Below are positions 1 to 64,000 of a DNA stretch of 64,000 nt, one piece after another. Origin of the DNA: Amphiscolops sp. MND2022. Lineage: Eukaryota. Location: contig OZ076409.1 in the NCBI GenBank assembly GCA_964187785.1, forward strand, positions 50,282,001-50,346,000, given 5' to 3'. The notes under the pieces are model-generated. The model had not been told where the DNA came from. It made no database searches and was given only the letters and a program-made list of their open reading frames with translations. The position numbers and the translations under genes were made by a program. The stretch's first letter is position 1, and every line of letters begins with the position of its first letter.

Positions 1-3000
1 AGAATGGATGTTTAAAAATCTCAAAGGGTACCCCTTTTACAGTTTTCGGCTTTATGAGATTTTTCAAAATGAAAATTTTGCGTCTTAAAATTTGGTTTTC
101 TCAGACCCAGCACGCTATATCCGAATGTTTTCTTTCGAAAGACAGGCGTTTTTTTCTATGCGACTTTTTTCTAATTTGTTTCCATCGAAGCCCCCCTTAG
201 TTTTTACTAGAAACGAAACTTTTTGCGAGCACGAAGGACTCCTTAGGGTTTACAGCACTATGCGACTTACCGGAAACCTTCATAAAAAAATTGAAAAAAA
301 TGCGAAAACATTTCGATACATATGCCGCAACGAACTATCAAGATCCTGCTAGTTCGATTGATAGCCAATAAAACGCGTTATATCAGCTACGCGTTACGAG
401 TAGAAGTAGAAACCAGTAGCTTGTTACACTGTGTGATTTGGCGTTACGCCTAGTGATTAAAATACAGCAAATGACAACTTTACACTTTCTACAATTACGT
501 ACCGTGACTGGTTTCTACTTTACACACTAATGGAAGCATCGTTTGGAGATGTTTTTACTCACGTTGTGTACCGAAATTCTTTTCTGGTTTCCATTTTTCT
601 CTAATTATGCTCATTGATCACAATCCACACTTTCTGATTACACTGTGCATCACAATCCGCATTGAACTCGATGCACTGTTTGACTAGAATACGGTTCGCT
701 CTCGTTTTACGGAAAATACACTTTACACTTGATGATAAATTCCACTTTCACGGCGTATGTATCGTAATGAACTTTTTTCAGTTTGTTTTTTTCAAAGGTT
801 TTCGGTGGAGGAGAAAGATGGGTTTTTTGCTGTTTCCAGTTGGGGAAAAATGGTTTTCGAGTCTTACGCGTATCCCTTCTGGTATTATTTGGCATTTTTA
901 GGGCACCGACTTGAACTGTTTCCGACTTTTGGAACAATATTTCTTGACATTAGAAGCATAAAGTGGAAATTGACTTTAGTCAAATAATTCAATAGCATAG
1001 TATCATAGCATGGCAGAGAAAAAATTGGTTAAGGTCCGAAAATTGAATTGTTTTTGGAAATATATATTTTTTAAAAATTGAAATAAAGTAAAATTTTAAC
1101 AATAGTGTCCTGCATATATAAAAATCTACTTTTTTATTATTTCTGCGACAGCATGAATAATCTAGGAATCTGAAAAATGCACTTTTTTCATATTTCATCC
1201 GACTTTTGTTGGCGATCCGAGTACATACTGAAAAAAAATAATCAGCAGGGAGTATAAGCGTGAGATTTTAATTTCTCCAGCTGCCGACGACAAGTCGTTT
1301 TTAGTGCGATGAAACGAGCGATCTTTATTTATGCATTCGTACGCCGAATTCATTGAGATGAAGCGTGTGAATGTTGGTAATTACTTTCCTACGCCGGGTT
1401 ATTGAGACGAAGCAAACGAGTGTTTATTGTTCGTTCGCCGAAAGCTTCGCCTGCTTTCAAATGCGGATGCGAAACTTCATCCACGCTCAGTGATTAAATA
1501 TTCTTTAGTCAGAGAAGAATCAAAGGCGGTGTAAACTGGATCAATTGCGCGCTATATAATAGTTAAACAGGAATGTTTAAATTCTCCAGATATGCTTCTT
1601 TCATCGAACATGAAAGCCTAAAATCAGAAATAATGCTGGGCCTATTGTTAGTCGGCACTTTTATAAAGAAAAAAGCCCGACTATTACAGTCACTTGTTTT
1701 TTTTCTTTTTTTTATTTAAGACAGACTCGAAGCGACGAACGTTAACGTTCAACTAAAGAAAACGAAATACCAGGGAAACACATGTAAATTATTCCAAAGG
1801 ATCCCCCCTTTGGTTTTTTACTTTTTAAACGTTACCTACAAGCCCGGACGGGACTAAAGGGTCCCCCTTTCGATTTTTTTCGGCACTGTGCGACATTTTC
1901 CGAAAGAAAAAACTTTTCGAAAATTTCAAGTTTTTTTCCAAAAAAATGTATTGCGCTTTTTGAGCCTTAGATATAGCGCCGTCTTGAGACGTTCCCGTCT
2001 TGTTGAACCTTGCGAGGGGCGCCGACCTTTTCTGTTCATGGTTTGTTTTAAATTGATCAAAGAGTAGAAAATTTGTCCGACTCCTTTCCTTAAGCCTTAT
2101 TTCTCCGTATGGTATTGCTTATTTGATTTTCTGTTCAAAAGTTTGCAACTTTCTTTTCGTTTTGCGAGCTTAAATCGCCTTTTCTGACACTATGAGACTT
2201 ATTCCCGGCAAAAACGTTTGAAAAAAATTTTTTTATAAAATTGTTTTTTTTTGCGTGTGTTTCCAGTTGGGCAAAAAGTGGTTTCCGAGTTTTCTGCGTA
2301 TCCCTTCGGGTATTTTTGGCATTGAGAAGTCGATAAAAGTATAAAAAACAGTGTCCTTTGTATGTTTAAAAAATTCGAAACTTGAGCGGGGGCTGACTTG
2401 GGCCAGCTCCGGCTTGTTCCTTTTTCGTCAGACCAATTATCAAACAGAGTAGTCAATTTTTTTAACAGACTTTGTTCACGCAATTTGGCCTTTTGGTTAG
2501 GACGTGTGCGTCCCAAGCAGAATGTCGTGGATTTGAATCACGAACAGGAATAAAATTGTTTTGTTAGCAAATCTTGGCGGAATCAAAGTGTATCCATTTG
2601 GGTTCTTTTTGGGCACTGAGACTTTTTTCGGAAAGAGTTGGAATTTTTCACCAACTTTGGTTTTTCTGATGCTTTCGGTTAAAGAAAAGCGTTTTGCGAG
2701 GCCAAAGGGTTCCTTTTTGGGTTTTTTCCACCAAACTTTTATTTGATGTTTCCAGAGAAGCGTTCCTTGAGGCCACATTACACTTTTGGGTTTCGGAACT
2801 CAAATTACGAGAGTTTCTTAGAATCCACCCTGAGCACATTTATAAGACTCTGCGCTTTTTGAGCCTTAAGCGAGCGCAGGCTTGAGACGTTCTCGTCTTG
2901 TTTCCCATCTAAAATAGCCTTTTTAAATCCAGAATCCATGGCATTGCAAACCAGCAATGGCGTTGACAATGACAAATTAGTATACTTATGATTATTTTTT

Positions 3001-4700
3001 TAACTTACAAATTATTTCTCATTCAGTGATTATTTTTCCTTCCTGCAGAATTTTACTGTTCTTTTTCTATTATCATAAATGTTTTTGGGGAGTAATGAAG
3101 TAAACATATTTTCACAATTTTTGCTCCTAAACCACCTTACGTCTGAAGAATTGTAAAAAAAATCATTTGGCAGATAAGGAATTAGTTTTATGCTTACTTA
3201 GTAATTCAATTCGGTTGGTCAGTTCAATGACACACTTTCTAGCTGGTCAAATGTTTCATGGCGCGACTGAAATGGATGCTAATGAACATTAAAAGTCCCA
3301 AACAGCGAGAAATAACATTCAAATCTTTGCACAAGTATATTTCGAATCTTCCGATAATTTTCACAGAACGCAGAAACTTGACCACGGATACGGCCATTTT
3401 CTCCAGAGAAGTTCTCTACGAAGCAATTCTGAACGAAGCGGAAGTTCTTAACGAGTGTGTGACTTCGCTAGATCCCTTTCGCCGGAGATTTCACGCCTTG
3501 AAACATCGCCAAAGTAAACGATTGAATTGAATCTAATGAACTATTTGCCTTTTCGTATCAAATTGTTTCATGCTTTGTATTTTGTGTCAGCCTACGCTCT
3601 CTATTGTATTATGACTTTATAATTCTGATTTTGCTGATGTCTTTTTTCATGAAATCGAAAGCCTTCAGATCTTTCTTCCCAACATGAAAATGCACTTGTC
3701 TTTGCATTTTCGTCAGACGTCCATAATCGTCTTAATACATAAATCACTAAGCTATGTGGGTGCCCCCATTTGTTAAAGCAAATAATCGAAACGTTGCGTT
3801 CGAATCTCGATAGGGCTAATCGACTCTTTGCTTTATGGTTTTAAAAATTTTGATTGTCGTAACTATTAATTCTAGGCAATTGGCTCCAAGGGCCTTGTCG
3901 CAGTTAATTCGTCACTAAATTGAATCCACTTGTGATTTAGTTTTTCACATCATTAGATAACTTTGGGTAAATGACCGAAGGCTCTTTTCTGTTTCCCCCC
4001 CACCACCAATTTTTTTTTGAAAAAATACTGAAAATCTAATAACACAAAGACTTGAAAACAAATCAGAAAGCTTCAAATTTTCATTTATTCTTAGTGTGAC
4101 AGTTTAGGATTCAGATACAAACTTTGTTCACATTTTTTTCAATATGTAGTCACGTATTTTTGATGAAGAAATCAACAGCTTCCTGTTTTGAGTAATCAAT
4201 AAACACTTAATACGAACATAAATATAGTCAAAAAGCGTGAACAATGTTTTGTTCAAGCAAAAAACTAATCCAATAGATGTTATCTTCCCATTATGAAAGA
4301 AGGTTTTACTTTTAATTAGGATAGTCTAAAGTTTTTAAGGAAATTTACTTCCAAAAATTTTGGTGGTGGGGGGGGGGGGGGAAACAGAAAAGAGCCTGAC
4401 CGAAATATCGTAAGTGAAAATACACTCAAAGATGTATGAATTTCAATTGGTTTAAACAATATTTGCCATTCGATTTGGCAACCAACAAAGATTCGATTAA
4501 CAACAGCTGTCTCAATGGGTTTCCAATAAATCAGCATTGTCTGAAATAGAAAACAATATACACATAGAAACCATACAATCATAGAAACCATGCATGCTTT
4601 TTGCACATGACGAAGTCAATGTGCATTGCAGTCCAGCTAAGTAAGTTTGTTTCCACTATGGTCAACTTCATAATGAGCGCCTTTTAGAAAAAAGCCAAAA

Positions 4701-4769
4701 CCCCAGAGAGATTCGAACCTGCAGCCTCCCGATTGCACGGCATAAGTGTTGACCACTGTGCCATAGGGA
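4701..4769 (-). other. tRNA-like sequence (tRNA pseudogene or tRNA-derived SINE head)
   Basis: Minus strand reads TCCCTATGGCACAGTGGTCAACAC...GGTTCGAATCTCTCTGGGG, with a Pol III A-box-like TGGCACAGTGG and a B-box GGTTCGAATC. The cloverleaf pairs poorly, so it is not called as a functional tRNA. Confidence 0.45.
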
Positions 4770-5077
4770 CGTCATTGAACAAAGTTGAACTGTTGAATAT
4801 ATACGCATGCGATTAAAATAATATATATACATATTAAAATAATCGATGTCTTCGTCATGTGTTGCGAAGCACCGCTTCGCCTCTGTGTTGATGTTGTACA
4901 TTTCAAACCAACTTTGGTCTCTCCCAAGTTCAATTACGTCCGAGCCAAAATCATTCTCCGTGGTGCCTCCCGTAAAACCAATTTCGTTCAACAATTAATT
5001 GACCATACAACTCAATGAAAACAAGGTAATGAAGTTTTAATAGACAGAACAGTATTCAACCAAACATTGATTCTTGA

Positions 5078-5834
5078 TTAAGGTACCTTGCTGCAAAATA
5101 TAGGGTGTAATTGAACCATTTTAAACAATTCTGCTCCGTTATTTGATTGTTGCACTCCGTCAAAAAGACATCGATTATTTTGAGCTGTACCCTCCGCTGG
5201 TAAAGCTTGCAACGCAATGTAGACAGACATTCTAGATGCAAGACAACTCTTGAAGGCTGAGTTCCAGCTAGAAATTGCAAGGTTTCCAGCAAGGTTCCGA
5301 AATGGACTATAAGGATTAAGCTTCTTGATTTCAAAAATTTCATTCATATCTTGATGATAGTCACTTCGATGACAAGGAGCATTATCCAAAATACTTACAG
5401 CCTCAATTTTCTCACCGTAACTAGCAAAATATTGCCATCACAGACCGTTAAAACATCTTTGAAGCCGATGTGTACCAAACCGAGAGTAGGGAATACTGCC
5501 ACACAAACAGTGACCTTTCGATCTCTTGGTACAACTTGCTTGTACACCCGGCTTCGCCGTTGGAAGCGTCCACAAGAGCGACGCGTTAACAATTGATTTC
5601 AAATTCATCAATGAAAGTTTTGTGTATTGACAATTTCCACACTCATCAGCCATTCAATATACAGTTTCTATGAAAGACAACATCGACACGATTTCTATCC
5701 ACATGACAATCGCGAATTATCTTGACAGTGAAAAACATGTCATGTAGAGCGTTCCACAAAGTTTGTTTTGTAGAAATTGGCTTTTCTGGAGACTGATTAC
5801 TATTTTGTCCGTTCAAATCCTTCATAATGATCAA
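5078..5834 (-). pseudogene. Decayed Tc1/mariner-IS630 (DDE_3-type) transposase
   Basis: Successive minus-strand ORF fragments contain 'STKQTLWNALHDMFFTVK' (HTH-like), 'ADECG' (first catalytic D) and 'MDNAPCHRS...KLNPYSPFRN', which match the Tc1/IS630 DNAxxH and LPPYSPxLNPIE motifs. Broken by frameshifts and stops. Confidence 0.7.
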
Positions 5835-8470
5835 AAGGTTGTCTTCTAAATTTAATGTTGCAAAATCTTTTATTTCGTCGTCCCCCTATTTCTGAATTTA
5901 CCGCCCTTCGGTTCCTTTTCACATCTTCTCATTTTGATTTTTGAAAGAGCAGTTTGCCGTTTGATTTTCAATGTTTCAGCAATATCAAAATATTTTTGCC
6001 GCCTGCATGACCCTCAAAAAGTTAGCTGTCTTCGGTCTTCATTTAAAATTCAGCGAAGCATAATTTGATTTCTCTGAAATTGTGTAACATTCATATAAAC
6101 ATCTAACGGTCTAATTTGATTTTAGCGTGACCAAATTGGTTTAACGGAAGCAACGTGGACAAAATAATACGCGTTGAAGCCAAAATTAAATTTGGCGTGA
6201 CGAAATTGGTTTAACCAAAGCAACTTGGACAAAAACGTATGCTTTGAAGACGAAATAGAATTTGAGAAGGACGAAAATCTGTTTTAAATAGTGTAAAAGC
6301 CGTAAAAACTATACTTAACCAGACCTACTTTTCGACCCTTTTTCGCCATTTTTGACAGGCTAATCTAGTCAGCTACTTCGTTCAATTCTCTGCAGCAACG
6401 CAGCGCTTTATTGAGATCAAGCGAACGAGTGTTAGTTATTGGTACGCCGAGAGTTCCGCCTGCATTCATAAACGAATGCGAAACGTCAGATGCGTTTAGT
6501 TGTATTCTTTCGTTCAATTAACAAATCGGACCACGTTCCTGAATTCCCCCCAGGTGCACCTTGCTTCGCATCCCCCAACACGGAAGAACATTTCATTCTA
6601 AAATATTATACTATTCACACATTTGATTCTAAAAAATTATACAATTCACACTAGTAAGAGAATTTATTTGAAAGTAAGGATTGTATCTACAGCTGTTTTG
6701 ATCCGTCCAGCAAAAAATGACACTGATTTTAGTCAGCGCTTTCAAAAAAAGAGCCCAACTCTTACAGTCAATCGTTTTTTTCTTTTTTGTTTTTCTTCAA
6801 GACAGTCTCGATTACTACCTAATGTTTGTTTGGTAGTTTAACTAAACGAATCCCTAGGAAACACATCCAAGTTATTGCAAATGGCCCCCCTCTCTTTTTT
6901 ACTTTTTAAACGTAACATACAAAATCGGACGAGACTGAAGGGCCCCCCTTTTGTTTTTCGTCCGCCCTGTGCAACTTCTGTCGAATGTTTTGTCTCCAAA
7001 GGGTCCCCACTCTCAATTGCATTCGTCTTCCCTCGTAATAAGCAAAGTGAAGCGCTATACCCTAACGCTTGACGTTATATCCGAACTATATTGCGGCGTT
7101 TTAGTAAGGAGGCAGCTGAAGTTCGAAAACAGGAGTTTTTCATGAGAACGTCCTATGCATAGTTTGAAAACTGCGTTTTTGGGCCTCAGATATAGCGCAG
7201 ATTTTAGACATTCCCGTCTTGTTTTTCGTTTCTTTTAGTTTTTCTTTAAGATAGACTCGAACGCGACGAAACTTTTGTTGAGTTGGTTCAACTAACTAAA
7301 CGAAAATCTGGTAAACGCATCTAAGTTATTGCAAAGGCCTTCATTGTTTATATTTTTAAACCAGAACATACAAAACCGGACGAGACTAAAGGGACCGCCT
7401 CTCAAATTTGTTTGATGCTGAGACTTTTTCGAAAATTTTTTTGTCTTCGAAGGGTTTTCGAAGGAGGTCCGAAAACAGGAGTTATTCATGCTAACGTCCC
7501 ATGCATATTTTAAATCTGAGCTTTTTGAACCTAAGACATAGCGCCGACTTTAGACGTTCCTGTCTTGTTTGCTTTGAACTCACACAAAAAGTTAGTAGCT
7601 AACAAAAGTCTTTAATGTCTCCAAAGCCAGCCCCTTCATTTTTTCGATATTTTGCAACAAATTGGATATGAAAAAAGCCCAAAAGGTCCCCCTTTGTACA
7701 TATTCGACACTGTGAGACAATTTCAAAATTTAACTTTTCGTTTGAAATGAGATTTTATAATACATATTCACCAATACTTTTTTCAACATTATACGAAATT
7801 TTGCAATATATCCGAACTATGTCGCGTTTCACTAAAGCAAAAAACTAGACGAATGTTCAAAAACAAGCGAACTCATTCTTCCCAGCACGAAATCTTAGGG
7901 TGTTTCGACACTTTTATGTGAGTTTTTCATTCAAAAAGTCCTGAGCATCCTTGATAAACTTTGCGCTTTTTGAGCCTTAAGTAGGGCGCTGGCTTGAGAT
8001 GTTCCTGTCTTGTTCGATATTGTCCAAAATGGCAACAATTCACGCTTTTTCCACGCTAATTTCGTACAAAAAGGGCCCTAATTCGAAACAATATTTCTCC
8101 GCCATAAAATCAATCGAGATACTTCAAGTTGCCACTCAATGTAAAAGATATCATTATGCCAGAATCAAATACTTTATTGCACCAGAATCTCAACGAAAAC
8201 GATGTCTTCTCACTAGTATTATTTTTTGTTATTTTTCCCCGCGGCCGTTTAGGGTTATAAGAAACAACAAAGCTTATCGCCCGGAATGGCGATATAACCT
8301 GGTTATCAATGATCAACTATGCGCTGTATATTAAATTGACATGAGTGTATAGTTTTTTGCGTATGTGGACATTACACCCAAAATCACTTCGCCCAAAGTG
8401 GACATTACGGACAAAAATTTTGGGGAAGGTAAACAACGTCCACAGAAGGAGAGTGTTATCTGTCACGGCC

Positions 8471-8672
8471 TGTGGTAGTGTAAATGAATGACACTCAGAC
8501 ATTGTTTGTAAATAAATACAACATACCTGTCAACAGTCTAAACCTCAGAATAACCTGAGAAACATTTGCCTGAGAGCCTTAGAACAAGACAGTACTTCAA
8601 AAACATTCTCTTCATTGCAATTCACATATTAATCCTCTACATTGTTTTCCTTTACTGAGCTCCACGTCAACA
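8471..8672 (+). repeat. Gypsy-1 5' LTR
   Basis: TGTGGTAGTG...CACGTCAACA, matching 13500-13701. Confidence 0.95.
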
Positions 8673-11600
8673 TGGCGCTGCGAGCCGAAAATTCGAGCAA
8701 TTCTTCTTCATCTCATCTTGTCGGACTACCAGTGTTCTGGAACGATCCATCAATAAACCCAACAATGGACTGGGACAAGTGGATTGATTTATTCCAAGTA
8801 GCCATGATGGCAAAATATTCCATTTCGATAACTGAACTGACAAGGGCAGTAACAGAGCAAACGCCCAGGGTTCGTCCATTAATGGGGGATCTCGACGAAG
8901 ACCCTGCAAACAAGAAAACCATCAGTGTAATGTACCTATCATTGGGTGAAGCAGCCAGAAAACAGTTCATGGACAAATACCCTAATACAGCACTGTGGGA
9001 GTTAAAAGCAGGGGAACTGATTAATCTCTGTAATGAGTGTTTTCGGAAAAAACGAAATCGTACTTTGGATCGCCACAGATTCTTTTCGAGATTGCAACAA
9101 CCCGGCGAAACCCTCTCACAATTTTGGCACGCACTGAATGGGCTTGCAGCCATTTGCGACTTTGGAGAAATTACTACAACATTAGTACTTGACATGTTTA
9201 TTCTGCACATGAGCAATAAAAAAGTGCAAGAAAAGCTATGTACCGAGCCTAAGGAGCCCGATCAGGCGTTGGACTTCGCCATAGCCTATGAAGAAGGGGT
9301 GAAAAGACAGAAAACTTACGGGATGCAAGCTCCAGAAACATCAAAAACGTCCGTGAAGAGCGAGCCCATCTATGCGGTGGAAAAGTCCAAACCTCGGGAA
9401 TGCTTCAGATGCGGGGATCAAAACTTCACGATGGAGCACGTGAATTTCTGCATGGCCACAAACCATCGATGTAAATATTGTAAGATAGTGGGTCATCTCG
9501 AAAAATGTTGCAATAAGAAGTTCCCCCAGAGACAGAAGGAAATGATGCAAAGGCTCAAGACCCGTGACAACCAGCAGGGTATGCGAAGAGTTAATTATAT
9601 CGAGGAGTCTGACGAAGATGAAGAAGAAGACTACGAAGAAGACGAAGAGCAACTAGTTCTACGAGTGGACGGAGAAGGCAGTAAACCCTTCTACATGGAA
9701 GGAATGATGTGCGACAACTACTTCAAGGCTATCATAGATACCGGCTCCCCAGTCTCAATTTTTACAAAACGCGACCTACAAAAAATTGTGGGCGAGCGAA
9801 AAGTTGTAATTAGAGATATGATCGGGGGAGAAAAATACGTGGACTACAATAGAAAACCGTTAAAGTTACTGGGGTATCAGTTCGTTCGACTAGAAGTAGC
9901 AGGCGTAACAGTATCAAAAGCCAGAGTGTTAGTCGCGCCGAACTCAGGAAAGTCCATCGTGGGACGTGATTGGCTAGTTGCTCTCCGCTACAAAATAACG
10001 CAGCCAATAGAAAGAGGTGAGTGCGAAGTAAATAATCAATCTGTAAATAGTGATAATTTCGTTCGCGAGGTTAATCCCGAGAACAAACAAAGTCCCCAGG
10101 TTAAGCAACTTCAAGGGGAATTCCCAAAATTGTTTAAAAGAAAAGGACGTGTAAAGAACTACGAAATTAAAATTACAATGAAAGACAACGCTAAAATTAC
10201 GCAACAAAAAGGACGTAGAATTCCCATCCAGCTGCAAAACCAAGTGGACGAGGAAATTAATAAGCTGCTAAAGGAGGGGCATATTGAGAAAGTAGACAAA
10301 ATCCAAGATGACGTGTTTATTCAACCGACGGTAATTACTGTCAAAAAGGATAAGTCTGTGAAAATTGCTTTAGACGCGAGAGCGCTAAATGAGTCAATAG
10401 CTAAAGACAAATACCAAATGCCCAATTTAGAAAATTTAGTTGACATGATTGCTGAGAAACTCGATAAAGAAGAAGGGGAGGCCTGGTATTCGTCTGTAGA
10501 TATGACATACGCGTACGGACAAATTCCACTACATGAATTGACCAAAAAACATTGTAATTTTCAAATCGTCGGGGGTAAATCTACAGGGACATACAGATTC
10601 ATAACGGGATATTATGGCCTTACTGTAATGCCAACTGAATTTCAGAAATTAATGGACCTCACGTTAGCGAATATAAATAGTGTATTTGTGTATATAGATG
10701 ACATTTTAATTGTAACTAAAGGAACCAAGCAACAGCACATGAATAAAGTGAGGGAAGTTTTGAAGATTCTAGATAATGCAAATTTACAGTTGAAGGCGGA
10801 AAAATGTGTGGTCGCTCAAGAAAGTATAGAATGGCTGGGATACAAATTAACGAGAACAGGCATTTCCCCGATAAATGCAAAATCCCAGGGAATAAGTGAA
10901 AGACTTCGACCGACGAACTTAAAACAACTACGCTCATTTTTGGGAGCAGTAAATCAGTTTAACAAATTTATACCGAATTTAGCAGCAATAAGTTTCCCTT
11001 TTAGATCGATTTTAAAAAGAGACGCAGACTGGACATGGAATAGTGACCATGAAACAGCATTCAAGAGGATCAATGAAGAAATTAAAAAAGTAGTGGAACT
11101 GTCACATTTTAAAAGAAACCAAGAAATTAGAATCATTTGCGATGCAAGCAAGCAAGGACTAGGCGCAGTTTTACAACAAATCCAGAATAATGGTGAATGG
11201 AAACCAATTTGTTTTGCGTCAAGATTTTTAACTAATTTCGAAGCCAAATATTCAATTAATGAACTTGAATTGTTAGCTATCGTTTGGGCGGTAGAACATT
11301 TTAAAAACTATGTATATGGTGTAAAGTTTAAAATAATTTCCGACCACAAAGCATTAATGACAGTTTTAAAACCGAACAGGGGAAACAAGACCTTTTCCAG
11401 CAGATTGACAAGATGGGTAGATAGACTGCTACCCTTCGAATTCGAAGTGGTACATGTAGCAGGAAGAACACTCGGAATGGCAGACTATCTATCTAGACAC
11501 CCCTCAGAGTTAGAAGGGGCAACGATAAAGGCGGAAACCCTGTGGAATGAATGGTTCACTGTAAATAGCGTAATTAGTTTAAATAATGTTTTAGAGAACG

Positions 11601-13363
11601 GAGAGCTGACAAGCGAGCAAGCAGAAGTGGCGAAGCGTGAGAATGAAAGTAACTCAATCAATCGAGTGGCAAAAGCAAATTTAAAGCAGCCAATCAGAAC
11701 GCGGGAGGAACGCATTTCGCGGGACAAAAGTAAGAAGCATTGTAGAGTTACCACGCGCGTTAACAAGATGAGCGATAAAAGTCCGTCAATCAAGCTTTTA
11801 AACGAAAAGCTACTTCCTGCTAACTACGTAGCCGATAAACTAATACAGAGAGTCATCTCATTAGTAAAAACGTATAACAAAACTGGAGTTAGCCGTTTGC
11901 CATCCCCTTGGAGGGAGAAATTCCAATCTTTTTCGATCGACGATAAAAATCTATTATACATGGACAACCGATTAGTCATCCCTCAATCTATGAGATCAAT
12001 GATTATGTGTTCCTTACATTATGGCCACCCAGGCCGTGATTCGATGTTAGCAATGGTAGAAGACATTTGGTGGCCGCGGATACACCGCGAAATCATTGAT
12101 CAAGCCCGCCTATGCGAACAGTGCCTGGAATCCGGTAAGAACTTAAAATGTATTTTAAGACAAAAACAAATCGGAAAACTGCCGGAAGTCGAACAACAAA
12201 ATGAGAAAATAGCATTGGACTTCGCAGGCCCCTTTCAAAATGCGAAAAAAGGAAAGAAGTATATGTTGGTATCGATCGATCATTTTTCTAATTGGCCGGA
12301 CGCCAGATTTTTACATCGCCCAACGACGAAAAAAGTAATAGAATTTTTAAAGCAATACATAGCACAATATGGAGTACCAAGAAAAATAAGAACTGATCCT
12401 GGAACAGTGTTTGTAAGTGAAGCGTTTGCGAAATTCTGTAGAGAATTTGGGGTAGAACATATTGTATGCCCGGTGCGAGATCATAGGGGAAACGGGAAAA
12501 TCGAACGCTTAATCAGAACGATAAATGAACGGTTACGAACGAACAAACAAATAATCTTAACAAAAGATAAGTCAGGTCTGTCAGAAATCCTGTATTCACT
12601 AAGGGTAAATAAGAAAAAAGACGGTAGTTCCCCATTTGAGAAGCATATGGGCCGAAAACCTAACACAGTAAAATCAAACCTAGTGAAGGGATTATTGGAT
12701 ATTTCAGAGCAGGACCCCAACTTGGACTTTAGCCCCTCGGATTTTCAAGACGATCTGGATTCGTCAATTCTAGTAAGAGAAAGAGCACGGGGCTCAAAAC
12801 TCGAGGGTACCTTCAAAAAGAAGAGTGGAAAAGTGGTGAGTGAGTCCGCACACACATTGACCATGATCCCGGGAAAGACTAACACCCCAAAGGTGTATTC
12901 AAAGAGAGATGTGGCTGCTGCCACAGAAGAACAAAAGAAAAAATTGGACAACAAGAAAACCAAAAGAAAGGCAAAACTGGCTGAAACAACAAGCTCGAGT
13001 GACAGTGAATCACAACCAGTAGTGAGACGAAAGACCCCAAAGAAGACGAAAGAGAGCGCCCCAGAAATCGCATTCGACTTTGAAAAAGAAGATCGCCCCT
13101 CAATCATCGAAATCAGCTCAAACACAACAGACGACAAAGAGGAGGCAAGCCGAGGGCCCGTCACCAAAGAGGAAAATGACGAAATTCGAGGGAAAGCACA
13201 ACTCCCCCCAAATGCGAACATCCCGATAAAAGCGTCAACCTCATGGGAGGTGAATGATAAAGGCCCGAAGAGAGTCCTCGAACGAAAGAGAGTCCCCACG
13301 AAGAGATATGGTATCGATGTAATGAAAATCAAGAAAGTTAGAGAAGAAGCGGAACCAATGTAA
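8672..13363 (+). CDS. Gag-Pol polyprotein (zinc knuckles, protease, RT, RNase H, integrase), 1563 aa from the ATG
   Basis: Cys-rich knuckles CFRC.../CKYCKIVGHLEKCC; protease IIDTGS; RT YIDD; RNase H CDASKQGLG...SDHKAL; integrase HYGHPG...CEQC, ALDFAG, TDPG, NGKIER. The order PR-RT-RH-IN indicates Gypsy. Confidence 0.97.
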   Translation: MALRAENSSNSSSSHLVGLPVFWNDPSINPTMDWDKWIDLFQVAMMAKYSISITELTRAVTEQTPRVRPLMGDLDEDPANKKTISVMYLSLGEAARKQFMDKYPNTALWELKAGELINLCNECFRKKRNRTLDRHRFFSRLQQPGETLSQFWHALNGLAAICDFGEITTTLVLDMFILHMSNKKVQEKLCTEPKEPDQALDFAIAYEEGVKRQKTYGMQAPETSKTSVKSEPIYAVEKSKPRECFRCGDQNFTMEHVNFCMATNHRCKYCKIVGHLEKCCNKKFPQRQKEMMQRLKTRDNQQGMRRVNYIEESDEDEEEDYEEDEEQLVLRVDGEGSKPFYMEGMMCDNYFKAIIDTGSPVSIFTKRDLQKIVGERKVVIRDMIGGEKYVDYNRKPLKLLGYQFVRLEVAGVTVSKARVLVAPNSGKSIVGRDWLVALRYKITQPIERGECEVNNQSVNSDNFVREVNPENKQSPQVKQLQGEFPKLFKRKGRVKNYEIKITMKDNAKITQQKGRRIPIQLQNQVDEEINKLLKEGHIEKVDKIQDDVFIQPTVITVKKDKSVKIALDARALNESIAKDKYQMPNLENLVDMIAEKLDKEEGEAWYSSVDMTYAYGQIPLHELTKKHCNFQIVGGKSTGTYRFITGYYGLTVMPTEFQKLMDLTLANINSVFVYIDDILIVTKGTKQQHMNKVREVLKILDNANLQLKAEKCVVAQESIEWLGYKLTRTGISPINAKSQGISERLRPTNLKQLRSFLGAVNQFNKFIPNLAAISFPFRSILKRDADWTWNSDHETAFKRINEEIKKVVELSHFKRNQEIRIICDASKQGLGAVLQQIQNNGEWKPICFASRFLTNFEAKYSINELELLAIVWAVEHFKNYVYGVKFKIISDHKALMTVLKPNRGNKTFSSRLTRWVDRLLPFEFEVVHVAGRTLGMADYLSRHPSELEGATIKAETLWNEWFTVNSVISLNNVLENGELTSEQAEVAKRENESNSINRVAKANLKQPIRTREERISRDKSKKHCRVTTRVNKMSDKSPSIKLLNEKLLPANYVADKLIQRVISLVKTYNKTGVSRLPSPWREKFQSFSIDDKNLLYMDNRLVIPQSMRSMIMCSLHYGHPGRDSMLAMVEDIWWPRIHREIIDQARLCEQCLESGKNLKCILRQKQIGKLPEVEQQNEKIALDFAGPFQNAKKGKKYMLVSIDHFSNWPDARFLHRPTTKKVIEFLKQYIAQYGVPRKIRTDPGTVFVSEAFAKFCREFGVEHIVCPVRDHRGNGKIERLIRTINERLRTNKQIILTKDKSGLSEILYSLRVNKKKDGSSPFEKHMGRKPNTVKSNLVKGLLDISEQDPNLDFSPSDFQDDLDSSILVRERARGSKLEGTFKKKSGKVVSESAHTLTMIPGKTNTPKVYSKRDVAAATEEQKKKLDNKKTKRKAKLAETTSSSDSESQPVVRRKTPKKTKESAPEIAFDFEKEDRPSIIEISSNTTDDKEEASRGPVTKEENDEIRGKAQLPPNANIPIKASTSWEVNDKGPKRVLERKRVPTKRYGIDVMKIKKVREEAEPM
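8673..8687 (+). promoter_or_regulatory. Gypsy-1 primer-binding site (probably tRNA-Ser)
   Basis: TGGCGCTGCGAGCCG directly after the LTR. It resembles the complement of the tRNA-Ser(CGA) 3' end (TGGCGCTGTGAGCAGG); the tRNA assignment is inference. Confidence 0.75.
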
Positions 13364-13488
13364 ACAGTAAACAAAACATTTTAAACTTTGTACTACATTA
13401 TACACTAGCGTAGTAACTAGTGATTGTTGAAGTTATTAATTTGAGTTACGTTAACATTTTAATCGAGGATTACCCTGTTTCCATAACT

Positions 13489-13499
13489 AAAACGGGGAA
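13489..13499 (+). promoter_or_regulatory. Gypsy-1 polypurine tract
   Basis: AAAACGGGGAA immediately before the 3' LTR. Confidence 0.75.
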
Positions 13500-13701
13500 T
13501 GTGGTAGTGTAAATGAATGACACTCAGACATTGTTTGTAAATAAATACAACATACCTGTCAACAGTCTAAACCTCAGAATAACCTGAGAAACATTTGCCT
13601 GAGAGCCTTAGAACAAGACAGTACTTCAAAAACATTCTCTTCATTGCAATTCACATATTAATCCTCTACATTGTTTTCCTTTACTGAGCTCCACGTCAAC
13701 A
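13500..13701 (+). repeat. Gypsy-1 3' LTR
   Basis: Identical by eye to 8471-8672 and followed by the TSD CGGCC. Confidence 0.95.
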
Positions 13702-14099
13702 CGGCCACGGAACTCTTACCTCTAATGTCTTCAACGCAGGAGCGACGTACCATTGCCGATACAGTGACTGGCTTTGACCAAGGCCTTGCATGAAGGACGT
13801 AAAGCGCCGGGGAAGGAGAAAGGCCGAGTCATATAATTTTTTAAAATTGTAGGCCTTGATGTCCGCTTGAGGCGTAATGTGCGGAACCAGTTTTTTGATA
13901 CATTGTACGTTTTTATTATCGAACATTGAAGGTAATGATTATTGCAGCTCAAAGCAGAAAGAATATTGTGCAACGTAGTCATACATGATTTGCCAATAAT
14001 GGAAACATGCTGACTAGTTAGAGCACTTAATTCAACACTGTTCCCTACTGAGTATCAGTTTTGCTGTAAGACGCCTCCCTTGCGTTGTAAATATTTGCT

Positions 14100-17000
14100 T
14101 AGATAAAATTAACAACCGTTCCAACACAAACCTATGGTACTATTTTGAGTAATTGTTTCATTGGTTTTTTCAGGTTGTATGGCGTCAGTTGGAATTGCGG
14201 ATCAAATATTGTTTTGTTTTCCTTTTTCCGCTGTAACAGTGGAGGGATAAAATTCCCTTTTTGGATTTTGGTTTCTGTATTGATGGTTGGAGTGCTATGA
14301 AAATTGTTTTCAAGAAGTGAAATCGAAAAAAGTAGCCTTAAATCTGAATAATATTACACCGGAATTTCGTTCGAAAAATTTGCTCAACGGAAACAAAATC
14401 ACTTCACGTTAGCCTTCCGTCGACTATTAGTTCTACTAAATTTTCATCACCGTGTTTCTGGCTGTTTTGTGAGTAAAAACAATAACTAACATCACCATGA
14501 CCAACTCCCGACGTTGGCAATCGGTAAACCAGCCGGAAGCGAGCTGTGTCAGGGCACCTCTTGATCTTGATATGATTGACCCGTTATAATGGGGTTTTTC
14601 TTGTGATCAGGATCCACCGTTTTCTGTTTGTGCCTAGCCTTTCCTATGTGCCTATATGCAGTGAATTCCTCGACCGCCGAAAGTGCATCACGCCTCGACG
14701 TCGTCCAGTTTCATGCCATATATTTCCTCTATTTGAGCGGTTGAAGGTTTCAATAGGTCATCTAGTCTATCACCTTCTTTGCAGGAACCACAGTTGGGGG
14801 GACGTAATGGTTATTTCTTTTAGCACGGGGGCCGCGAGCAAGGGAGGTAAGGAACGCGGTGTATCAGGCTCTTCATTAAAATCATCACTTCTTCTTCTGC
14901 TAGGAGGCCTACCACCAGGAACGTCTTTTCTCCGTTCACCTTTTTGGGTAAGATGTCAATTCCCAATTTTCCCTGGAGATTCTTATGATTCAAAAGTTTA
15001 CGCGGAGAGTCTTGACACAATTAAGTCCACAAAGGATTTGGATAAATCCTCCTCGCTACAACTTGTGGCTTCCATAGACGATTCAGTTAGGTCCAGCGTT
15101 CCAATCATACTGAGGGGTAGAGACTGTAAGGGAGTGCTTTGTAAATTTTCTTCTTCGTCCGAGGAGATGTCAACAATGATTCTGCCAAGGTACGCCATTT
15201 AGAAAAAATGATATTTGATAGCAGTTTTATTGACTATTTCCTGCATTGGGTGAATCAATAAAACAAATTAAATTTCCAGTTTTCAGCAGATTTTAGGTTT
15301 CTTTGCTTCGGTTCATTTCTTTTTAATTTTTTCTACTCCCATTTGGAAGGGCTTCGCTCCCGTTTTTGACATGATTGGCTGAGGGGGAGAACATAGCTTT
15401 TACTCTTCAATTTCTTCTTCTTGAGTTTTGTCATCATGACGTCATCAATTCTTTTCATTTGAGCAGTGTCACTTTGACGTCACCACCTCCAAAATGGTTT
15501 TTTTTCTCGATTGATTGTTTCTTTGCCGTGTTGATGAAGAGAGATACCAATGTGCCTACCTCTGCCACTGGCTTTGTCAGTGTTAAAGAAACGGTGTTTG
15601 CTTGGACCGAGGAAGACTTGCGGCATTCCGGGTTTGAAATTGCACAATCTACTCCAGGTTGATATAATCTTTCCGACTTTGAAGGGTGATTGGATTTTTA
15701 CTCGATGATCAGCTGTTTTTATCTTACTCGATTATCTGACGCGTCTGAACCGGATCTTCATTTTCAGTAGCTACACTTGTTGATCCATCTTCTAGACTTG
15801 ATGTTCTTTCAAGTTCCACGGCTCTTCCCGAGGCTTTGGAGGTGCTACGTATTTCTGAGGAGTTGGTTGCGACTTGTTCCCTCAAAGATCGTGCTGTTGA
15901 GTCTCATGGAGAAGAGGGCTTCTGGTTGTCGCATTTTATCTGGTGGTTGGATGGTTCTCTTGTTAGTTGTGGCAGGTCTTGACGATATTGGTGCAGGCGT
16001 TGCCGAAGGAGTTGCGTCAAGTGGGTCAATGAAGTAGTGGCATTGTGGAGGAAGTTGAAAACTCTACACTGCTCACCATCCAGAGCAGTATGTGTGGAAT
16101 CTATTTTATTCGATTTCACGACTACTTTGTGTTATCTGCTGTTTTCTTTTTCTGTGTGATCCTGCTTGCTTTGTAATTGCGTTTTATTTTCGCGTAGCAA
16201 GTGGTTTCATACATTTTGTTGCCAAGTGGTTTGAACGAACCGTCTGAGAAGGTTGATGATCATCTCAGTGATTAGTAAAAAAACCGCAAACACAGCATCC
16301 GCAAATTCCTCACAGGCAGATCTGGGCCTGAATCCGTTGTTCCCGGATTTCATTTCTGGTCAGACAATTGGTCGTGGAAATTTCTTCTAATGTAAAGTTT
16401 GCAGGCGGGACGACTCCATGGCGTCGCATCGATTCGGCGAGTTCGGGCGTCACTTCAGCTCTGATGCTCACTGGTATCAAGATGTGACGTACCGAGTTCA
16501 TGAGTCATGAGGCCTTCCAGTGTTTAATATAATAATTGAGCCCATGACCCTGTCTGAGATGCAACTGGCAGACTTTCGTTCGCGATACTTTGTCTTCCTC
16601 GGTGGAAGGGCTTTCCTTTCCGAGGTAAATACTCCCGATGCAACCTCGTGTGGAGTTGAAAGTGCAATTCATGACTTTTGTGTGATGTTTGTGTGACCTG
16701 TTCAAACTTGTGGGTGACTTTACTCTGTTAAGATGACTATGGGGGCACTTCTGCGCATTGTTGCGTGAGCGTGAGCTCGAATTCTTCCTGAGTTGAAACC
16801 GTTCGGAAACTGTGTTTAGGGAGGAGTTCCTTTTTTGCTTTCTTATTCAACCCATGCGTCTCGTGTGTGTTGGTGTTTCTTCCTTTTTTGCTATAGGAAG
16901 AATAGGCTATTTTGTTTTTTTGCGCCCACATGAATGGGGGAGGAAAATCAAGATCTGTCTTTCATTTTTTACCAATTTCTGCCAAATCTCCATTCTATAC

Positions 17001-19260
17001 TCGCTTCAATTACGTACGCGAACTTTTGACGTTTTATCCGAAGCAAATTGCGTTTTACTGAGGAGTAAGCGGAAGTTTTAAATCATTACGCTATGTCCGA
17101 ATTTTTGATGTATTATCCAAAGTAAACTGCGTTTAACCAAGGAGGACGCGAAGTTTCAGAACTATTGCGCAACCTCCGAATTTTGATGTTATCTCCGAAG
17201 TAATTCCGGTTAACCAACGACTAGGTAATATTTGATCAAGCGTCTATAGTTAGCAAATTGAAGGCGAAAATTATCCCGGTGCGTTACGGGCGTCTTGTTT
17301 TGTCAAGGTTCGAGTTTGCTTAGTCATTTCTTTGCCAGGGGCTTGCGCTGCGTGTGTTGAGGTTGCCGTTAATATCACGAGTTTCAAGGAAACTAGCCTG
17401 CAATTTGTAAAGGAGAAAACCTTTGAAAATTGCTTCGTGGTTTAATGGGAGGAGAGTCATATAAGAAGATCTGCGAAGGTGTACATTCCCTTGATCAACC
17501 TATGCCGGATGCTGGAATGGTCCCTTTGTCACCTGTTGTTTACAGTTTGGAGTTCACCATGTGTCTGTCCGCGGTGCTAGTTCGTCAATGTTGCGAGTTC
17601 TGGGAGACGGTCGGAGTGATGGTTGATAATTTTGTAATCCATCAGCGTTTTGATGAGAACCTGCAGTGTTTCCGTCAGGCACAGCGGGACGTTTTTGGCA
17701 TTGTGAAGATTACTACACTGGTTAAATTCATTGTCAACCGCACGAAAAGTGCGTTATACGAGGCTTGTACGGAGGGCTGAACGCCAAGTGTGTAGGCCAA
17801 CGTTCCGTGGATTTTTGTCACATGCGAGGCTTGCTGAGTGACCTAATGGAACTGCCGCCATCCATACGCCTCTACATCCGCTGCATGGGATTGCCTCGCG
17901 CCAAGGACAACAGCGATAGCGTCAGTGGCGTTATTTCTTTTTGTTCAGCGATTCGGATTTTTGGAATTTCGTATAAAATTGTTGTTCTTCATAGCTGAGA
18001 GGGACAGACGGGTGTGTCTTTGCGGACTATGTGATCGTCTTCAGAGTTGGACTTCTGCATCTGACGCTCGATACCCATGGGTTTTGCTGTGTTTTAGATA
18101 GTGGGTTTTTTGGTAATACTATTTTCCTTTTTCTTCGTTTCTCTTGTTTGGGAGCTCATCGTGATTGTTACTGTGTATTTTAGTCCAAATCAATTTCTTG
18201 AAGTTGCGACAGTGTAGGAGTGACTACGACATTCACTGATACGGACAACTTTCTAACTTCGTCTATTGCCTACTGCAAGAAACAAAGGAGATCGTAGAAT
18301 TCTGCGGCATCCACAAATGGGAGGGTTATATGTGTTCGACGAAGATTGAATCTTTCAGGACGACTCCCCTGGAAGTGTTTCCAACCAACTATCCATGAGT
18401 TTGGCAAAGATATGCTGGCTGCTGAAACAATTGCAGTGCGAGTTATTCGTGCACGTTGAAAGGAGTTCAATAATCGAGTTGCAGTGTTCTTTGTGGAGAG
18501 CGCTACCGCAATATCAGGGGTTGCAAAGGGTCCTCACAGCTTTTTCTCGCGATGAAAGTGCGAAAAGAAAGGGACAACAGCAGTGTGTTCGAGCTGTTTG
18601 CTGAACTGTGCAGATTGGATGGGGTTTGTGGAGCGATTCCCTCGATTTCAGTAGTCGAGTGGTAGAGAAGTGGGAATCATTCGAGTGCTGGACGTGCGGC
18701 TAAAAGTTGCCGGATGTCGTTGAGTTTTTATTGCGTGATTTTGGTTTCAAGTCAGGCTTAAAGCAGTAGCACTTTAAGTGCTGTTTTGAAGAAGAAAAGG
18801 GCAGACGATAATCGACAAAGCAAGGGGGCTCGTCAAGTAGTGAAGTACGAGCGCTAGAACACCGTCCAAGACAGACGGGGAAAAGTCCAAGAAAGGAGTT
18901 GATCCTGACGTTTATCATCAGTCACGAGCGAGTTTTGTTACATACTGCCTTCTATGTTTTGATTGCATTGAAAATGTTGCATTGAAAAAATGACGCTGTT
19001 GTATTTATTTAATTCCCTCTCGAAAACGAGAGATGGAATAAACTGACGTTGCCATTCCGTTTCAGTTTAGTAAGGTGCTTGCTTTCGTTTAGATTTCAGA
19101 GTGACGTAGGTCTTCCGTTGTTCCTGAGTCGAACATTTTAAAAATCAAGATTAAAATTGGGTCTTGTATTAGGGCGCAGGTTGTATCTGCTTATTTTTCT
19201 CCGGTTATATTTGACTACTATGGCCGGAAGGTTGGGAGAAACGGGAGGACTTTTTTTAGG
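14100..19260 (-). mobile_element. 3' remnant of a decayed minus-strand Gypsy related to Gypsy-2 (pol tail, antisense cargo, probable 3' LTR start at 14551)
   Basis: Minus strand ~19140-19205 encodes 'RRKISRYNLRPNTRPNFNLDF', like the Gypsy-2 pol tail 'SPRKSKYNLRQNPTSNWKPDF'. Its cargo is homologous to the Gypsy-2 cargo. On the minus strand, purine-rich AAGATCAAGAGG precedes TGACACAGC at 14551, like AAAGAAGCCGAGGG before TGTCACAGC in Gypsy-2. Left boundary uncertain. Confidence 0.55.
16380..18000 (+). pseudogene. Decayed antisense cargo gene with BED-like zinc finger
   Basis: Plus frame at ~16395-16510 gives CKVCRRDDSMASHRFGEFGRHFSSDAHWYQDVTYRVHE, which aligns with CAVCRKDVSFLSRGPRGIWRHFKCKGHYLKDRRYRLDHE (48936-49607). 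'TTLVKFIVNRTKSALYEA' aligns with 'ATVEYLVQRLKRVRHQA' and 'MGLPR' with 'LGLPR' (48065-48784). Confidence 0.6.
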
Positions 19261-19406
19261 CGGCGGAGGTAAAATGTAGATGTCACGACCTGCTCCCGGT
19301 CGGTGTTACAATTGCAACGAAGGACTACACAAACTTACCCCCGGACTCGCCCATGGGGCCCTTAAAAAGTAAATAATTTACCTTGTTTTCTCGCACTGTA
19401 GCACGA

Positions 19407-19695
19407 TGTCACAGCCCCACTTGAGCTGTGAGTACTGCAGCAGAGCCAACCCAGTCTTCAAAGAATAAATTAGGAAATGGAAGAAGGAGAAATGAAAACA
19501 GAAAATCAGAAAACAATCATTCCAATCCATATAACCTGAAACAATGGCGCTAAATGATATGTGCAATATAATTGATTAAATAAATATACACATACATATA
19601 TATTAGTATTTATACAATTATACACATACACATATATACGTACTTACAGCATAACGGAGCTATGGTGCAGTTAATAATAATAATAATAATAATAA
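19407..19695 (+). repeat. Gypsy-2 5' LTR, left part, ending in (TAA)8
   Basis: TGTCACAGCCCCACTTGAGC...GGTGCAGT(TAA)8, highly similar to 51619-51923. Homology starts exactly at TG. Confidence 0.88.
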
Positions 19696-22600
19696 GTAAT
19701 CGTAATGCCAAACTACACCCAATTTTACACTGCGCAGGACAAATGACACCGCTAAGTAAATATCAGTGCCAAGTTACACCTTTATTATTAAGATATTAAG
19801 TGGGGTATTTGGTATGTGTAGATTGTTTCCAAAGGGGTTTCTCGTCCTTAAGAATAACCTGCAAAACTGTTTTCCGCAAGCCATTTAAACCCATACAGTG
19901 GGTTCCACAAAGTTCCACAAAGTTCCACAAAGTGGGCACACTAGTTTCACAAAATCTAACGCAATTCTTATGATGACATACAACACCAGTTTATGACCCC
20001 ATGATTAATCACCAGCACTCAATTTTCAGTACTAGCACATTTCCAATCATGAGATAGATTTGGTGAAAGTTAACCAAATTTACAAGGTTTTTTCCCCTAA
20101 TTTGGGAATAATGCTTTAGTTTCGACGAAATTAATTTCAGGAAAAACAATTGCTTGGTGAAATAACTGATACCGAAAGTAATAAAGCTCTCGTTAAACTT
20201 TTTAAAACTAGGTACAAAATCGTGCATTGAAAGAACCATGAGCGGAAATGGGATCTTTTTTGTTAATTCGCCCCACCGATTCAATTCTCACCGCTAAACG
20301 GTTAAGGGAAATTATCAATGAATTATTAAACTACAATCGAATTGGAGTTCATGCGTTCAGTTTTTTATGGTTTACATAGTAGCAAACAACCATTAGCATG
20401 AAATTTATCTGAAATGTTTCATGTTCCAATTTTCAAGAACTTTCTTTTTTTCTAAAATTCCGAGTGAAAATTAACAGAAAAATTTCGAACAGTTTAGTTT
20501 TTTTTCGAATTCCGTACGAAAGTATATTATTCTTCACGGAAATTTCAACAACGAAGCCCCCCCAACACGGAGGAACATTTTAATCTTTAAAAGTATTCCA
20601 CTCATATGAACATCAATAAAAAGGTAAATACCAAATAACATAAGAGCAAATAACTTAAGAACAAAATTAATTTCAAATAGCATAAAAATAAAACCGAAAA
20701 CCTGGTTAAACAATCAAATTCACAAAACTTGATTTGTAATTTTCATACTTTTTCCAGTTAATCTTTTGAATTGTGAATGATTTTGACCAGTAAAACTTTC
20801 TCGTAAGCAATTTTATGTTTATGTTTGGTGAAACTCAATTAATTTTTATGTTATTTGAAACTAATTTTGTTTTTATGTTGTTTGCTCTTATGGTAGTTGG
20901 GAATTCACCTAAATAAAATGTGCTTTCGTGCTGGGGGATTCACAAACAAGGTGTACCTGGGAGAAATAATTATAACCCATTTCAGGTTACAATCTCGCAG
21001 CAAGGTTCAGTAAGTATTATGTCGACATCGTTTGCTGAGAAATTTAATTATTCAATCTCCATTTCAACTGACTGACAAGCTGAAATGAATATAATTGGTG
21101 AAACTATTGGCCAATAAAACGCAATTGTGCATGTCTTCAAAAATTGTCCTCTGATATTAAATATTGGAGTTGTTTGTCCTTTGATTTTTAATGCGGGGGT
21201 TATTTGTCTTCTGATATTAAAAATGGAGTTACTTGTCCTTTGGTATTTTTAATGCGGGGGTTATTTGTCCTCTGATATTAAATATTGGAGTTACTTGTTC
21301 TCTGGGATTTTCAATATAGGGGGTTATTTGTCCGCTTCTATTTATATAGGAGTTATTTATTCAAACCTCTGGTATTCAAAATAGAGGTTGAATTCTGGAA
21401 TAAATATTCTGGAGATTATCTTTGTCAAACTTTGCAGATTAATACGACCACCTTGTTTCTTAATTCCCACCAGGCAGTGGCCAAAAACTCCGAAAGTTTA
21501 TTTATTTATTTCAGTTGAAAAAATACGCAGATAAGCAAAGAATGAAAATTCAACCGGTGCTCTCGTTTCGGTCCGCCCCACGTTTTAAAATCCTGAACCC
21601 GCCCCTAATTATTTTCGATAGAAAACATCAATATCGACGTTGTAATTGAAATCAAATAAATGAAGTAAATTCAGTTTAATTCACAAACGAACATGTGCTT
21701 TTGTGTTGCGGGAAATACAAAACAAGGCATACCTGGCAGCAATAAGAATTATGCATTCCAGGTTACAATTTTCTCGCATTAAGGTTCATTTAGAATTATG
21801 TCGACATCGTTTGCGATGTAATTTTGGTCCAAAAACAATAGTGATGTCGTCAAATAATTTTTATTTCATCTGACTGACAAGCTGAATTTAATTTAATTGG
21901 TGGAACTCTCGGCCAATAAAAACGCAATTATGCATGTCTTCAAAAAGTGTTTGAAGCATTGCGAATATTGCAATATGAAGCAAAAGAATATTATAAAAAG
22001 CTTTGCGCTTTGGAAAAATAAATCGATGCTTCAGGTATGAGAATGAAATAATAATCCCAAAAACAACCATATGCTGATAAATGCTGCAATACGACAGGCT
22101 TGTAATCTTGGAAAAAATGAAAGTTCTATTAGATGCAACTAATACTTATTTGGAAAGGATTTAGTAATGTAATTTATACGTTGTTTTGAATTTGCCAATC
22201 AAATATCTAAACAAACTAATTTTTGACGTTTGTCACGCGGGAGAGAAACGTTATTGAATGATGGAAAGAAACCAACTAATTTATATTTAAATAAAAGTTG
22301 ACCAACGAACGTCACGAAGTCTTTCTGCTTTCTAGCGTGACTAACGTCAAAAAGGTTTTCTGCTTCCGCAAGTTCGCAGTTTCGCATAGTGATTGTAATA
22401 GATTACCCATGTTCACCCTTGATTGACACAAATACAAATCGAAATTATTTAAAGTGATGAAGTTTTCATTTAAAGAATAATCCTACTTTAAAAACATTGA
22501 ATGTCTGACAAGCTGAATTGCAAGATCCAGAGTTGTTTTGAAACAATTATTTTCAAATAGTTGAAACTTTGAAAGCTCAAGAACTTTCATGCATTCAGTT

Positions 22601-23663
22601 TTTCATGATTTACATAGTAGCAAACAACCATAAGAATGATAATAATCTGAAATGTTTATTGTTTCAATTTTTTGTTTGAAAAATAGCATTAAAAACCTTA
22701 TCAAAACAAGAATTTGTTTCAAGAATGAAATGACATTTTTCGGGGGCAATTTTTTATATTTTATATATTAAACAACTTTGATAAAAATTACAAAAAAACT
22801 TTCTGATGGGGGTGTTAATTCTTATTTCCCTCATGAGTTGCACCTTGTTACGAATCCTCCGATTTCACGGAATTGATTCCAAAACGTGCTTTCGTTTGGG
22901 GTGGGTTCAAAAGTGTGAAATCATTGGCGAATGCGGCAGCAAAGAAATTTGAGCATAAACATCATTGATCAAAAATACACAAGAACATGCCATTCTGATT
23001 TCGGGAGGGGGGTTAATTTTTATCTCCCCCATGAGTTACACTTTGTTACGAACACCCGCCTCCCCAACTCAAGAGGTACCTGGGAGAAAATTTCATAACC
23101 AATTTCAGGTTACAATTTTCTCGCAACAAGGTACCTCTAGAATTTTAGAATTATTTTGACATCGTTTGCTGTGAACACTTTGGTTCAAAGTGAAAGTTCA
23201 CATGTCATTTTGCATACAAGAATTGCAGCAATGGTATACGTGCCAGAAGGAGTAATTTGTCATCTAATTTGCCGTCCGCAGAACTTTTCAAGCAGCACAA
23301 AAACTGTACCATATCTAACTTCTTATACACCAATAGTCTGTGCGGTAATTGGTGTGAATGGCCTAATTAACGATGATGCGCCATAATACTACAAAAACAT
23401 TCAGAGTGTAGTTTGTCCTTAAGATTATCTGGAAGGTGGTTATTTGGTATTGGGAAAAGGACCTTAATAATTCAAGAATTACGCGATCAATTTCGTTCAA
23501 AGTTTGGCAAATTTCTTTTTTAAGGGTTTTCAGCTGCTTCCCTAAATTTCGTTTTCCTACTACCCGTGGAAGCGAAGATTCAGGATAATGCCAAACTACA
23601 CCCCAAAGAACCCCTCAGCTGGTGGTGTTTGGCATGTGGTAGAGTACAACTGTGGGGTTATTT
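19696..23663. mobile_element. Insertion A: non-coding putative non-autonomous element
   Basis: Starts right after (TAA)8 and ends at an N gap. Both ends carry AATGCCAAACTACACCC (~19703 and ~23587) followed by a G(G/T)GG(T/G)(A/G)TTTGG(T/C)ATGTG-like block. Internal duplications; no credible ORF. Confidence 0.5.
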
Positions 23664-23823
23664 NNNNNNNNNNNNNNNNNNNNNNNNNNNNNNNNNNNNN
23701 NNNNNNNNNNNNNNNNNNNNNNNNNNNNNNNNNNNNNNNNNNNNNNNNNNNNNNNNNNNNNNNNNNNNNNNNNNNNNNNNNNNNNNNNNNNNNNNNNNNN
23801 NNNNNNNNNNNNNNNNNNNNNNN
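23664..23823. other. Assembly gap (160 N) at the A/B junction
   Basis: Run of N. Confidence 1.
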
Positions 23824-24589
23824 ACCGAGAATTTTGGAACCATAGAGAGTCCGCGAGCCGATTTACCCTTGGCCATAGGTGGTTTTGGACATTTGCTTTT
23901 ATAGGAATTTTCCACGATAGCGGCAGTATTACCAATTTAACTACCTACCAAAATTAAGAGTGCATGCATATGCGCAGCTCGCTGCTATCAGCGTAACAAA
24001 GGAATAACCATTACGTAATTATACACTCTATGGCATGTGACGTCATAAGTATTCAGGCCAGGATTATTCGTTCAATGGGGTTCTGATGTCATTTCAATAC
24101 TTTGTAGAATTGTTTTTATTGTTCTGATCACATAACAGTTGTATATTTAAACTTCTTCAAGCGTTTTGAAACAAATTTGATCAAAATAGTGATTCGACCA
24201 TAATTACTCACAACACCAACATCAATTTCAATAGGACTTCCCATGGCAAAAGCGATTAGATTGGTGTGCTGATGACAAAACTGGGACTAAAATCGTTAAC
24301 GAAGAGGGTTCAGATGACACCTTTTATCCCATTGAGTTGAACGTTGGAATGACTTTCCGTTCGATACCACCAATTATTTCCACAAAGCAAGCAAACGAAT
24401 AAAATTCAACCTCAAAAACTTAATATCGAAATCGTGAGGAAAGACCTAAAAAGGAAAAATTGTTTTTGTTCTCAGAATCCGGAACAAATCCTAAAAAACA
24501 ATCATTGAAAATGATTTCCCACAACTCAGTGAGACCCTGTTCAAAAAACCAGACTGATCGACTGGCTCAAAATGAAGTATTGTCACTTT

Positions 24590-25200
24590 ATGACTTTTAT
24601 TATGATCAATTTTTTATCAGACTTCCAGTGGCATAAGCAACAAATCTGAGCAAACTTTGACCCCCGATTTCTATAAACTGTCGCAAACAAACTATTGAAC
24701 GAACGCTGTGATAAATTTCTCAAATCAGGAGCTTCATTATACTACATCAATGGGGCTTTTATTTTCTCGAAATGTTGGAAAATAATCACATTTCGGTTTT
24801 TGTGCTGATCAATTTTTATTAGACACACTGTGGCAGTAGCTGCGGTTGATTTCTAGAAACTGTCGCAAGCAAACTACTGATAGAACGCTGTGATAAATTT
24901 CCCAATTGAGGAGCTTCATTATACTACATCATTGGCGCTTTTATTTTCTCGAATTGTTAGGAAAAATCAGTTTTTCGGTTTTTGTGCTGATCAATATTTA
25001 TGAGACACACAGTGGCATTAGCTACAAATCTGAAGATACTTTGACGGTTGATTTCTCGAAACTGTCGCAAGCAAACTACTGATTAGAAAGCTGTGATAAA
25101 TTCCTCAATTAGGGAGTTTTATTATATACATCATTGACGCTTTTATTTGCTCGAACTAGCTGGAATACATCAGCAGTTTGGTGTTTATGCCGAAATTATA
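24590..25200 (+). repeat. Tandem repeat, ~3 units of ~180-190 bp, inside insertion B
   Basis: Recurring TGATCAATTTTT..AGACAC..GTGGCA, AAACTGTCGCAAGCAAACTACTGA..GCTGTGATAAATT and GGAGCTTCATTAT.CTACATCA blocks. Confidence 0.75.
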
Positions 25201-25344
25201 TAGTCCAAAATTTCACAAAAAACGTCGTTATATTACTTTTGTCAACTCGGGAAAGTGTGTTTTTTTGCAGAAACGCGTCAGATATGCATCTGAGACAACA
25301 AACATTCATCTCGAAGCGCCTCAATAGATCTGCAGCCTATTGTT

Positions 25345-25785
25345 TTGTTGTCAAAGAATTCTGAGGAGAACCAAGACATTTTCAATAGAAATAAAAAAAA
25401 GACGAAAAAAGCTGAAAACATAGACTTAAATCAAAAACGAACTTCTAGAGCTGTGGCAACTGACTTAGACACCGTGTATCAACCTCCCCATGCAACGAAA
25501 TTACCCAATATCGTCGAAACGAGACTGAAATCGCAAAATGAACTAGAAGATAAGTTTGGTCACTTTGCGCAAAAAAGAATGAAATTCATCAAAAAACTCG
25601 ATACTCGTTCTCGAAAACTCAAAAAATCAGGTTGGGGAATTATTGCGTTATTGAAATTTGAACTCACAAAAGCAGACAATAGAGATAAAATGTCAATTTT
25701 TGGCTCAATTGAAAATATTGAAGTTCAACTTTTTATAAACAATTTCTTTGAAGCTATTGTTGGCTTTGTCAGTTACGAAGTTTGA
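25345..25785 (+). pseudogene. Remnant of the C-terminal part of a D-type YR protein
   Basis: 'DTVYQPPHATKLPNIVETRLKSQNELEDKFGHFAQKRMKF' aligns without gaps to D 'DKEFLPPRNAKVVKIEDTNIKTRMKNEELYDEIARKLLKF' (12 of 40 identical by eye). Confidence 0.55.
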
Positions 25786-26423
25786 AACAGTTTAGTTATA
25801 ATTTGGGCAGAATTATATTTGGCTATAATAATTTGTAGCTATCGCTGAAGTTTCAGCTATCAATTTGAAAGTAAAAGATGATTTGAGTAGTAGGAAACTC
25901 ATCACCTTTGCCAACAAAATTCCAATAGTAACTTCAATTTACCCAACGGAAGTCTTATAATAAACCTAAATTCAATTTTCTACACAGAGAGTCTAATAAT
26001 ATTTGTAGATGCATATCAAGCTTGTACGGCCACCACACGATCGGAATAGTGTTGAGAGAAGTTGCTTTCAACGATATATCGATTAGCCAATGAGAGTTTA
26101 GTTCGATTTTGTGTTCCCATTTTGTTTACAATTCGCGTCCGACAGTTCCGCTTGCTAGACATAGCGAGTCTGATAGTTCACAAAAGGTACATCGAAAATG
26201 TTTGGGCGTCTGAAAACCGTTTTAAAACGTCATGACTCGAACAGAAAAATATGAAAAGTTGTTCTTGCTATTGGTGAAAGCGTTTTTGGGCTTTTGTAGT
26301 AATTAATTATTGCTTCTTTGCAGTATTTGACTTCATCGAAAATTCGCTGGAACCACAGAGAGTATTTGTGGTGCTATTGAGAGTAGTATAATTATCGATT
26401 TTTTGCCATAGAGAGTAGTATAA

Positions 26424-26426
<3 letters not shown>

Positions 26427-26480
<54 letters not shown>
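26427..26480 (+). repeat. (TAA)18 microsatellite at the B/C junction
   Basis: Direct count of the perfect repeat. Confidence 0.95.
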
Positions 26481-26481
<1 letters not shown>

Positions 26482-26805
26482 TAATATTTGTGACAAGTTG
26501 CACAAAAAAGCATTAATATTGTGACATCCTGCACGGTCGGTAGCTAATATTCCTAGCAAGTTGCACACCCCTAATAATATTATTAAAATTATTATTATTA
26601 ATTGGTCGAGCAACTTGGCGTGCAACTTGTACCAGATTGCGTGCAACCTGGTTTCAACTGAGATTAATCCATTTTTTAAAAATCATGGTTTTTCATCTTA
26701 GTTTACATCTAGTTTCACTTTCCATTTTGCATCCAGTTTCGATTACATCTAGTACCATGCGTTTGCCATCGGTCTCGAGCTGACAATCTAAAAATTTGGA
26801 GAGCT

Positions 26806-29800
26806 TCAAATATTGAATTGAAACAGTTGAGATATTTTAAAGTTTGAAATGACAACAGTTAAGACAACAACATGGTAAAAATTTAAGATGACAACCAACA
26901 GGTAAAATACAGGTAATGAGCCGGCAACTTGAAAAGCAGATTTAATTTTTTGATATACGAATTTACACGAAGTGTCACTCAAATTGATTTTGAGATCCTT
27001 CAGATGCCATTTCAGATCTTTGAAAGTAATGGTGTTATTTGCATTGGCAAATGCCTTGCAGGCCTCCATTTCTTCCGTCGTCCAAATATGTTTCTCAGTG
27101 TCTCTAAATCGGGACATTGATCTGAGATACTTCTCACGGGAGAAACCTTTCTGTTTTTTTGGCGGAGGCTGATCCTGTTCTTCATCTTCTTCGGCATGAT
27201 CTTCTTCAATGTCGTTTTCATCATCTACATTTGGCTGGGGGCGTTTTGGGGAGAACACCAAATCTCTAGTTGAATTAAGACTGACGCGGCCTAGGGACAA
27301 AGGTCGGGGCCGGGGTTGAGGGCGAGTCGGGGGTTGACGGACAGGTTGTGGCACGGGAACATCAGCTTCGACTTCCGACTCGTCCGACATGTCCTCGATT
27401 TCCTCGGGACACACTTGCTCAGTAGATTCTTGAGTGGAGTCGAGGTCGCGGTTGTAAATGTTGATGATCCCAATTCGGTCCTGCAATTCCAGCCCCACGT
27501 AATGCAGTCCACCCGTGGTAGAACTATGGGCAGTTTGCGCGGAATGGGCATTCATCAAGTTGGCTGCCACTCCCATCTGCCGAACCCTCATCTCCCAGAA
27601 CTTACGAATGGAGTTGGCATTGAACCTGACCTCGCTCGGATCGTCTCCGAATAGCTCAGCGAAGGCCAGGTTCAACAACTGTGGCATTCGTGTTTCCACG
27701 TTGTTCTTCCCATTTGCGAAGATGAGGGCTTGTTGTTGACCAGATTCCTGTTCGCACCTCCGTTTCAGTTCCCACAGAAACTCCACCTGGTCTGGCTGGA
27801 TCATGAGGGCCACATCATATACATGACCAGTCTTGTGATCATCGGTTTCGTGGACCAGTCCTTTGCACAATTTGTTCTCAAAGGTCTCCCACTTCAACTT
27901 TAAAATTGACCCACTTCTGGTGTTCAGCCTGACCTGCATCAGGAAGAAATTGAGCGCCTCTAAGTTATTGAGCGAAAGGGTTTTTGACTGAAGATCCTCT
28001 GACAATCGTTCAATCACATCAGTCTTCCTTTGGCTCAGAACGGCATGTGACGGCACTTTCGAAAACATTTCCTTCCGGACAGTACGCTTGGCTTTGTTCA
28101 TCTCCTTCGACACATGAACTTTCTGCTCCTTGATTGCATGCATCATGGATTCATGGTCGAATGGGTATGTGTGAGATTCGTAGTGCCTCACGTACACCAC
28201 AAAGGACTTGAAATGTGTCAGGTACTGTACAACAGACTGTGGGGCCCATTTGCGTCGCTCTTTCAACCTGAAATGTATTTTACCTTTATTTATATACCTT
28301 TAAAAAACATTTATTTATTTACCTTTAAAAGGTATTTACATTCCACCTAATAAAAAATTTGCCATCGGTCGCGAGTCGAAGTTATTTGCCATCAACGAAA
28401 TTAATGTACCTGTTAACCGCAGCAGTGAGATTCTTGCTATTCGCGAGGGCATTTGTCCCCCTAAATAGCAGCGCCAGTGTTGTTCTCAAGGCCTGCTTCC
28501 CTTTCACGGGATCCTCGTCTTCCAGGCTGTATGTCCCGTGTCTCAGGTGGTGGTTATGGGCCAGGAACTGGTCCACCAGATGCAGGTGCTCCTCAGACGC
28601 TAATGTGCTGTTTTTCAGCTTCATTCTGATCTCCATGGGAAGACACTTTCTACTCTGGTGGTTCTCAATTTTTGAAACCTGCTCCAGGGAACACTTATAG
28701 TGTCGCTTGTGAGACCGCTTGTCCACAAACTGCTTTGCGTGCTCCTCGCAGTACCATACGTTGGCATTCCCATGGGCACTACGCATTCGGACGAAGTTGT
28801 TTATTACTTTGACTTCATCCACTGTAAATTCTTTGTGCACACTCAGTAAATGCCTGTCAAGCCGCTTCACGCTTTGATCACAGACTAAGCACTCAGTGAG
28901 TTGGGCGTGCTTCACTTTTTTGGTTACCTTGGTTGTTGCATCAGTTCTAGCGACCTTTTGAGTTGGTATGACAATTACCGACGGAGGTGTGGCGTCTAGT
29001 TCCAAAGTAGTTGTCAATGTGGAGGCAAGCGGTGTTTCAGGACTGGGTACTTGAGTTGTTGTTATTGTGGAGGCAAGTGGTGTTTCGGGACTGGGTACTT
29101 GAGTTGTGGTTTTTGTGGAGGCAAGTGGTGATTCGGGACTGGGTACTTGAGTTGTTGTTATTGTGGAGGCAAGTGGTGATTCAGGACTAGGTACTTGAGT
29201 TGGTGTTAATGTGGCTGCGTTTCGTGACAGTGGTTCTGGCTGTGGTTGTGCAAAAATCTTGTCCAGGCAGCTCTCGCAGCGACAGTCACAATTATTTTGT
29301 CCAAAGTAATGATCCGAATAATGCACAAATATTTCCTCATTTGCGTCTATGTGCCGCAGGGTCTCAATTCTGATGATCATTTTGCCGCGGGACTCACCAC
29401 CACACACGAATTTTGCATTTGGTTTGCAGTGGTGATTGATGAATGATGCTGGCCCGAGCATGATTGTTTCGAGCCCGCCATTGTTACTAAACATGGAGAA
29501 ATCGGGGACAATTTCTCCTTCGGGAACGGTGGCCATGTACCCGTCAAGTCCGGGAATGACAAATTTTTTGACAATGTTCTTCCTCGCTTTGACACAAATC
29601 TCGTCACTGTCACTGAAGTAGCCAGTTTTCGACGCATACTTCACGTACTCGAACGACGAGGCATATGAAGTGAGCAAGTCGTCTGCTAACTTCTTGACTT
29701 TTTCAGTGGCGACGTGAAGAAGTCTTCAGGTGGCGCACAGTACTTGTGACTTATTTTTCCAGCCACATCGATGAACAATTTTGTAAAATGTGCATCTAGC

Positions 29801-30974
29801 TGACCAAGAATAAGATCATCTCTCCTAACTTTCTTAACTTTCTTAACAGTGTCAGTTGGCACAGGTTCTTGCACGGGGTCGGGGACAATCTCTGGGACAG
29901 TCTCAATTGACAGAGGATCTGCGGCAATCTCAGTTGGCACAGGATCTTGCACAGGGTTTGGCAGAGGTTCTGCGACAGTCTCAGTTGGGAGAGATTCGGA
30001 GACTTGATCTGGGACAGTCTCAATTGACAGAAAATCTGCAGCAGTCTCAGTTGGCACAGGTTCTTGCACAAGGTTTGGCACAGGTTCTGCGACAGTCTCA
30101 GGTGGGACAGGTTCGGACACTTGATCTGGGACAGTCTCAATTGACAGAAGATCTGCGGCAGTCTCAGTTGGCACAGGTTCTGGAACTACAGGGACCGCTT
30201 TTTGACCGCGTTTTGCGCGTGTGACACGTGCTTCAGGAATAGTTAACTCGGGCACAGGGTTTGGCACAGGTTCTGCGACAGTCTCAGGTGGGACAGATTC
30301 GGACACTTGATCTGGGACAGTCTCAATTGACAGAAGATCTGCGGCTGTCTCAGTTGGCACAGGTTCTGGTACTATAGGGACCGTTTTTTGACCGCGTTTT
30401 GCGCGTGTGACACGTGCTTCAGGAATAGTTAACTCGGGCACAGGGTTTGGCACAGGTTCTGCGACAGTCTCAGGTGGGACAGATTCGGACACTTGATCTG
30501 GGACAGTCTCAATTGACCGAAGATCTGCGGCTGTCTCAGTTGGCACAGGTTCTGGTACTATAGGGACCGTTTTTGACCGCCTTTTGCGCGTGTGACACGT
30601 GCTTCAGGAATAGTTAAGTCGAATTGTGCAACTATCGAGGGCTCAAGTTGGACAGACTCAACAGTGGGGACTACTTTTCTGGCTACTTTTGACCGCTTTT
30701 TGCACGTGAGGCATGAGTTAAGCCTTGCAGGATTGTTGTTCCCTGGCGGGTGACACGAGTGGTTTGGTTGTTTATCTGTCCTCGAGTTGATGGCATAATG
30801 ATATAAGAAGATGTTGTGTTCGTGGTGAACGTTTTGCGTAGTGTAGGTTGAGTTTTGAAACAAGATAATGATTACCAAGTACATGCACCAAGTTATTTCC
30901 AATTGCGGTAATTGAGGCATCCTTTTGAGGCAGCGGTTAATTAATCTTTGACAAAATGAGTCCTTCACACGCAA
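26806..30974 (-). CDS. Repeat-rich N-terminus + SUV4-20-like SET + C2H2 zinc finger + tyrosine recombinase + Myb/SANT-like tail (spliced; two 1-nt frameshifts as assembled; 5' end uncertain)
   Basis: SET: DFSM...LGPASFINHHCKPNAKF...EEIFVHYSDHYFGQNNCDCRCESC, compared with SUV4-20 LGPAAFINHDCRPN...YGDGFFGENNEFCECYTC. ZnF: CLVCDQSVKRLDRHLLSVH. YR: RLNTRSG, DHKT, NANSIRK, TAHS, LHYV. A GT-AG intron at 28409-28268 joins ...AVNR to LKERRKW in frame, colinear with the intronless paralog at 52350. Confidence 0.85.
29860..30620 (-). repeat. Coding tandem repeats (180-bp/60-aa units plus shorter variants) in the SET-YR N-terminus
   Basis: PVPTETAADLLSIETVPDQVSESVPPETVAEPVPNPVPELTIPEARVTRAKRGQK repeated. 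A separate 48-bp (TQVPSPESPLASTITT) x4 repeat lies at ~29020-29205. Confidence 0.9.
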
Positions 30975-31136
30975 TTGATCTTTATATTTTTTCTTCTGTT
31001 TTACAGGTGTTTTATTGTCTTATGAAACTTAAAAATAACCTTTGAAAAATCAATATATTAAAAAATAATCGATAATTTGTATCATTAATTACATATGTTA
31101 TTTATGTTATCTATTAGTTAGCTCACGAATTAGTTA

Positions 31137-31357
31137 GCAAATTCAAACATATGTGGAAAATATCGCATCAGCTCACGACCGATGGCAAATTCAAACATAA
31201 TTGGAAAATATCGCATCAGCTCACGACCGATGGCAAATTCAAACATATGCGGAAAATATCGTATCAGCTCACGACCGATGGCAAATTCAAACATAATTGG
31301 AAAATATCGCATCAGCTCACGACCGATGGCAAATTCAAACATATGCGGAAAATATCG
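31137..31357 (+). repeat. 48-bp tandem array (~4.6 units, two alternating variants) between the divergent genes
   Basis: Unit GCAAATTCAAACATATG(T/C)GGAAAATATCGCATCAGCTCACGACCGATG. The motif CTCACGACCGATGGCAAA occurs at 31172, 31220, 31268 and 31316. Confidence 0.92.
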
Positions 31358-32128
31358 TAGCAGCAAAATGGCAAAAGTTTGCTTTAGTTTATTCACTTCA
31401 AATTGCTTGTTAGTGAGTCACTGTGATTTTCATTGGTTGTAATATGATTCCGTCCAGAAAACAGCGTGTTAACATTTGTTTACATTGCAAACTGACTTTC
31501 AATACATTTGCTTCGATTTTGTGCTTTGATTAGAAGGTTTTTGAACGCTCTCAACTTGATTTATTCAATTTCAATTCACGCTGCTATACAACTGCTAACG
31601 TTGACTGTTTATTTCCAGTTTATTTCCAGTCTGTTTAATTCCCTGTTAAATTTCCTGTTCGCCCTTTACAATGGATTTTTCACCCGGCCCCAGTAGAAAA
31701 GTACCAGGTTAAAATTGTTCAAACTATTTTCAATTGTTTTTGATTGTATGTTTGTTTTATACAGCGATACCCAGAATTAAATACAAAATTATTTCAATGA
31801 CAAAAGTATGTAATTTTGTTCCGGAAATAAACAAAGTTTAATTCGTTTCTCTATATTCAAAAAATACAATCATCAAAACTGAACTCAGAATCGTTCACGA
31901 AGAATAGTTTCAACAGTTTTTGATTGGGCGGTTTTTGCTTGGGCTCAAGATAAATCACAAAAGTTCATTTTGCTCACAATGCAAGTGTTTGGTTGAGTCG
32001 GTTACTCAACTTTCGTTTGGGAAAATATTTTTGTTATCTAGAAACAGTTTTTTCCAAATTTGGTGAAATTTGTATTTTCGGGGTTATTTATTATTGGGAA
32101 TCACTGGTTTAATATAAATATTTTCCAG

Positions 32129-35100
32129 GATTAGCCTGCGACATCGGTACGTGTGATTACGTTACGAACAAAGCATCAAACTTGGCACGCCATCGTTCAT
32201 CGTGCAAAGGTATGCCCCTGGAGGAGTGGAAAGTGAAGGAGCGCACATGTGAAAAATGTGGGCAGTTGTTCATGACAAAAATGAACAGAGTGCACCACCA
32301 ACAATCTGCCAAATATTGCACCGTGCAGGCGCAGACACCTGGAAAGATGAGACAATACAGTAATTGTTATTTACATATGTAATACAGTGATACTTTTTCT
32401 CAATTTTGATATAATTTTGCATAAAATTTCTGAAACATTTTATGTTTAATCAACCCCCTGATATAGCCGAAGCCCCTGATGAGTTTTGATTCAGAAATCT
32501 CTTAAAATCTCAACGAAAATTTGCTGTAAAATTGAGCTTTTTTGAAAAGACATGTGTTAGGATAAGATTTCGAATAATAACCTTTTAAAACAGGCTCGTG
32601 TTAATTCAATTGAAAAAAAATGTGTAATGTAATTTACATATGTAATGTAGAGGCTGCAAGGGGCGAGAAGCGGACCCCGTACTCGTGCCAGGGATGTGAC
32701 GCCACATACATGTATCGCAGCAATCTGCGCGAACACGTGGCCAGATCTACAAAATGCCATGCTCTTCTTCCTGCCATGCCCAAGGAACTCACATTTGAGT
32801 CGGTCCCACCAGCCCCATTTGGGACAATCAAGTTCTTCAAGTACTGCGAGTCTCTTCCACTGAATGGGAATTTCCATGTGGCACAGTGGGACGGGCCAGT
32901 GGATGACCAGAGCTCCAAACTGAAGAACTTGCTCCGACAAAGGATTCCACTGCTGTGGAAAAATGGAGCTGCATGTTGCAAGGGCCTCTCTATTCCAACT
33001 TCTGACCTCAATTATCCATCGTTTGTGGAATATTTGCTGCAACCGGAAAATCTGCAGCACCCCGAAGTGGAACTGGATGTGAAGTCTGCCAAAATTGGGA
33101 AGGTAAGCACATTGTCACAGTGTTGTTTGTACATTGATCGTTGTTGCTTAATGAATTTTATTAATCTTCAGACACGCAAGTTGAGTGCAAAGGAATTTGT
33201 TCGAGAGCTCCGGGAAGGAAACAAACCTTACGAACCTTTGAATGTCATTGACATCCAGTTGAAACCTAAGGTAGTTATATCATTTTTCATTTTGTGTATA
33301 TTATATTATTCACATTATATAATGTGTATTATATTTATTCACATATATTTTGTGTATGCATTTTTCATTCAATTAGGGCCTCTATCACATGCCGTCAATG
33401 GTGAAGGAGGCTTCTATCAGCCGTTATATCGATTCCCTGGCCAATCTAGAAGACATGGAGCCATACTCCAAGTCAACAGGTTACTACCTGTTGCTTTCGC
33501 AAGATGGGTGCCATACGACATGGCACAGGGATTTTTCGGCCACGTCCGTGTTTTACGTGGTCCTCAGAGGCACGAAAATCTTTTTCCTGGTGGAACCGAC
33601 TGATGCCAATGTTGCTATATTTGACCGTTGGTCTGAAGCGGAGTCCGACGTTTAGTATGTTATTTGTCACTCAGTTTGCCATAAATCACGGCGATGTTTT
33701 GATATGCTATAATTTTTATATTACTTTTAGTCCCACTTTCTTTGGCAACATAAAGGAACTCGAGGGGGGGTGTCGTCGGATTGTGTTGAATGCTGGCGAT
33801 TGTTTGGTGATGCCAGCGCATTTCATCCACCTGGTTCTGACTAAAGGTATTCTGAGTGATTGGTTAATTTAATCATAAATATTATCAAGGTTGCAAATTA
33901 AACATGTTTTTTTTTCAATTTATACCGTTTTTTTTTTTGAAACAAATCATGTTTTTTTGTTTTTTATTGTTTTTTTTTCAAATAAATGCAAAATAACTGC
34001 AGACTCATCTAATAAAAACATACAACACAGTCAAATTTTAGCTATTCGATAAAATGACGTCATTAAACTTTCGTTTAAACACCTGTTTGAACCACTGCCA
34101 ACATTGAATATTATTCATAATTGATTAAAAATATAATGCGTTTAGGAAATTCAGTTGCAATTGGGACCAATTTTTTGGCGAAGGGACACCTTGACGTCAT
34201 TTTGAAGCAGTTCGTTGAGGACAATAAGCTCTTAAACGAGGGGCTTCTTTGCGATGAAGAAATGTTCCCGGGACTGGCAGACATGATGGCGGTATTTCTT
34301 TACGTGACACTGCGAAAAAAGTTGAGTTTCAATCTCATCGACGATGTACTCGCCATCAATAGCGTCATCATGGATAAATACAACGAAGACAATGTGAAAA
34401 GTGTAAGTATTGAGAATTGTGTAAATTGAACTGTCGATTTGCCATCGGTCGCGAGCCAACTCATTTTATATATTTATAATATAAACTTTTTTATTATTTT
34501 CATATACATTTTATACATATATTATATATTTATAATATATTTGTTTTGGCACTTTTTATATATTAATAAAAAACTGAACTGTCGATTTGCCATCGGTCGC
34601 GAGCCAACTCATTTTATATATTTATAATATAAAATATATTTTTTCATATTTATATATATTTTATACATCTTTTATATATTTATATGTTTATAATATATTT
34701 ATTTTGGCACTTTTTAAAAAATAATAAAAAACTGAACTGTCGATTTGCCATCGGTCGCGAGCCAACTCATTTTATATATTTATAATATAAAATATTTTTT
34801 AAATATATTTATATATATTTTATACATATTTTATATATTTATATGTTTATAATATATTTATTTAGGCAAATTTTATATATTAATGAAAAACTGAATTGTC
34901 AATTTGCCATCGATCGCGAGTACACATAATGTATTGTTTATTTTTTAGATTATCCCAGGCTTTAGCAAAACCAAACTGGCAAATAGAATTGCCAATGCGG
35001 TGCCACCAGTGGAGGCCACGTCATCGCCTCGTTGCCTGTTGGACTCCAAGCCGATTACAACCCTAAATTTTGGCGCAAACTTGGCTGCAATTCCCACGTG

Positions 35101-35287
35101 GAAAGGTGACCTGGTAGAGGGGGAGGCTGCAACAACTACCACGGAGACTCCATTAACCACTGAGGACCTCATTGCAGACATGGTTTCCCTGCAGTGCACT
35201 GACCCCGATTTTGTGCCACGTCGGCACGAAATCTTGGAAGTCTTGAAACCTGGTTTCAGGCATTTCAAACTCTGTGAAACTCTGTGA
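32129..35287 (+). CDS. Multi-exon zinc-finger + JmjC protein (KDM2/KDM7-PHF8-like putative histone demethylase); first exon/start uncertain
   Basis: JmjC motifs: LLSQDGCHTTWHRDFSATSVFYVVLRGTKIFFLVEPTDAN (HxD, K) and LNAGDCLVMPAHFIHLVLTK|GNSVAIGTNFL (distal H; compare IHAVLTPxDxLxFGGNFL). GT-AG introns at ~33103-33170, ~33270-33376, ~33657-33730, ~33848-34145 and 34403-34948 give an in-frame product. N-terminal fingers CDIGTCDY..RHRSSC, CEKCGQLF..HHQQSAKYC and CQGCDATY..REHVARSTKC. Confidence 0.85.
34430..34920 (+). repeat. AT-rich ~150-bp tandem repeat in the last JmjC intron, each unit containing TTTGCCATCGGTCGCGAG
   Basis: Motif at 34438, 34586, 34744 and 34903. Confidence 0.85.
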
Positions 35288-37423
35288 AACTAGAAACTGT
35301 TTTCTTGTTAGTTATTTTCTTATTTAGTTGTGAAACTTGTTTTCTCATTTATTATTTATTCTTTTATTTAGAAGAAATTATTTTCTTACTTAGTAGAACT
35401 CGTTTTCTTTAGTTGTTTTACGAAGTCGCACGTGAACTTAAAAAAACATTCAGACAGAAGAAAATTTCAATGTTACTTTTGAAAAAACATTTTTAAAAAG
35501 TATTAAAACAAAATTCCCAGGTTGGGGGGTCTTATTTACAGGTACTGCAGTCAATGACGAATAGAATAGTACCTGGCCCCATCTTTTTGAGAGAGAACTT
35601 AACTGGCCCCATCTTAAGAGAACTTAACAAAATAATTTCCAAAATAAATTCAGAAAGTATGAACTTTTCATGTGTTTTTTGGAAGAACATCAAAACCTAT
35701 TCCTTTGAGTTTGTATTCCCGTCCTTTTGAACCAACAACATTGAACCAAGTTGAGATTGTCCATCTGAGACCCCCCTGGTCCCACTTCACCAAAATTTGT
35801 TCTATTACTCACCGTCTTCATACTACAGTCGCGCGTGTACTAACTGCACACACGTACATGTACTCGTTCACACTGGACTGCATACAAGCAATTATGACGT
35901 CACCACTTGTTCACGGCTGTACTGCATACACTCACATTTCGTTCACATTACATGCAATCGTTCACACTGTACACACTGTTCACTGTACATTTACTGCATA
36001 TACTGCGTGGTTTATTCAACAAAATAATTGAAAACTACAGAAAGTACATTATATTGTGGTTTGTAGTATTTTTGTTATCTTTTCAAGAATTATTTCAAGA
36101 ATCACGGACACGTCTTATTTCCCCCAGGTACAAACGATGTCTATATGATTACATACAGGTATGTACATACATTTCAATATCCTGTACACAAATAATACTA
36201 GATGAACCATAAAAAACGGAATGCATAAAAATTTTCGAGCTAACAAATTTTCAAATATTTGTCAACAAAAGTTTCAAAACAACTCTGAACAATGCAATTC
36301 AGCTCGTCAGTCATTCAATTTGACAACTTTTTTCGAAGCCAAGAAACTTTCACACATAAAAATTGTGAACTAAATGACTGGTAAAGACGTCTAGGCTACG
36401 TGTATTTCTGAAGGTTCAGATTAATCTTTCTTGAAGAATTGATTACGAAATGAGATGATGATTGACAAAAGAAAGGGAAAGATTCTCAGTGTGTTGTTTA
36501 CAAATATTAAGATTTTGAAGAGTGAATAATTTTTGTGCGTTCCGTTTTTTTGGTTAACCTAGTACATTACATTCCCATTAAAGCAAAATTGACGGATTGT
36601 CTCCAGAGATGTTTCGACACGTTATTGCTTTTAAAATAGACATTATTGGATTATATTATTTTTTATCGGAATGCTCAAGGTAATGTCTAGTTCTTTTCAT
36701 CGCAAACTATGCTCAACGCAAATTTTCTATTTTCTGATCTTTTTTGAAATCGTTCTTTGTTAATTTCTCTACACACAGGATTGCATCGTTGATTTTTTCG
36801 AAAGGAATCTGATGAAAACAATAGATGATTCCAAACAATGAAAAAATAAATAATTTATCAATAAATTTTATAAAAAAATAATAATTTAATGTTTCATGAA
36901 ATGTTCAATTTGATGAAATGTTTTATGCAACGACTGCTGTTCTCACTGCAAAGTATTGGTACCTTTTTGCTCAGTATTTCAAAGATCCACACCCTGTGAT
37001 CCCATTGTGAGTTTCTGGTTACTTTATAATAATTAGAATTATTTATGCTTTGAATGTTTGAATTTTTCCAATGAGACCCTTCAGAGGCCACGTTCTCGAC
37101 GTGGGTCTTGTTAAGGGCGACACTATGTGATCCCCTAACTGAGAGCCTCTTTAAAAATACAATATACTGGGAAAAAGTGTAACATTGTTGTGATTTTTGT
37201 TATCATAGCAACCACTCGTTCCCGACATTTTCGTTACAACCAACATTGGTGTGAATGACTTTTTAAAATTTCTACAAAGTTCAATTTTGGACTCTGTGCG
37301 AAGAAAATGTGTAATGTGTAAAGTGTACCATCGGTCGCGAGCCAACACGTTATATACATTTAAAGTATTTATATTTTAAATTAAAATGGCAATTTCCCAT
37401 CGGTCGCGAGCCAACACATTGTA

Positions 37424-37601
37424 CAGTTTAACTTCAGTATCACACATGTGCACTATAGTGTAACCTTCAGAATAACGCACATAGTTTGTGCCCCCGCGTT
37501 TGGTTTTTATCATTTGGTCTTTTTCGCTTATAACACACACTTCAGAATAACGTACTTGAGCGTTTTCTCCCAGCGAGGTGTATAATACTGAAGTTAAACT
37601 G
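37424..37601. mobile_element. 178-bp Tc1/mariner-type MITE
   Basis: Perfect 17-bp TIRs CAGTTTAACTTCAGTAT (37424-37440) and ATACTGAAGTTAAACTG (37585-37601), flanked by TA on both sides. Removing it restores the neighbouring motif-bearing tandem unit. Confidence 0.85.
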
Positions 37602-38190
37602 TATACATTTATATTTTAAATTGAATTGTTCTTTTGCCATCGGTCGCGAGTCTAGAGGAGGTGTGTGCGGTGGAGCTCAATATAGCAGATTACCCAATCA
37701 GAGACCAGTATTCAGCTGCGCGCGGTCGTTTAATCTTTTAATCACACCTAATTAAATCGTGCATGTGTTAAATCGTTCACTATTGAATTCGTCACCTTTT
37801 TTGTCAAAATGTGTTGGGATATACTTTAGGACTCATAAAACGTTGTTATAGATCATTTGGAAGTTGTTCTTCGTGAATAATATGTTCGTCAATTTTTCAT
37901 TATTAATAAATATTACGTGGTGTGCAACCTGTCCAGACCGTGCAACTTGCATGTAACTTGTCACCAAAATCGAAGCAAAAAAACGAGCAAATTGTCATTA
38001 ATAATGAAGGTCTTCCCGAGGGGTATAAATTTTTGTTTATCGATAAATCAACGTTTTTTGCGCTCAATAAGACTTTCTAGAAATTTTATCCAGGTTTTTC
38101 ATCTCAAAAAAAAGTTATACCTTGTTACATCTTGCCCGCCAAGTTGCACTCGGGAAAGTGGAACTTGTGATAATATTAGGTTTTTCCCTA

Positions 38191-38373
38191 NNNNNNNNNN
38201 NNNNNNNNNNNNNNNNNNNNNNNNNNNNNNNNNNNNNNNNNNNNNNNNNNNNNNNNNNNNNNNNNNNNNNNNNNNNNNNNNNNNNNNNNNNNNNNNNNNN
38301 NNNNNNNNNNNNNNNNNNNNNNNNNNNNNNNNNNNNNNNNNNNNNNNNNNNNNNNNNNNNNNNNNNNNNNNNN
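38191..38373. other. Assembly gap (183 N) at the C/LTR junction
   Basis: Run of N. Confidence 1.
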
Positions 38374-39995
38374 CATGTGAAACACACCGCTTAACGAGCG
38401 ACCAAACAATTTTATAGCGAGACTGCGGCCTGGCAGCCGGCCTCAAATTCAGACCGTGAAGCGCCGGCCTGGGACGCGGCCTGAGAATAAACCACGCTGC
38501 TAAGCACAACGCGGCTGAATTAAATGTGCTAATGAATACATGTAAACGTTTTAATACCCTCTGCAGTAACTAAATGACGATATGATTGCAATTGTCCTAA
38601 TAATAGACCTTTCATATTAACTGCACTAAATACGATGAACTGCGGCCTGGGATGCGGCCTGAAAATGATTATGTACCAAGTTAATTATAAAAGCAGTAAA
38701 CGTTGATGTTATTACATATTTTTGTTCAGGAATAAACCTGGAGCTTATTAATTGTGTTCATGAATGATATTGTCGGTTAAATATTACATATAAGGATTTT
38801 TTGCATGTAATTAGTGATTGATTAAAAAACGAGCCTGGACCTCAGCCTGTTCCCAACATTTAATTGTACACATTAATAACATGTATTTCTTATTCCTCGT
38901 ACCCGTTGATGTTGAATTACGTTAACCGTCGACCAAGATGGTGCTTTTCATAATATTCGTCACAGTATTTATTCTTTACCTCCTGAAGTAAAGTTGTCCG
39001 TCCCGGACTGTGGCCTGGGGCTAATGCCTCACAGTTCTCAGTCAAATCAGCCTTGAGAACATCGCATGAACTGTCCTATCTACTCATTTACTTTCCTGTG
39101 TGTGATTTCGTCAGTCTAAAACTAAAACAATGCTACCTTTATCAAACTAAGGAATATTTTTGTAAAATATTGACTGTCATTCTTTTCCTCAATTCTCATA
39201 ATCAGTTTGCAGTACTCTTGATGATTCACCACTTTCAATTTCGCCAAGTTCAGCTTCGGCGTCTTGAAAGAGCGGGAAATTGGAGGCGAAGGGAAGCGGA
39301 GTCGCAACTCAGACAGGAAGTGGACGCGTGCTTTCTTCGGAAAGCATGAACAAGCTGAAAGTCTGAGTTCGAAAAGCGGAACTGAACTTCCGGTTTCCCC
39401 GCTTGGGATGGACGCCGGGCTGAACGACATGTGAAATATTGTTGTGTTTTCCCCGCTCTTCGGAGAGTAAAAGGTATAAATATGCTGAAATTTGGGAGCC
39501 ATTAGTAGTTGAAATTTTGTTTCGTTGCGAATTACTAACTTGCCAATTAAACGACAATTAACATTTTGCAATCTGCATTTTCTTTGTTCGTCAGTCAGTT
39601 TGAATTATTGCTTAAGAAATTTGAGATTGATCCAAACAACATGCCTGAGCGAAGTTCTAAGAGGAAAGCCAGACGTGAATCAATCACTAGTTCAGTAGAT
39701 GAACCAGAGTGTTCGAGCATGAGGACCGGGAACGTCCCCAGCATTTCCGTCAAAGACTTCGCTGATTTGACAGAAAAAACCGAAAAGTCGGTGAATAAAC
39801 GGATTAAGGACACGGAGACCGGACAACGAGAAATACTAAAAATGATAGAAAATTTGTCTTCTAAAATAGACTCGTTGACTGACAAGACGTCTTGCGATTT
39901 GAACCAGGGTTCGAATGGAGTAAACTCTGAAAACGTGGTACTAGAGAATAGACCCATAGAATCAAACGAATTCCAACAAGATGTCAGTCAACACA
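38374..39995 (+). repeat. Gypsy-2 5' LTR, right part
   Basis: Colinear and highly similar (not identical) to 55441-57064. Ends ...GTCAACACA directly before the PBS. Confidence 0.88.
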
Positions 39996-40901
39996 TGGTG
40001 ACAGGAGTATCTCCCCAACCAGAAATACCGCCCCGGTCATCAAGCTTGCCGCCCCCAACCAGAAATACCCGGACCACATAGTAGACAAAGTGCTCGAATC
40101 GTTCCGGAATGTCACCCAACAGAACATCAGACTTCAACAACTATGCCCACCTTTAACGGACGAAATGACAAATTCGAGCATTTCGAAGACCTCTTCATGA
40201 CAAGCCTCAAGGTATACCCTAACATATCTGAGGAAGAACAAATCCATTACTTCCACTCCCTACTCAGGGATGAAGCACTCCAAACATATCGCAATATGAC
40301 CGACACAAATCGTGCCAGCTTAGAGGACATCATTGCCACATTCCGACGCAGATATGTACGCCCCAAATCCATCGCAACAGCCAGATGCAAATGGGGGCAA
40401 CTCCACTTTGATCCCTCACGGCAAACATTCCAAGACTTTCCGGAACAATACCAAAAATTGGCGCAAGAGGCATACGGAGAAGACGCCCCAAAATTCATAG
40501 AAACATCTTTTTATGCCAAAATGCCGACCCACTTAAAACGAGTTCTCAACCAAGCAAGGTTAGAAACAGAATCTTACGATTTGATGGTCCAACATTTGGA
40601 GAGGGAAATGGAATTAAACGGACTGTTGGCCCCCAGCGAAACCAACATAACAGGTGTACATCAAAACGAAGTACAAGAAACACAACAAGCCCCAAACCCT
40701 CCCAAACCCACAGGCCCATGCTACGGATGCGGACAACCTGGCCACGTTGTCAAAAATTGTCGAAAATTAGCCCGTGAAGCCCGCAATAGAGGTAACAGAG
40801 TACCTAACAAAATCGTCGACCCATGCGAAACATGTGGCAAAAAGAGCCACTCAACGCAGGATTGCTATTCAGGCGCAAACTGGGCGAACCGACCACAGTG
40901 A
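39641..40901 (+). pseudogene. Gypsy-2 gag (frameshifted), starting inside the LTR
   Basis: ATG at 39641 (MPERSSKRK...). The second fragment has capsid-like 'MPTFNGRNDKFEHFEDLF' and CCHC knuckles CYGCGQPGHVVKNC and CETCGKKSHSTQDC. Confidence 0.8.
39996..40008 (+). promoter_or_regulatory. Gypsy-2 primer-binding site (tRNA-Leu-like)
   Basis: TGGTGACAGGAGT at the exact point where homology with the 3' LTR ends; one mismatch from the tRNA-Leu(CAG)-type PBS TGGTGTCAGGAGT. Confidence 0.7.
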
Positions 40902-42199
40902 TGGAAAACCCCAAAAACCACGCCCCCGAACAATATCCCGATAACACCACAACAAGGTCAGTACGTAAAAGAAAACTCACAAATAACTCAACCCCAAAAC
41001 CAAAACCAGACAACAAGCCAAATGGGCTATCTACCCCCACCCCAATTGACAACTCAATCTCACGAACAAACCCAGCCAAAAAACTAGCTTTGCCACATCT
41101 TCAGTTTGGGGAAACCGTCGAAACCCGACATTTCACAATATCAGAGCCCCCAAACACTTACGATCGCGAAGAACACAATGAGCGCTGTGAAAAACCATCT
41201 CTCGACTGGCAGCGAAGATGGCAAATTCACAAGCTCCACAAATATAACCGTCAAACTACGACCAAAATAGACTACCCACAATGGTACATTGACAACCCGA
41301 CCGACTACAATACTCCAAAACGACCCTTACCAGAAAGCACCTCCCCTGAAACCTACATTCATGACCCCGAGTTCAACTGCGACCCGTACCCTAATCCCCA
41401 ACTTTACGACAGAGAAACATTAACCTTTAGACAGAGAGAGTGCACGCCATTTGAGGAATACATCAAGAAAACGGGAATGAACATCTCAACAGAGCCACGT
41501 CACAGACCAAAAACTGTCCAACCTGTACCAGAGTATGACCAAGATGTAGAACGTGTAACAGAAATATTAGTCGATAACCCGACTAACAGACCCAAGTCCA
41601 TACTCAAAAACCAGGGATCTCAAATCACGGCCCCCCAATCACCACCAAAAAACCAACAAGTCAACCCTATCAGAGCCGGAATCATACGATCCCCAACAAT
41701 GGACGTGGCACCCGACTGCCACCAACACGAAAACATCACCTGCAGGACCACGACTGAAGCCGTGGACCCGGCCCAACCCACAATCAACAAGTAGACAACA
41801 CCCTCCAAACCAACAGCAAGGAGGATCAAGAGGCCTCTAATGTTAGAGCCCCCCCACCTCAATAGTCAGCCGCAAGATGAAGTTGAACTCACCCAACCCA
41901 TCATGGCTGACGCAACTAACATGCAGCCTGAATCCCAATCAGGTGTTGCAAACAGCACACCTCAACAGGACAGCTCTAGGTCCTACCCCTCAGAGCAGAC
42001 TGCAGAATACCCGAGGCAAAATCATAGGGCCAGGGGAACTCCCAGTCCCCTCTCCCAAAACGACAGTCAGTCTGAAAACGAAGTCGAGGACCCTCGACCC
42101 ATAGAGACTGCCACAACGAACTTGCAATCTGGATCCCCCTCAGGTGCTGAAAACTTCACACCGCCACAGGACGAACCCCAGTCCTACCCTACGGCCCAG

Positions 42200-45100
42200 A
42201 TTGCAGAATACCTCACAAGGGTCCCCGTGACCAACGAGCAATGCATCACAATCTCCTCAGCAGTAACACTCAAGAAGAAGAAGAAAATGATATTTGCTCC
42301 AATGGATTTCCAGGACTTAACCCTGGATGCCCTCATAGACTCCGGCGCCCTTGTTAACTGCATTTCAGAAACAGACTACAACAACCACCCCCCTTCAAAC
42401 TTCAAGTCGCAAATAGCGACATCGAAACACCAACCAAGACAATCAACCTCCAATTCGAAATAGGGGACTGGAACTTTAAAGCAACATTCATTGTTGCCAA
42501 ACGACTGACAGGCCCAATACTCGGCCTTACCTTCCTCAAGAACAATAGCGCTATCCTGGATGTGAATCAGGGCCTGCTCCACTTCCCTCACTTCACATAT
42601 TCCATCGAAACTGACGAGTATACCCGCAACCGAAAACTCTATAAAGTCCAAATAAAGAACCCACCCACCATACCTCCCGAGACAACGCAGACAATCACTG
42701 GCTACACGGACATATCATCTAGCATCGACACAACCGGTGTCATCAACCCAGCCACCAATCACTGTAGCGGTGACCCCCTGGTGGTAGCCAGCTCAATATA
42801 AACAGCCTCAAACTGTAAGATCGACGTCAGGGTGACCAACACCACCCCCACACCCTACACCATGAAAAAGAATTCGACGATAGCGGAGTTCAAAATTATG
42901 TCACCAGAAGAAGCCAAAGAACTCAAACCACTCAACACAGCAGCACTCAAAGTGCTCACCGAAGATGATTCAGAAGACGCAATAGTCTACATCAATGAAC
43001 TTCTAAAAACTTCTGACAAAGCCTCCAACATCCAACACTTTTGGTTCCCCACGCCAAATGACCCCGGGGACCCTAACACCCACACGCCGATCCAAAGCCG
43101 AAACTTGCGAGAAGTAAAAGAACTGGAAGAGATTCAGAAACTAAACCCTACCAACAGTGACGAAGAAATAGAGGCATTCCTCAAAAACTTCAAATGGGAT
43201 GACACACAACTGGACATTGGAATCAACCACGATTTCAAAATTAAACTCACGCCGGAAACAGATGAACCAGTCTACTCACAGAGCTTGCCCTGTCCTTTTA
43301 ACCTAAAAGAAGACTTGACAGTGGAACTGGCATTAATGCACTACTTCGGGATCATAACAACCCTCCCATTCAGCAAATACGCCAGCCCGATCTTTGCCCA
43401 GCGCAAACCGAACGGCCGACTGCGCCTACTAGTGGACCTCAGAAAGATCAATAACTTGATCTCGGACGATTACATAAACAACAATCATCCGGTCAGCACA
43501 CTAACCGATGCCGCGCAACACCTCGCTGGCAAGAAGTTGTTTTGCAAACTTGACTGTCCACAAGCGTACCACGTACTGCAGATGGCAGACCAGAAGTCCG
43601 TCCAACTTCTCGCCTTCAACTTCGCCAGCAGAACTTTCGCATACCTCAGACTGGCCCAAGGACTGAGCAGATCACTATCGTCCTTCTCAAGTTTCATGCG
43701 AGAATACCTGGACAAGGCCATAAAGGCGGACAATTGCGCCCAATACGTAGATGACATTGGAATTGCCACAAACACTCCCGAAGAGTTGAAAAACAATTTG
43801 AGAGAGGTCTTCCAATGCATCCGCGCAGAAGGACTTCGGCTTACAATGGCCAAATGTCAGTTCGGCGCCAAGGAAGTCGAATTCCTTGGGCGAACAATCT
43901 CTCCATCGGGTGTGGCGCCCCAGAGCCACAAAATCCAGAAGTACTTGCAAACGCTCAAATTCCCCCGAACAAAGAAAGGACTTCAAAGATACATCGGATT
44001 TGTAAATTATTACAGAAACTATATCCCCGATTATCAGAGAAGATCGCTCCTTTCCACGAACTCATAAAATCTGACAAGCCAGCAAAAATTGACCAGAAAC
44101 TTATATCCAACTTCGAAGCCATCAACAGGTCACTGGACAACGCGTGCGGACTTTGGCTCAAACAGCCACTGCCAAACCGACAGTACGTCTTGATGACTGA
44201 CGCCAACTTCAAAAACACCGGATACGCCCTAATGACCGAAGAGGACCCAGAACAGAAGATCACTTCCACCAAGAAAACATATGCCCCTGTAGCATTTGGA
44301 TCCAAAACCTTCTCCCCGTCACAATTGAAAATTTCAATTTATGCAAAGGAGTTTTTGGCCATCTGCTTTGCCTTCATGGAGTATAGCCATATCTTGTGGG
44401 GGTCCACCAAACCAATCATTGTCCTGACAGACAACAAGTCAGTCACGAGATTTTTCCAAGCCAAAATGATTCCACCCTCCCTGTGGAACGCCTGCGATTT
44501 CGTACTCTAATTTCACTTCAAAATCGCCCATGTACCAGGACGGATGAACACAGCGGCCGACTTCCTCTCCCGATTGGACATCAGCCCCAAAGAAAAAATC
44601 CTTCTCCAAATCAGAGAAGACATCCAAACAACACCCATCCAGGTGAATATCCAATCCTCCGACATTCACGAGGAAAACCAGTTCTACTTTTTCCAGAAGA
44701 CGACTCCGAGACAGAAGAAGACATCTGGGAGCAAAAACAAAGAGCGCGCAAGAAAATATACAGCCCCCAAGAACACGAAACTGACTCACCAGCCGCGACA
44801 AATGAGACAAACTCTCAAACGGAGAACTTACCATTAGTGTGCAATAATATCCAAGATCCAGAACAAGAACAAAGGCGCCAACTTCACAGTGACACAAGTT
44901 TCCCACGTAGTCTGAGACCACACCAGGACCAGGACCCCGTCCTCCGAAATCTCAAACTGAAAATGTTAAAAGAGCAATATGACACCCAACTTCTGAACGA
45001 TGATCCCAGAGCAACCAAATACTTAACTCAAGAAGACAGAATCATCATCAAAGATGGGCTACTGTACAGACAATACTTCGGAGACAATGGGAAAGTAAAA

Positions 45101-46692
45101 TACTTACAGGTGCTACTCCCCAAAAACTGGTCGACGAATTCATCCAACACCATCATGGAAAGTATGGAAAACACCAAGTGATAGCCAAAACCATTCAACA
45201 ATGCCGTGAAAAGTACTATTTAACAGGACTCGCTGCAAAAATAGCCAACCACATCTCACTCTGCAGAGAAAGCGCCCAAACAAAGAGAACCCCAAACAGT
45301 AGCATCACACCACCCTTAATCGATATGTCACAACTAGCACTGGGACCTGAGGAAGTGCCCCAAATGGATATAGTCCCATTTGACGACCCATCAGGAGGAT
45401 ACAATGCGGTTATTACAGCAATGGATGTCTTCTCCCGATACCTCTTTGCATACAGTGTTACTAGAATCGATACCAGAACCGTCACCCGAGTCCTCATAGA
45501 CATCATTACTGGACACAGCTACCTCCCCACAACCATCATCACAGATAAGGGGACCCAATTTGTAGCAGAATCCATGCAACAAATCACTACAGCTCTGGGA
45601 ATCCAATTGAGGCTTGCTACCACAAAACATGCCCAAACAATAGGCATCCTGGAACGCAGTCACGCCTCACTGAAAGAGAGTCTCAAAATTATGACAGGGG
45701 AAATGCGTACAATGTGGCATCAATTTTTACCAATGGCGAGTTTAAATTACAATACCTCATATCACACGTCCCTGGGCTGTCAGCCCAGCAGAGTGTTCCA
45801 CGAAAGAGTCCCCTACAATGTACTTGATCTGAAATACGGACTCAAAACACAAAATCCTGCCCCAACCAACAGTGAAATTGCTGAAGGAGTGCTCCGACAG
45901 ACAAAAGAAATTGTCGAGCAGACACAACAGTCACTGATGCAGGCCTACGTTCGCCACAAACTCTATTACGACAAGAAGGCATCCGCCAACCCCTTGGTAG
46001 TAAACGACTACTGCTGTGCAATGCATCCAAAGGCGCATAGCCAATCGACAAAACTGCCGTTTAGGGACTACCTTTGGACGGGACCATATATCGTGGTCAA
46101 GACTCTACCAAACAACAATTATTCAGTTCGAAAACTTCAGACAAATCTCACAAAGATCCTACATAGAATCAGGCTCAGACCATTTAAGAGTACACACAAA
46201 CTGCTTGACATCTCCACACCCCTCAAAGATTTCCAGCAAGATAACGAAGTTATCATACAACATGACGACCTTTACGCCTTAGCTTGGCAAGAGCTTTACC
46301 AAAAAGACCCTACCCATCTCGGAAACAGCCCGTCACCCGAACCCAATTTGATACCGCCAAACCCAGAAACAGCTGACGAAACCATCCACCCTGACCCAAT
46401 GCCCGAACCTGAAAACATTAGCAATCACCCGGAAGACCAGGCAGATGACCTAACCCTAGACATAGCCAATGAACCCGAAGATCCCGTACCCACCCATAAA
46501 TCCCCCCGAAAATCAAAGTACAACCTTCGACAAAACCCGACCTCAAATTGGAAGCCGGATTTCGCTTACTATAGTCCTATAGAAATCAATCCAAACAACT
46601 CGATAATCCTGAATCACGGGCCAGACGACAGCCCAGAAATACAAGTTTTAGCGGACCTCGGCCCTGACGGTGGCCTGAGATCAGAAAATTGA
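42200..46692 (+). pseudogene. Gypsy-2 pol (protease, RT, RNase H, integrase) with multiple frameshifts and stops
   Basis: DALIDSGALVNCIS (PR); YASPIF..KPNGRLRLLVDLRKIN and YVDD (RT); MTDANF...TDNKS (RH); MDIVPF..MDVFSRY, TDKGTQF, GILERSH (IN). Spread over ORFs 41840, 42562, 42832, 43815, 44544, 44396 and 45178. Confidence 0.92.
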
Positions 46693-47035
46693 AAAGGCCC
46701 CAGGGGCTAACCTGGACAACTATACTGTGACTCAAATTCAAATCTCCTCAACTCATAATGGCTCTTTTTCTCTCTTACACTCTACTACTCTACAACTTGG
46801 ATGAAAACAATACAGAGGCTAAATACTAAATTGACTGACCTGACGGATAATTGAGCTGCCGCAAAGTTTTTTCCTCTCGCTCCATAATATCAGAGCATGA
46901 TTTTTTTCTTTCTTTTCTATCAAAGGAACCGACATGCGGAACCCAACTATTTGAGATGAACAATGACTAATTTCATCAAGAACAACAAAAACAATATACA
47001 AAGGAACAGTTTCATCAAAGTTTTCAGTTACAATA

Positions 47036-49607
47036 TCATTCAAAACGATTTTTCCTGTCGAACACTCTTTTTACTCCCCTTCTTCTTTTTTCCGCCGGAC
47101 TAGTAGTGCCCTGTTGAGATCCGGGAGCTACAACAAGAGACGCAGTATCAGCTACAGACGTACCTCCAGAAGCTTCCCCTCGAGAAGACGGGCCGGCCGC
47201 CATACGAGCTCTCCACTCATCAACTTGCCCAGAATAATAAGCAGTATAACATCGAAAGATACTTCCGAAGACATCTTCATATGGATGACGACTGACTCCA
47301 CCCCAAGGATCAAAGGTACTGCACCCCAAGAACAGATGCCCAACTAACAGATTACTCTTTAACTCTGCAGTACACTCCACTGTCAAAAGCTCAGTCTATA
47401 CAAACTTTTGCTGAATGACAAATGACTGAACACCACTCAAACCAGTCTGGATCACTGAAAGAGGCACACTACATCCACTAGTCGATATTTCAACGTGAGG
47501 CAGAGGACCAGGAGCAGGACACACAATCACGCGCACAAGACGAACGACCTGCCTCACATGAGCCCGACACTGGAAGATATCAAGAGATTCCAAAACACTG
47601 AATATATCATCGATTTGGGAACAATCCACAGAACGTCCACGCAACTCCACGACCAAAGACTTGAACTCGTTTGATGCGGCCTCACGTTCCACACCATCTA
47701 GACAACCAGACTCCCGCAAACAGGCAACAAGATCCTGGAATAAGTCTGCAACGTAATCAGCGTCCCCGCCCAATAACATGTCCACACTTAAGGAACTCAA
47801 CGACCGGGCAATCCGTGAATGGGCGTAAGGACTGGAACCGAGCTGCTTCAAAAGTTCAAGTAAACATCCCTGACACTCACGCAAGAAAGAACGACGAGGG
47901 ATTTCATCCAATCATCGGAGAGCTTTCAAAATACTGGGTTCCCCCTGCAGACACTCCGCAACTGTCACATTGGCCCAACTATTCAACGGCTTTGACACAT
48001 ACTCGGACCACTTATCGATTGAAGGCAATTGGCTGACTTTCTTGACCTTGCTCAACAGGCTCCACTAGAAGAAACAGAAATCACTGAAGTTCCTGCAACC
48101 GTAGTCCCGCACAGAAGACTCAAACGGCTTTTCACGATTAGAGCGGAAACACCGCAACACCACATGCAATAAAACAAGACGAGGCAATCCCAATCGATCC
48201 GAGCACAACAACGAATCCAGATCAACAACGTTCTTCTTCATCAAGAGAGTATCATTTGACAGGCAAATCGTGATATCCGACCAATTATCCAGCAATTCCT
48301 GGACCACATCACACCAAGAGGCAGCAGGTATGGCACCAGACTCTAAACACATACGGAATCGAGGCAAGTTCAAAAGCCAAGCCTGATGTCGGACTCGCTT
48401 CAAACGCTGCACCAGGTACTCCACAGTTGCAAAGGGATCCACTGACCCAACACACATTAAACTAGCATCATGCATCAAACGACGCAGAACATCACAGTCG
48501 AAGACAATAGCAGCAACTGGAACAGGTCGACCGACAGCTTGACACCAATCCACGTAGGCATTGAACAGCACAGGAGGACAACCCTGGATGGAAACAGGGC
48601 CCCGACGAGTTGGCACAAGCGACAACACTCGAGCCAAACACTGAATCTCCATCTCACAGGAGACCCCGCCAAGCTCCACATCAACCAGACAGATCTCACG
48701 TACAGAATCGTCGGGACAGCAACGGACGACACACTTTACTCCTGAGAGTGAAGACTGCAGCGCCAAGCTAAAGAGGACTGTCACCCAGCCACGATTTCAC
48801 ACGTCGAAGAACGCAAGGGAAGAGAGTTTGGACAATAAAAACCAAAGTCTCCGTCTTACTCCAGCTCACAGAAGCATAGGGACTCTCCACGGGCAAGGTT
48901 GTCCGAAATTGGTCCCAGAGACGACGCAGGAACACTTATGACCCTCCACTCCTCAGCAACTCGAAAAGGCATCCAACGAGAGTTGTCGGTGGTACATTGG
49001 AAGAGACGCCAACCAGTGCATCGACCTCGTCCGCCACAAACTTATTCATTCTGCCGAGTGTGACAGGGGGCGTCAGTTCAATTTCGGCCCGTAACTCAGC
49101 AGACACCTCAGCAATGGGGATGGCATCTAAGTTCTCGCTGTAAATAACATCCTCGTGGTCCAAACGGTAGCGACGGTCTTTCAAATAATGCCCTTTGCAC
49201 TTAAAATGCCTCCAGATACCTCGAGGACCTCGGGACAAGAAGGAGACATCTTTTCGACAGACGGCACAATTGAAACCATTGGGGCTTTTGTCAGTACGCC
49301 TGCTGACGAACAGACGCGGAATTGGATGATTGACCATAGCTTTAGTCAACACATGGCGCTCAGTCTGTTTTTTCTTCCGCTCTTCATCGCGGGCCAACAA
49401 TCGCTCTTTGTTCGCCTCCACAGGATCCTGGACGCGCCCAGGGTCACTGGCATCGATCCGTTTCTCCTTTAAGAGCCGTGACCTTTCTTCAAATTCTGCA
49501 ACATACAACACCAATGAATGACCCAATACACTACGACGAAATATCAACAACCCAATTAGAACAGACAAGCAAAAGTAGGCAACAACACAAGACCAGACGG
49601 AAGACAA
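47036..49607 (-). pseudogene. Gypsy-2 antisense cargo gene: BED-like zinc finger plus possible hAT-transposase-like remainder, fragmented
   Basis: Consecutive minus-strand ORFs of 223, 239, 171 and 116 aa. The first has CAVC..WRHFKCKGH. A homolog is at the same relative position in the 14-19 kb element. The hAT-like assignment is inference. Confidence 0.55.
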
Positions 49608-51083
49608 TCAGAGAACACTAGGAAATGAGAAACAACTCCAGAAAACAACTTACGCTTTGCCAGGGTCTTAGTTTCCTTTAGAGTCTCTGTCCGCTCAGCC
49701 CGAGCAGCACTCCGCGCGAGCATCACGCACTGGGCAGCAGACAACATCATGGGCGACCCAGGAGAAACAGCCTTCAGACCCACTGAAAATACAGGAAGCT
49801 GAAGTACAAGTCACCCGTATATTATTTACCCAGTTCAACTCAACAAAACGACCACTAAAGAAAACGCAATCATCAACAAATAACAGCCTCATTTCAACAA
49901 TACCATTTTCCCAGTCGTTGTACACGACCGAAGGCTCCAGTCCCATTGCATCACGTCCATGTTGCGTCCGGGACGTCTGGACACCCTCCTCAGCAAGCAC
50001 AGATGCCGGGTCACTGTCAACAGCAGGGGTATCAAGTGCCTCCTCACAAATGAAAACGTCGCTGCCACTAGAGGCAACAGCCCGAGGCACAACAGAAGCC
50101 CGCATCCCGGTCGTAGGAGTTGGATCAGAGACTATGAAACAAAATGAAAAGTATGCACAAGAGAACAGAACACATGCACCTAGCACCTTTCCCAAGCACC
50201 TTTAGGCCAAGGAAGAAAGATGACGGAATACCTACTTTCAAGAGTACGGGATGCAGAGACGGTCGGAGGAATGTAGTCATCTCCAGAACTATCAACCAGT
50301 GTAGGTGGCCTGGGAATGGCCCCAGTCACTACATCTGCCAGTCGTACCCGCTTAGCAGACCGCACACTACTCGTCGACAGAAACCGACTAGTCCGTTGTT
50401 TTGAACTGCTCTGAGATTTCTTCCGGCTAGGGGGACATAATCTTTGTCACTCTCATCATCAGTAGCTGCAAAAAGTAGATGAAAAAGAACGCGTTCAAGA
50501 AATCTAGAAAGGGCTGGCCACCTATCAATTTCTAGGAAAAGCTTACCTTTCTTCCTTGCCAGGTAGTCCAGATCATGACGCTCCTCACTACAAGTCGAGT
50601 GGTAGGACCCAGTCTCCAAACAACTTTCACCATCAGAGTGCCCAAGACCTTCATCTCCAGAACTGCCAAAACCATGACCAGCAGAGACTCCACCGTCACT
50701 TGCTTCTCCACCCTCCTTTTTGTCGCCATCCACAGTCACTTCTCTACCCTCACGGACAACTGACTCAACCACAGAATCAACTTCCGCTCCACTCTCCACT
50801 AACTCCGCTTCACGACTGCGGTGCAACATTGCACTATCTTCTTCAGTGGAACACATAATCAATTCTCTGAAAACACCAAACCATGAAACATAAAAAGAAG
50901 ATGTGGCGTAAAATCAATGGAAATATCAATACTAGAAGTTATCTACTATATAAGGAGAGTTGGTCAGTCTGCCAGCTGAACAATTCGAAAAGCTCAACAC
51001 AAATGGTGTGAACAAATTTTCAGGACGCGGATTATTCAGATACATTCCCAATCAACTGACAATCAGCTTGCTAATCAAACAAA

Positions 51084-51680
51084 ATGTACAATTCCAACTC
51101 TAGCGATCAAAGGAAAGAAGACGTCTTTATTCTCGACCGAGATCAGCCAGCACAGCCAAGACAAAAGCCCAACACACCGCCGCCTAATTATAATATTATC
51201 ATTCCAACGCAGCTTACTATTACTTATGAAATAATTAAAACGGAAGATCTACACGTCGTCCTTGTCCATGAACAACCGCTCGAGAATGCAATTAACGCTG
51301 AAAACGAACAAGGAGTAATACGAAGATTTACTACAGACAATCCGGTTATACCAGATGATGAATTCGTGAGCCCAATCAGACGGTTCAATCAAGCAGACCA
51401 ATACAGCCCTGATTTAATTTTCAACAGCCCTATGAGCTCGATCAGTGAGACCGACAGCAGCTCAGAAGGCTACTGGTCAGGCAGCAGTTGGGAAAGCAGC
51501 TCTTCATGGCGATCATACGACTCAATGAGAGACGACCTCACTACTTTGTTTGATACACCGATACGATCCATTTCCCAATTTCTTCTTCCTGAGGGAACTG
51601 GGCAAAGAAGCCGAGGGCTGTCACAGCCCCACTTGAGCTGTGAGTACTGCAGCAGAGCCAACCCAGTCTTCAAAGAATAA
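51084..51680 (+). CDS. 198-aa Ser/Asp-rich ORF of unknown function running into the 3' LTR
   Basis: ATG-initiated ORF ending in HLSCEYCSRANPVFKE, encoded by the first 62 nt of the LTR. No recognised family. Confidence 0.3.
   Translation: MYNSNSSDQRKEDVFILDRDQPAQPRQKPNTPPPNYNIIIPTQLTITYEIIKTEDLHVVLVHEQPLENAINAENEQGVIRRFTTDNPVIPDDEFVSPIRRFNQADQYSPDLIFNSPMSSISETDSSSEGYWSGSSWESSSSWRSYDSMRDDLTTLFDTPIRSISQFLLPEGTGQRSRGLSQPHLSCEYCSRANPVFKE
51604..51618 (+). promoter_or_regulatory. Gypsy-2 polypurine tract (candidate)
   Basis: AAAGAAGCCGAGGGC immediately before the 3' LTR TG. Confidence 0.55.
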
Positions 51681-51875
51681 ATTAGGAAATGGAAGAAGGA
51701 GAAATGAAAACAGAAAACCAGGAAACAATCAGCCCATATAATCAGAAACAATGGCGCTAAATGATATGTGCAATATAATTGAATAAATAAATATACACAT
51801 ACATATATATTAGTATTTTTACAATTATACACATACATATATATACGTACTTACAGCATAACGGAGCTATGGTGC

Positions 51876-51923
<48 letters not shown>
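51619..51923 (+). repeat. Gypsy-2 3' LTR, left part, ending in (TAA)15
   Basis: Matches 19407-19695; (TAA)15 at 51879-51923. Confidence 0.88.
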
Positions 51924-51924
<1 letters not shown>

Positions 51925-54900
51925 TGTGGGAGGCTCTATGGTTTAAGCAACGGCCAATTTTCTGGCCATAGAGTGTCCAAGCCCTGAATTCAGGTTAGCC
52001 ATAGAGTGGTTTTACAAAAAGTCACATGTAGGAAACTTCCAGCATTACGGAAAGGTATTCACTCAAAAGCATTCCGGAAATGATTGCCGCATGCACTTGC
52101 GCAGCCTCGTCGCATAGGCGGAACTGGTAAATAACGATGACGTAATTAGACACTCTCTGGCTAGTGACGTAATCACCATTCCCGCCAATACCAATACCTG
52201 TGTGACGTAATCAGACAACTGTAATTTATACAAAGCATCCGGATGACATAACATTCATTTCAACACTGCATTCAATACGAATCATTGCGCTTGCTTCCAA
52301 TTTCTTTTCAAAAATTTTAAATTTCCTATAATCACTCTTTGATCACCTTTTGGTTACATATAGACACGTAATGGCTAGAGTACTTAGATCCGGTAGAAGA
52401 ATTAAAAATGCTTCAGAAAAAGACTTCGAACAATCAGAATTGCCAGCATCTAGTCCAGAAAACTTAAATTTAGACTCGAGTTTCGGTTTACCAACACCAG
52501 GGCCTCTTACACAGGCTATAATAGACGATTTAGCTGGATCACAGTCCATCATGCCAGAGCTCGACGAAATCGTGGAAAATGATTTTCTCCTGTTTTCCCC
52601 TAAAAAGACAGACAATTCCCCCTTTGAAGCCACCCATAGTCATGACGAAATACCCCCCGAAGTGTCTGAGACCGAACAAGGGCCGTCAACGATACCGGTC
52701 GAGCCAAAAACAGTGAAACGCGGAGTCAAACCAAAACAATCTGGTGAAATTCAGTGTCCTATCTGTCCAAAAAAAGTCAAATTCCTTCGTCAGCATTTAG
52801 TAAAGAGCCACAAATGGACCGGTGTCCACCTACGTTTCATTTTGAGTGTGTTTTCAACTAAAAATGCCAAAAGTCCCGTGTACGAATGCGCAGAATGTGT
52901 ATACCGATTCACTCATCGTCAGCGACATTTGAGTCAATTCCCTCAACATTCAGTCAAAAACATCACCCGAGACAATTGCAATACATTTCCAGCCGAAATC
53001 ATCAAATACATGAAAGAAAAAGGTGTCCTATCCGAGAGGGGCGGCGAATTGCTAAACAAATATCGCGATTATTGCATTGAAAAAATGAAACGACCACTTG
53101 CAAATTTCCAATTCGACGCAATTGCAAAGTTTTTCAGAGGCACACACAGCATGAAAAGACCTGAACTAGTTGGCAAATGTCTTGATGATTTGAAAAAAGA
53201 TCGCCAATATACTTTCAGCTCAGTACGAAAAATTTGTTTTGACATCAAACAGTTCATAAAGTGGATGAATGCCGGCTATCAAAAATCTTATCGAATAAAC
53301 AAGGTCAGTTTTGACGACTCGATCAATTTGTGGCTCAGTGAGACTTCTAAGGACTGCCTTAAAGAACAGTCAAAGCGAAAACAGGAACGATTTGCACAAA
53401 TTCCCACCATGGAATCGCTTTGTGAGATCCAAGACAAGGTGGAAAATTTCATTGAAAACAAATTAGAATTAGACTCGCCATGGCATACATTGACGGTATT
53501 CGAAAAATTGTCGCTGGTATTATTCCAGATTCACTCACGAGCCAATTGCCGTGTTGGTATTTTGTTGTCTTTTACGACCGAACAACTTGACGCATATGAA
53601 CCAGGGACCTTTATTCGCTCTAATGACCATAAAACCGGAAGTTTATTCACCAACTACGCCTATATAACAGCTTTTGAAAAGAAAGTTTTGCAAGAACTTC
53701 ACAGCGAATACGAAGAAAAATTTGGTATCAAACCGACAACAATTTTTCCCGGCCACGATGATAATGAATTCACGTCGCAATCGGCCACAATCAGCCGTCT
53801 AATGAAAAATTTATTTGGCAAAAAAGACGAAAAATTCAACCCGAATTCATGCAGAAAAGTTTGGGAGACTTTTTATGAGAAAAACAAGCAAAAAATTCCG
53901 GCAAATCTCCGCAAAATATTCGAGGCTAATTCGGCACACTCTGAAAAGACGCGTGAGAAACACTATGTAGTGCCCCCAACAGATATGGAGCTACAAAACC
54001 TATTCGATGCCACAAATGATATCCGGGTTCAATTTCGAAAAAAACGCGCCGAAAAACCTTCAGAAATAACTTTGACAGTTCCCAGTACTGCTTCTGAGGA
54101 AGCTGCTGACACTACTGAAGATGAGGATGGGCCTCAAGATGAATTAATTGCTTGTTCGTCAAAAAGTTTGTCCAAAAATGTTCAAGTGAAAACTGGTCAA
54201 AAAAGTGAAAAACGCAAAAAAGTCAAAAAAGTCTCAAAAAAGAATGAAAATAGCGAATCCGAAACAGACGACGACTCTGAAAGCGACGGTGATGGTAACG
54301 ACAAAGAATTTCTACCCCCGCGAAATGCAAAAGTGGTCAAAATTGAAGATACAAACATCAAAACAAGAATGAAAAATGAGGAATTGTATGATGAAATAGC
54401 CAGAAAACTTTTGAAATTCAGTAACCGAAAGTCTTTCCCGTTAGAAAAAGAGTATAAAAGAGCTTGTCGAATGGTGGCTTCAAAGAGAGCAAAGCTGTCG
54501 AAAGGCAACGTAAAAGACATTGTAAACGAATTGAAATTAAATGAGGAAGATACTGCGTTTGTTTTCAAAAAAGTTTATTGTAAGATGGTTAACGTTTACG
54601 CTACTGTAAAATTTTAGTCTCTACATAGATAATGAGTGACCCTTTTACTGCTGGTAATTACTGGATAGTTTTGAATTGCCTCAATCAGAGTTTTCAGTTA
54701 CTTTGTTGAATTGAAATTTGAGCTGCCGAAATCTCTTAAACCACCACGTGTCTATGTGTAACCAAATTTATAACAAAGAGTGTCTAATAGTAACTAGATT
54801 GACAATGAACGTCTAATAGTTATTTTAGTGCAAGCGGTGTAAAACGCCAGTAACACTGCTACAGTGCGTGTATAGACTGAGAACAACTTCTGATCATTCA

Positions 54901-55231
54901 TAAAATGATTGGCCAATGAGAAATGAGACCACACTTGAATTACGTCACACATTACGATTCGCATCTGATACTCTCGCTGGATGACCATAGAGAGTCGTAT
55001 AATCCCGAAATAGAAGCTGAAAATGTTTTGGGACCTGAAAACCATTCTAATCTGAAATGAGACACTTGGAATTATTTGCAATTGTAATCTTATCACCACA
55101 GAGAATGTTTTCCAACCATTTGATTGTCCTGAAAAAGTTTTGAAGAGTTTTTTGAGAAGTTTGAATTTTTGAGGTTGGCCATAGAGAGTCTGGGTATGAC
55201 ATAAAAAGTCCTATTATTAACGGGCTTTTAG
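51924..55231 (+). mobile_element. Insertion D: ~3.3-kb putative autonomous Crypton-like YR element
   Basis: Begins immediately after (TAA)15 and ends at an N gap. CCATAGAG(A/T)GT motifs cluster at both ends (~51967, ~51999, inverted ~51935; ~54985, ~55180). Contains one long YR ORF. Confidence 0.75.
52350..54617 (+). CDS. Zinc-finger tyrosine recombinase, ~748-755 aa, intronless and intact
   Basis: ZnF CPICPKKVKFLRQHLVKSH and CAECVYRFTHRQRH; YR residues RANCRVG, DHKT, NPNSCRK, SAHS, KHYV; acidic linker; C-terminal helical domain shared with the SET-YR protein. Likely ATG at ~52371. Confidence 0.88.
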   Translation: MVTYRHVMARVLRSGRRIKNASEKDFEQSELPASSPENLNLDSSFGLPTPGPLTQAIIDDLAGSQSIMPELDEIVENDFLLFSPKKTDNSPFEATHSHDEIPPEVSETEQGPSTIPVEPKTVKRGVKPKQSGEIQCPICPKKVKFLRQHLVKSHKWTGVHLRFILSVFSTKNAKSPVYECAECVYRFTHRQRHLSQFPQHSVKNITRDNCNTFPAEIIKYMKEKGVLSERGGELLNKYRDYCIEKMKRPLANFQFDAIAKFFRGTHSMKRPELVGKCLDDLKKDRQYTFSSVRKICFDIKQFIKWMNAGYQKSYRINKVSFDDSINLWLSETSKDCLKEQSKRKQERFAQIPTMESLCEIQDKVENFIENKLELDSPWHTLTVFEKLSLVLFQIHSRANCRVGILLSFTTEQLDAYEPGTFIRSNDHKTGSLFTNYAYITAFEKKVLQELHSEYEEKFGIKPTTIFPGHDDNEFTSQSATISRLMKNLFGKKDEKFNPNSCRKVWETFYEKNKQKIPANLRKIFEANSAHSEKTREKHYVVPPTDMELQNLFDATNDIRVQFRKKRAEKPSEITLTVPSTASEEAADTTEDEDGPQDELIACSSKSLSKNVQVKTGQKSEKRKKVKKVSKKNENSESETDDDSESDGDGNDKEFLPPRNAKVVKIEDTNIKTRMKNEELYDEIARKLLKFSNRKSFPLEKEYKRACRMVASKRAKLSKGNVKDIVNELKLNEEDTAFVFKKVYCKMVNVYATVKF

Positions 55232-55440
55232 NNNNNNNNNNNNNNNNNNNNNNNNNNNNNNNNNNNNNNNNNNNNNNNNNNNNNNNNNNNNNNNNNNNNN
55301 NNNNNNNNNNNNNNNNNNNNNNNNNNNNNNNNNNNNNNNNNNNNNNNNNNNNNNNNNNNNNNNNNNNNNNNNNNNNNNNNNNNNNNNNNNNNNNNNNNNN
55401 NNNNNNNNNNNNNNNNNNNNNNNNNNNNNNNNNNNNNNNN
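55232..55440. other. Assembly gap (209 N) at the D/LTR junction
   Basis: Run of N. Confidence 1.
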
Positions 55441-57064
55441 CATGTGAAACACACCGCTTAACGAGCGACCAAACAATTTTATAGCGAGACTGCGGCCTGG
55501 CAGCCGGCCTCAAATTCAGACCGTGAAGCGCCGGCCTGGGACGCGGCCTGAGAATAAACCACGCTGCTAAGCACAACGCGACTGAATTAAATGTGCTAAT
55601 GAATACATGTAAACGTTGTATTACCCTCTGCAGTAACTAAATGACGATATGAGTGCAATTGTCCTAATAATAGACCTTTCATAATAAATGCACTGAATAC
55701 GATGAAACGCGGCCTGGGATGCGGCCTGAAAAGGATTATGTACCAAGTTAATTATAAAAGCAGTAAACGTTGATGTTATTACATATTTTTGTTCAGGAAT
55801 AAACCTGGAGCTTATTAATTGTGTTCATGAATGATATTGTCGGTTAAATATTACATATAATGATTTTTTGCATGTAATTAGTGATTGATTAATAAACAAG
55901 CCTGGACCTCAGCTTGGGGCCAAGATTTAATTGTACACATTAATAACATGTATTTCCTATTCACGGTACCCGTTGATGTTGAATTACGTTAACCGTCGCC
56001 CAAGATGGTACTTTTGATAATATTCGTCACCAGTCTTTATTCTTTACCTCCTGAAGTAAATTTGTCCGTCCCGGACTGTGGCCTGGGGCTAATGCCTCAC
56101 AGTTCTCAGTCAAGTAAGCCTTGTTAACATCACATGAACTGTCCTATCTACTCATTTACTTTCCTGTGTGTGATTTTGTCAGTCTAAAACTAGAACGATG
56201 CTACCTTTATCAATCTAAGGAATGTTTTTGTAAAATATTGACTGTCATTCTTTTCCCCCATTCTCATATTCAGTTTGCAGTACTCTTGATGATTCACCAC
56301 TTTCAATTTCGCCAAGTTCAGCTTCGGCGTCTTGAAGGAGCGGGAAATTGGAGGCGAAGGGAAGCGGAGTCACAACTCAGACAGGAAGTGGACGCGTGCT
56401 TTCTTCGGAAAGCATGAACAAGCTGAAGGTCTGAGTTCGACAAAGCGGTACTGAACTTCCGGTTTCCCCGCTTGGGATGGACGCCGGGCTGAACGACATG
56501 TGAAATGTTGTCGTGGTTTTCCCGCTCTTCGGAGAGTGAAAGGTATAAATATGCTGCAATTTGGGAGCCATTAGTAGTTGAAATATTGTTTCGTTGCGAA
56601 GTAATAACTTGCCAATTAAACGACAATTAACATTTTGCAATCTGCATTTTCTTTGTTCGTCAGTCAGTTTGAATTGTTTCTTAAGAAATTTGAGATCGAT
56701 CCAAACAACATGCCTGAGCGAAGTTCTAAGAGGAAAGTCAGACGTGAATCAATCACTAGTTCAGTAGATGAACCAGAGTGTTCGAGCATGAGGACGGGGA
56801 ACGTCCCCAGCATTTCCGACAAAGACTTTGCTGATTTGACAGAAAAAATCGAAAAGTCGGTGAATAAACGGATTCAGGACACGGAAACCGGAAAACGTGA
56901 AATACTAAAAATGATAGAAAATTTGTCTTCTAAAATAGACTCGTTGACTGACAAGACGTCTTGCAATTGGAACCAGGGTTTGAATGGAGTAAACTCTGAA
57001 AACGTGGTACTAGAGAAAAGACCCATAGAATTAATTGAATTCCAACAAGATGTCAGTCAACACA
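55441..57064 (+). repeat. Gypsy-2 3' LTR, right part
   Basis: Matches 38374-39995. Ends ...GTCAACACA followed by the TSD CACGA. Contains the duplicated gag N-terminus (ORF 56635-57090). Confidence 0.88.
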
Positions 57065-58691
57065 CACGACAGAGTAAAAAGGCGAAATAATTTTAACAAA
57101 CGTAAGCACGGCGTGAAACATTCAAAAATTATTCCGAGACAAAATGAAAGTTCTGGTCTAATGTTTTCACACGCAAAGCTCTTTGCTATTTCCGGTTTTG
57201 TCTTCTGAAATTTCCATACTAATCTAAATGCTAAAATAAGAACGTTTTCTAAAACGGGATCAATTCGTTCTTCTCCACACTAAAATGAAACCTTGAAAAC
57301 AATATTTAACTCCGAGATCCTAACGGAGTTCAAACAATCCCCAATGAAAAGAACACACAAAACGATATAACAGAGATTGGTTTCAATATCAAAGGTTGTT
57401 GCTAATACCCACTTAAGACCCCAGTCAAAAGATTTTAACAAATGTATACAACGATATGACAGCGTCACTCAACTAAACTATTAACGAGTGTTTCTATTTT
57501 TACGGACCAATAGCGTCGATCTCTGGCGGAATTATTTGAGCTCAAGCTAACAGAATTGTATTCGGTTGTCCCTAGCAACGCTAATTATTTGAGAGTAAAA
57601 GAAAATGAATCTAAGCAAGCTCTCCGCTCGCTTTCCGTCAAGCCACAACTGTTCAACTATACCTAATCCTAATACGTACGGACCGCTCACGGAGCAGATT
57701 GTAAAGAAATGAAATTATACCTAATCTTAATACGTACGGAGCGCTTACGGAGCAAATTGTAAAGATTGGGGACACTCTAGTTCATAGAAATACATTCTTA
57801 AATTACGGAACAAATAGAGTTCAGGGAAAAAGAACTCACTGCGCCAAATATTTTCCCGTCCTACTCGTAATGATTAAAATTGTCGTGCTGCAGGTTAAGG
57901 CAAGGAAAATGACCAAATGAGTGCTTTGCGAACATATTTAAAAGGTGCTTTTTCTATCTTTGAGAAAAACGTCTTGGTTTCCATTATCTTATTATACAGT
58001 GATTAAATGATCTAATCATTATGATCTTAACTATGTAAAGCCGAGCCGTTGTGTTTAAATAACGTGATCACTATGATCTTTTGTACATGTAAAGTTGGTT
58101 TAGATTAGAAATTTGTTCTGGGACATGAAAATTCGACCTTTTCTCCGTACTCATTATTTTCTGGCATCATTTATTTCTTGCATGATGTAGCTTGAAAAAT
58201 TTCAGTATGCGGGTTAAAATTCCCCGTAATATTTTCGGAGTCATTTTTGCTTGTCATTCTTTTACCGCGGAAAGGTGATTTTCATCAGTCCTGCGCTGAG
58301 TCATTGTTCACGCGCGCGTACTCTCTTCGGTGGAAATCCAAATAGACCTTTATTTTGCCGCCTTTTTGAGATTAAACCGGAAATGGAAATGTTGACCGAA
58401 AATGATTTCAACAAGTGCTCCGTGAAGGAGTCGCAACTAGGAATTTTTAGTCGTGAAACATTGGTTGAAGGGTTGAAATAATAAGAATGATTAAGCAAAT
58501 TTCATGAATAAAACCGATTTTTAAGATTCCTAAGAAATTTTAGATGAGAAACAAATGATGCCAGGAAAGTATATATATCCAAGATTCGTAAAAGGATTCA
58601 TTCAATTTTTGTTCCGATAACACTCTGTTCGAAAAACTTAAAATTTTTCTTTGAACAGTTCCAAGTTTCCAAAGAATCTTTCGCTCCTAAA

Positions 58692-59073
58692 ATGATTACA
58701 AGAAGCCAGAATAGGAAAGCTGTAGAAGAATTAGTTTCTCCTGAGATCGAAACTCCTCTAGCCGGGAATAGTCAAAACATAAACCCTATAGTAGGGACAA
58801 GTAAATCTCCTAAAGTACATACTGGAGATCTAACAGAAATGAAGTCTACTTTTAGAAAAGAGATAATGTCTGACCTAGCCAAAATCCTGGCTGAAAACCA
58901 AAAGGAAATGTTGAAACTAATTGCAATAGTAGCTAAAAAACAACCTGCTTTAACCGTTCCTGAAAAAACTTATTCTGAGCCCGAAAACGTTCCGGCAACT
59001 GCAACCTCAACACCTGTTAAAACCAAAACTACTACGGTTAATCCAAAAACCACACCGGTTGATAGCCGTAACA
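58692..59073 (+). mobile_element. 3' end of a probable LTR of a related Gypsy family, containing a gag N-terminus
   Basis: ORF MITRSQNRK... with 'AENQKEMLKLIA' resembling Gypsy-2 'ETGQREILKMIE'. Sequence breaks after ...CGTAACA, mirroring the Gypsy-2 LTR that ends inside gag. Left boundary and TSD not found. Confidence 0.45.
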
Positions 59074-59099
59074 GTAGAGGTTGCCGCTAGTTCCAAAAG

Positions 59100-62000
59100 T
59101 TAATGACGAATGTTCTTGGAGGATGTTTTATCTTGTCTTTTTTAGCTGCAGTTGTTTTAATCGCCTCGTTTTGCGTTGTTTGGATATCGTCTGTCACATT
59201 TGTAGACGTAGATTCTTTTGACTGGGTTGCTGTTAATTTGCCAAATGAAACGTCTCCGAATTCGGTTTCCCAAGCATGCTCGTACCAATCGTCGTTTGTT
59301 GTTTTGACCTCAAGATCCGGAAGCTCGTTCCCGTTCTTCTTACAACGTAGTTGTCATTTGACAGTACTTTAACAACGATGCAGGGTCCGGTCCAAATGCA
59401 GTACTTGAATGCGATTTTCATTCACTGGTTTTCTGTTTTCGAATTTGGGACGTAGCAGTCCTTCATTTTCATAGGAGTTGCTGTTGCCACCTTGTCGTTC
59501 GTAGTGTCATGTATGTTTAGTAAAATTGCATCGGAAAACTTTTGGCAATTTGGTGAATTTCCCCTTTTTGTTTCTGTAATTCGTCAACTAGGTCTTGATC
59601 TGGGTTTTAATGGAATGCTGTTGTTGGCTCACAGCCCAAATTTTCATGGTTGCTTGTACTGTAATTCATTACCGCTATCTACGTTTTTATCCCCGATTGA
59701 TCGTCGTTCACCTGTAGGCTAATAGGACACGGAAGAAAAATTCCATCATTGCTATGTTCTGTTTGTATCTCTTTGATAGAGGTAAAATCTGTAGGATGTC
59801 CTTTTCTGAGCAAACTTCTGGACCCATTGTAATTTCTGTATCGCTAAGCAATTTCGGCCGTATTTTCCAGCCGTCTATTCTTTTGTTTGGTATGCAGTCG
59901 AAACAGTTGATTACCCAAGCTCTGAGTTTCCGTGCTAGTCAAGGATTGTAGTATTTCGGTTTGCTTTCTTGTATCATTATGGTTTTTCTGGGTGTTTGGT
60001 CATCTTTCGATGCAGCATTTTCAGAAGTTCAGTGACTAGATGTTTCGGTATCAATAGTTGGTGATGCGTTGCGGTTCCATCCTCACAATTTTTTCGCATG
60101 AGGGCACCTTCTCTCACAATGATTAGTTCTTCATAGAGTAGTAGGTTTCTTCCTCCCAGTGTTCTGTCTTGAGGAGATGTTTGTCGTATTTTCCGCGGAA
60201 GAGTCGCAGTTTCAACGGTTTTGGTGCAGGTCATCATCTTGTTCGTTTCTGATGCGCGCGATCTGTTTGATTGCTACAAACGCGTAAACAGCAGCGTTGA
60301 ATGATATTTTGGTCACAATTTTTGGTGATATTTTCCGGCTAGGGCGCGTTGTTTGCAAAAAGTTCTTGTTGGGACTCTTGCTCATTTGGGAGGAAGAAAC
60401 TTTGTTCTTCATCTGCCCATCAGGCGATTGCATGTTGACTTCTATTGGTGACGTTAGTATGTCGTTGTGCAGTTCCAGCTGTTTTTTTTCTTTGGAATTA
60501 AATTCAAGCAGTAATAGGAAACTTGCAGCTGTGTTTTGTGATATCCTCCTACGTCCATGATACGGAATTTGAATGGTAGAACGTAATAGCATGCTTTCCA
60601 TAGAGTCTGCGGTGTGATTTGTGTTTGGAAATAACTTTTTACTGATCTGTTCTGTGACAGTACATACCAGTGTGGGTAGAGGGGTTTTCCAGAGGCTGTG
60701 GCTTTATTTGGGGAAGGCATGGTATCTTGCTACGAATTTTTTGCACTAATTTGACAGATTCAGTTTAGAAGGTGAGAATACCCGTGATCCGAATGCTACC
60801 GGTGCAAATGTCTTCCGTTTGGATAGTAGCTTTCTATCGTCATTATCTTCTATAATCAGATCGAATCCTGATGCTGTGAAACTTGCGTCTGTCATAGGGA
60901 AATTTCGTAGTGAGAAGACCCGTGATCCGAATGCTACCGGTGCAAATGTCTTCCGTTTGGATAGTAGCTTTCTATCGTCATTATCTTCTATAATCAGATC
61001 GAATCCTGGTGCTGTGAAACTTGCGTCTGTCATAGGGAAATTTCGTTTTCCTGCAATGCCTTCTGGTAAGGCAAGGGTTGCGTTGATCGATTGGGAGTCG
61101 TTGACCAATTTCTCCAATATTGTGATCTTCTTATATAGCTTTTTAGTTCTTCGTTCATCCAAATCCATCTTTTAGAGAGTCGTGTTATGTAATTTCTTTA
61201 GTAATTTACTAAGGCGATTTACTTACTGACTAATTTCTTTGACTTTCTGAGGTGAATTTTTGCAAGGAATGTTATTACTTTGTGGTCCTGCGGTGCTACT
61301 CTGTCCTGTGTGATTGTTCTGCCAACGGATTCTACTTGGCTAACCCCAAAGTGGCATTTTTCGATTGTCAATTTCAACCCAGTTTTGCGAAATCGTTTGA
61401 AAACTGCTCTCATGTTGTGTAAAAGTTGCGTCTTGTTTAGGTATTCCCACCAAACTTGAGAAGGCTGACAAGGCCCTGCTGAGATCTGGGGCTAGTCTGC
61501 GGTGAGCGATCGTTGTGCTTGCGAAATTGAATGCAAGTAGTTCCTTTGACCTTTGTTCGGTCATCTGGAAAGACTGGTAGGCCTGAAAGGAATCAAGTTT
61601 GCAGAAAACAATTTTACCTGCCAGATGTTGATCTGCGTCTGACAGGGTGCTGGTGAGAACGTTGATCGTTTTAAGGTATTCTCGATCTTCGCCTGTTATT
61701 AGGAAATTGTTCCATTTTAACATTGACCGGAAATTGGTTCGTGATACTTCGCTTTCTTTGGGGTTTAGTTTTTTGAGTCCTTTTAGTTCTGGTAGTTCTT
61801 TACCAATGCGTTGCTGTATCGGGGTAAGCTCTTATTCGTTGCCAAATTTTTCCAGAGTTGGGAACCAGACCTTTTCGTCATTGCTGTCTGAGGGTTCGAC
61901 TGCATCAGTTCATTGACGTTCGTAACTACATCGGCGTGATTGGTTAGTAGGTTTAGCACTGCTATGTCGACTGGTCTGATGTCTCTTCTGGCTTGAGGAT

Positions 62001-62900
62001 TTGCATTTGCAACTCAGCTAGTTGGTTGTCTCTCTGGTCTGATTTTTTCTTTTTGGGCTTTAGGATATGCATTTCAAGTCAGCTCTTTGTATAATTGAAG
62101 TTCGTGGCGTTCGCTGTTTTGATGGCCACTCGTTAGTCTCTAGCTATCGTTATTGCCGGGGCAACATGGAGCTTGGCGCTTCGTTCAATTGCGGCAGAGG
62201 TTGTATGGTCTCAGATATTGGTTGATCGTTGTTCGCAATTATGGACGCGTGAATGATTTGGGTTGTTTGTGCCCGTATCACATGTTTGCTCTCTGTCCTG
62301 ATTGTTATGGGTTTTGGATCGCATTTCTCCATCAATGAGGGCCATGGTAATCTGAATTTTCAGGAAGAAATTTCTTCCTTCAGCTGTGTCCAGTATTGCG
62401 GAGTGTTTGAGCTGTGAAACTAATCCGATTATTGGGTATTACTGGGAGGTCGTGTTCATATTTATGAAGGTTTCTTCAAAGGGGTAATCACCTATTTTGA
62501 ACCTAATCGGATATTTGGCGAGAGCTTGTTGGAGTTCAGTGTTTGCATATTGGATTCTGAAAGCCGGAGGTGGGGCTTCATGAGTGATGCACTTCATGCC
62601 TTGTTTTGTCTGCATTCCATTCACTGAGGACGTTTATGTACGCACTAACGCGTCAACTTTGAACTCGAGGGGAGTGGAAAGCATTCTTCTTTTCTTTTTG
62701 AGATTTATCGCTGAAATCAAGTGGATGCAGTTTTCATCATTTTCGTTGTTCGCGTCAGTCAGCAGATAGAGAAAACCAATTAAGAACAAGCTGGTTGGGA
62801 GAATTCGACCATCGATAAAACGAAATTCAATTGGGTTTTCACGAAGACTGTTAGCCTTAGAGCCACAAACACACCGACTGTGGTTCAAGGTCATTCACTT
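59100..62900 (-). pseudogene. Heavily decayed Gypsy pol (Gypsy-2-like) on the minus strand
   Basis: Fragments: KKKRRMLSTPLEFKVDALV (PR); STLSDADQHLAGKIVFCKLDSFQAY..LLAFNFAS (RT); MTDASF..KTFAPVAFGSRVFS (RH); HQLLIPKHLVTELL and WTGPCIVVKVLSNDNYVVRR (IN). Confidence 0.85.
60772..61046 (+). repeat. 138-bp tandem duplication (2 copies) within the decayed RNase H region
   Basis: GTGAGAA..CCCGTGATCCGAATGCTACC... at 60772 and 60910; 46 aa duplicated in ORF 60746-61168. Confidence 0.9.
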
Positions 62901-64000
62901 TTTACAACCCCCTTTAAAGCTCAAAAGTGTGGTGTTCAAGGTCATTGAGTAAAATTGTGACCACTGCAATTTACCCAATGGACATCCTCAGAATGTAGCT
63001 TTGTTAAAATGGGTGATTGTATAGTAAATTGTATATAAATTGTATAACATGCTTTTAAGACCACATGACAAATTTTCAAGACCCACAGTATGGTTTGTTT
63101 ACACAACCAGCCAGTTTTGTTCTTACCTTTGAATGTCATATTTTTACCATATCTTTCGACTTTTATTTATTGTATAACTTTAAACCAGATTCGAACCAAG
63201 ACTAGATAGAAATTTTACCGACTGAATAGTTATAGTAAAGTTGGATCTGAGGACCATTTCAATTATCAGTTCATTTCTTCAACTCTTTTTGACGATTTGC
63301 CAAAGACTTAGGGCGACTAAGTTAGTTACTCTCCACATGTGCAGAGTTGGACGCGTTAGGAGACAGGAAGAAGTGCAATTCAGGATCATTGGATCAGACT
63401 AACTCAAGATACAATACTTTTAACAAAAGGAACAGCCGTGTTCGGAAGCGATCCACAGTACCGAGCATCGAATTCTCAATTGGGGTCAATTGGGCGGACA
63501 ACTGGATGATCATCTGACTTCCAGTCAGACTCCAGACAATAGACAGCCAGAAAAACACTATTCGAACAAGTGAACGTGTACATTGAACGACCACTGTTTA
63601 ACCACTGTTGGTTATCTATACAAAGATGTGTGTGGTGCAAAGTGGTCTCAACTGGGCTTTCCTGAGTGTTTAGTGTACTCTGAGGCTTGGACTACTTCTG
63701 CAGACACTGGCAGATTGTATTCGCAGTGGGATTACTGGACGTCTTCGGTATGTAGAGTATTCTGCGGTATTGGGCTACTTCATCAGCTTGTTGGGAATTG
63801 TATTCGCAGTGGAATAATAGAACGCATTGGTTAGTTAGTGTACTCTGGCGTGAGAGGCTACGTGAAAAATTGCTGAACCTATAAGAATCGATTACAAAAA
63901 AATTGACAACCATTTGAGGACTTCTATGAACCAGTGACAATGGAAGAGCAACATGAAAGCAGTTCAATATTTTCAGACAAAAGTGCTGTTAGAAATGCTG

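Follow-up and report, generated by a model that had tools for sequence, protein, structure and literature searches.

Gene structure at the locus

The window analysed in this study, a 64,000-nucleotide stretch of contig OZ076409.1 of Amphiscolops sp. MND2022, contains two neighbouring minus-strand ORFs, one (28382–29677) specifying a SET domain and zinc fingers and the other (26806–28266) a tyrosine recombinase (YR). A sequence-only reading of this DNA had joined them into a fusion gene at 26806–29750; its ORFs and frames were right, but that span covers only part of the gene, which starts about 1 kb further upstream, at 30796. From this ATG, exon 1 (28410–30796, minus strand) encodes N-terminal repeats, a SET module, Thr/Pro-rich repeats and two C2H2-like zinc fingers. 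A phase-2 GT–AG intron follows (28268–28409, minus strand), and then exon 2 (26806–28267, minus strand, including the stop codon), which specifies the core-binding and YR catalytic domains (residues 1–280), an acidic/proline-rich linker and a conserved C-terminal domain. The splice sites can be read directly, with the donor CAG/GTACAT at 28410/28409 and the acceptor TTTCAG/G at 28268/28267, and the spliced junction in the protein reads ...TAAVNR/LKERRKW. The intron is 142 nt long in the window and 143 or 145 nt in other copies, a spread accounted for by a T-run. The zinc fingers (28700–28894, minus strand) have the forms CxxC...HxxxxH and then CxxH...HxxxH, are common to paralog D and to the protein P0038 (see below), and give weak Pfam matches to ROS_MUCR.

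The copy in the window is dead. Its exon 1 carries three private frameshifting deletions, of 4 nt at ~29712, 1 nt at 30575 and 1 nt at ~30686, and the missing bases are present in 11 other copies and in read-derived contigs. Programmed −1 frameshifting from the N-terminal repeat ORF into the SET ORF was rejected, because the frame break is the 4-nt deletion, which is private to this copy. In intact copies, the ORF from the equivalent of the ATG at 30796 gives a protein of 1248 aa, in which the order is N-terminal basic/acidic repeats, SET and post-SET, two C2H2-like zinc fingers, core-binding and YR domains, acidic linker and C-terminal domain. The N-terminal repeats carry AKRGQK-type lysines.

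Evidence for splicing, and the spread of the fusion

Genomic comparisons indicate that the SET–zinc finger and YR parts form one spliced protein, of ~1248 aa in intact copies. The family represented in the window (C) has a diverged subfamily, C-beta, with 46–50% aa identity to it and with synonymous sites saturated between the two. C-beta has GT...AG at the identical codon (AAC AG/GT...CAG/G), flanking an intron of 144 nt that cannot be aligned with that of C and contains in-frame stops in six of six copies. A shared intron codon at this degree of divergence, together with relatives in which the frame runs on uninterrupted, argues that the fusion is real. These relatives are paralog D (52350–54617), P0038 and a frame on C11. 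Both exons align to D in order and without interruption, the zinc-finger part (E 1e-4) ending at FRGT and the YR part (E 2e-18) beginning 12 residues further on. P0038 is a single ORF of 895 aa with SET, zinc fingers and YR, from an unrelated metagenomic element on a JGI metagenome contig. In the same genome as the window, a SET match (C11:60851911) and a YR match (C11:60853441) lie in phase within one open frame of 1153 aa. The intron proposed earlier between SET–zinc finger and YR is thus upheld in its splice sites and phase, and found at a conserved position in a diverged subfamily; the proposed colinearity with intronless D, and the lack of a SET domain in D, hold as well.

The fusion itself was correctly recognized in the sequence-only reading, but it was missed that the window copy is frameshifted and that the fusion represents a large, old and diversified family rather than a one-off. 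The genome yielded at least 150 SET matches (512 candidates) and at least 140 YR matches (804 candidates), and about 70 of the SET matches listed have, by hand cross-matching, a YR match 1–4 kb downstream on the same strand. The order SET-then-YR, as judged from these matches, recurs in dozens of divergent families in the Amphiscolops sp. MND2022 genome. A search for YR plus SET in other animals, as suggested earlier, turned up no named protein of this kind: homologous-protein searching with the SET region found only four proteins, all ENA entries probably from the same species. No relatives of P0038 were found among metagenome contigs.

The recombinase domain

The YR active-site residues lie within 27499–27918 on the minus strand, and comprise R117 (27918–27916), K145 (27834–27832), N218/R221 (27615–27604), H247 (27528–27526) and Y256 (27501–27499), placed by sequence pattern rather than by structural superposition. 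Conservation in alignments A1 and A2 extends to R117, K145 (in HKTG), R221, H247 and Y256, as expected from the R, K, R, H and Y noted earlier, while in the canonical HxxR box an Asn (N218) replaces the His.

Sequence searches were largely empty. Pfam PF00589 (Phage_integrase) gave no match to the window protein, and in family members only sub-threshold ones, in P0176 (E 2.8e-4, 21.2 bits against a cut-off of 27.1) and in 2 of 33 A2 members (best E 1.3e-5). DUF3504, the Crypton-derived domain, had no Pfam match in the protein or in 33 family members at E values up to 1, and neither the protein alone nor a 33-sequence profile found a direct match in Pfam or among PDB sequences. The fold was therefore shown by way of structure prediction. 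An AF2 model (pLDDT 89, pTM 0.82) was compared with the PDB using Foldseek, and its best 48 matches were all tyrosine recombinases. VIA-align gave Z 13.2 with XerA (rmsd 3.3, 168 aa), 12.4 with XerH and ~11 with Cre (model residues 4–289). The top 30 AFDB Swiss-Prot structure matches were all Xer/Int, with DUF3504 proteins absent, and neither these matches nor Pfam (the protein and 33 family members) indicated kinship to Crypton YRs. Of the two routes proposed for recognizing a phage-integrase fold, structure prediction succeeded where a Pfam match to the window protein did not, and the model confirms a predicted two-domain tyrosine-recombinase fold, with a helical core-binding domain and a catalytic domain.

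The SET module

SUV4-20/KMT5B, KMT5C and fungal Set9 are H4K20 methyltransferases, and a SUV4-20-like character had been claimed for the SET domain of the window. The module (29267–29829, minus strand) contains DFS (29503–29495), NHHC (29437–29426), AKF (29416–29408), VHY (29326–29318) and a post-SET CxCxCxxC (29290–29267), so that all of the features claimed (DFS, NHxCxPN, the Tyr and the post-SET cysteines) are present. The NHxC motif (NHHC), the Tyr of VHY and the post-SET cysteines are invariant in alignment A3, with members down to 32% identity. The predicted post-SET zinc site, assigned from sequence, combines the Cys of NHxC with CxCxxC (C136, C184, C186 and C189, all invariant).

Pfam SET was matched above its cut-off (E 1.9e-8, 35.1 bits against 22.4). 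Among relatives of solved structure, a single-sequence search placed KMT5B/SUV420H1 (E 4e-14) and KMT5C (8e-12) first, with KMT2C as the next family (2e-3); a family-profile search gave KMT5B E 6e-19 (71.6 bits), KMT5C 3e-17 (66 bits) and, next, KMT2C 3e-6 (29.7 bits), and no SET family besides KMT5B/C scored within 40 bits. By both searches, then, the SET domain appears closest to KMT5B/C, in agreement with the earlier claim. The identity of ~40–45% extends over only ~80 residues, the HMMER alignment covering the C-terminal half of SET and the post-SET region and leaving unplaced the N-terminal half, where SUV4-20 enzymes have a distinctive helical flanking domain. The proposed structural check failed for this domain: an AF2 model built from a seven-sequence alignment had a pLDDT of 43 and was unusable.

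Suv4-20h2 has a non-canonical active site, with Ser161 and Phe191 instead of a Phe/Tyr switch (PMC3874154). Equivalents of its Ser161, Phe191 and Tyr217 are present in the SET module, the DFS Ser and AKF Phe aligning to the DFS and CKF of KMT5B. The Suv4-20-specific Ser and Phe positions are retained in the C, C-beta and P0182 lineages, and P0038 has Tyr at the position of the specificity-determining Phe191. Between C and C-beta, pN is 0.22 for SET, 0.28 for YR and 0.27 for the zinc fingers, with pS of 0.87–1.0. These values show purifying selection on SET, at least as strong as that on YR, while the subfamilies diverged to synonymous saturation.

The mobile element

The gene lies within a stretch (26423–38190), here called element C, that is common to 11 other genomic copies at ~99% identity and whose far end meets an N run (38191–38373). 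The element is at least 11.8 kb long, with 12 copies on nine contigs and sharp boundaries; at least six of the 12 have an intact spliced ORF (one such copy lies at C12:24704924–24708724), and many have private frameshifts or deletions. One end adjoins (TAA)n in 12 of 12 copies, with mostly unrelated flanks beyond, and in the window this is a (TAA/ATA)n microsatellite of ~20 units (26426–26486) at the element boundary. (TAA)n is also found at the boundary of C-beta and D. Just inside the boundary of the window copy, five GTGCAACTTG-type 10-mers form a subterminal cluster (26494–26650) of candidate recombinase-binding sites, and the opposite end of the stretch has a second subterminal cluster, of four motifs of this type (37922–38167). 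The window has 18 matches to the motif against 4.7 expected, a number reached in none of 100 shuffles. No reverse transcriptase (RT), LTRs or long TIRs were seen in the element, its far end being masked by the N run.

In another part of the element (31400–38190), ORFs of at least 70 aa gave weak JmjC/cupin matches only, and a putative JmjC/cupin gene is borne by the element family. The gene described here is probably the recombinase gene of a recently active, Crypton-like YR DNA transposon, the likeness to Cryptons being drawn from the (TAA)n at one end of every copy and the GTGCAACTTG clusters at both ends.

Alternative explanations

It could be argued that there is no fusion, and that the locus holds two adjacent, separate genes, with SET–zinc finger ending at the TAA at 28382, the recombinase translated alone and the supposed intron being an intergenic spacer. 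The contigs obtained from four sequencing runs are unspliced DNA, splicing was read from genomic sequence, and ORF-based gene callers give the parts separately (P0179–P0182; P0001). This explanation is nevertheless very improbable, given that D, P0038 and the 1153-aa C11 frame run uninterrupted across the position of the junction, and that GT and AG recur at the identical codon in a subfamily with unrelated spacer sequence; moreover, exon 2 offers no in-frame Met before residue 41–42, and a start there would cost the first core-binding helix. Even less credible is a family of domesticated host genes, for which strong purifying selection and the presence of introns might be cited. It is contradicted by the sharply bounded 11.8-kb unit, whose 12 copies on nine contigs are ~99% identical and lie mostly in unrelated flanking sequence, by private frameshifts or deletions in many copies, and by hundreds of diverged relatives in the genome.

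The function of the SET domain leaves more room for alternatives. It might be a non-catalytic module that binds nucleosomes or the H4 tail and tethers the recombinase, like the chromodomains of chromoviral integrases. Purifying selection shows function and not catalysis, the N-terminal half is neither aligned nor modelled, and chromatin readers are the commoner precedent for capture by transposable elements (Grau-Bove et al.). A pure binding module would, however, be expected to lose some of the residues needed only for catalysis or cofactor binding, and since all of these (NHxC, the active-site Tyr, the DFS Ser and the post-SET zinc cysteines) are kept, and are invariant down to 32% identity, this seems unlikely. 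Much the same weight can be given to an active enzyme with a substrate other than H4K20, be it the element's own protein (with the AKRGQK-type lysines of its N-terminal repeats), a host factor of repair or silencing, or a different lysine on a histone. The shortness of the region of similarity to KMT5B/C, the Tyr of P0038 at the Phe191 position and the JmjC/cupin gene of the element family would all be compatible with it; against it stand the Suv4-20-specific Ser and Phe kept in three lineages (roles as in PMC3874154) and the distance of more than 40 bits to all rival SET families.

Proposed mechanism and significance

Under the preferred reading of a transposon-borne SET–YR recombinase, the YR would excise and integrate the element in the manner modelled for Cryptons: the (TAA)n at the element's own junction would recombine site-specifically with (TAA)n microsatellites of the genome, and the zinc fingers and the motif arrays would supply DNA recognition. 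The SET domain, covalently joined to the YR, would actively methylate lysines and would modify in cis the chromatin of the donor or the target site; by analogy with KMT5B/C, nucleosomal H4K20 would be its most likely substrate. Its role could be to place a self-limiting silencing mark on the element, to influence how the site is repaired or recombined, or simply to hold the recombinase on nucleosomes. The sequence-only reading had in the same vein suggested that the recombinase could deposit or exploit H4K20 methylation, a mark linked to repeats and to the choice of double-strand-break repair, at its own sites of excision or insertion. It may be speculated, though we would not expect it on balance, that a recombinase with an active H4K20-type methyltransferase would act together with the JmjC gene carried by the element as a mobile writer and eraser, setting the chromatin state of donor or target. 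The transposon might in this way direct repair or recombination, or else bring about or evade silencing, and the strategy would have arisen long enough ago for dozens of families to have diversified from it.

Transposons borrow chromatin readers (chromodomains, PHD fingers), and a few lineages carry DNA methyltransferases or TET enzymes. A histone-type lysine methyltransferase within a recombinase, under selection and across many active families, would, if true, mean that a mobile element writes histone marks where it acts, and would be relevant to the ways in which transposons select targets or make them ready and live alongside host silencing, and to the origin of SETMAR-like fusions. The family also offers a eukaryotic YR with an apparently simple microsatellite target and with intact, recently active copies for cloning. 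Literature searches for a Crypton or tyrosine recombinase with SET, JmjC, KMT5 or histone methyltransferase found no such element, and the SET–YR fusion, as read from these genomic sequences, appears not to have been described before as the recombinase gene of a transposon in the literature searched.

Comparison with known systems

Crypton DNA transposons were reportedly described by Goodwin in 2003. They have since been treated by Kojima and Jurka in 2011 (PMC3212892), and CryptonF-1_cRei is an active example (PMC9977147). Cryptons are eukaryotic DNA elements with a YR as the sole recombination enzyme, and their genes can carry introns. Element C would share this make-up, RT, LTRs and long TIRs not having been seen in the part covered. 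At its end a Crypton has a short sequence in common with its target, and there is no classical TSD or TIR; in element C the common sequence would be (TAA)n. The differences lie in the SET domain (no SET-bearing Crypton was found in the literature searched), the N-terminal C2H2-like zinc fingers, a YR without a DUF3504 or Phage_integrase Pfam match, and a putative microsatellite target instead of a 5-bp motif. The YRs of endogenous nimaviruses, which are telomere-repeat- or rDNA-specific (PMC10871703), are likened here by description, not by sequence: they too are eukaryotic YRs with C2H2 zinc-binding and SAM-like/core-binding domains that insert into simple repeats, but they belong to giant viral genomes, target (TAACC)n and have no SET reported.

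With SUV4-20/KMT5B, KMT5C and Set9, the SET module shares the C-terminal half of SET and the post-SET region, including DFS, NHxCxPN, xKF, the Tyr and CxCxxC. It differs in an N-terminal half that is unalignable here and in residing inside a recombinase that is multi-copy and mobile. Host-type epigenetic domains have also been permanently recruited in the chromodomains of chromoviral integrases, in DNMT-bearing retrotransposons (PMC5890265) and in TET/JBP-bearing KDZ/Plavaka elements (PMC12730594), but both the enzyme (a histone-type SET) and the transposition chemistry (YR) differ here. A survey of fusions between transposable elements and chromatin proteins mentions those with SET only generically, with SETMAR as the example (bioRxiv 10.1101/2021.11.30.470311). 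SETMAR, of primates, resembles the present protein in combining a SET methyltransferase and a transposase in one spliced protein; it is, however, a single domesticated host gene with a DDE mariner transposase and a SUV39-type SET, whereas the gene described here would be the working gene of active, multi-copy YR transposons.

The fused gene and its intron

On the minus strand of element C, a Crypton-like mobile element, two ORFs lie in different frames 115 nt apart: an upstream ORF of 431 aa (28382–29677), in which Pfam detects a SET domain at a score exceeding the gathering cut-off (E 1.9e-8), and a downstream ORF of 486 aa (26806–28266), whose protein matches nothing in Pfam or among PDB sequences. 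The sequence-only reading joined them, as SET plus zinc fingers and tyrosine recombinase (YR), by a phase-2 GT-AG intron (28409–28268, minus strand), and this model holds up. The intron is AT-rich and 142 nt long; SET and zinc fingers lie in exon 1, YR and a C-terminal domain in exon 2. The donor reads AAC AG/GTACAT (28410/28409) and the acceptor TTTCAG/G (28268/28267), and removal of the intron gives the protein junction TAAVNR/LKERRKW. The claimed colinearity with a SET-less, intronless paralog is also borne out: element D encodes zinc fingers and YR in one intact, uninterrupted 755-aa ORF (52350–54617), which aligns with the zinc-finger part of exon 1 through FRGT and resumes on exon 2 12 residues later. 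In C-beta, a diverged subfamily elsewhere in the genome (L031–L036; 46–50% amino-acid identity to element C), the exons meet at the identical codon (AAC AG/GTAC...TTTGCAG/G CTA), around a 144-nt spacer that has in-frame stops in all six copies and is 50% identical to the window intron, no more than a forced global alignment gives. The element C spacer behaves like non-coding DNA, since its length differs through a T-run (142, 143 or 145 nt) among 12 near-identical copies. Intronless versions exist as well: P0038, a single 895-aa ORF on a 6.3-kb JGI metagenome contig, carries SET (Pfam E 1.2e-5), zinc fingers and YR, and in this genome a SET match (C11:60851911–60852489) and a YR match (C11:60853441–60854289) lie 1530 nt apart, in phase, both listed within a 1153-aa open frame. 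The continuity of D, the intron position kept in C-beta, the non-coding spacer and the intronless versions are four independent lines that agree in showing, at the level of sequence, a real fusion predicted to be one spliced gene. Contigs from four public runs are DNA and span the intron unspliced.

C-beta has an additional intron in its zinc-finger region (EEVRTLK/GT...CAG/DFLRTRRAH; L031:5600–5950). Neither element C nor P0181, a related ORF, has this intron, so intron gain or loss has occurred inside the SET-YR family.

Intact copies and the full-length protein

A genome search found 12 copies of element C at ~99% identity on nine contigs. In their alignment only the window copy is missing 4 nt (~29712) and 1 nt (30575), and read-derived contigs hold those bases plus one more at ~30686. 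These three deletions, 6 nt in total, shift the window copy, and hence a separate "repeat ORF" (29686–30546) appears in another frame; the window copy is dead. Of the 12 copies, at least six have an intact spliced ORF, and in four of these (L003, L004, L005 and L009) it specifies 1248 aa beginning MPSTRGQINN, from an ATG that corresponds to window 30796. In the intact protein, the first 320 aa (window 29830–30796, minus strand; L003:3108–5498, minus strand) are made up of repeats of ~60 aa with basic ARVTRAKRGQK and acidic PTETAADLLSIETVPDQVSE units. Subfamilies share the extreme N-terminus (MPS/TxRxQ...TRQ) in the SET family alignment, and it resembles the MARVLRSGRR of D. This region may serve as an NLS, for DNA binding or as a pseudo-substrate. 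Contigs of all four public runs also include a variant that skips 794 nt (26786–27579 absent, with nine other letters at the joint), an internally deleted derivative whose recombinase gene has lost its C-terminal part.

The SET module

The SET domain had been described as SUV4-20-like, and its closest solved relatives are indeed KMT5B/SUV420H1 and KMT5C/SUV420H2. As a single-sequence query it matched KMT5B at E 1e-14 and KMT5C at E 3e-12, the next family being KMT2C (E 5e-4); with the family profile the values were 6e-19 (71.6 bits), 3e-17 and 3e-6 (29.7 bits), respectively. The alignment spans the C-terminal half and post-SET region, where the NHxC motif, active-site Tyr and post-SET zinc cysteines were found; the N-terminal half did not align, and AF2 gave no usable model of the module (pLDDT 43). 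The NHxC motif, the Tyr and four zinc cysteines are invariant in members down to 32% identity. The unusual active site of Suv4-20 is defined by Ser161, Phe191 and Tyr217 (PMC3874154), the equivalents of which in element C lie in DFS, AKF and VHY. Comparison of C with C-beta gives saturation at synonymous sites (pS 0.87–1.0) and non-synonymous differences of 0.22 in SET, 0.28 in YR, 0.27 in the zinc-finger region and 0.24 in the C-terminal domain, so SET is constrained at least as strongly as YR. These comparisons show KMT5-like SET motifs held by purifying selection.

The recombinase domain

The downstream ORF is shown by modelling to have a YR fold with active-site residues, as had been proposed. 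The AF2 model, built from a 33-sequence alignment, has pLDDT 89.2 and pTM 0.82, and its top 48 Foldseek PDB matches are all tyrosine recombinases. With VIA-align it matched archaeal XerA (Z 13.2, rmsd 3.3, 168 residues), XerH (Z 12.4) and Cre (Z ~11), and since residues 4–289 of the model are covered, both core-binding and catalytic domains are matched. AFDB Swiss-Prot matches are all Xer or integrase proteins, and AFDB cluster matches are uncharacterised eukaryotic proteins, some named "Tyr recombinase", "C2H2-type" or "Core-binding domain-containing". The claimed R, K, R, H and Y are conserved as R117, K145 (HKTG), R221, H247 and Y256, which fit a YR active site, and Asn218 replaces the His of the HxxR found in most YRs. 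Neither Pfam scans nor the AFDB Swiss-Prot fold search found a signal of DUF3504 (Crypton-derived). Of 1.84 billion representative proteins, only 150 matched a profile built on the C, C-beta and D domains. Surveys that rely on domain models would overlook this YR, as Pfam does not recognise it.

Extent of the family

Within the genome, at least 150 matches to the SET module are listed (512 candidates; 34–100% identity), many within long open frames, and at least 140 to YR (804 candidates). By hand cross-matching, about 70 listed SET matches have a listed YR match 1–4 kb downstream on the same strand (e.g., C4:70211663/70209862, C9:57227052/57228701, C5:13228420/13226216, C2:51851408/51852956 and C6:13031575/13029253), and among the matches listed such pairs fall into a dozen or more divergent groups. 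In the YR tree, SET-bearing P0038 clusters with the related protein P0022, well away from the C clade (98/93 support), so that SET-bearing members occupy two deep branches; "SET-minus" labels in this tree carry little weight, since ORF callers end their calls at introns. On its JGI metagenome contig (3300045271; L047, 6332 nt) the intronless SET-ZnF-YR ORF of P0038 (2257–4944) lies between inverted arrays of an 18-nt motif, with TTGCTTACACCGCGAGCA arrays upstream (780–2199) and their reverse complement downstream (5061–5452), an arrangement that mirrors the clustered motifs found at both element C ends. A more distant YR (31% identity) has at least 14 near-identical copies within open frames of ~1384 aa (e.g., C2:43709261, C3:44958801, C4:36007380 and C9:14243166), and further relatives lie in open frames of 985–1333 aa.

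Element ends, possible target and neighbours

Element C is present in multiple copies, in association with (TAA)n. Its copies share window 26423–38190, at least 11.8 kb, similarity ending at an N run (38191–38373). At the other end a (TAA)n run adjoins every copy (window 26426–26486), with mostly unrelated flanks beyond, and (TAA)n also occurs at the examined boundaries of C-beta (L031 2275–2301) and D (51879–51924). Ten-mers of the GTGCAACTTG type cluster at 26494–26650 and 37922–38167; the window has 18 matches where 4.7 would be expected. Element D (51879–54617, plus strand) begins just after a perfect (TAA)15, which suggests that it targets the same microsatellite as element C would.

Inside element C is a divergently oriented multi-exon gene (32129–35287, plus strand), an ORF of which (33389–33652) matches Cupin_8 (E 1.9e-4) and JmjC (E 7.7e-3) below threshold. 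Most copies keep this region; L037 lacks 33325–36414 and L038 lacks 36072–37300. Two copies, L003 and L009, share one orientation and are separated by 15,128 bp (C12:24704924–24723852), perhaps as a tandem or nested pair. N runs occur in the window at 23664–23823, 38191–38373 and 55232–55440, two of the three exactly at the expected ends of elements C and D. The window also holds a Gypsy-type retrotransposon (8642–13363, plus strand) with an unbroken pol-like ORF of 1573 aa (RT, RNase H, integrase), and a BEL/Pao-like element (40143–46692, plus strand) with gag/RT/integrase ORFs split among several frames. BEL/Pao elements are known only from metazoans, which marks this genome as that of an animal.

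Possible functions and comparison with known elements

The fusion protein would perform SAM-dependent methylation through its SET domain, with H4K20 as the putative substrate, and may play a role in repair choice or silencing. It is possible, as the sequence-only reading proposed, that the recombinase deposits or exploits H4K20 methylation at its own excision or insertion sites. SET may instead act on a non-histone substrate or have a non-catalytic tethering role.

In the Crypton model, a tyrosine recombinase joins a short element-junction sequence with a near-identical genomic target (PMC9977147). The anatomy of element C agrees with this; the target here would be a microsatellite, the YR presumably integrating the element into (TAA)n. 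No description of a tyrosine-recombinase element with a SET domain was found in the literature searched, and a survey of fusions between transposable elements and chromatin proteins names SET only generically, with SETMAR as example (bioRxiv 10.1101/2021.11.30.470311). Two known kinds are joined here: a Crypton-like YR transposon and the capture of an epigenetic enzyme by a transposable element.
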